A DNA stretch of 64,000 nucleotides, from positions 8,948 through 72,947 of the forward strand of contig JAUCBJ010001498.1 of assembly GCA_032718475.1 (NCBI GenBank). Direction: 5' to 3'. The position numbers and the translations under genes were made by a program. The notes under the pieces are model-generated. The model was given only the letters and a program-made list of their open reading frames with translations, was not told where the DNA came from and ran no database searches. How positions within the stretch are numbered: position 1 is the first letter of the stretch; each line of letters starts with the position of its first letter. The DNA is from Nemertoderma westbladi. Taxonomy: Eukaryota; Animalia; Xenacoelomorpha. This document shows positions 1 to 64,000 of this stretch, in pieces.

Positions 1-3000
1 ACTCACCTGTGAGCAACCCATCACACACTCATCTGTGAGCAACCCATCACACTCTCATCTGTGATCAGCCCATCCCAAACTCACGTGAGCAACGGCATCC
101 AACACTCACCTGTGAACAACCCATCCCAAACTCACCGGCGAGCAACCAACCCCAATCACCTGTGAGCAACCCACATCCCACTCTCACCTGTGAGCAACCC
201 ATCCCATACTCACCTGTGAGCAACCCATCACTCACTCACCTGTGAGCAACCCATCCCACACTCACCTGTGAGCAACCCATCACTCACTCACCTGTGAGCA
301 ACCCATCCCACACTCACCTGTGAGCAACCCATCCCACACTCACCTGTGAGCAACCCATCCCACACTCACCTGTGAGCAACCCATCACACACTCATCTGTG
401 AGCAACCCATCACACTCTCATCTGTGATCAGCCCATCCCAAACTCACGTGAGCAACGGCATCCAACACTCACCTGTGAACAACCCATCCCAAACTCACCG
501 GCGAGCAACCAACCCCAATCATCTGTGAGCAACCCATCCCACTCTCACCTGTGAGCAACCCATCCCACACTCACCTGTGAGCAACCCATCACTCACTCAC
601 CTGTGAGCAACCCATCCCACACTCACCTGTGAGCAACCCATCACTCACTCACCTGTGAGCAACCCATCCCACACTCACCTGTGAGCAACCCATCACTCAC
701 TCACCTGTGAGCAACCCATCCCACACTCACCTGTGAGCAACCCATCCCACACTCACCTGTGAGCAACCCATCACACACTCATCTGTGAGCAACCCATCAC
801 ACTCTCATCTGTGATCAGCCCATCCCAAACTCACGTGAGCAACGGCATCCAACACTCACCTGTGAACAACCCATCCCAAACTCACCGGCGAGCAACCAAC
901 CCCAATCACCTGTGAGCAACCCATCCCACTCTCACCTGTGAGCAACCCATCCCAAACTCACCGGCGAGCAACCCATCACTCACTCACCTGTGAGCAACCC
1001 ATCACTCACTCACCTGTGAGCAACCCATCCCACACTCACCTGTGAGCAACCCATCACTCACTCACCTGTGAGCAACCCATCACTCACTCACCTGTGAGCA
1101 ACCCATCCCTCACTCACCTGTGAGCAACCCATCACTCACTCACCTGTGAGCAACCCATCCCACACTCACCTGTGAGCAACCCTTCCCACACTCACCTGTG
1201 AGCAACCCATCCCACACTCACCTGTGAGCAACCCATCACACATTCACCTGTGAGCAACCCATCACACAATCACCTGTGAGCAACCCATCCCAAACTCAAC
1301 TGTGAGCAACCCATCCCACTCTCACCTGTGAGCAACCCATCCCACACTCACATGTGAGCAACCCATCCCACACTCACCTGTGAGCAACCCATCCCACACT
1401 CACCTGTGAGCAACCCATCCCACACTCACCTGTGAGCAACCCATCCCACACTCACCTGTGAGCAACCCATCCCACACTCACCTGTGAGCAACCCATCCCA
1501 CATTCACCTGTTTGCAACCCATCACACACTCACCTGTGAGCAACCCATCACACACTCACCTGTGAGCAACCCATCACACACTCACCTGTGAGCAACCCAT
1601 CCCACACTCACCTGTGAGCAACCCATCACTCACTCACCTGTGAGCAACCCATTCCACACTCACCTGTGAGCAACCCATCACTCACTCACCTGTGAGCAAC
1701 CCATCACTCACTCACCTGTGAGCAACCCTTCCCACACTCACCTGTGAGCAACCCATCCCACACTCACCTGTGAGCAACCCATCACACACTCACCTGTGAG
1801 CAACCCACCACACTCACCTGTGAGCAACCCATCCCACACTCACCTGTGAGCAACCCATCACTCACTCACCTGTGAGCAACCCATCCTACACTCACCTGTG
1901 AGCAACCCATCACTCACTCACCTGTGAGCAACCCATCCCACATTTACCTGTGAGCAACCCTTCCCACACTCACCTGTGAGCAACCCATCACACACTCACC
2001 GGTGAGCAACCCATCACACACTCACCTGTGAGCAACCCATCCCAAACTCAACTGTGAACAACCCATCCCACTCTCACCTGTGAGCAACCCATCCCACACT
2101 CACCTGTGAGCAACCCATCACTGACTCACCTGTGAGCAACCCATCCCACACTCACCTGTGAGCAACCCATCCCACACTCACCTGTGAGCAACTCATCCCA
2201 CACTCACCTGTGAGCAATCCATCCCACACTCACCTGTGAGCAACCCATCACACACTCACCTGTGAGCAACCCATCACACACTCACCTGTGAGCAACCCAT
2301 CCCAAACTCACCGGCGAGCAACCCATCCCACACTCACCTGTGAGCAACCCATCCCACACTCACCTGTGAGCAACCCATCACACACTCACCTGTGAGCAAC
2401 TCATCACACACTAACCTGTGAGCAACCCATCCCAAACTCACCGGCGAGCAACCCATCCCACACTCACCTGTGAGCAACCCATCACTCACTCACCTGTGAG
2501 CAACCCATCCCACACTCACCTGTGAGCAACCCATCACTTACTCACCTGTGAGCAACCCATCCCACACTCACCTGTGAGCAACCCATCCCACACTCACCTG
2601 TGAGCAACCCATCCCACACTCACCTGTGAGCAACCCATCACACACTCATCTGTGAGCAACCCATCACACTCTCATCTGTGATCAGCCCATCCCAAACTCA
2701 CGTGAGCAACGGCATCCAACACTCACCTGTGAACAACCCATCCCAAACTCACCGGCGAGCAACCAACCCCAATCACCTGTGAGCAACCCATCCCACTCTC
2801 ACCTGTGAGCAACCCATCCCACACTCACCTGTGAGCAACCCATCACTCACTCACCTGTGAGCAACCCATCCCACACTCACCTGTGAGCAACCCATCACTC
2901 ACTCACCTGTGAGCAACCCATCCCACACTCACCTGTGAGCAACCCATCCCACACTCACCTGTGAGCAACCCATCACACACTCATCTGTGAGCAACCCATT

Positions 3001-4358
3001 ACACTCTCATCTGTGATCAGCCCATCCCAAACTCACGTGAGCAACGGCATCCAACACTCACCTGTGAACAACCCATCCCAAACTCACCGGCGAGCAACCA
3101 ACCCCAATCACCTGTGAGCAACCCTTCCCACACTCACCTGTGAGCAACCCATCACACACTCACCTGTGAGCAACCCATCCCAAACTCAACTGTGAACAAC
3201 CCATCCCACTCTCACCTGTGAGCAACCCATCCCACACTCACCTGTGAGCAACCCATCACTCACTCACCTGTGAGCAACCCATCCCACACTCACCTGTGAG
3301 CAACCCATCCCACACTCACCTGTGAGCAACTCATCCCACACTCACCTGTGAGCAATCCATCCCACACTCACCTGTGAGCAACCCATCACACACTCACCTG
3401 TGAGCAACCCATCACACACTCACCTGTGAGCAACCCATCCCAAACTCACCGGCGAGCAACCCATCCCACACTCACCTGTGAGCAACCCATCCCACACTCA
3501 CCTGTGAGCAACCCATCACACACTCACCTGTGAGCAACCCATCACACACTAACCTGTGAGCAACCCATCCCAAACTCACCGGCGAGCAACCCATCCCACA
3601 CTCAACTATGAGCAACCCATCCCACTCTCACCTGTGAGCAACCCATCCCACACTCACCTGTGAGCAACCCATCACTCACTCACCTGTGAGCAACCCATCC
3701 CACACTCACCTGTGAGCAACCCATCACTCACTCACCAGTGAGCAACCCATCCCACACTCACCTGTGAGCAACCCATCCCACACTCACCTGTGAGCAACCC
3801 ATCCACACTCACCTGTGAGCAACCCATCACTCACTTACCTGTGAGCAACCCATCCCGCACTCACCTGTGAGCAACCCATCACACACTAACCTGTGAGCAA
3901 CTCATCCCACAGTCACATATGAGCAACCCATCACACACTCACCTGTGAGCAACCCATCACACACTCACCCGTGAGCAACCCATCACACACTCACCTGTGA
4001 GCAACCCATCACACACTCACCTGTGAGCAATCCATCACAAACTCACCTGTGAGCAAACCATCCTACACTCACCTGTGAGCAACCCATCCCACTCTCACCT
4101 GTGAGCAATCCATCCCACACTCACCTGTGAGCAACCCATCACTCACTCACCTGTGAGCAACCCATCCCACACTTACCTGTGAGCAACCCATCCCACAGTC
4201 ACCTGTGAGCAACCCATCACACACTCACCTGTGAGCAACCCATCACACACTCACCTGTGAGCAACCCATCCCAAACTCACCGGCGAGCAACCCATCCCAC
4301 ACTCAACTGTGAGCAACCCATCCCACTCTCACCTGTGAGCAACCCATCCCACACTCAC
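1..4358. repeat. Satellite 1 (26-bp monomer CACCTGTGAGCAACCCATCCCACACT), left segment; continues beyond window start
   Basis: Directly visible tandem 26-mer with point variants. Confidence 0.98.
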
Positions 4359-4520
4359 AACTAACTGACACTCATTAACTCACTGTTAATTGCCTGACTG
4401 GCCCTACTGCCCTACTGCCCTTCTGTGACTGGCCCTACTGCCCTACTGCCCACTGATGTAGTTTGCTCGGAATCCCAAACTTCCTTTTGCGCAAGGGAAA
4501 AAAAAAAAATCTCAGCAACG

Positions 4521-5405
4521 ATGTCGAATTCTCAAGAAAAACCACAATTGAATTTGTCAGATCTCGCCGGAATATCGAAACAACAATTTCTAGCAAAGAT
4601 TACAAAGGAACGATTGTACGAAGCATTACAATCCGCAGGACTTCTCGATGACTCAAGGGATACTCAACTGAACGAGACAAGTTCACAGCAATGCAAATCA
4701 GATATGGCCACCATAATCCGTGATGCAATTCGTAACGAGTTGGCGGATGTTAAGGGCGAAATCTCTGGCGTTAATAAGAAACTAGACGAGCTGGGTGCTC
4801 TACGATCAAAAGTAACGGCGCTAAACGACGTGGTTGACAACGTGAAGAAAGATAATGCAAAACTACGCAGCGAGGTAGAAGGTTGTAAAGATGTTATAGC
4901 AAAACAGCAGCGTCAACTAGAAGTTTTTGACACTGACAGAAGATCGAAGAATATAATTATTCGTGGGATACCAGAAATAAATCCAGAAGTAGATCGCGCA
5001 TTTTCAATAAAGATATTGAAGATTGCCGGCATGGAGAACCCTAACAACGTTTCGTTTAGACGATTAGGACGACAGTCAGATACAACTAATGGGACACAAC
5101 AGGGTGGGAGTGCCCCGAGTCGTCCTCGACCGGTGTTAGTTGAGCTGGAGTCTCGCTATATTCGTGATAAGCTACTAGTTGGTGCCAAATCGTTGTCTAA
5201 GGCAGGAGAGGAATTTCACAACGTATATATTAAACGAGATGAGATACCCCAGACCCTTGAAATGAATAGCAAACTGTACAAAGCGCTGCACGAGGAGAAA
5301 CAGAAGCCCGTCAATATCAATGCAAACGTATTTATTAACTGGCGTACAAGGTGTGTGATGAGGGATAATACTGTATTATTTCAGGTACCCAAATTGGGTT
5401 TTTAA
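4521..5405 (+). CDS. LINE ORF1 (coiled coil plus RRM-like nucleic-acid-binding domain)
   Basis: Heptad-rich region followed by RRSKNIIIRGIPE...FRRLGR...RPRPVLVEL...VYIKRD, typical of LINE ORF1p. First ATG at 4521. Confidence 0.85.
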   Translation: MSNSQEKPQLNLSDLAGISKQQFLAKITKERLYEALQSAGLLDDSRDTQLNETSSQQCKSDMATIIRDAIRNELADVKGEISGVNKKLDELGALRSKVTALNDVVDNVKKDNAKLRSEVEGCKDVIAKQQRQLEVFDTDRRSKNIIIRGIPEINPEVDRAFSIKILKIAGMENPNNVSFRRLGRQSDTTNGTQQGGSAPSRPRPVLVELESRYIRDKLLVGAKSLSKAGEEFHNVYIKRDEIPQTLEMNSKLYKALHEEKQKPVNINANVFINWRTRCVMRDNTVLFQVPKLGF

Positions 5406-8400
5406 TAGGGCCGTGTGTAGATCTTAACATTCTTTGGTTTAATATCGCTGGAATTCAGAATAAGTTAGAAAATAGAAATACTGTACACTTTTTACTCCAA
5501 TTTGACATTATATTTTTATTGGAAATTAATAGTGCTTTGAATTTTACTGTACCTGGGCTCAAGTTTTTAAAGCGAAGTAAAATTTTACAAGGCAGAGGCC
5601 ACCGTGGCGGTGTGGCTCTATTTGCCAAACCGTTTTTAGAGGATTTTATTACTGAAATAAAAGACAATTATGAGGACCAGTTGTGGATAAAAATACCTAC
5701 CGTAGATTCAAGGTATATCGGAGGATGTTACATCCCCAATAGCAGTTCAAAATTTTTTGATATATCATGTTTTGGGATTATTCAGGGTATGTTTATGTCT
5801 GGGGATGCCCTATTGGCCGGAGGTGATTTAAACAGTAGAATTGGTTACCCCGGTTGCCAACCGCTGGATGGGGCCTATAAAACCTGGCCAGATAATACTG
5901 TAAATAGCCATGGGAAAATATTGAAACAAATGTGTACTGACACGGATGCAGTTATTGTGAACGGTTTAAAAGTACCATCATGTGATTTTCAGAGTGGTCT
6001 AACTTATAAAATAAAAGGAGTATGGAAGTCAGCTTTGGACTATATAATAGTAGCGAGGTCTCACGTAGAAGGTCCCAACAATAAACTCAGGTCATTAACT
6101 ATTTGGTCTGACATAACCTTACCATCTGATCATGCACCAATTAGTATATCTATTAGAGCAAACGAGATGCCTCTGGCACTATTAGATAAGCGAGCAACGA
6201 GTTTAGGTACCTATGACAATTACCTTAAAAGAGGGCACGAGGTAGCACATCGATTGAAGCCAAACCAAAACAGTGTATCCAACTATACCCAGTATATGCG
6301 AGTCAATAACCCACCGCCGTCATTGAGTATGAACATGAGTGATGTGCATTTCATTTGTAACGAACTTAGTAACCAATTATATGCTGCAGCAAAAACAACC
6401 CGTTGTAGGATAAAGGCGAGAGCTGGCAGTACCGACACCACATCTTGGGGGAATGAGAGGTGGAACCACTTACTTGCATGTAAAGACTCTAAAACGTTAT
6501 GGGCTGCCATTGATTGGAGAGGTAATGTATCTACGCTGTCAACTCAAACAGATAGTCCAACATGCCCAACAGACGATGAATTTCAAGCTCATTACATACA
6601 ATGCGCTATTAAATGATCCTGAGTATATAGAAGAGCAAATTGAATCTGAAATTAATATCCCTCTTTTAGATGAAGATATAACAATCAATGAAGTCAATGA
6701 CGCAGCCTCGAAACTGAAATCGAACCGTGCTAGCGGTCCAGATGGATTGGCATCCGAATATTTGAAATCACTTCCAATGAACTGGCTGATTACTTTAACA
6801 ATGATATTTAACTTGGTATTCTCTTCTAGAATTTACCCGAACACATGGGCATATGCTACACTTGTGTCAATCTTTAAGAAAGGAAATCGAATGTTATGTT
6901 CGAATTATAGGGGGATCAGTGTCATGAACTGTATACCTAAGCTTTATGATATGATATTAACTAGTAGGCTCATGGCCTGGTATAAACCATTACCTGAGCA
7001 AGCAGGTGCTAGTAAGGGCCGAGGATGTATTGAGCAAATACTGGCGATACGATTGCTTTGTGATCATGCGAGGAAATGTAAAGCTATACTCTATGTGGTC
7101 TTTGTAGATTTCGAAAAGGCCTATGACAATGTTAATCGTAACTACATGTTTGAAATGTTGAATAAGCTTGGTTGTGGTTCTAGAATGCTTAGAGCTTTAC
7201 AGGCTATGTATAAGACAACTATTGCTTCAGTCCACTCACTATATATTATTTGTAATAAAGGCGTCCGCCAAGGTTCACCAGGAAGCTTATACTTGTTCGT
7301 AACCATTATTGATTGTTTTGTAAGAGCACTTAAAAAGCTCACACCCGATAGCTGGCTCAGAAAGCTCCACAGTGTACTACTTATGGATGATACTGCAATA
7401 ATGGGAACATCTAGGGAGGCAATTATTGTGAAATTAAAAGTGCTTGAGGAATTCTGCCGGACTTCTGGGATGATCATCAATATTAAGAAAACCAAATTTA
7501 TTGTAATAAACGGAACTGACGATGACAAACGCGACTTCATTATTGGGAACAAAGCAATAAAATATACAAATTCATATATATATCTGGGCTCACCTATTTC
7601 TGCAGACGGTTTAGTTTCAACCGCAATAGAGCTGATAGCAAAGGAGAAACAGTCGCACTTATTGAAATTCTCTACATTCATCAATAAGAACCCTGATGTA
7701 CCATTCCGTGTGAAAAGGAAAATTTTTGATGCTGCCTTAATCAGCAATTACATATGGGTGCGAAACATGGTGCGGTGGGTCAATAGTTCCAATGACGAAG
7801 ATTTACATGTCAATGGTACGTCTGTTATTGGGTGTCCGACCAACAACGTGTGGCGACATTTGCCTGATCGAGCTCGGTATTCCTGACTTTGAGACTTTAG
7901 TCCTGGACAAACAACGAAAATTCTTAAATAACTTCACTATTGTCGATGATTCCCCTCTAAAGATAGCTATGGAACTCGTTGAAGTTTCTAGAAGTCCAAT
8001 GTACCTAGCTATGGAGAGGGTAAGGAAACTGCCCAATAATTACCTTGATCAGCAGCATTCAAAACTCACGAAATCGGTAGTAACATCAATGACAACAAAA
8101 CGTCACCTTTATAAACTAATGAACCCTACTACGTCACCACCTCATTTATACTTTGATCCAAGGGTTCCAGAACGTCATAGGATATCCTGGTCCCGCTTCA
8201 GATTAGGCAGCCACAATTTCCCAGTTGAACGAATGCGGTGGGCGAGAGTGAAACCAGAGGAGCGTTGGTGTCAGTGCGGGGCAATTCAAACTGAACAGCA
8301 CTTAGTTACGGAGTGTCCTAAAGCACTGAAACATAGAACAGAGACAGAGGGGTGTACTGGAACGGCTTGGAACGATCTGGCTAGTTTATTTGCTTTGGAA

Positions 8401-8454
8401 AACCAGCCTGCTATAGCCAAAATGATTTATAAAATAAACGGCGAATTTGATTGA
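5402..8454 (+). pseudogene. LINE ORF2 (APE endonuclease, reverse transcriptase, C-terminal CCHC) with two frameshifts
   Basis: APE motifs WFNIAG, GGVALF, GDLNSR, LDYI, SDHAPI. RT motifs ASGPDG, NYRGIS, FVDFEKAYD, GVRQGSPGS, LMDD, YLGS. C-terminal CQCG..EQHLVTEC. Frameshifts at about 6595 (4-nt TACA duplication) and about 7740 (SAITYGCETW continues in another frame). Confidence 0.88.
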
Positions 8455-8823
8455 TATTTTGAAAGAATTTTCTATTTGAAAGGTTGAACATATTTGGTTT
8501 TTGTATCTTAGTTTCATGACAATTTATTTATTTGAAAATTTAAGTAAGTGAAGTTTCTTTTACGGAGCCCCTGAAGTTTTCATTAGTTTTCGACAATGAA
8601 TCGATTATTATATATATATATATTATATATATATTTTACGTATATTTTTTACGTATGCTATATTTTACGTATGTATAATATATTTATTTACTGTAAGAGA
8701 ATTATTTATTGTTCTTACCGGTACATTTACTGGTCTCACCATTCTTCACACGGCCAAGAAGTAATTAATTTGTGATATAATATTGTGTATTTATATGTGA
8801 TGACAATAAACTTCAATCAATCA

Positions 8824-19736
<10,913 letters not shown>

Positions 19737-20055
19737 TTAGGCCTAAATGTATACCGGTAGCCGTTTGATATGAAAAATAGAATTAAAAAATGTACAACAA
19801 GAAACGAACATGTTAGCACCGTTCAAATTACTTTAATAGAAAGATACACCCCAGTCGAATTCGGGGCGAATTAGAACAATTAAGTAGTCGAATTCGGGGC
19901 GAATTAGCACAATTAAGTAAAGTATTTTATTCCAAAATTGGAACATTACTCAACGCCGTTAGTATTAACAGCGAGTTGTTATTTAGCACTTTACAACTTT
20001 AGAGGACATTACACAGCATTGTATTGGCCTGTACATTTAGTATTGTATTTGATGT

Positions 20056-20146
20056 TATTGTTTGCGTGGTAACACTTGACGGCGTTAAGTAATGTCCACT
20101 AAGGGGACATTACTTAACGCCATCATGAGTTACCACGTAAACAATA
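20056..20146. other. Intronic inverted repeat (42-bp arms, 7-nt loop)
   Basis: Arm 20056-20097 is the reverse complement of 20105-20146 with 4 mismatches. Confidence 0.85.
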
Positions 20147-20646
20147 GGTGGAAATATGCCTGACAGCCAGATAGGCCTACTGCATTACCTATAGCTACTG
20201 CAATACTGTATAGCTATTAATAACCAGTAGGGCCTAGCTATATTATTATTATTACATGGCTCCAAACGCCACCATAAATATAAGCTAACTTATTTATAAC
20301 ATAATTTATGTCATTTTTACATTTATTTATACAGCAACTAATATAATTTGTGATTTCTATCACTTGCAATGTATATGTACAATCATTTCGTAATGTTAAA
20401 ATTTGGAATAAAACTACATCCATACTTGTTGAAAAGTACTTTACTGTGTTCTGATCCTCGTGGCTTTATTTTCACTCACTCACTACAAAGCCACTCGGAT
20501 CATCACACTGTAAAGTGCTACTTTACACACAAGTATGTAAATAGTTATAATACGTAGCAAAAGCTAAAAAGAGTTTTATAATTATTGAGAGAGGGTATTA
20601 AATATGGAGGCATTACAATTTAAGATGAAATAGAACTAACACCAAC

Positions 20647-20774
20647 CTGCCGGGGACTTTCAGCAATATATTTTCTGGTTTCAAGTCGCAATGAATTATT
20701 CGATGCTCGTGCAGAGTGCGAAGGCAGACAACCATAGAATTCGCGAATTTTCGGACAAGTTCTAAACTGAATCC
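20647..20774 (-). CDS. DYRK2: DYRK kinase exon (catalytic loop), not in the ORF track
   Basis: Manual translation gives [42 protein letters not shown](R). HCDLKPEN is the DYRK signature. Acceptor atccag|, donor AG|GTTGGT. Confidence 0.93.
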
Positions 20775-21228
20775 CTGGATAATAAGAAATTTAGTTTCAC
20801 TAAAAAAAAGAGTTGAACAGGTGCACTGGTGGCACTTCCTTTAAATCGTAGACTTGTAATTTGAATTTCCCTTTTATTCTTTGTAGCTTGGTCTTGGTAA
20901 GCTGAAGCAGCACCATAAACTTACGCCAATCACGCTTATGCGAGATTGACCTCCCTCCTCCTCCGTGGGTGAGCAATACTTTTTCTTTCATTCTTTAGCT
21001 ACAAGCGTTTAAAAAAGGTATCTCCGTCAATATTGCACCAGTCGTACTGCAGTTATTCTTTAACCTTATAGTGATTTGTTGGTACAGGTACAGATGTAAA
21101 GCTGCCAAACTATTCTTCTAGAGCATTTTGTTAAAATCTATGAATACAGTGAAAAGCTACGAAATAGTAATATTACTGTTGACACAACAACCAGGATATC
21201 GGTCCATGGATTTCACCACGAAATATAT

Positions 21229-24200
21229 GCCGACGCCAACCCAGCAGACAGCTGTTTGTGTCTCTTTTGCTGTTACCTTGCTCTGACACCAACCCAGACA
21301 TAGCTGTATGTGTCTGTTTGCTGAGACCTGGCTCCAACGCCAATCCAGACAGCTGTTTGTGTCTGCTTTGCTGAGACCTGGCTCCGACGCCAACCCAAAC
21401 AGCTGTTTGTGTCTGCTTTGCTGAGACCTGGCTCCGACGCCAACCCAGACAGCTGTATGTGTCTGCTTTACTGAGACCTGGCTCCGACGCCAACCCAGAC
21501 AGCTGTTTGTGTCTGCTTTGCTGAGACCTGGCTCCGACGCCAACCCAGACAGCTGTTTGTGTCTGCTTTGCTGAGACCTGGCTCCGACACCAAGACAGCT
21601 GTTTGTGTCTGCTTTGCTGAGACCTGTCTCCGACGCCAACCCAGACAGCTGTTTGTGTCTGCTTTGCTGAGACCTGGCTCCGACGCCAACCCAGACAGCT
21701 GCAGGTGTCTGCTTTGCTGAGACCTGGCTCCGACAGCAAGACAGCTGTTTGTGTCTGCTTTGCTGAGACCTGGCTCCGACAACAACCCAGACAGCTGTTT
21801 GTGTCTGCTTTGCTGAGACCTGGCTCCGATACCAACCCAGGCAGCTGTTTGTGTCTGCTTTGCTGAGACCTGGATCCGACACCAACCCAGACAGCAGTTT
21901 GTGTCTGCTTTGCTGAGACCTGGATCCGACACCAAGACAGCTGTTTGTGTCGCTTTGCTGAGACCTGGCTCCGACGCCAACCCAGACAGCTGTTTGTGTC
22001 TGCTTTGCTGAGACCTGGTTCCGACGCCAAGACAGCTGTTTGTGTCTGTTTTGCTGAGACCTGGCTCCGACGCCAACCCAGACAGATGTTTGTGTCTGCT
22101 TTGCTGAGACCTGGCTCCGACACCAACCCAGACAGCTGTTTGTGTCTGCTTTGCTGAGACCTGGCTCCGATACCAACCCAGGCAGCTGTTTGTGTCTGCT
22201 TTGCCGAGACCTGGATCCGACACAAACCCAGACACCTGTTTGTGTCTGCTTTGCAGAGACCTGGCTCCGATACCAACCCAAACAGCTGTTTGTGTCTGCT
22301 TTGCTGAGACCTGGCTCCGACGCCAACCCAGACAGCTGTTTGTGTCTGCTTTGCTGAGACCTGGTTCCAACGCCAACCCAGACAGCTGTTTGAGTCTGCT
22401 TTGCTGAAACCTGGCTCCGACACCAACCCAGACAGCGGTTTGTGTCTGCGTTGGTGAGACCTGGCTCCGACACCAACCCAGACAGCTGTTTGTGTCTGCT
22501 TTGCTGGAACCTGGATCCGACACTAACCCAGACAGCTGTTTGTGTCTGCTTTGCTGGGACCTGGCTCCGACGCCAACCCAGACAGCTGTTTGTGTCTGCT
22601 TTGCTGGGACCTGGCTCCGACGCCAACCCAGACAGCTGTTTGTGTCTGCTTTGCTGGAACCTGGATCCGACGCCAACCCAGACAGCTGTTTGTGTCTGCT
22701 TTGCTGAGACCTGGCTCCGACGCCAAGACAGCTGTTTGTGTCTGCTTTGCTAAGACCTGGCTCCGACGCCAACCCAGACAGCGGTTTGTGTCTGCTTTGC
22801 TGAGACCTGGCTCCGACGCCAAGGCAGCTGTTTGTGTCTGCTTTGCTGAGACCTGGCTCCGACGCCAAACCAGACAGCTGTTTGTGTCTGCTTTGCTGAT
22901 ACCTGGCTCCGACACCAACCCAGACAGCTGTTTGTGTCTGCTTTGCTGAGACCTGGCTCCGACGCCAACCCAGACAGCTGTTTGTGTCTGCTTTGATGAG
23001 ACCTGGCTCCGACAGCAAGACAGCTGTTTGTGTCTGCTTTGCTGAGACCTGGCTCCGACGCCAACCCAGACAGCGGTTTGTGTCTGCTTTGCTGAGACCT
23101 GGCTCCGACGCCAAGGCAGCTGTTTGTGTCTGCTTTGCTGAGACCTGGATCCGACACCAACCCAGACAGCTGTTTGTGTCTGCTTTGCTGAGACCTGGCT
23201 CCGACGCCAATCCAGGCAGCTGTTTGTGTCTGCTTTGCTGAGACCTGGCTCCGACACCAACCCAGACAGCTGTTTGTGTCTGCTTTGCTGAGACCTGGCT
23301 CCGACGCCAATCCAGGCAGCTGTTTGTGTCTGCTTTGCTGAGACCTGGCTCCGACAGCAAGACAGCTGTTTGTTTCTGCTTTGCTGAGACCTGGCTCCGA
23401 TACCAACCCAAACAGCTGTTTGTGTCTGCTTTGCTGAGACCTGGCTCCGACGCCAACCCAGACAGCTGTTTGTGTCTGCTTTGCTGAGACCTGGTTCCAA
23501 CGCCAACCCAGACAGCTGTTTGAGTCTGCTTTGCTGAAACCTGGCTCCGACACCAACCCAGACAGCGGTTTGTGTCTGCGTTGCTGAGACCTGGCTCCGA
23601 CACCAACCCAGACAGCTGTTTGTGTCTGCTTTGCTGGAACCTGGATCCGACACTAACCCAGACAGCTGTTTGTGTCTGCTTTGCTGGGACCTGGCTCCGA
23701 CGCCAACCCAGACAGCTGTTTGTGTCTGCTTTGCTGGGACCTGGCTCCGACGCCAACCCAGACAGCTGTTTGTGTCTGCTTTGCTGGAACCTGGATCCGA
23801 CGCCAACCCAGACAGCTGTTTGTGTCTGCTTTGCTGAGACCTGGCTCCGACGCCAAGACAGCTGTTTGTGTCTGCTTTGCTGAGACCTGGCTCCGACGCC
23901 AACCCAGACAGCTGTTTGTGTCTGCTTTGCTGGGACCTGGATCCGACACCAACCCAGACAGCTGTTTGTGTCTGCTTTGCTGAGACCTGGCTCCGACGCC
24001 AAGACAGCTGTTTGTGTCTGCTTTGCTAAGACCTGGCTCCGACGCCAACCCAGACAGCGGTTTGTGTCTGCTTTGCTGAGACCTGGCTCCGACGCCAAGG
24101 CAGCTGTTTGTGTCTGCTTTGCTGAGACCTGGCTCCGACGCCAAACCAGACAGCTGTTTGTGTCTGCTTTGCTGATACCTGGCTCCGACACCAACCCAGA

Positions 24201-27200
24201 CAGCTGTTTGTGTCTGCTTTGCTGAGACCTGGCTCCGACGCCAACCCAGACAGCTGTTTGTGTCTGCTTTGATGAGACCTGGCTCCGACAGCAAGACAGC
24301 TGTTTGTGTCTGCTTTGCTGAGACCTGGCTCCGACGCCAACCCAGACAGCGGTTTGTGTCTGCTTTGCTGAGACCTGGCTCCGACGCCAAGGCAGCTGTT
24401 TGTGTCTGCTTTGCTGAGACCTGGATCCGACACCAACCCAGACAGCTGTTTGTGTCTGCTTTGCTGAGACCTGGCTCCGACGCCAATCCAGGCAGCTGTT
24501 TGTGTCTGCTTTGCTGAGACCTGGCTCCGACACCAACCCAGACAGCTGTTTGTGTCTGCTTTGCTGAGACCTGGCCCCGACGCCAATCCAGGCAGCTGTT
24601 TGTGTCTGCTTTGCTGAGACCTGGCTCCGACAGCAAGACAGCTGTTTGTTTCTGCTTTGCTGAGACCTGGCTCCGACACCAACCCAGACAGCTGTTTGTG
24701 TCTGCTTAGCTGAGACCTGGCTCCGACGTCAAACCAGACAGCTGTTGGTGTCTGCTTTGCTGAGACCTGGCTCCGACGCCAATCCAGGCAGCTGTTTGTG
24801 TCTGCTTTGCTGAGACCTGGCTCCGACAGCAAGACAGCTGTTTGTTTCTGCTTTGCTGAGACCTGGCTCCGACACCAACCCAGACAGCTGTTTGTGTCTG
24901 CTTAGCTGAGACCTGGCTCCGACGTCAAACCAGACAGCTGTTGGTGTCTGCTTTGCTGAGACCTGGCTCCGACACCAAGACAGCTGTTTGTGTCTGCTTT
25001 GCTGAGACCTGGCTCCGACAGCAAGACAGCTGTTTGTTTCTGCTTTGCTGAGACCTGGCTCCGACACCAACCCAGACAGCTGTTTGTTTCTGCTTTGCTG
25101 AGACCTGGCTCCGACACCAACCCAGACAGCTGTTTGTGTCTGCTTAGCTGAGACCTGGCTCCGACGTCAAACCAGACAGCTGTTGGTGTCTGCTTTGCTG
25201 AGATCTGGCTCCGACACCAAGACAGCTGTTTGTGTCTGCTTTGCTGAGACCTGGCTCCGACAGCAAGACAGCTGTTTGTTTCTGCTTTGCTGAGACCTGG
25301 CTCCGACACCAACCCAGACAGCTGTTTGTTTCTGCTTTGCTGAGACCTGGCTCCGACACCAACCCAGACAGCTGTTTGTGTCTGCTTAGCTGAGACCTGG
25401 CTCCGACGTCAAACCAGACAGCTGTTGGTGTCTGCTTTGCTGAGACCTGGCTCCGACACCAAGACAGCTGTTTGTGTCTGCTTTGCTGAGACCTGGCTCC
25501 GACAGCAAGACAGCTGTTTGTGTCTGCTTTGCTGAGACCTGGCTCCGACAGCAAGACAGCTGTTTGTGTCTGCTTAGCTGAGACCTGGCTCCGACGTCAA
25601 ACCAGACAGCTGTTGGTGTCTGCTTTGCTGAGACCTGGCTCCGACACCAAGACAGCTGTTGGTGTCTGCTTTGCTGAGACCTGGCTCCGACACCAAGACA
25701 GCTGTTTGTGTCTGCTTTGCTGAGACCTGGCTCCGACAGCAAGACAGCTGTTTGTGTCTGCTTTGCTGAGACCTGGCTCCGACAGCAAGACAGCTGTTTG
25801 TGTCTGCTTTGCTGAGACCTGGCTCCGACAGCAAGACAGCTGTTTGTTTCTGCTTTGCTGAGACCTGGCTCCGACACCAACCCAGACAGCTGTTTGTGTC
25901 TGCTTAGCTGAGACCTGGCTCCGACGTCAAACCAGACAGCTGTTGGTGTCTGCTTTGCTGAGACCTGGCTCCGACACCAAGACAGCTGTTTGTGTCTGCT
26001 TTGCTGAGACCTGGCTCCGACAGCAAGACAGCTGTTTGTGTCTGCTTTGCTGAGACCTGGCTCCGACAGCAAGACAGCTGTTTGTGTCTGCTTTGCTGAG
26101 ACCTGGCTCCGACAGCAAGACAGCTGTTTGTTTCTGCTTTGCTGAGACCTGGCTCCGACACCAACCCAGACAGCTGTTTGTGTCTGCTTTGCTGAGACCT
26201 GTCTGCGACGCCAACCCAAACAGCTGTTTGTGTCTGCTTTGCTGAGACCTGGCTCCGACGCCAACCCAGACAGCTGTTTGTGTCTGCTTTGCTGAGACCT
26301 GGCTCCGACGCCAACCCAGACAGCTGTTTGTGTCTGCTTTGCTGAGACCTGGCTCCGACGCCAACCCAGACAGCTGTTTGTGTCTGCTTTGCTGAGACCT
26401 GGCTCCGACGCCAACCCAGACAGCTGTTTGTGTCTGCTTTGCTGAGACCTGGCTCCGACGCCAACCCAGACAGCTGTTTGTGTCTGCTTTGCTGAGACCT
26501 GGCTCCGACGCCAACCCAGACAGCTGTTTGTGTCTGCTTTGCTGAGACCTGGCTCCGACGCCAACCCAGACAGCTGTTTGTGTCTGCTTTGCTGAGACCT
26601 GGCTCCGACGCCAACCCAGACAGCTGTTTGTGTCTGCTTTGCTGAGACCTGTCTGCGACGCCAACCCAAACAGCTGTTTGTGTCTGCTTTGCTGAGACCT
26701 GGCTCCGACGCCAACCCAGACAGCTGTTTGTGTCTGCTTTGCTGAGACCTGTCTGCGACGCCAACCCAAACAGCTGTTTGTGTCTGCTTTGCTGAGACCT
26801 GGCTCCGACGCCAACCCAGACAGCTGTTTGTGTCTGCTTTGCTGAGACCTGGCTCCGACGCCAACCCAGACAGCTGTTTGTGTCTGCTTTGCTGAGACCT
26901 GGCTCCGACGCCAACCCAGACAGCTGTTTGTGTCTGCTTTGCTGAGACCTGGCTCCGACGCCAACCCAGACAGCTGTTTGTGTCTGCTTTGCTGAGACCT
27001 GGCTCCGACGCCAACCCAGACAGCTGTTTGTGTCTGCTTTGCTGAGACCTGTCTGCGACGCCAACCCAAACAGCTGTTTGTGTCTGCTTTGCTGAGACCT
27101 GGCTCCGACGCCAACCCAGACAGCTGTTTGTGTCTGCTTTGCTGAGACCTGGCTCCGACGCCAACCCAGACAGCTGTTTGTGTCTGCTTTGCTGAGACCT

Positions 27201-29911
27201 GGCTCCGACGCCAACCCAGACAGCTGTTTGTGTCTGCTTTGCTGAGACCTGGCTCCGACGCCAACCCAGACAGCTGTTTGTGTCTGCTTTGCTGAGACCT
27301 GGCTCCGACGCCAACCCAGACAGCTGTTTGTGTCTGCTTTGCTGAGACCTGTCTGCGACGCCAACCCAAACAGCTGTTTGTGTCTGCTTTGCTGAGACCT
27401 GGCTCCGACGCCAACCCAGACAGCTGTTTGTGTCTGCTTTGCTGAGACCTGGCTCCGACGCCAACCCAGACAGCTGTTTGTGTCTGCTTTGCTGAGACCT
27501 GGCTCCGACGCCAACCCAGACAGCTGTTTGTGTCTGCTTTGCTGAGACCTGGCTCCGACGCCAACCCAGACAGCTGTTTGTGTCTGCTTTGCTGAGACCT
27601 GGCTCCGACGCCAACCCAGACAGCTGTTTGTGTCTGCTTTGCTGAGACCTGGCTCCGACGCCAACCCAGACAGCTGTTTGTGTCTGCTTTGCTGAGACCT
27701 GGCTCCGACGCCAAACCAGACAGCTGTTTGTGTCTGCTTTGCTGAGACCTGGCTCCGACGCCAACCCAGACAGCTGTTTGTGTCTGCTTTGCTGAGACCT
27801 GGCTCCGACGCCAACCCAGACAGCTGTTTGTGTCTGCTTTGCTGAGACCTGTCTGCGACGCCAACCCAAACAGCTGTTTGTGTCTGCTTTGCTGAGACCT
27901 GGCTCCGACGCCAACCCAGACAGCTGTTTGTGTCTGCTTTGCTGAGACCTGGCTCCGACGCCAACCCAGACAGCTGTTTGTGTCTGCTTTGCTGAGACCT
28001 GGCTCCGACGCCAAACCAGACAGCTGTTTGTGTCTGCTTTGCTGAGACCTGGCTCCGACGCCAACCCAGACAGCTGTTTGTGTCTGCTTTGCTGAGACCT
28101 GGCTCCGACGCCAACCCAAACAGCTGTTTGTGTCTGCTTTGCTGAGACCTGGCTCCGACGCCAAACCAGACAGCTGTTTGTGTCTGCTTTGCTGAGACCT
28201 GGCCCCGACGCCAACCCAGACAGCTGTTTGTGTCTGCTTTGCTGAGACCTAGCTCCGATACAAACCCAGACAGCTGTTTGTGTCTGCTTTGCTGAGACCT
28301 GGCTCCGACGCCAAACCAGACAGCTGTTTGTGTCTGCTTTGCTGAGACCTGGCTCCGACGCCAAGACAGCTGTTTGTGTCTGCTTTGCTGAGACCTGGCT
28401 CCGATACCAACCCAGACAGCTGTTTGTGTCTGCTTTGCTGAGACCTGGCTCCGACGCCAAACCAGACAGCTGTTTGTGTCTGCTTTGCTGAGACCTGGCT
28501 CCGACGCCAACCCAGACAGCTGTTTGTGTCTGCTTTGCTGAGACCTGGCTCCGACGCCAACCCAGACAGCTGTTTGTGTCTGCTTTGCTGAGACCTGTCT
28601 GCGACGCCAACCCAAACAGCTGTTTGTGTCTGCTTTGCTGAGACCTGGCTCCGACGCCAACCCAGACAGCTGTTTGTGTCTGCTTTGCTGAGACCTGGCT
28701 CCGACGCCAACCCAGACAGCTGTTTGTGTCTGCTTTGCTGAGACCTGGCTCCGACGCCAACCCAGACAGCTGTTTGTGTCTGCTTTGCTGAGACCTGGCT
28801 CCGACGCCAACCCAGACAGCTGTTTGTGTCTGCTTTGCTGAGACCTGGCTCCGACGCCAACCCAGACAGCTGTTTGTGTCTGCTTTGCTGAGACCTGTCT
28901 GCGACGCCAACCCAAACAGCTGTTTGTGTCTGCTTTGCTGAGACCTGGCTCCGACGCCAACCCAGACAGCTGTTTGTGTCTGCTTTGCTGAGACCTGGCT
29001 CCGACGCCAACCCAGACAGCTGTTTGTGTCTGCTTTGCTGAGACCTGGCTCCGACGCCAACCCAGACAGCTGTTTGTGTCTGCTTTGCTGAGACCTGGCT
29101 CCGACGCCAAACCAGACAGCTGTTTGTGTCTGCTTTGCTGAGACCTGGCTCCGACGCCAACCCAGACAGCTGTTTGTGTCTGCTTTGCTGAGACCTGGCT
29201 CCGACGCCAACCCAGACAGCTGTTTGTGTCTGCTTTGCTGAGACCTGTCTGCGACGCCAACCCAAACAGCTGTTTGTGTCTGCTTTGCTGAGACCTGGCT
29301 CCGACGCCAACCCAGACAGCTGTTTGTGTCTGCTTTGCTGAGACCTGGCTCCGACGCCAACCCAGACAGCTGTTTGTGTCTGCTTTGCTGAGACCTGGCT
29401 CCGACGCCAAACCAGACAGCTGTTTGTGTCTGCTTTGCTGAGACCTGGCTCCGACGCCAACCCAGACAGCTGTTTGTGTCTGCTTTGCTGAGACCTGGCT
29501 CCGACGCCAACCCAAACAGCTGTTTGTGTCTGCTTTGCTGAGACCTGGCTCCGACGCCAAACCAGACAGCTGTTTGTGTCTGCTTTGCTGAGACCTGGCC
29601 CCGACGCCAACCCAGACAGCTGTTTGTGTCTGCTTTGCTGAGACCTGGCTCCGATACCAACCCAGACAGCTGTTTGTGTCTGCTTTGCTGAGACCTGGCT
29701 CCGACGCCAAACCAGACAGCTGTTTGTGTCTGCTTTGCTGAGACCTGGCTCCGACGCCAAGACAGCTGTTTGTGTCTGCTTTGCTGAGACCTGGCTCCGA
29801 TACCAACCCAGACAGCTGTTTGTGTCTGCTTTGCTGAGACCTGGCTCCGACGCCAAACCAGACAGCTGTTTGTGTCTGCTTTGCTGAGACCTGGCTCCGA
29901 CGCCAACCCAG
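21229..29911. repeat. Satellite 2 (50-bp monomer GCTGAGACCTGGCTCCGACGCCAACCCAGACAGCTGTTTGTGTCTGCTTT, with 46-bp deletion variants)
   Basis: Directly visible tandem array, most homogeneous from about 26150 to 29900. Confidence 0.98.
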
Positions 29912-30817
29912 TCCTAGACGGACTGAATGTAGCCTTAATTATTCCCTTATTTTAACTCATACAAATAACAATTTTTTATCGCCGAACATTATTGTAAATA
30001 AATTATTGATCCAATTTTACCAACCCATGGTCTACAATCAAATATAATAATTTTATATAGGCATTGCATTGCCCAGATACTTATGAGATAAATATGATGT
30101 TCCAGAATTAAAATTATGTAATGTCCTACTTTATATCACTGGATATATACTTACGTTTTTGAAAACTTATGTACAATTTTGAATTTTGAAGCTTTGAAAA
30201 CCTTTATTGAGTGCGGCAACAACGTGATTGTTTACGTAGATAATTATCGACCTCCGACCCAAAAACATAAAGTTTGAAAATATAAAAACAGATGAATGAA
30301 TATAAGGGAAGGAAATAAATAAGGACTAACTCTCTTGGCTGTTACCTGATGGTAGTTTATTATGCAAAAAATAATAATCGCATTACTTCCAATTACTTTT
30401 TTTATTGTATGAAAAAAAAGAATACAATATTATTACGCCTATAAAATCTTTATAACAAAATAAATATAATGGATAAGAAGATTTATAAAACAACTGACAA
30501 TAAATGCTGTATTATTGCGAGTTTCTAAAAATATAGTGCAGAAATATTAAGTGGCACAACAATCCCAAAACGATGGCGAAATCTAGAATAAAAACACAAA
30601 AGTAATTCGCAATTAATACATAGAACAGTATCGTTAATACCTCAAAAAGTTAATTAGTGGTGTTCCAGAATAATTTAATTAATTGCGAAAAAAGAAAATC
30701 CCACCGAGAGTTACCTTGTTGCTATGTAAATACCAGATTTTCGCTTATATCGCATTCCCTGACTTTTCCCTGATTCGTTCATTGTTTACTAGAATTGCCT
30801 GACTATTTTTCAGGTAT

Positions 30818-32142
30818 ACTTGCAAAGTTCAAATATGCTGATGACAGCTCTAGTTATAGGTCATGCAATGTTACTGACGATCCAGATAATGACTTAAAAT
30901 AATGTATTGAAAAGGTACAAGAAGACTGGAATTTGATTACACAGTGGTGCAATAAATAGCGTTTAAAATCGAACGGACAAAAAAACTGATATTCTAATTA
31001 TTAATGGGTCTTATGTTGACCATTCAAATCTACCAAAAGTTACTCTGGGTAATGAAGTATGCAACTTCGTAACTGAGTCAAAGATTCTAGGAGTCACCTT
31101 TGATAATAAGTTGTCTTCCCAATATAAAAACTCTATTGCAAAACTTATAGACAACATGGACACCTATATATCCAGATTTATTACACCCACTAGCGGTATA
31201 AATCTCATGGCTGCTGTAAAATTAATACAATCGTTAATTTTACCGAAGATTCTCTTTGCTTCCCCTATATGGGCGAATCACGATTACATGAAGATAGTGA
31301 ACGACTTATGGGCGACTATGTTGAAGCAGTCAGTTGGAATTTAACCCTCAAAGAGAGAAACTACAAATAGTTTGTGGTCTACCGCCACCAGATATTTTTT
31401 GTCAAATTATTAGAACAAAATTTTTATTGAAACTTCTATCGAAAACCGGAGATATAAACACCATATGGTCCGACGGTGATATGAACTACAAGTTCGTTTC
31501 TTTTCCCACATCAGTGATATTAAAGCATATTTTGCTTGGACGAATAATGAACGGTCGGGGCGCCTACTTGACCTCACAAACTTGACCCCAGAGACTCTAC
31601 ATTATAATCAGACACAAATGAGTTGCTACACCAAACATTTATGGAAGCAGTGCATTAATCTTAATGATACCTTAGCGAAAACGAGACAATCCCCTCAACT
31701 CCTACCAATGAACTTTGCCTGTGCTAGACCGCAAGAAACTTTTATCTTAGGAATTATACTAGGGCAGGGAAATCTCGGACATATGAGATTAATCTATGGA
31801 GATATCTTTGACAGCCGCTGTACATGTGGGGAATCAGAAACAGAAATTCACTTTCTGTTAGAATGTCCCGATAGGAAAGGTCGCTCTGATTGTTTAATGA
31901 GGTCTATGAAGACAAACTGTTGGGACACATTCGACGAGCTTATTTATAGTAGAGAAAATTATGTAAATAAATCACTTTTAGCAGCATCTTATTAGTGATA
32001 TAAACTGATATACTCAGTAGGGATATATTTTAACTGATTTTAACGGGAAACCCCGATTTTACTTTATATTTTAAACAGTCTCCATTTTGCATGCAAATAT
32101 ATGCATTTCTATCTTAATTAAAAGAATAATATATATATATAT
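30818..32142 (+). mobile_element. Degraded 5'-truncated LINE (RT C-terminus plus CCHC knuckle)
   Basis: KYADDS at 30831, KILGVTFD, LILPKILFASPIW, CTCGESETEIHFLLEC, with stops and frameshifts. (TA)n tail and a candidate TSD AGGTAT at 30812-30817 and 32143-32148. Confidence 0.8.
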
Positions 32143-32325
32143 AGGTATTCCAGGTGAGTGGCAACCCTGTAAATTGAAACTAAAAACAAATAGAAGTCCA
32201 AGAAACCAAATATAATTGCACTAAAAGTGACTGCATATAAAAAATATCAGCACAATAAAACTTTTCGGAGAAAATATTCCGAATAAATCAACAACTACCC
32301 AAGTTCGATTAGAAAACTCACTGGT

Positions 32326-33720
32326 TTATAAGTCGAATGGAATTTTCTCTTCTGCAGGGATCGATCCCTTGCAGAGTTTCTTTTGTTTGGATCCGGAGAG
32401 GTTCCTGGAGTCCCTTATGTATCCGTCGACCTCGGCGCGTAGCGCGTCCAGGAAGACGGACAACGGGACGTCGCCGCAACCCGCGGTGCCCACGCGAGCG
32501 ACCGCGAGGAACGGGAGTTTACGCAACGTGCGACCGCTGAACCCGGCGCTGGAGCGAGCGATAGCGAGGAGTTGGGAGTTGGAGGCGTCGCCGTGGTCGA
32601 GAACGGTCCGACTCCGTGCCGAATCCGAGCCGGAACGCACCGCATCCGAGTCGGAACGCACCGCCGCGACGATCCCCGTTCGCACTAACTCCTCGATACA
32701 CGACTGGTATATGATATAGATGGCGGCGGTGCTCGGAGGCCCGATGAACTGCTTTATATCGGCTCGATCGACGAACGCGACGTCGATGGCGCCGGTGATA
32801 TTGGAGGTGGTGAGGATGACGACGTTGGGAAAGGTCTTGAGTTTGTCGATCTGGGTGAGCAACGCGTTGACAACCCGGATGGCGTCGGAAGGCTCGTTGC
32901 CCGCGAGCGCGCTCTGTCGCGTCGCGCTTAGACTCTCAACCTCGTCCAGCAACACGAAGACAATAACATCGGGGTCCATCAGCTGTTGGACCTTGGCGAA
33001 CATCTTGAGGACGAGTTTCCCGCTCTCGCTGAACCAGCGGGAAAACAGCGAGTGAGAATTGATCTCGATGAGTAAACCGTACTGGTAGCGGTGCGACATT
33101 GTGATGGTGAGTTTCTGCGCGAGAGCTTTGCACAAACTCGTTTTACCTGACCCGGGAGGGCCGTGCAATAAAACAACCTTGTTCCAGGTGATTATATTAG
33201 GGTCTACTTGTCTATCCTGGAGCAACAATGAGGTTTCTACGTAACTCAACAAACGCGATTTGATTCCGGAATCGTATACGAGACTCTCCCAGAGTCCGAG
33301 GTACTCCGAGTTCGGAAGGACCCAGTTAGTAGAGGCGGACGAGCCCTCGCTCTCCCCCGGCTCGATGTCCTCCATCACGGAGACGTCGTCCGTGCTCACG
33401 GAGTACACGTGGATCCTGAGAAAGCACTCCCCCACCGGGATATCCCGAGCGGGGCCGTTCAGTGTATCGCATACGAACAATGAACGGATGTTCTCGCGTA
33501 GAACGCTCTCGGAAGGGAACGAGAGGATTCGTTGTCCCGGAGACACGGTGGGGTGCGTAAAAAGTAGCCATTTGCTGATGAGTTTCTGCAGGGAATCAGC
33601 GGTTTCGCGACTTTGCGAAGTGCGTAACGCCTCTATGTGAATAACCCCCGGAAATGGGCGTTTCGCGTCCCCATTACATGGCGGCAAACCCGTTGCCATA
33701 TCTTTAACAAAACTAGCCAT
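32326..33720 (-). CDS. TRIP13: Pachytene checkpoint protein 2 / TRIP13 AAA+ ATPase, intronless CDS nested in a DYRK intron
   Basis: Uninterrupted ORF with family motifs WVLP..EYLGLWESLVYD, WNKVVLLHGPPGSGKTSLCKALAQKL (Walker A), EINSHSLFSRWFSESGKLV, LLDEVESL (Walker B), NEPSDAIRVVNALLTQID, AFVDRADIK and GFSGRTLRKLPF. First ATG at 33720. Confidence 0.95.
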   Translation of the reverse strand: MASFVKDMATGLPPCNGDAKRPFPGVIHIEALRTSQSRETADSLQKLISKWLLFTHPTVSPGQRILSFPSESVLRENIRSLFVCDTLNGPARDIPVGECFLRIHVYSVSTDDVSVMEDIEPGESEGSSASTNWVLPNSEYLGLWESLVYDSGIKSRLLSYVETSLLLQDRQVDPNIITWNKVVLLHGPPGSGKTSLCKALAQKLTITMSHRYQYGLLIEINSHSLFSRWFSESGKLVLKMFAKVQQLMDPDVIVFVLLDEVESLSATRQSALAGNEPSDAIRVVNALLTQIDKLKTFPNVVILTTSNITGAIDVAFVDRADIKQFIGPPSTAAIYIIYQSCIEELVRTGIVAAVRSDSDAVRSGSDSARSRTVLDHGDASNSQLLAIARSSAGFSGRTLRKLPFLAVARVGTAGCGDVPLSVFLDALRAEVDGYIRDSRNLSGSKQKKLCKGSIPAEEKIPFDL

Positions 33721-34556
33721 TGCCAAACGTTAAACAGATAAATGATTCACACTTGTTGTCGGAAGTACAGAAGTAATGGATAATTTTTGGCTCTCCTCTA
33801 CTTCAGTACTTCTAATAGGCCTATGGTACCCAGTAAGCAACCGAGGGTGGACTCTCTATAGCCGAGGGGCACTTGTATAATAACTAATAATCACGAACCC
33901 CATCCTCTTATAATATACACCTAACTCTGCAGTAGTCAGTAGTAGTAGTAATAGTAGTTAGTAGTGGTAGTAAGTAGTTATAAAGGAGATGAGTTTAAAC
34001 CAAAGTGATAAAGTAACATTATTATATAACATAACCATATAGACAAAGTAGAATAAGATACAGATTCATAATTATTTTATCAAACTCATGTACTACTTAC
34101 TTCAATGTGCCAATTGTAACAATAATTAAACATATTATTCTGATTAATCTGCGTTTGGCCCCATAAAATATTATACTGAAGTGTTTTATATCAATATATC
34201 CATGCGAGTAAACAAGAACTGAAGTAAATGTTTATTATTATAGTTTTAGAAATTGAATGATATACCCAAGATAGTGAAATAAATAATTTACTAGAAATTG
34301 CCATTTGATCAGATATATCAAAGCGGAGTCTTTACTATAATACCGTAATAGTATCAATTCACTCTGTTATACAATGTAAATATACTAAATCTATTTATAA
34401 ATATATTATGATCCCTACATTGTATATTTCTCCTACAGGTAGACAATGTAGTATGTTAAAACTTGATATAATTTAGTATAATGTATAACATATTACAAAT
34501 AAGACTGAGGCAGCTAAACTATATTGCAAAGAAATCAAATATCCTAAAGTAATATA

Positions 34557-36469
34557 CTAGACCCTCCCTCCACCCTATAAATTCACCACCTACCCCACCC
34601 ACCACCCTTATTACTATATAATAATGAAAGAAAGTACTGGCGCTCCGGTCACTCCGTTCCCTCCGCTGGGGGGGTTAAGTTGTAGGTTTTGACACTATGC
34701 AAAATCCGAGCACAGAGTTAGAAGCGCATTGGATAGGCGAACATTTCTTGCAGTGAAAGTATTTCCATACCTGTTATAGTTTTCGAGATAGTCAGACATG
34801 AGTAGCTAAAATTTAAATTTTTATCGGTAAAGCCTGATTTCACCGGTACCTGTCATTCGAAATATGGATTGTGATATATCGTTTGATGCGGGTCCACTAA
34901 CTGTACATTCACATATTTTCAAGGAAAAAATTCGATCAAGGGTTTTCGAAATATTTTCGAATTACCGGAAGCAGACTTTGGACGACCATATCTCCGGTAC
35001 CGGTAGGCCTATTAAGTCGAAATTTGTTTTAATCTACTTAGAACACTCCAGTGAATGTTTTTTAGTTTTAAAGTTTTGCCCCAAAATGCTCAGAAGTAAT
35101 TTCGAAAAAACTGATCATTTCGCGATCATGATCTTTTGACCCCCTAGAATTGAACTTTTTTATGGTCAAATTTTGGCTACCCCCCCTAATTCGAGGGTGA
35201 GGAATCTTTTTGTAATGTTAAGTTTTTTCATACGGTGAACCCACAGGACTTGGTCTTCGAAATAAAACCGAAAACATGATCTTTCCTGATCATGGCCTGA
35301 TCAAATCGCTTTTTGAAAATTTCGAAATGCTTAAAGGTTGCCCCTTCTTAATAGAAGTCGATTAGTCAAAAAAAAATCGGGGGTCTCAAACAAAGTTTTC
35401 GAGAAAATCGGGAAAAACAGAAAAACACGATCTTTTATGATCAGGAAGCTGATCTTGAGAACCGGTTGACCGATCGAGCCAATTTTTTTTTAATCAACTC
35501 AGAATAGACCATTGAACATTTCTTACAATGAATGTTTATTAGAAAAATGCTTAGATTCGATTTTAAATATACTGATCTTTTCGCGATCATGGTCTTGAGT
35601 TTTGACCCACTAGACTTGAACTTTTTTATGCCCAAATTTTGGCTACCCCCCATAATTCGAGGGTGAGGAATCTTTTTGTGATGTTAAGTTTTTCCATACG
35701 GTGAACTCCCAGAACTTGGTCGTCGAAATAAAACCGAAAACACGATCTTTTCTGATCGCGGCCTGATCAAATCGCTTTTTGAAAATTTCGAAATACACAA
35801 AAGGTGCCCCTTCACCATAAAAGTCGATTCGTAAAAAAAAAATCGGGGGTCTCAAACAAAGTTTTCGAGAAAATCCGAAAAAACTAAAAAATCTGATCTT
35901 TTATGATCAGGTATCAGATCTCGAGAACCGATTGTCCGATCGAGCCAATTTTTTTTTTAATCGACTCAGGGCGGTGTTCTGAACGTTTCCTACAGTAATT
36001 GTTTATATCCAAAATGCTTAGTTACGATTTTACGAAGTCCGATCTTTGCGCGATCATGATCTTGCGTTTTGACCGGGAAGAATTCACTTTTTTTAAAATC
36101 TTTTAACGGGAATCATGACTAATGTGGGGTCGCTGAATCTTTTTGTAATGTTAAGTTTTCCGATTGGAGCAAGCCTTGAGTGTCCGTCCGATTGCTGATC
36201 AAAACTGATCTTTGCTGATCATGGTCAAGATCATGATCTGATCGGTACAAAAAAAGATATTTGAATGTAAACCCATATGCTGCCTATCGATTGGCGCCGG
36301 TCCCAAGTCCGTAGCATTAGCGGTTCTGGACTTATACGCATAGCAACGCGGTTGCTAGGGAGGCTGACTTTTTGACTCAAATTGGCCCTAGCCGGAGAAC
36401 CGTAGACTTTTTAAACGTAATGTATATGGGAAAAAGTCTTCTGGATAAATTTTGGGGGGGGGGGTCTAG
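34557..36469. mobile_element. Unclassified non-coding repetitive element with an internal ~465-bp tandem subrepeat
   Basis: Related blocks begin near 35125, 35585 and 36050. Imperfect terminal inverted repeat CTAGACCC(T)CCC ... GGGGGGGTCTAG. No coding capacity. Boundaries uncertain. Confidence 0.45.
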
Positions 36470-36757
36470 GAACATCCTATTGTTCGTTTTCGCTTAGTTG
36501 CTGAGATCCTCTCGTCCCAACAATTCCAGGATTCTATAAAGGCATTCTGCTGGACTAGTTCCGTGGCCGGAATAGTGTTCGGTGTTCTGCGAACAGAGAA
36601 CCTAATCGGTTTAGGGCCCTGACCGTCCAGTACAATATTATCGGTAGGCTTATCTTCTGATCTTATTTTTGTTTGTAATTTCAACTACCCGACTACCATT
36701 TTGCTTGAGACCCTACCAATACAATCCCGAACGGCCTTCATTATTTTGTTACGCGCT

Positions 36758-37935
36758 ATTATGTGGGGCGAGCCACGAAGTGAGTGAGCCTTAGCGTAGT
36801 GGTACCATTAATCAACCTGTCGTTCTGTCGTTCTGTCGTTCTGTCGCATTCAATTTTAAACGTTAATAACTCGGCCAATCTTTGATGAAATCTATCCAAA
36901 CTTGGTACACATGTTGTTTGGCAAAAGTTTAGAAATTTTCCAAGTAGAATTTCAGTATGGCCTTCGAGAAGCTAAGATAATAGCAGTTAATTAGTTAATT
37001 AAGTTATTACGGTAAAAACACCATTTTCAACCTGCCTTTTAAAGGAAATTAATTGTTTTACAGTATAAGATTTAAATAATTATAATTAAAAATTATACAG
37101 ATGTAATCCCCATACGCCATTCTATTATAGTTTTTAATTAGTTCAAGTGATTTGCTTTAATAATTGTGTCTTTAATTGATCTAAAGTAATTAAAACGGCA
37201 AAAAAAATTTATTCTCATTAAATACTGCTCATTTATTGGCCAACATGCTGGTACATAGATGGGATGTGTGTGTCATTCCCAGTTGCTGGGAATGATTATT
37301 GGTCAAGTCTCTGCTGCTGGCTGGGAGTTGTTGCTAAGACTAACCAGAGAGGAATAGTAATAGACAACCAGTATTGCTATTCCAGCCCAGACAGCATTCT
37401 TTAAATTCACTATAAATGTTGTATTGCTATCTCAGGTGAATGACAGATATCATAACATAAATACTATCCATGGCATGGCTGTTGTGTAGGCTTCTGAAAT
37501 AGTTTATTCCACAATGTATATGTCTGGTTATTTTTTAATTGAATTTTTGCAAAGTAGTAAAATTAATGTTCTTATAAATAATATTATTATTTTATATGTA
37601 ACCTAGGAAATTAGCTACATTTTTTCGCTGCGGCTTTAAGAGTGTACATTGATTTAATATTATTTCAATACCCATATTACTACATCGGCATAAGAAGCGT
37701 TAGCGTTGTATCACACATCTCCACATACATAGATGTATCAACAGTTACTCGCACAGTTTCGAAACTTCGCATAGTTATAACTGTATAAAGATCGTCAGTC
37801 TGCGTTTAGGAAAAATATTTTATAACAAAACAGGACAAGCGACGAGCGCAACGAGGCATATAATGAAGACGAGTACTGCGTTGACTAAATTATTATATAA
37901 ACCACCTGGCTTCACATATTGATCGCATCCCTAGT
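36758..37935 (+). mobile_element. DINE-1/HINE-like non-autonomous Helentron derivative
   Basis: 5' TTATGTGGGGCG with a partly complementary 3' GGCTTCACAT, a (CTGTCGTT)n microsatellite near the 5' end, AATAACTC...AAACTTGGTACACATG and a CTAGT end. Recognised by architecture only. Confidence 0.5.
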
Positions 37936-38724
37936 TATTATTATTATAAAGAACGTCCTAGCCTGCGTTTAAGAAATATATTTAAATACAAAACAGGACG
38001 AACGCAACGAGGCTTATAATGAATACGAGTACTGCGTTTATTATATTCCTATAAACCACCTGGCTTTGCATATTGAACGTGCGATTGGAAATAAGTTCGT
38101 GCTACCCTTCCGTGGGTGGTAGATGTCGCGGTTATGTATTGGTGGTTGGGAAGGGTTGGGGGGGGGGGGATTAAAAGGGGTGAACACGTACTGTCCCCCT
38201 TTCTTTGATTGATTGGTGGTGTGGGTAAATTTCTCAAAACCTGATTTTGTGATACAGTCGCTCAATTTTAATTTGTATCTCATAACTGGGCCTCGTGCTG
38301 CGCGAAGGCCCCACGAACGTGTTCTGATTCTTTGATCATGTTGCACTGTTGTCGCTTGTGCTGTTATCTGATCAACCGAACTATAGAGGAGCCGAACCGG
38401 AACCGAACTGAAACCATGGTAATTTTGAATTTTGCCACTTATTTTTCCCAACATATATGAAATACAAAAACAAAAAGTTCGTGTGAAAACAATATAATTG
38501 TAGCTTATGAAATTATATTTTTTTCACTTTCGGTTCTTTAATTTTTTCATCAGATGTTTTTATACTAATATAAACAGGAACAAGACAACGAGAACCACCT
38601 AAACATATCTAAGCAGGGATCCCTTGTTTCTAGTGTTTACTCTACTTGTGTTTTACTATATGTATCAGAATGTGCTAAATAATAATAATAATATTAATAA
38701 TATAGGGAATTTGGGAGAATGTAA

Positions 38725-38855
38725 AGAAAATTTCCGGAAAATTGTATAGGAAATTTCCGGAAAAAATGTATAGGAAATTTCCGGAAAAAATGTATAGGAA
38801 ATTTCCGGAAAAAATGGATAGGAAATTTCTTGAAAAAATGTATAGGAAATTTCCA
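38725..38855. repeat. 24-bp minisatellite (AAATTTCCGGAAAAAATGTATAGG), about 5 copies
   Basis: Directly visible. Contains the palindrome TTTCCGGAAA. Confidence 0.9.
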
Positions 38856-39049
38856 AACATTTCCTGACTCATATCCCAAGTAATTTGTTTACATCTACAT
38901 TCAGGTTTCTTTGAAAGGTATATTTGCAATAAATAGATTGAAAAGTTAGGGTAATGAAAACGAGAGAAAATGTATCTTTCAGGATACTGTAGTATAGTCT
39001 TTGAGATTCCTCGGCGCCATATGTGCAAACCAAACCCCATACAGTAGAG

Positions 39050-40905
39050 CCCAGGCCCACCACCACTAACCCAGCCCCAGGCCACCCACCACTGACACGG
39101 CCCCAGGCCACCCACCACTGACCCGGCCCCAGGCCACCCACCACTGACACGGCCCCAGGCCCACCACCACTGACCCGGCCCCAGGCCACCAACCACTGAC
39201 CCGGCCCCAGGCCCCCCACCACTGACACGGTCCCAGGCCACCAACCACTGACCCGGCCCCAGGCCCCCCACCACTGACCCGGCCCCAGGCCACCCACCAC
39301 TGACCCGGCCCCAGGCCACCCACCACTGACCCGGCCCCAGGCCACCCACCACTGACACGGCCCCAGGCCCACCACCACTGACCCGGCCCCAGGCCCCCCA
39401 CCACTAACCCGGCCCCAGGCCCCCCACCACTGACACGGCCCCAGGCCACCCACCACTGATACGGCCCCAGGCCACCCACCACTGACCCGGCCCCAGGCCC
39501 CCCACCACTGACCCGGCCCCAGGCCACCAACCACTGACCCGGCCCCAGGCCCCCCACCACTGACCCGGCCCCAGGCCACCCACCACTGAGACGGCCCCAG
39601 GCCACCCACCACTGACCCGGCCCCAGGCCACCCACCACTGACCCGGCCCCAGGCCACCCACCACTGACCCGGCCCCAGGCCCCCTACCACTGACCCGGCC
39701 CCAGGCCACCAACCACTGACCCGGCCCCAGGCCCCCCACCACTGACCCGGCCCCAGGCCACCCACCACTGACACGGCCCCAGGCCACCCACCACTGACCC
39801 GGCCCCAGGCCACCCACCACTGACCCGGCCCCAGGCCCCCCACCACTGACCCGGCCCCAGGCCACCAACCACTGACCCGGCCCCAGGCCCCCCACCACTG
39901 ACCCGGCCCCAGGCCACCCACCACTGACACGGCCCCAGGCCACCCACCACTGACCCGGCCCCAGGCCACCCACCACTGACCCGGCCCCAGGCCACCCACC
40001 ACTGACCCGGCCCCAGGCCCCCCACCACTGACCCGGCCCCAGGCCCCCCGCCACTGACCCGGCCCCAGGCCACCAACCACTGACCCGGCCCCAGGCCCCC
40101 CACCACTGACACGGTCCCAGGCCCCCCACCACTGACCCGGCCCCAGGCCCCCCGCCACTGACCCGGCCCCAGGCCACCAACCACTGACCCGGCCCCAGGC
40201 CCCCCACCACTGACCCGGCCCCAGGCCACCCACCACTGACCCGGCCCCAGGCCCCCCACCACTGACCCGGCCCCATGCCACCCACCACTGACCCGGCCCC
40301 AGGCCACCCACCGCTGACCCGGCCCCAGACCACCCACCGCTGACCCGGCCCCAGGCTACCCACCACTGACCCGGCCCCAGGCCACCCACCGCTGACCCGG
40401 CCCCAGACCACCCACCGCTGACCCGGCCCCAGGCCACCCACCACTGACCCGGCCCCAGGCCACCCACCGCTGACCCGGCCCCAGGCCACCCACCGCTGAC
40501 CCGGCCCCAGACCACCCACCGCTGACCCGGCCCCAGGCCACCCACCACTGACCCGGCCCCAGGCCACCCACCGCTGACCCGGCCCCAGACCACCCACCGC
40601 TGACCCGGCCCCAGGCCACCCACCACTGACCCGGCCCCAGGCCACCCACCGCTGACCCGGCCCCAGACCACCCACCGCTGACCCGGCCCCAGGCCACCCA
40701 CCACTGACCCGGCCCCAGGCCACCCACCGCTGACCCGGCCCCAGGCCCCCCACCACTGACACGGCCCCAGGCCTCCCACCACTGACCCGGCCCCAGGGCC
40801 CCTGGCCACCCACCACTGACTCGGCCTCAGGCCCCCCACCACTGACACGGTCCCAGGCCACCCACCACTGACCCGGCCCCAGGCCACCCACCACTGACCC
40901 GGCCC
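39050..40905. repeat. Satellite 3 (26-bp GC-rich monomer CCACCACTGACCCGGCCCCAGGCCAC), left segment
   Basis: Directly visible tandem array. Confidence 0.97.
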
Positions 40906-43346
40906 ATTTCCATTTCTCTGGAAATGGATTGTTTTCGGCTGGAACCCAGTTCAAGAAGCGAACTGGAAAGCTATGGACTCATAGTGGACCCAGTGGTCAC
41001 AAGTCCCAGATAGACCATATTCTGTTTCGTAGGAAATACAGGAGCTCTATACAAGACTGTAATGCATTTACACTTCGACCCTTCTCCAGTGATCACCGCC
41101 TTATTGTGGCCAAGGTAAGACTTAGTCTGCGTGCTAGCAGAACAACGAAATCTGCCTTGCCACGGCATGACTGGTCCTCTCTGTTGCAACAGCCAAGTGT
41201 GAGATCCAGCTTCACACTACAGCTGAGCAACAGGTATGAGGCTCTTGCCTCTGAGGCGGCAGATCACTGTGAGGGCTATACTGCCTTTACAGAAGCAGTT
41301 AAGTTAGCAGCTGCAGAAACAGTTCCTGTATACCCTCGAAACAGGAAAAGGGCCCCCTGGACTGACAACAAAATTCAGAAGTGCCGAAATGACCTTCATA
41401 AGGCGCAGAAAGAGTCCCGACTCAAACAGACTACAGCGGCCAAGAATGCAGTTAAAGCTGCATCTAGGTCCCTGAACAGGCAGTACTCTGTTAATCTACA
41501 GAAGCTAATAAACCAACAGGTTGATGCCATCAATGATGCTGACGACAGCAGGCAATCATCCCAGGCATGGAAATCGATCAATCTGCTTACTGGGCGGAAA
41601 AGCCAACCAACCACCAAGGTTAAGGCTGAATCACCAGCCGATCGCCTCAATGGTTGGAAAGCCCACTTTGAAAAGCTCCTCAATAATGACAGGGTATTGC
41701 CTGATAACTTTATAGAAGTAAAAGTGTCTGAGTCTGTACTCCCAGATATTCCCATTGGCGATATCTCCTTTGCAGAAGTGAAGGCTGCTGCAAAGAGCAT
41801 TAAGACCAATCGTGCCAGTGGAGTAGATGGCGTTCCCCCTGAGGTCTTTAAAATACCTGAGTGTTTAAAGCTCATCTATCCCATCATAGTAGACATGTAC
41901 CGTACAACAAGAGTCCCACAAGAAATGAAAACAAATAAGTTGGTGCCAGTTCCCAAGAAGGGCAACCTAACACTCTATGGTTCTTTTCGGGGAATCTCAT
42001 TGATCTCGATTGCTGCAAAACTATACAATAGAATTCTATTAAATCGCATCAGGGATCCCATTGAGAGACTGCTACGTGGAAATCAGAATGGGTTCCGTAA
42101 AGGTCGTGGGACCATGGAGCCCATTTTGGCACTTAGAAGGATAATTGAAGAGTTATCAAAAAAGAAAGACAGGCATCTGGCTGTTATCTTTGTTGACTTC
42201 TTCAAGGCCTTTGATTCAGTCTCTCGCTCACGTATGTTCAGCATACTTTCATTATATGGGATTCCTGATGAAATTATTGCAGCAATCAGATCAGTATACG
42301 ATGGTTCGACAACATTTGTGTCTACTGTTGACGGTGACACAGAACCATTTGAAGTGTTATGGGGCGTCCTCCAAGGAGACACACTTGCACCATTCTTGTT
42401 CATTATTGTGGTTGACTATGTTCTACGCATGTCCTTAGATCATCATAATGATGATGGGGTGATGATAACTCCACCTACTGGCTCCAGAAGTCGAGGAAAT
42501 CCTGCCAAGTACCTAACTGATCTAGACTTTGCTGATGACTTAGGAGTACTCTCAGAATCATTAGAGGGAGCCCAGCGGCTCCTCAGCTCATTAGAACATG
42601 CTGCTTCTAGTGTTGGTCTTTTTATTAACTCCAGAAAGACCAAAATTCTGACAGTTAACTTTGAAAGTCCTCAGCAAGTCTCTGATCGGATGAGCATAAG
42701 CTCAAAGGATGGTATGCTTGAGCATGTGGACGACTTCTGTTACCTGGGATCATGGATCCGGAAGTCAGGTGAGGACCTTCGAATACGTAAGGGAAAGGCA
42801 TGGGCAGCCTTGAATAGGCTTTCCAGGATTTGGAAGTCACCTAGAATTAATCGGAAACTTAAGGTCCGATTATTTAGAGCAGCAGTAGTTCCAGTACTCC
42901 TCTACGGGAGTCCATGCTGGGCTCTAACTGCTGAGGACACCAAATCTCTGGATGGCACATTCACAAGAATGCTACGCCGGGTACATTGTGTCAAGTACAA
43001 TGCACACATCTCCAACCAGACACTATATAACATTGGAGGTGTCTCATTGGTTCCCCCAAGCTTGACACTAGAACAAAATCGCCTCCGCTTTGCAGGACAT
43101 TGCTTTCGCCGTGAGGACCAGCCAGTGCATAATCTTGTACTTTGGCAGCCTCATGGAGTGAATAAGCATGGTGGACAGCCCATGACTTTCTTGAGACGCA
43201 TCTTAAAGGACACTGGCCTTAAAGATGCGGATGATCTAGCAAATGTCATGGGTGATAGGGAGTTGTGGCGGTGCAATTTTGTTGATAAGCCGGCACAGCA
43301 TTCTTAAAAATGCAGCTGCAATGCAGCATGCCGATGCTAGTAGTAG
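40906..43346 (+). mobile_element. 5'-truncated RTE-clade LINE inserted in satellite 3
   Basis: Uninterrupted frame from mid-APE through RT, short 3' UTR and (TAG)3 tail. Confidence 0.93.
40929..43307 (+). CDS. RTE-type APE/reverse transcriptase ORF (N-terminally truncated, no internal stops)
   Basis: QIDHIL, SDHRLI, ASGVDG, FRGISL, QNGFRKGR, FVDFFKAFDSV, GVLQGDTLAPFLF, LDFADD, FCYLGS, LLYGSPCW and RLRFAGHC. Confidence 0.88.
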   Translation: MFSAGTQFKKRTGKLWTHSGPSGHKSQIDHILFRRKYRSSIQDCNAFTLRPFSSDHRLIVAKVRLSLRASRTTKSALPRHDWSSLLQQPSVRSSFTLQLSNRYEALASEAADHCEGYTAFTEAVKLAAAETVPVYPRNRKRAPWTDNKIQKCRNDLHKAQKESRLKQTTAAKNAVKAASRSLNRQYSVNLQKLINQQVDAINDADDSRQSSQAWKSINLLTGRKSQPTTKVKAESPADRLNGWKAHFEKLLNNDRVLPDNFIEVKVSESVLPDIPIGDISFAEVKAAAKSIKTNRASGVDGVPPEVFKIPECLKLIYPIIVDMYRTTRVPQEMKTNKLVPVPKKGNLTLYGSFRGISLISIAAKLYNRILLNRIRDPIERLLRGNQNGFRKGRGTMEPILALRRIIEELSKKKDRHLAVIFVDFFKAFDSVSRSRMFSILSLYGIPDEIIAAIRSVYDGSTTFVSTVDGDTEPFEVLWGVLQGDTLAPFLFIIVVDYVLRMSLDHHNDDGVMITPPTGSRSRGNPAKYLTDLDFADDLGVLSESLEGAQRLLSSLEHAASSVGLFINSRKTKILTVNFESPQQVSDRMSISSKDGMLEHVDDFCYLGSWIRKSGEDLRIRKGKAWAALNRLSRIWKSPRINRKLKVRLFRAAVVPVLLYGSPCWALTAEDTKSLDGTFTRMLRRVHCVKYNAHISNQTLYNIGGVSLVPPSLTLEQNRLRFAGHCFRREDQPVHNLVLWQPHGVNKHGGQPMTFLRRILKDTGLKDADDLANVMGDRELWRCNFVDKPAQHS

Positions 43347-44100
43347 GCCACCCACCACTGACCCGGCCCCAGGCCACCCACCGCTGACCCGGCCCCAGGC
43401 CCCCCACCACTGACACGGTCCCAGGCCCCCCACCACTGACCCGGCCCCAGTCCACCCACCGCAGACCCGGCCCCAGGCCACCCACCACTGACCCGGCCCC
43501 AGGCCACCCACCGCTGACCCGGCCCCAGGCCCCCACCACTGACACGGTCCCAGGCCCCCCACCACTGACCCGGCCCCAGTCCACCCACCGCAGACCCGGC
43601 CCCAGGCCACCCACCGCTGACACGGCCCCAGGCCACCCACCGCTGACACGGCCCCAGTCCACCCACCGCTGACACGGCCCCAGGCCACCCACCGCTGACA
43701 CGGCCCCAGGCCACCCACCGCTGACACGGCCCCAGTCCACCCACCGCTGACACGGCCCCAGGCCACCCACCGCTGACACGGCCCCAGGCCACCCACCGCT
43801 GACACGGCCCCAGTCCACCCACCGCTGACACGGCCCCAGGCCACCCACCGCTGACACGGCCCCAGGCCACCCACCGCTGACACGGCCCCAGGCCACCCAC
43901 CGCTGACACGGCCCCAGTCCACCCACCGCTGACACGGCCCCAGGCCACCCACCGCTGACACGGCCCCAGGCCACCCACCGCTGACACGGCCCCAGGCCAC
44001 CCACCACTGACCCGGCCCCAGGCCCCCACCACTGACACGGCCCCATGCCACCCACCACTGACCCGGCCCCAGGCCACCCACCAATGACCCGGCCCCAGGC
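43347..44100. repeat. Satellite 3, right segment
   Basis: Same monomer, enriched for the CCGCTGACACGG variant. Confidence 0.97.
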
Positions 44101-45114
44101 CTTTATTGTTTCTAGTTTCTGCTTTCAGTAACTTCTGTTTACAGTTATCTACTGTAAAGTACTGCTAATTGCCGCAGTGTAACAAGTAATATAGTATTAG
44201 GCGAACCAATTAGACTAATTAAAATAAGCTTGATACATAGACGCTAAAAATTATTACTGTAACTAAGTAGAAATTCGAGCAAACGTAATTCTCCAAAAAC
44301 CAAGTAAAGGTTCGTATTATTAGACTTAAATGAGTCTAAAAATTAACAGAATTAAGTTATGATGGGCCTATATCGGGCAAAAGTTGCGATGTCAAATAAA
44401 AATACATCAAATTTAAATTGAATTAAAAGAAAATTGAATTGATAGATAAAACATGTATGTTACTGAGAGTACGTTGAAATGTAATGCTTTGTCACGGAGT
44501 TTAAGGCGAACTTTTTGAGTGAGTGTTCGCGATTATTATTGATTTATGTCCCTGTCTCTTATATTTTTAATGAGGCGGGTTGTACGTCTTTGTACTGATT
44601 CGAGGAGTTAATTTTGACCGACGTGGCTGTCAAATTGAAGATCACTATCAAGGATCACACCTACTACTGCAGTACAGTATTATTATAGGTCATTCTCTTT
44701 GGATGTTTGGTTAATTGTACAGTAGATAATCCAAGCTTGAACACAAAATAAATTTGGTGTTATTTCTTCCAATGTGCACTATTTTGTACTTGTAATTAAG
44801 GCTGAAAAAAAGTCTCCAAGTAACACTCCATGTATCGAGTACATACAAATCACATTGCAGAGGGACTGGTGTTTAGTGAATGGATTGGGTCGAAAATACA
44901 ACTGTTTTACACGTCACCTACAACGTCATTTCGGCACGAATGCTTTAAAGTGACCATCTACGTAGGGCGCCTCTTTACCTTATCCTTAAATGGTGACTAA
45001 CTGAGAACTGGAGATTCCTCTGGGGAGTATTGTTCTGGTTGCACCGCACTGGAAATAAATTGTCATTTAACTTTAAAGTTCACCTAATTACTAAGACGAA
45101 GATACCGTACTTAC

Positions 45115-45286
45115 CTTAAATTTGTTTGACTTTATAAGATCGTAAAGATTTATACTAAGGAGCTCAAACGTTATACAAATGTGATGACGGAACTCGAATG
45201 TGTCCAGGACTCGGACCACGTTGCATGGTTTCACTTTGTCGATTTCTCTCAAGTGGTGTAGCAGCTTAATTTCCTCCTTGGCCTGC
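45115..45286 (-). CDS. DYRK2: DYRK kinase exon (subdomains III-V), not in the ORF track
   Basis: Manual translation gives (R)[57 protein letters not shown]. Acceptor tttcag|G, donor AAG|GTAAGT. The 172 nt length is phase-compatible with both neighbours. Confidence 0.93.
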
Positions 45287-45423
45287 CTGAAATATGTTAA
45301 TGATTGATTACCGAAAATTTAATCTGAAATCCTACTGTAGGTCTTTAAAACGCGTTTAACGTGTTAAGGTAAACAGGTAAACATAATTTCAATACATTTT
45401 ACCACTTTACACTATAGTTATTG

Positions 45424-45696
45424 CTTATCCGCTTTGCAGGACATTGCTTTCGCCGTGAGGACCAGCCAGTGCATAATCTTGTACTTTGGCAGCCTCATGG
45501 AGTGAATAAGCATGGTGGACAGCCCATGACTTTCTTGAGACGCATCTTAAAGGACACTGGCCTTGAAGATGCGGATGATCTAGCAAATGTCATGGGTGCT
45601 AGGGAGTTGTGGCGGCGCAATTTTGTTGACAAGCCGACACAGCATTCTTAAAAATGCAGCTGCAATGCAGCATGCCGATCCTAGTAGTAGTAGTAG
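45424..45696 (+). mobile_element. Short 5'-truncated copy of the same RTE family in the DYRK intron 45287-45855
   Basis: Near-identical to 43084-43346, with a (TAG)5 tail and an 11-bp TSD TATAGTTATTG at 45413-45423 and 45697-45707. Confidence 0.93.
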
Positions 45697-45855
45697 TATA
45701 GTTATTGAGAATCTGTTTGTTATGTAATAAACTACTAGAGTATGTAATAACGCCCACTATGTAATAAAATCAGGTAATAGTCTGGTACTGCAATAGCTTT
45801 AATTGCGAATATATAAATTTGTATATATTAATTACTGAATGACACATAGTCATAC

Positions 45856-46562
45856 CTGTGAAATCTGGGCTCATTCCTCACAATTTTCAAAGCTACGTGT
45901 TTCTTTTCTGCGTGATCGAAAGCCTTTACTACTTGGCCGAAACTTCCTTTACCAATTACTTTCAGTATCTCATATCGATAGGCGATGTGGTCGTAAATGA
46001 CTGTTTTGTAGGAACCCCCATCATCATCGTAATTACAGTTATTACCTCTGCCTTCTGCTACAGATTTGTCCTTTCTAGCATTTTTACCAAAATAGTAAAT
46101 TCGAGGAAATTCAAGAATCTCTTTTTGTTCGATGGCGGTTAATTTATTGCCGAACCTCCTGAGGACTTCTAAGGGGCTCATATGCTTGATTTCTACAAAC
46201 ATGCGATCGATGTCTCCTTTATTTGGCGTCGAACTGAGACTTTTAGAACTTTTTGTAGATGATTTGCTCTTTACTGAATGGGGTGCAATATCAGTGGAAA
46301 CGTGAAGTAACCTTGCAATTGATTTAATTTTTGACGGTTTCGTATCTGAGGCACAAATGCTTGGCTCAGAGGCCGAGTAACAAGGCGATCTCTTCACATT
46401 CGGTTTCGCACTATCAGCTGCCATCATGTTCTCGGCTTTGGTTTGAGGTATACCGCGTTCCACGCTAGTGACTTCTTGCGACTTTGTTTTTGCACATTTT
46501 TCCGGTGTTTTTGTTTTCGGCATAGAGGAATTAACTTTAGACGAATAGGGTGGTGAAGCCAT
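45856..46562 (-). CDS. DYRK2: Class-2 DYRK kinase (DYRK2/3-like), first recognisable coding exon
   Basis: Translation contains a NAPA-like IYYFG, a DH box (NYDDDGGSY), then DHIAYRYEILKVIGKGSFGQVVKAFDH..VALKIVRN. It ends at phase-2 donor CACAG|GTATGA (45855). The start at ATG 46562 (MASPP) is inferred and an upstream exon is possible. DYRK2 versus DYRK3/4 orthology is not resolved. Confidence 0.88.
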
Positions 46563-48607
46563 TAGGGTGTCTTTGCCAGCCCGGTTGTAGATGCAGAACC
46601 AACAAAGTGACATCAAAACGTGTCATTGAATTAATACCGCGTTCAATCGGCATTACTGTGATCCCAATTTCAAATTTAAATAGTATCGACTCCTGGGTTA
46701 ATACGAAAATTATCAGCTTTCAAAAATAACACATTTCAGTGTATGAAAGGATTCTAGAGATGAAAGGGACTAATTATCATGCCGAATTTTGTATTCTTAC
46801 CTAAACAATACACGAAAACCAAGAACACATGTTATTCTATAACCCTATAGACTAGAGATAATTTAACTCTTTGATTTTGTTTCCGTTCGATTGCTTCAGG
46901 AAGGCCTGTTTGAACTCTTTCTCTTGTTTGTCGCTGGAAATATTCATTTTCTACAGATATTTTACGTGCATTAGCCTACTGTAATTTACTCGCTAATAAT
47001 AGCGATGTTATTATAGTGGGAATCACTTATGTACACCAAATCTGGTGATTTTTTTAATGTGCATTTTTTATGTGTTTTTTGGTTTACTTAGTGTTCTAGA
47101 ACATAGTTGGACCACCAGATTCACAGAATATTAAATATTTTTATGGTAGCTAGTAATTTATGAAAATATTGCAAATAATGATTGTAAAATCAAATATTTG
47201 GTATTTTTATTTTCTCTAAACTAACAAAAATATGAAAGTTTATTATTTTTGTGTATTTTTTTAGTTATTTCTAATTCACAAGGCAATAATTGTTCTAGAA
47301 CTAATTTTAGCTAACTTTTGTTTTTTAAAATGGCTGTTTCTAGAGACTATATACGTAGTTATCCTACCGAACTGAACATAGGAGATTTGTGTGAAATTAA
47401 AGAGTGAAGAATCTGCAATCAAATTTGCCCACGAAAGTAGTCTGCGCTACCATCCAGTGGTACAAAACGTGAGTGTGAGGTTAACAGATGCAAAGATAAT
47501 AGTTCTAACGTATGCATTATTGCGTATTATCTAACGTTATCTAACATTATCTGACACTATGATAAAGAAAAATAATCATAATAGAACAGTTAAAAACACA
47601 CATTTAAAAAATACATATTTGGTGTACGTAGTCACGTACGGAAGTGATATAAAGTGATACCGGATTGTGTAGGAAAAAATTAGTTCTAGCATGGCCTGGT
47701 CTTTATTTACTTAATGATAGCTAGCTAGCACTTCGGTAGTCATCTTGATATTAATTGTGAATGTTAGCAAGGCATAAATACTGTATAATCAATTTCTTAT
47801 TCAATATTCAATATTCTTATAGTGCATACCGGGTGTCCCAGTATTCTCTACTCAAATCTACATAATTAAATATGGTTTCGATTTTATTTTTAAATTTGTT
47901 ACCCGGGTCACAATTAATAATGCTTTAACTTCTGTTCTCAATCAAAATTTATTTATGGTGGTTCGTACTTAACACCGGCCATGATATCTTAAACGTTACA
48001 TTATTCAATCAATTCACAATAATAATAATCAACAACAATACTGAATATTATCAGACCAAGTAATAAATAATATAGCGAATTATTAATTGCTTTTAATACA
48101 GCTTGATAAATTTAATTGTTTCCTTAGAAACCTGAAAATCTTTCTGAAATTTGCGTCAATTCGCCCGCTATACTTCACCCTGATTCTGTTAATGGGTAGC
48201 CTACCGGTACATATTTAACTCATTCGAAGCTGACGACAACCAACAACAATTACTATTTTAACTGTGTGTGTTAGGCTATTTTATCCAAAACTTGAGACTA
48301 GAGAGAGCGAGTGTTGTCGGACGCCAAGAATAGGCTTATATAATTAGCCATAGTATAATTATTCACGGAGATGTTGCATAGAATAATACGAAATTTAATC
48401 AAAATCTAAAATTATCTTTTCTAAATCACTAAAATTTCATATCATTTCTATTCTGTAATCCAAACTTTCATAACATTAACTCTTGTTTTCCACTCTCCAA
48501 TGTGTTATTACAATCATTTCTCCAAACTACACGAGTTGTGGTAAACCGCGAGCCGCCGTAGTGTTGTTAGCTAATAATTATCATCATATTAATATCACAA
48601 TTTAAAT

Positions 48608-49701
48608 CAAAATCCACAGTGATGGCTGTAAAATTATTGTACAACAGCACTAGAGCCGGCGGGAGGTCATTTATACTGTGTGTTTATCGACTTCGCAAAG
48701 GCATTCGACACCATCGACAGAGAAATTCTATGCATGAAACTATCCCAGCTTGGAGTAAGTCGGAAATGTATTACTGCGATCTGGGCTCTACTTCCAGTAA
48801 ACTTTGTCTGCATCTGCGTTGGATTATACTGTATGTATTAGAACCAATTGCACAAAATATCGGCGTAGTACAAGGTGACAAACTTTCGCCACTCTTGTTC
48901 AACTTATTTGTTGCAGATTTACCTCTGTTTATTGCAGTCGCGATTTGCTTCATTAATAGTATGCTGACGACCTGGTAATTGCTGGTGAGTCCCTCAGTGA
49001 CGTACAAACAAGCCTCAACAGATTATCAGAATACTGTAAGCTAAACAACCGTTCATGACAACTGTAATCTCCATGCAATCAGCACACCGCTTATGGAATG
49101 CGTGATATTGCCATCAACAACTTACGGTTGCTCCGTATTTACCAACACAACCTCCGAGGTGAACGGATTGGCACATGTGGGACGTGTCAGAGCTTATTTC
49201 TGGAAACTCTGCTGCGGGATAAGCAAATACGCATCATCCACCTCGATACTAAGCGCCATCGACTCAGAACTATACTCAAACAGCATTATCGAACTCCGAT
49301 TCAGATTATCACCTCTAACTGGCTTCCGACGAATAGCAGCCGCCCAGCTGGTGTCGAACGGCTGTCACCAACGTCTGTGTTCAAACCCCACCTGCTGGCG
49401 ACCGACGGACGAATGTGGACGGGCTGGCTTTGCAACACACCAGCAACATCGCCAGACCATTACATAGTATGCTCCGTAATAAACACAAACTTACTTGTGG
49501 CTCTTTTCCTGATGTGTCTGGAGAGGGTCGATGACAGTATCCAATTTTAACTCAACTGTGTTTTAATATATAGTTTTATTATTTTATTTCATAATTATAA
49601 AGGCAAATTTTAGCCATATTTTTACTTACAGTATATAATTACAATCATTGTACCTACATACATTATTTGTCCAAATGTTTGGAGTTAAATTAAATATATT
49701 C
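48608..49701 (+). mobile_element. Degraded, truncated LINE (RT fragment)
   Basis: FIDFAKAFDTIDR, GVVQGDKLSPLLFNLFV and YADDL in shifting frames. 17-bp TSD AATATCACAATTTAAAT at 48591-48607 and 49702-49718. Confidence 0.85.
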
Positions 49702-49981
49702 AATATCACAATTTAAATTCTGCGTTGCAGTTAAGGTATGTGACTATGATATGACTCGACTATGGTATGGTATGATTCTGTATTCGGACTTCGCTAAAGG
49801 CCCATATGATACTATAGCGAAACACATAATATTGGGAAGGGGATTTAATGGTAAAAAGCAACCTCAGACACCAACTATGCGTTTAGAGAATTTAACAAAA
49901 TTAAAACATTAAGGGAAAATAAATGTTACAGTGGCGGTGTTTTTAACCAAAACAATAATCGAAACTACATAAATATAAAAC

Positions 49982-52900
49982 CGAGAGAAAGCCGCCCCAA
50001 TATTAGATTATTACAACAACATATCCATTGGGTAAGAAAGTGGAGGAGAGCCAGCCCGTCTCTTAATTTTTTACTTTATATTAAAAACGCGATCAATTTT
50101 CACTCATCTCGTCATGAACCCAACATGTATGTAGCCTTTTGTTAAATTTGTTGGCTATGCGTTTGCGGTTGTTTGGGCGGAGTGTGGTAGGCCTACACTT
50201 TTCACACTTAAATATTTTGGTTGTGAAATGTTACAGGGCATAGCTATCTGAGATATTTCATTTATATTTTATTATGAGAGGAAGAAGAACATACAACGTT
50301 ATTTACTATATATGTAACAAAATAATTGTTTTCGGGTTTAACTTGGAAGCCTCCCCAAATAGTTGATATACAATTATATTTAAAATTATTTCCATGGTCA
50401 TGGTCATTCACCCGTCTTTAGTTAGAAATTTGTTTGCATGAAAGACAGTTTAGTTTAGTTTTTACTGATTTATTATCTCTTATCTGACTGGGGTAATAAT
50501 AAAGGATAGGATAAATGGAACCAAAGTGTGACAGTAACAAATATTTCCCCGTCACCCTAGCATGTCTTAAGTATATGATATATCAAAGGGGGAAGTTTGG
50601 ATTCACTGCATAAATGCAGTTCACCAAACTTCCCCCGAATGCACACTGTAACTTCCCCCTTCCCACAAATATCCACTGTTTAATTAATTTGAAGCGATAT
50701 AATAAGTACAAAATTGTGCGAGTTTTTAATTGTGTGGTCCAATTGTTATTTGATTTCTATTTATTATTTAAAGTGCATTTAATATCACAATGGTTTTTAG
50801 AATATTATACTATACAACCTTATGTTTTATTAATTTACCCAATCGAAGCCTCATAAGGGCCGGTTATTTGTACGCATATCCCCTAATGCGCTCAGTAAGG
50901 TTCAAACAACATATTAATATGAAAATAAAGTATCTGCAAAGAATAGAACCCAATACTATATAATTTGACCTTATTAAAAAATTTGCACTTTTGCACACTT
51001 ATTTGTACAAATGCACTTTAGCAGATCGTAATGGTGGCTCTTATTTAACAAAATTATGTTTATCCTCTACCGATCTACGATGGTGTATGATCAAGTGTCA
51101 GTCGCTAAAAGTGTCAAAAATCCAATTTAATAAATCTGGATTTGCGATTTTGGACCATATTCATGGACATTTTTAAGTCACTTTATAGACATAAAAAGTT
51201 AAACAAATGTTACGATTATAGTTAGAAATCATTCCAAACTACATTTTAATCCAAAAAATAACATTCTACGATGAATAGAACTGGAAATAACAGTGTTTGA
51301 AATATCGAAAAAATGTTCACTATTTAAGTGCATTTTGCACTAAGTGCACATAAGTCTTTTACCAAGTTTTATCCTATTGCACACTACAATCTATCCTCTA
51401 TCCAATGAAAAAAGTTTCAGATTAAACGGCCCTGTAGAACCGAAGTTATTTATGTTTAAAAATAGTCACTCGAAAATTTCAAATTCTCTTGGTCACGTAG
51501 TCTAGTGGTTATCAATCACGTTAACGATACCTAAGTTCGTGGGTTCGAAACCCAATATTGACCTGACCATTCTTAATTTTTTTGCAAAAAAAATTATTTT
51601 TATTTTTTCACTAAAATCGCTCTAACTTCGGTTCTGGTGGTCCAAATTCAATAAAATTGGTATATTCTTTGCCGTAATTTTTTTCTTAATCTTTTGAGAA
51701 GGGGTTATTTTTGGCCCCAAAAAAATTAAAAAAAAGGGCCAAAATAACGCGATATTTTTCGACCCTTAAAATTCGTAATTTTAATTATATATGTTAAGAT
51801 ACAAGATAGCGGAGTTAATTTGATACTTTTTACAGGTACTTTTGGCGCAATACGCTAAATTATAATGGAATAGCGATTTGTTAAAAAAAAAATTTTTCGT
51901 CCCTTTTTATAAATATTATATTTCACACGATCGCCTGCCGCTCCAGTTTTATAATACCTCCGGCGCTGTGATTAACGCTGTTAGATACATAATTTAACGC
52001 ACTATAAGTCTGTGTAAACAAATCTCCCGTAAGTTAAGTAGTTTTCGAGCTAGACGATTTCCCGCGAAGCAAGTTTGAAGCGCGAAATTATAATTTTGGC
52101 CCTCATTTTTTTAATATCATCCTTGGAGCAAAACCGATAGCATATTTGAATTCCCCGTATAGATATTGACTGTATAGAATGTACCTTAACCAACTAAAGT
52201 TAAAAATAAAAAATTATTCGATAAAAACTACTTTACAAATTCTGGCCCTTTTTGGCCCCTATTGCCGACATATTTTTTGTACCCCCATTCGATAGGAACG
52301 TAGCCCCAATGGTCTTCTACGAGTTTCATAAAAGAATTAGTGGATTCCTACCCGCGTTGTCGAATTAAACATTTCGGAAATAAGTTTTCCAAAAAAGACG
52401 GACAAAAACGTACAAATTTACAGCCCCTTTTTCCACCCGAAATTTTAATAAATATCTTACCCCCATTCGATACGAAGGTAGTACCACTCTTCCCCTTTCC
52501 AACTGCGTTACTTTCGTCCCCGTACGATTAATATTAGCCGAGTTATAGCGGATCCCGCAAAGTCATTTTGTCCGTTTTTTCAACTTTGACGGACATTTTC
52601 GGAAAAAAGGCGTGGTAATCTTTTTTGAAAAAAAAAACGAATTCACTAATTAATCCCTTCTATCGTATCCCGGAGTCGGCTAAGCAATAACCTAGGGTTT
52701 TTTCGAGCCACTGTAGAGCGCCTTTCAAAAAAATTTTAAAATTGTCGAAAAAATGACGGATTTTTGTCCGCCGTGTCCGTCGAAGGGTTAGATTTAATAA
52801 TGTTAGAGTTGCTAATATCTTAGAATTCCGAGCCGCTCCCCTGGTGAGAAAATAAAAAAATTTGGTCTGTTCCTTCATCGAAAAGTCCCCCAGAATCCCA

Positions 52901-54517
52901 AGTTAACCTATATAGTTAGCGATGGCCTGCGGCTTTAGGAGCGGCCGCGGTATTCACCTCCCTCATAGCGGCCGCGGCGGTGTTGCATCAAATGGAGAAA
53001 TATTTATCCCACCAAGTGAGGCAAAAAGTCACTTAGAGGGTGCCTGAACGAGAGAAAGCCGCCCCAATATTAGATTATTACAACAACATATCCATTGGGT
53101 AAGAAAGTGGAGGAGAGCCAGCCCGTCTCTTAATTTTTTACTTTATATTACGCGATCAATTTTCACTCATCTCGTCATGAACCCAACATGTATGTAACCT
53201 TTTGTTAAATTTGTTGGCTATGCGTTTGCGGTTGTTTGGGCGGAGTGTGGTAGGCCTACACTTTTTCACACTTAAATATTTTGGTTGTGAAATGTTACAG
53301 GGCATAGCGATCTGAGATATTTCATTTATATTTTATTATGAGAGGAAGAAGAACATACAACGTTATTTACTATGTAACAAAATAATTGTTTTCGGGTTTA
53401 ACTTGGAAGCCTCCCCAAATAGTTGATATACAATTATATTTAAAATTATTTCCATGGTCATGGTCATTCACCCGTCTTTAGTTAGAAATTTGTTTGCATG
53501 AAAGACAGTTTAGTTTAGTTTTTACTGATTTATTATCTCTTATCTGACTGGGGTAATAATAAAGGATAGGATAAATGGAAGCAAAGTGTGACAGTAACAA
53601 ATATTTCCCCGTCACCCTAGCATGTCTTAAGTATATGATATATCAAAGGGGGAAGTTTGGATTCACTGCATAAATGCAGTTCACCAAACTTCCCCCGAAT
53701 ACACACTGTAACTTCCCCCTTCCCCCAAATATCCACTGTTGAATTAATTTGAAGCGATATAATAAGTACAAAATTGTGCGAGTTTTTAATTGTGTGGTCC
53801 AATTGTTATTTGATTTCTATTTATTATTTAAAGTGCATTTAATATCACACTGGTTTTTAGAATACTATACAACCTTATGTTTTATTAATTTACCCAATCG
53901 AAGCCTCATAAGGGCCGGTTATTTGTACGCATATCCCCTAATGCGCTCAGTAAGGTTCAAACAACATATTAATATGAAAATAAAGTATCTGCAAAGAAAA
54001 TAACCCAATACTATATAATTTGACCTTATTAAAAAATTTGCACTTTTGCACACTTATTTGTACAAGTGCACTTCAGCAGATCGTAATGGTGGCTCTTATT
54101 TAACAAACTTATGTTTATCCTCTACCGATCTACAGGTGTATGATCAAGTGTCAGTCGCTAAAAGTGTCAAAAATCCAATTTAATAAATCTGGATTTGCGA
54201 ATTTGGACCATATTCATGGACATTTTAAGTCACTTTATAGACATAAAAAGTTAAACAAATGTTACGATTATAGTTAGAAATCATTCCAAACTACATTTTA
54301 ATCCAAAAAATAACATTCTACGATGAATGGAACTGGAAATAATAGTGTTTGAAATATCGAAAAAATGTTCACTATTTAAGTGCATTTTGCACTAAGCACA
54401 TGCGTCTTTTCCCAAGTTGTATCCTATTTCACACACTACAATCTATTCTCTATCCAATGAAAAAAGTTTCAGATTAAACGGCCCTGTAGAACCGAAGTTA
54501 TTTATGTCTAAAAATAG
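49982..54517. repeat. Direct duplication: 49982-~51465 repeated at 53049-54517 (period about 3067 bp)
   Basis: Both copies start CGAGAGAAAGCCGCCCCAATATTAG and match, with scattered differences, to ...AAAAATAG. Confidence 0.92.
51491..51563 (+). pseudogene. Degenerate tRNA-like sequence (tRNA pseudogene or SINE head)
   Basis: 73 nt long, with acceptor-like ends GGTCA/TGACC, A-box TAGTCTAGTGG and T-arm/B-box TGGGTTCGAAACCCA. The anticodon arm does not fold canonically. Confidence 0.55.
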
Positions 54518-54528
54518 CGTTCCACGCT

Positions 54529-57500
54529 AGACAAGGGTAAGTAGTTAGTCACTGACCCTCAGACAAAGGTAAGTAGTTAGTCACTGACCCTCAGACAAAG
54601 GTAAGTAGTTAGTCACTGACCCTCAGACTCGGATAAGTAGTTAGTCACTGACCCTCAGACAAAGGTAAGTAGTTAGTCACTGACCCTCAGACTCGGATAA
54701 GTAGTTAGTCACTGACCCTCAGACTCGGGTAAGTAGTTAGTCACTGACCCTCAGACAAGGGTAAGTAGTTAGTCACTGACCCTAAGACAAAGGTAAGTAG
54801 TTAGTCACTGACCCTCAGACAAAGGTAAATAGTTAGTCACTGACCCTCAGACAAGGGTAAGTAGTTAGTCACTGACCCTCAGACAAAGGTAAGTAGTTAG
54901 TCACTGACCCTCAGACAAAGGTAAGTAGTTAGTCACTGACCCTCAGACAAGGGTAAGTAGTTAGTCACTGACCCTCAGACAAAGGTAAGTAGTTAGTCAC
55001 TGACCCTCAGACAAAGGTAAGTAGTTAGTCACTGACCCTCAGACAAAGGTAAATAGTTAGTCACTGACCCTCAGACTCGGATAAGTAGTTAGTCACTGAC
55101 CCTCAGACTCGGATAAGTAGTTAGTCACTGACCCTCAGACAAGGGTAAATAGTTAGTCACTGACCCTCAGACAAAGGTAAGTAGTTAGTCACTGACCCTC
55201 AGACAAAGGTAAGTAGTTAGTCACTGACCCTCAGACTCGGATAAGTAGTTAGTAACTGACCCTCAGACAAAGGTAAGTAGTTAGTCACTGACCCTCAGAC
55301 AAAGGTAAGTAGTTAGTCACTGACCCTCAGACAAAGGTAAGTAGTTAGTCACTGACCCTCAGACAAAGGTAAGTAGTTAGTCACTGACCCTCAGACAAAG
55401 GTAAATAGTTAGTCACTGACCCTCAGACAAAGGTAAGTAGTTAGTCACTGACCCTCAGACTCGGATAAGTAGTTAGTAACTGACCCTAAGACTCGGATAA
55501 GTAGTTAGTCACTGACCCTAAGACTCGGATAAGTAGTTAGTCACTGACCCTCAGACTCGGATAAGTAGTTAGTCACTGACCCTCAGACAAGGGTAAATAG
55601 TTAGTCACTGACCCTCAGACAAAGGTAAGTAGTTAGTCACTGACCCTCAGACAAAGGTAAGTAGTTAGTCACTGACCCTCAGACAAAGGTAAGTAGTTAG
55701 TCACTGACCCTCAGACAAAGGTAAGTAGTTAGTCACTGACCCTCAGACAAAGGTAAGTAGTTAGTCACTGACCCTCAGACAAAGGTAAGTAGTTAGTCAC
55801 TGACCCTCAGACAAAGGTAAGTAGTTAGTAACTGACCCTCAGACAAAGGTAAATAGTTAGTCACTGACCCTAAGACTCGGATAAGTAGTTAGTCACTGAC
55901 CCTCAGACTCGGATAAGTAGTTAGTAACTGACCCTCAGACAAAGGTAAGTAGTTAGTCACTGACCCTCAGACTCGGATAAGTAGTTAGTCACTGACCCTC
56001 AGACAAAGGTAAGTAGTTAGTCACTGACCCTCAGACAAAGGTAAGTAGTTAGTCACTGACCCTCAGACAAAGGTAAGTAGTTAGTCACTGACCCTCAGAC
56101 AAAGGTAAATAGTTAGTCACTGACCCTAAGACTCGGATAAATAGTTAGTAACTGACCCTCAGACTCGGATAAGTAGTTAGTAACTGACCCTCAGACAAAG
56201 GTAAGTAGTTAGTCACTGACCCTCAGACAAAGGTAAATAGTTAGTCACTGACCCTAAGACTCGGATAAGTAGTTAGTCACTGACCCTAAGACTCGGATAA
56301 ATAGTTAGTAACTGACCCTCAGACTCGGATAAGTAGTTAGTAACTGACCCTCAGACAAAGGTAAGTAGTTAGTCACTGACCCTCAGACAAAGGTAAATAG
56401 TTAGTCACTGACCCTCAGACTCGGATAAGTAGTTAGTCACTGACCCTAAGACTCGGATAAATAGTTAGTCACTGACCCTCAGACTCGGATAAGTAGTTAG
56501 TCACTGACCCTCAGACTCGGATAAGTAGTTAGTCACTGACCCTCAGACAAAGGTAAGTAGTTAGTCACTGACCCTCAGACAAAGGTAAGTAGTTAGTAAC
56601 TGACCCTCAGACAAAGGTAAGTAGTTAGTCACTGACCCTCAGACAAAGGTAAGTAGTTAGTCACTGACCCTAAGATAAGGGTAAATAGTTAGTCACTGAC
56701 CCTCAGACAAAGGTAAGTAGTTAGTCACTGACCCTCAGACAAAGGTAAATAGTTAGTCACTGACCCTCAGACTCGGATAAGTAGTTAGTCACTGACCCTC
56801 AGACAAAGGTAAGTAGTTAGTCACTGACCCTCAGACAAAGGTAAGTAGTTAGTCACTGACCCTCAGACAAAGGTAAATAGTTAGTCACTGACCCTCAGAC
56901 AAGGGTAAGTAGTTAGTCACTGACCCTCAGACAAAGGTAAATAGTTAGTCACTGACCCTCAGACTCGGATAAGTAGTTAGTCACTGACCCTCAGACAAGG
57001 GTAAATAGTTAGTCACTGACCCTCAGACTCGGATAAGTAGTTAGTCACTGACCCTCAGACAAAGGTAAGTAGTTAGTCACTGACCCTCAGACAAAGGTAA
57101 GTAGTTAGTCACTGACCCTCAGACTCGGATAAGTAGTTAGTCACTGACCCTCAGACTCGGATAAGTAGTTAGTCACTGACCCTCAGACAAAGGTAAGTAG
57201 TTAGTCACTGACCCTCAGACAAAGGTAAGTAGTTAGTAACTGACCCTCAGACAAAGGTAAGTAGTTAGTCACTGACCCTCAGACAAGGGTAAGTAGTTAG
57301 TCACTGACCCTCAGACAAAGGTAAATAGTTAGTCACTGACCCTAAGACTCGGATAAGTAGTTAGTCACTGACCCTCAGACAAAGGTAAGTAGTTAGTCAC
57401 TGACCCTCAGACAAAGGTAAGTAGTTAGTCACTGACCCTCAGAGAAGGGTAGTCACAGACCCTCAGACAAAGGTAAGTAGTTAGTCACTGACCCTCAGAC

Positions 57501-60500
57501 AAAGGTAAGTAGTTAGTCACTGACCCTCAGACAAAGGTAAGTAGTTAGTCACTGACCCTCAGACAAAGGTAAGTAGTTAGTCACTGACCCTCAGGCAAGG
57601 GTAAGTAGTTAGTCACTGACCCTCATACAAGGGTAAGTAGTTAGTCACTGACCCTCATACAAGGGTAAGTAGTTAGTCACTGACCCTCATACAAAGGTAA
57701 GTAGTTAGTCACTGACCCTCAGACAAAGGTAAGTAGTTAGTAACTGACCCTCAGACAAAGGTAAGTAGTTAGTCACTGACCCTCAGACTCGGATAAGTAG
57801 TTAGTCACTGACCCTCAGACAAGGGTAAGTAGTTAGTCACCGACCCTCAGACAAGGGTAAATAGTTAGTCACTGACCCTCAGGCAAGGGTAAGTAGTTAG
57901 TCACTGACCCTCAGACAAAGGTAAGTAGTTAGTCACTGACCCTCAGACAAAGGTAAGTAGTTAGTAACTGACCCTCAGACAAAGGTAAGTAGTTAGTCAC
58001 TGACCCTCAGACAAAGGTAAGTAGTTAGTAACTGACCCTCAGACAAAGGTAAGTAGTTAGTCACTGACCCTCAGACTCGGATAAGTAGTTAGTCACTGAC
58101 CCTCAGACAAAGGTAAGTAGTTAGTCACTGACCCTCAGACAAAGGTAAGTAGTTAGTCACTGACCCTCAGACAAAGGTAAGTAGTTAGTAACTGACCCTC
58201 AGACAAAGGTAAGTAGTTAGTCACTGACCCTCAGACAAAGGTAAGTAGTTAGTCACTGACCCTCAGACAAAGGTAAGTAGTTAGTCACTGACCCTCAGAC
58301 AAAGGTAAGTAGTTAGTCACTGACCCTCAGACAAAGGTAAGTAGTTAGTCACTGACCCTCAGACAAAGGTAAGTAGTTAGTCACTGACCCTCAGACAAAG
58401 GTAAGTAGTTAGTCACTGACCCTCAGACAAAGGTAAGTAGTTAGTCACTGACCCTCAGACAAAGGTAAGTAGTTAGTCACTGACCCTCAGACAAAGGTAA
58501 GTAGTTAGTCACTGACCCTCAGACAAAGGTAAGTAGTTAGTCACTGACCCTCAGACAAAGGTAAATAGTTAGTCACTGACCCTAAGACTCGGATAAGTAG
58601 TTAGTCACTGACCCTCAGACAAGGGTAAGTAGTTAGTCACTGACCCTCAGACAAAGGTAAGTAGTTAGTCACTGACCCTCAGACTCGGATAAGTAGTTAG
58701 TCACTGACCCTCAGACAAAGGTAAATAGTTAGTCACTGACCCTCAGACAAAGGTAAGTAGTTAGTCACTGACCCTCAGACAAAGGTAAATAGTTAGTCAC
58801 TGACCCTAAGACTCGGATAAGTAGTTAGTCACTGACCCTCAGACAAGGGTAAGTAGTTAGTCACTGACCCTCAGACAAAGGTAAGTAGTTAGTCACTGAC
58901 CCTCAGACAAAGGTAAGTAGTTAGTCACTGACCCTCAGACTCGGATAAGTAGTTAGTCACTGACCCTCAGACAAAGGTAAGTAGTTAGTCACTGACCCTC
59001 AGACAAAGGTAAGTAGTTAGTCACTGACCCTCAGACAAAGGTAAGTAGTTAGTCACTGACCCTCAGACAAAGGTAAGTAGTTAGTCACTGACCCTCAGAC
59101 AAAGGTAAGTAGTTAGTCACTGACCCTCAGACTCGGATAAGTAGTTAGTCACTGACCCTCAGACAAAGGTAAGTAGTTAGTCACTGACCCTCAGACAAAG
59201 GTAAGTAGTTAGTCACTGACCCTCAGACAAAGGTAAGTAGTTAGTCACTGACCCTCAGACAAAGGTAAGTAGTTAGTCACTGACCCTCAGACAAAGGTAA
59301 GTAGTTAGTCACTGACCCTCAGACTCGGATAAGTAGTTAGTCACTGACCCTCAGACAAAGGTAAGTAGTTAGTCACTGACCCTCAGACAAAGGTAAGTAG
59401 TTAGTAACTGACCCTCAGACAAGGGTAAGTAGTTAGTCACTGACCCTCAGACTCGGATAAGTAGTTAGTCACTGACCCTCAGACTCGGATAAGTAGTTAG
59501 TCACTGACCCTCAGACAAAGGTAAGTAGTTAGTCACTGACCCTCAGACAAAGGTAAGTAGTTAGTCACTGACCCTCAGACTCGGATAAGTAGTTAGTCAC
59601 TGACCCTCAGACAAAGGTAAGTAGTTAGTCACTGACCCTCAGACTCGGATAAGTAGTTAGTCACTGACCCTCAGACTCGGATAAGTAGTTAGTCACTGAC
59701 CCTCAGACAAAGGTAAGTAGTTAGTCACTGACCCTCAGACAAAGGTAAGTAGTTAGTCACTGACCCTCAGACAAAGGTAAGTAGTTAGTCACTGACCCTC
59801 AGACAAAGGTAAGTAGTTAGTCACTGACCCTCAGACAAAGGTAAGTAGTTAGTCACTGACCCTCAGACTCGGATAAGTAGTTAGTCACTGACCCTCAGAC
59901 AAAGGTAAGTAGTTAGTCACTGACCCTCAGACAAAGGTAAGTAGTTAGTCACTGACCCTCAGACAAAGGTAAGTAGTTAGTCACTGACCCTCAGACTCGG
60001 ATAAGTAGTTAGTCACTGACCCTCAGACAAGGGTAAGTAGTTAGTCACTGACCCTCAGACAAAGGTAAGTAGTTAGTCACTGACCCTCAGACTCGGATAA
60101 GTAGTTAGTCACTGACCCTCAGACAAAGGTAAGTAGTTAGTCACTGACCCTCAGACAAAGGTAAGTAGTTAGTCACTGACCCTCAGACAAAGGTAAGTAG
60201 TTAGTCACTGACCCTCAGACTCGGATAAGTAGTTAGTCACTGACCCTCAGACAAGGGTAAGTAGTTAGTCACTGACCCTCAGACAAAGGTAAGTAGTTAG
60301 TCACTGACCCTCAGACAAAGGTAAGTAGTTAGTCACTGACCCTCAGACAAAGGTAAGTAGTTAGTCACTGACCCTCAGACAAAGGTAAGTAGTTAGTCAC
60401 TGACCCTCAGACAAAGGTAAGTAGTTAGTCACTGACCCTCAGACTCGGATAAGTAGTTAGTCACTGACCCTCAGACAAAGGTAAGTAGTTAGTCACTGAC

Positions 60501-63500
60501 CCTCAGACAAAGGTAAGTAGTTAGTCACTGACCCTCAGACAAAGGTAAGTAGTTAGTCACTGACCCTCAGACAAAGGTAAGTAGTTAGTCACTGACCCTC
60601 AGACAAAGGTAAGTAGTTAGTCACTGACCCTCAGACTCGGATAAGTAGTTAGTCACTGACCCTCAGACTCGGATAAGTAGTTAGTCACTGACCCTCAGAC
60701 AAAGGTAAGTAGTTAGTCACTGACCCTCAGACAAAGGTAAGTAGTTAGTCACTGACCCTCAGACAAAGGTAAGTAGTTAGTCACTGACCCTCAGACAAAG
60801 GTAAGTAGTTAGTCACTGACCCTCAGACAAAGGTAAGTAGTTAGTCACTGACCCTCAGACACAGGTAAGTAGTTAGTCACTGACCCTCAGACAAAGGTAA
60901 GTAGTTAGTCACTGACCCTCAGACAAAGGTAAGTAGTTAGTCACTGACCCTCAGACAAAGGTAAGTAGTTAGTCACTGACCCTCAGACAAAGGTAAGTAG
61001 TTAGTCACTGACCCTCAGACAAAGGTAAGTAGTTAGTCACTGACCCTCAGACAACGGTAAGTAGTTAGTCACTGACCCTCAGACAAAGGTAAGTAGTTAG
61101 TCACTGACCCTCAGACAAAGGTAAGTAGTTAGTCACTGACCCTCAGACAAAGGTAAGTAGTTAGTCACTGACCCTCAGACTCGGATAAGTAGTTAGTCAC
61201 TGACCCTCAGACAAAGGTAAGTAGTTAGTCACTGACCCTCAGACAAAGGTAAGTAGTTAGTCACTGACCCTCAGACAAGGTAAGTAGTTAGTCACTGACC
61301 CTCAGACAAAGGTAAGTAGTTAGTCACTGACCCTCAGACAAAGGTAAGTAGTTAGTCACTGACCCTCAGACAAAGGTAAGTAGTTAGTCACTGACCCTCA
61401 GACAAAGGTAAGTAGTTAGTCACTGACCCTCAGACAAAGGTAAGTAGTTAGTCACTGACCCTCAGACAAAGGTAAGTAGTTAGTCACTGACCCTCAGACA
61501 AAGGTAAGTAGTTAGTCACTGACCCTCAGACAAAGGTAAGTAGTTAGTCACTGACCCTCAGACAAAGGTAAGTAGTTAGTCACTGACCCTCAGACAAAGG
61601 TAAGTAGTTAGTCACTGACCCTCAGACATCGGATAAGTAGTTAGTCACTGACCCTCAGACAAAGGTAAGTAGTTAGTCACTGACCCTCAGACAAAGGTAA
61701 GTAGTTAGTCACTGACCCTCAGACAAAGGTAAGTAGTTAGTCACTGACCCTCAGACAAAGGTAAGTAGTTAGTCACTGACCCTCAGACAAAGGTAAGTAG
61801 TTAGTCACTGACCCTCAGACATCGGATAAGTAGTTAGTCACTGACCCTCAGACAAAGGTAAGTAGTTAGTCACTGACCCTCAGACAAAGGTAAGTAGTTA
61901 GTCACTGACCCTCAGACAAAGGTAAGTAGTTAGTCACTGACCCTCAGACAAGGTAAGTAGTTAGTCACTGACCCTCAGACAAAGGTAAGTAGTTAGTCAC
62001 TGACCCTCAGACAAAGGTAAGTAGTTAGTCACTGACCCTCAGACAAAGGTAAGTAGTTAGTCACTGACCCTCAGACAAAGGTAAGTAGTTAGTCACTGAC
62101 CCTCAGACAAAGGTAAGTAGTTAGTCACTGACCCTCAGACAAAGGTAAGTAGTTAGTCACTGACCCTCAGACAAAGGTAAGTAGTTAGTCACTGACCCTC
62201 AGACAAAGGTAAGTAGTTAGTCACTGACCCTCAGACAAAGGTAAGTAGTTAGTCACTGACCCTCAGACAAAGGTAAGTAGTTAGTCACTGACCCTCAGAC
62301 AAAGGTAAGTAGTTAGTCACTGACCCTCAGACAAAGGTAAGTAGTTAGTCACTGACCCTCAGACAAAGGTAAGTAGTTAGTCACTGACCCTCAGACAAAG
62401 GTAAGTAGTTAGTCACTGACCCTCAGACAAAGGTAAGTAGTTAGTCACTGACCCTCAGACAAAGGTAAGTAGTTAGTCACTGACCCTCAGACAAAGGTAA
62501 GTAGTTAGTCACTGACCCTCAGACAAAGGTAAGTAGTTAGTCACTGACCCTCAGACAAAGGTAAGTAGTTAGTCACTGACCCTCAGACAAAGGTAAGTAG
62601 TTAGTCACTGACCCTCAGACAAAGGTAAGTAGTTAGTCACTGACCCTCAGACAAAGGTAAGTAGTTAGTCACTGACCCTCAGACAAAGGTAAGTAGTTAG
62701 TCACTGACCCTCAGACAAAGGTAAGTAGTTAGTCACTGACCCTCAGACAAAGGTAAGTAGTTAGTCACTGACCCTCAGACAAAGGTAAGTAGTTAGTCAC
62801 TGACCCTCAGACAAAGGTAAGTAGTTAGTCACTGACCCTCAGACAAAGGTAAGTAGTTAGTCACTGACCCTCAGACAAAGGTAAGTAGTTAGTCACTGAC
62901 CCTCAGACAAAGGTAAGTAGTTAGTCACTGACCCTCAGACAAAGGTAAGTAGTTAGTCACTGACCCTCAGACAAGGTAAGTAGTTAGTCACTGACCCTCA
63001 GACAAAGGTAAGTAGTTAGTCACTGACCCTCAGACAAAGGTAAGTAGTTAGTCACTGACCCTCAGACAAAGGTAAGTAGTTAGTCACTGACCCTCAGACA
63101 AAGGTAAGTAGTTAGTCACTGACCCTCAGACAAAGGTAAGTAGTTAGTCACTGACCCTCAGACAAGGTAAGTAGTTAGTCACTGACCCTCAGACAAAGGT
63201 AAGTAGTTAGTCACTGACCCTCAGACAAAGGTAAGTAGTTAGTCACTGACCCTCAGACAAAGGTAAGTAGTTAGTCACTGACCCTCAGACAAAGGTAAGT
63301 AGTTAGTCACTGACCCTCAGACAAGGTAAGTAGTTAGTCACTGACCCTCAGACAAAGGTAAGTAGTTAGTCACTGACCCTCAGACAAAGGTAAGTAGTTA
63401 GTCACTGACCCTCAGACAAAGGTAAGTAGTTAGTCACTGACCCTCAGACAAAGGTAAGTAGTTAGTCACTGACCCTCAGACAAAGGTAAGTAGTTAGTCA

Positions 63501-63949
63501 CTGACCCTCAGACTAGGTAAGTAGTTAGTCACTGACCCTCAGACAAAGGTAAGTAGTTAGTCACTGACCCTCAGACAAAGGTAAGTAGTTAGTCACTGAC
63601 CCTCAGACAAAGGTAAGTAGTTAGTCACTGACCCTCAGACAAAGGTAAGTAGTTAGTCACTGACCCTCAGACAAAGGTAAGTAGTTAGTCACTGACCCTC
63701 AGACAAAGGTAAGTAGTTAGTCACTGACCCTCAGACAAAGGTAAGTAGTTAGTCACTGACCCTCAGACAAAGGTAAGTAGTTAGTCACTGACCCTCAGAC
63801 AAAGGTAAGTAGTTAGTCACTGACCCTCAGACAAAGGTAAGTAGTTAGTCACTGACCCTCAGACAAAGGTAAGTAGTTAGTCACTGACCCTCAGACAAGG
63901 GTAAGTAGTTAGTCACTGACCCTCAGACAAAGGTAAGTAGTTAGTCACT
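54529..63949. repeat. Satellite 4 (32-bp monomer AGACAAAGGTAAGTAGTTAGTCACTGACCCTC), roughly 290 copies
   Basis: Directly visible. Main variant is AGACTCGGATAAGT. Confidence 0.98.
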
Positions 63950-64000
63950 AGTACTCTGCGTTGATACCACTGCTTAAGCAGTGGTATCAACGCAGAGTAC
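63950..64000. other. Artefact: head-to-head SMART-type / ultra-low-input amplification adapter
   Basis: AAGCAGTGGTATCAACGCAGAGTAC at 63976-64000, preceded by its exact reverse complement. Confidence 0.97.

Follow-up and report, generated by a model that had tools for sequence, protein, structure and literature searches.

In the genome of Nemertoderma westbladi, the tandem array referred to here as satellite 4 is built from a 32-nt unit that can be read as six exon-like nucleotides and a complete 26-nt intron. This raises the question of whether the units are spliced one by one, whether the array as a whole lies within an intron, or whether its splice-like motifs are coincidental. A previous sequence-only reading of the window, i.e. 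the whole stretch of 64,000 nt analyzed here, had interpreted the array as a series of micro-exons, perhaps amplified from a junction of a plus-strand gene and acting as a U1/U2 snRNP decoy or as a recursive array. Our analysis indicates that satellite 4 likely represents a repeat of known type on an unusual scale, with the micro-exon reading being improbable and the decoy function unsupported.

We regard it as probable that satellite 4 both belongs to the class of minisatellites derived from exon-intron boundaries and would be excised as a single intron. More tentatively, and with slightly less than even confidence, we favor a mirage-type minisatellite that originated from a minus-strand donor, probably of an upstream exon of the DYRK2 gene, and would be removed as one intron. 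The features of the window on which this assessment is based are compiled in Table 1.

Table 1. Features of the window discussed in the text (positions within the 64,000 nt).
Feature	Position	Strand	Remarks
Satellite 1/2, 26-nt unit	1..19550 (1-4358 and 8825-19550)	minus	split by LINE
DYRK2 exon D, 170 nt	19544..19713	minus	DFG and activation loop; donor is the first satellite 1/2 unit
DYRK2 exon C, 128 nt	20647..20774	minus	catalytic loop
Satellite 3	21230-29911		
Satellite 5	39050-44101		
DYRK2 exon B, 172 nt	45115..45286	minus	tblastn
DYRK2 exon A	45856..46622	minus	5' boundary provisional (frame open from 46622); similar to kinases from about 46220; donor follows 45856
Truncated transposon-like copy	53048..54516	plus	97% over 1487 nt to 49981-51464; adjoins the 14-nt stretch and the array
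14-nt direct repeat	54517..54530 = 46455-46468	plus	DYRK2 exon A region; junction of transposon-like copy and array
Satellite 4 left end, putative 3' splice site	54517..54560	minus	last intron base 54527
Satellite 4, 32-nt minisatellite	54529..63949	.	at least 9.4 kb, about 295 copies, adapter at right
Right part of satellite 4	61275..63949	.	uniformity unreliable
Head-to-head library adapter pair, not genomic	63950..64000	.	truncates satellite 4

Composition of satellite 4

The array has a period of 32 nt, 294.8 copies and 95% matches, in agreement with the roughly 290 repeats counted previously. Its 293 whole units (from the first to the last unit end) follow each other head to tail; 284 are 32 nt long, six have 31 nt, two have 33 nt and one has 24 nt. 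The unit sequence quoted in the sequence-only reading accounts for 189 of the 293, and the motifs described there, namely the donor, CACTGAC and CAG on the plus strand as well as GG|GTCAGT and GACTAAC on the minus strand, are all present. The unit carries AAG|GTAAGT on the plus strand and GG|GTCAGT on the minus strand.

A perfect plus-strand donor is retained in 223 units, and the AG in 290 of 293. Among the 284 units of 32 nt, the plus donor is lost at position +1 in 48 and at +5 in 22 cases and the plus acceptor at -3 in 12 and at -1 in three cases; besides these four splice positions, only two other intron positions vary. The commonest variant destroys the plus-strand GT, and the described coupling of an ACTCGG spacer to the change from GT to AT was confirmed for 48 of the 49 32-nt units with this spacer. 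As the variants fall on donor positions +1 and +5 and acceptor positions -3 and -1, the variation is not kept away from the plus-strand signals. The minus-strand GG|GTCAGT is intact in 292 copies, which is a weak indication since few independent events underlie the variation.

The unit was also found in the DNA runs X1, X2 and X3, which represent two samples. X2 and X3 stem from one sample and X1 may be the source of the window, so that the independent support for the unit amounts to one sample; six of the eight listed X1 contigs show no difference from the window. An origin of satellite 4 by PCR was rejected, as the unit is present in X2 and X3 as well, and a coding array was rejected because of stops in all six frames. 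The unit pattern gave no matches in metagenome contigs, and the search for solo copies in non-array DNA yielded only two 14-mers with two mismatches.

Splice signals on both strands

The plus-strand donor of the unit fits the consensus MAG|GTRAGT at nine of nine positions, a match which occurred on either strand in 0.09% of 200,000 shuffled units. A donor, a branch motif and YAG in the correct order were obtained in 0.006% (6e-5) of 400,000 shuffled units. Thus, the scoring against shuffled monomers proposed in the sequence-only reading places the splice-site sequence of satellite 4 above chance. When the donor was held fixed, the chance of a branch motif plus YAG was 2.5%, that of a minus-strand G|GTNAGT 1.0% and that of a minus-strand ACTAAC 0.4%. 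These low rates on both strands mean that both are splice-like and that the unit alone favors neither of them. The plus-strand branch-like A lies at -8 from the unit end and only 18 nt after the donor.

The window contains four families of long arrays, two of which carry a MAG|GTRAGT donor (about 0.1% each in shuffles), and a minus-strand G|GTNAGT is present in three of the four (shuffle rates of 0.9-3.5% each, either strand). Satellites 4 and 5 have the 9-mer CACTGACCC in common, which corresponds to GG|GTCAGT on the minus strand, and a minus-strand AG|GT occurs in 176 units of satellite 3. No exon was found at the ends of satellites 3 and 5 within the window; the right flank of satellite 5 contains several plus-strand acceptor-like sites.

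These comparisons bear on another explanation, an ordinary intergenic or transposon-linked minisatellite whose splice-like motifs are a coincidence from scanning very many windows. Shuffled units contain YAG in 90% and CTRAY in 26% of cases, the variants do not avoid splice positions, the left flank of satellite 4 is a high-copy repeat and two other arrays of the window have no exon anchor, all of which speak for a coincidence. Against it stand the two of four families with a nine-position donor consensus, one of which is proven to be junction-derived (see below), and the fact that boundary and inner units differ exactly at splice-like positions. We consider a coincidence quite unlikely.

The idea that the unit is distinguished by a hairpin was rejected, as the self-complementarity of the common unit is equalled by 35% of shuffles. 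Its folding z-scores are -0.07 and -1.19, and only the left junction of the array folds well (z -2.55).

DYRK2 and the array at its exon D

The statement that no host gene is visible in the window has to be revised, since four exons of DYRK2 were identified on the minus strand by tblastn with ten of at least 120 homologues listed. Among the matches listed, the homologues come from many animal phyla and share 41-61% identity. Exons A to D are connected by GT-AG junctions with the frame kept. The introns measure 569 nt (A-B), 24,340 nt (B-C), 933 nt (C-D) and at least 19.5 kb (after D); the three complete introns of the window therefore range from 569 to 24,340 nt. In this assembly, satellite 4 sits 8 kb upstream of exon A. 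No near-identical N-terminal DYRK2 protein that could have pointed to an upstream exon was found at E<=1e-10, the 104 candidates being 134-429 aa long. Inside the 24-kb intron and on the same strand as DYRK2, an intronless, GC-rich TRIP13/PCH2 open reading frame is located at 32326-33729; the 464 aa searched contain TRIP13_N, AAA and lid domains.

Run X4 (labelled 'DNA?') contains a 1358-nt contig confined to exon B and another one on exon A, from 46459 to 45880. As these two contigs lie on exons and several unique intronic bins are without coverage, X4 may be a transcriptome. It has no coverage on satellite 4, a result which was counted neither way as the contigs are those of one study. The exon A contig of this one study starts 5 nt from the 14-nt repeat; it has no loose end and was not counted.

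Satellite 1/2 starts exactly at the donor of DYRK2 exon D, and its unit consists of exon tail and intron head. The authentic exon-intron junction is thus the boundary unit of an array of about 585 units, in which the 13-nt donor context occurs 235 times in exact form, the authentic copy included. It is therefore proven that satellite 1/2 is a donor mirage of DYRK2 exon D, a cleaner case than satellite 4, for which it is the model within the window. The interruption of satellite 1/2 is a full-length LINE on the plus strand (4398-8824); it has an ORF1, and its ORF2 is frameshifted.

The ends of satellite 4

Position 63949, previously given as the end of the array, is the point at which a library adapter cuts it. 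The adapter sequence is named as a contamination of PacBio HiFi reads in PMC12613986, and sequence joined beyond it is suspect. The last 83 units include one substituted unit and eight with indels, as compared to 94 and one, respectively, among the first 210. This pattern likely reflects thin long-read coverage or polishing in the right part, in which the longest 'perfect' runs of units also fall.

A natural right boundary is provided by the loose end of record 10 of run X2, one contig from another sample. This contig comprises 2828 nt at a depth of 27, with 23-33 for single-copy contigs of the run, and its last 70 letters lie on satellite 4. The boundary unit differs from the inner units over roughly its last ten bases. 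Its minus strand consists here of an A-rich tail followed by the consensus GTAAGT, with A and not G at position -1 of the donor, where the inner units have the weaker GG|GTCAGT. On the plus strand it ends in TTTTTCAG, where the inner units end in CCCTCAG, and the CTGAC motif is changed to CTTAC. Judged from this one contig, the boundary unit has escaped homogenization, and together with a 30-letter flank it forms a candidate junction that is donor-like on the minus and acceptor-like on the plus strand. From its letters, the plus-strand 'branch point and CAG' of the inner units reads as the reverse complement of a minus-strand donor and exon tail. By eye, self-complementarity can be recognized in the boundary unit (GTAAGT ... 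ACTTAC). An origin of the plus-strand donor from an inverted copy is only a suggestion, because the common unit is no more self-complementary than its shuffles.

The left end carries a canonical-looking minus-strand acceptor-like site, with the branch A of a CTAAC at -19, pyrimidines at 12 of 17 positions and a TAG. The authentic acceptor of exon D has its CTAAC at -24, which is comparable to this distance, in contrast to the plus-strand branch A at -8. Directly after the TAG follow 10 nt that are identical to DYRK2 exon A. The 14-nt repeat shared with the exon A region has a chance expectation of 5e-5, and an 11-nt part of it recurs about 190 nt further upstream. The intervals 49981-51464 and 53048-54516 form a 1.49-kb direct duplication, which belongs to a transposon-like element of high copy number.

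That exon A is present a second time beside the array was rejected, as contigs of X1 and X2 cross position 46468 without a break, their depth being like that of single-copy DNA. One 8-kb insertion flanked by a 14-nt target-site duplication is unlikely, since the interval is a mosaic in which an open frame and fragments of decayed LINEs occur. None of the contigs of four runs covers positions 54520-54524, where transposon-like copy, 14-nt stretch and array meet; as the records were filtered, this was counted neither way. The Logan contigs are a product of Minia3 graph simplification, which can delete short links between two high-copy repeats, and summed contig depth was not taken as copy number.

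Strand and origin of the array

A mirage on the minus strand is favored because DYRK2 exons A to D and the nested TRIP13 all lie on this strand, because satellite 1/2 shows the same architecture at exon D and because three of the four long-array families carry the minus-strand G|GTNAGT. Furthermore, the boundary unit deviates at the minus-strand donor, as mirage boundaries escape homogenization, the left end forms a minus-strand acceptor followed by bases identical to exon A, and the minus-strand GG|GTCAGT is intact while the plus-strand donor is often hit.

According to this reading, the array would have started from a short sequence that included the end of an exon, probably an upstream exon of DYRK2, together with the splice donor, and would have grown by head-to-tail duplication to some 300 or more copies. 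The boundary in X2 record 10 would belong to satellite 4 at this locus, and the flank beyond it would be a 5' exon of DYRK2. Slippage and unequal exchange may have driven growth and homogenization, with selection presumably holding only the boundary unit. By analogy to human F7 intron 7, the spliceosome would take the first donor and ignore the inner ones, and the whole of satellite 4 would be removed as one long intron, probably the 5' intron of DYRK2. The perfect plus-strand donor would be a passenger that arose by chance or from an inverted donor copy.

Several points argue against the minus-strand mirage. No host exon was seen in the 30 letters beyond the natural end of the one contig. The best donor of the unit is on the plus strand, where this model does not need it, and the self-complementarity that could account for this donor does not exceed chance in the common unit. 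The minus-strand donor of the boundary unit deviates from the consensus by its A at -1. The placement next to DYRK2 could be due to a mis-join, since the left neighbor is a truncated transposon-like copy and the library is adapter-bearing. Finally, none of the exons found provides an anchor for satellite 3 or satellite 5. In addition, the strand is ambiguous because the plus strand of the boundary unit of satellite 4 forms an acceptor that is stronger than that of the inner units.

The same class of array could thus also stem from a plus-strand gene, through tandem amplification of an acceptor region or of a whole 27-nt intron with 5-6 exon bases; such an array would be excised as a single intron reaching from its first donor to its final and strongest acceptor. 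The perfect donors, the almost invariant AG and the full plus-strand anatomy found in so few shuffled units fit this possibility, and so does the position of both array ends, which are in the same phase and lie directly after an AG. However, no plus-strand exon was seen, the left flank is transposon-like and the boundary unit loses the CTGAC motif. A single-copy ancestor would moreover require a 27-nt intron, a size known only from myxobolids and Dicyema among 51 animal genomes (PMC13644364), whereas the introns here have at least 569 nt. A plus-strand origin appears unlikely, though we take it seriously. Of the earlier proposal of amplification from a plus-strand gene junction, the junction origin is probably right in kind and is directly shown for satellite 1/2, whereas the context with DYRK2 favors the minus strand.

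Splicing of single units and snRNP binding

Splicing of each 26-nt unit, which would leave 6-nt micro-exons or serve as a recursive step, is suggested by the complete order of donor, branch motif and CAG in each unit, and introns below 30 nt do exist in two animal lineages. It was predicted that such splicing would give a stop-free dipeptide repeat. Contrary to this, only 233 of the 293 units keep GT, AG and frame, in unbroken runs of at most 31, and frame and splice sites are thus not preserved along the array in the remaining 60. After in-silico removal of every GT..AG 26-mer, 3150 nt remained, in which each frame had 73-77 stops and no open stretch exceeded 134 codons, the longest of these products lying in the unreliable right part. 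The branch A is close to both the donor and the unit end, and the commonest variant as well as that at +5 destroys the donor. Ratchet points are characterized by AG|GT adjacency (a zero-length exon) after a pyrimidine tract. In satellite 4 the plus-strand acceptor and donor are 6 nt apart, the minus-strand G|GT is preceded by GAG or GG and not by YAG, and the region has long introns. The micro-exon or recursive array is therefore left without support, and we consider unit-wise splicing very improbable.

Introns shorter than 30 nt, as found among 51 animal genomes, were confined to myxobolids and Dicyema, where the splice signals are reduced to GTa...AG (PMC13644364). Their 22-27 nt are similar to the 26-nt unit intron; yet these are compact genomes of parasites, whereas the DNA studied here is repeat-rich, with long introns and full consensus signals. 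That an animal of the free-living type with long introns would splice 26-nt introns, and that an ultra-short intron plus six exon bases was copied about 300 times and is cut unit by unit into a hexamer-repeat RNA, is very improbable as well.

A non-coding transcript of the array that soaks up U1/U2 snRNP would hold more than 220 perfect donors if made from the plus strand. However, a search of positions 44000-64000 against Rfam gave no matches, the motifs bear no sign of selection, and 9 kb at apparently one locus would constitute a small sink. The decoy proposal is unsupported here and seems extremely improbable to us.

Relation to known arrays and introns

In amphioxus, mirages are tandem copies of exon-intron boundaries that leave splicing undisturbed and whose boundary units escape homogenization, according to PMC3087553 and PMC3902484. 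As in the cases described there (Adh3, troponin C, the globins BflGb6 and BflGb9, and PGBD5), short pieces with splice signals are arranged head to tail in satellite 4. Its unit length falls within the 10-72 bp given there for the Adh3 mirage, and its inner units are homogenized while the boundary unit is different. Satellite 1/2 corresponds to the definition of a mirage outright. The published mirages considered here have 3-6 units (BflGb6), as opposed to about 295 in satellite 4 and about 585 in satellite 1/2. A further difference is that either strand of satellite 4 can be read as a donor with an acceptor, and that the host exon is a putative one.

A similar arrangement is the 37-bp VNTR in intron 7 (IVS7) of human F7, where the exon-intron boundary lies within the first unit (PMC1557585). 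Of the 5-9 identical donors, splicing uses the first one only, and the downstream pseudo-donors are normally silent. The F7 copies number 5-9, as opposed to the hundreds described here, and were tested in minigenes. In the model of Rogers, as outlined in PMC3087553, tandem duplication of AG/GT proto-splice sites could turn an array into one intron body between the outermost sites, as proposed here; in contrast to that model, there is no evidence that the intron was newly gained. A partial literature search found no boundary-spanning array with hundreds of copies and no match for giant introns combined with cryptic or recursive splicing.

The intron arrays of Drosophila kl-3 and kl-5 are simple satellites and are not known to be copies of the gene's own splice junction. 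These Y genes have giant introns that are inflated by tandem DNA to the megabase scale (PMC6508621, PMC11207136). In the window, 234 exact copies of a 13-nt donor context follow the authentic one at the start of a single DYRK2 intron, and, if the minus-strand mirage reading is true, the 5' intron of DYRK2 may hold another array that is derived from a junction. A curiosity known from 3-9 pseudo-donors would then be scaled up to hundreds. This would provide a strong natural test of whether the first donor wins when a 5' splice site is chosen, as well as a concrete way in which giant introns can arise. That amplification of a gene's own splice junctions is a main engine of intron growth here, with the spliceosome ignoring hundreds of exact donors per intron, is a possibility that we would at present sooner doubt than assert. 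Such arrays, as well as adapter-cut assemblies, can mimic micro-exon arrays, which calls for caution.

The B-C intron of DYRK2 contains further repeats, a 466-nt two-copy and a 24-nt six-copy repeat (35134-36093 and 38718-38854). Inserted in satellite 5 is a LINE with an open 811-codon frame (RVT_1; 40905-43345, plus strand), and its depth in X1 and X2 is very high. Near exon B (45428-45690) lies a fragment of the 3' part of this LINE, and near-identical 3' pieces were found in run X5 of organism B, possibly by contamination or transfer.
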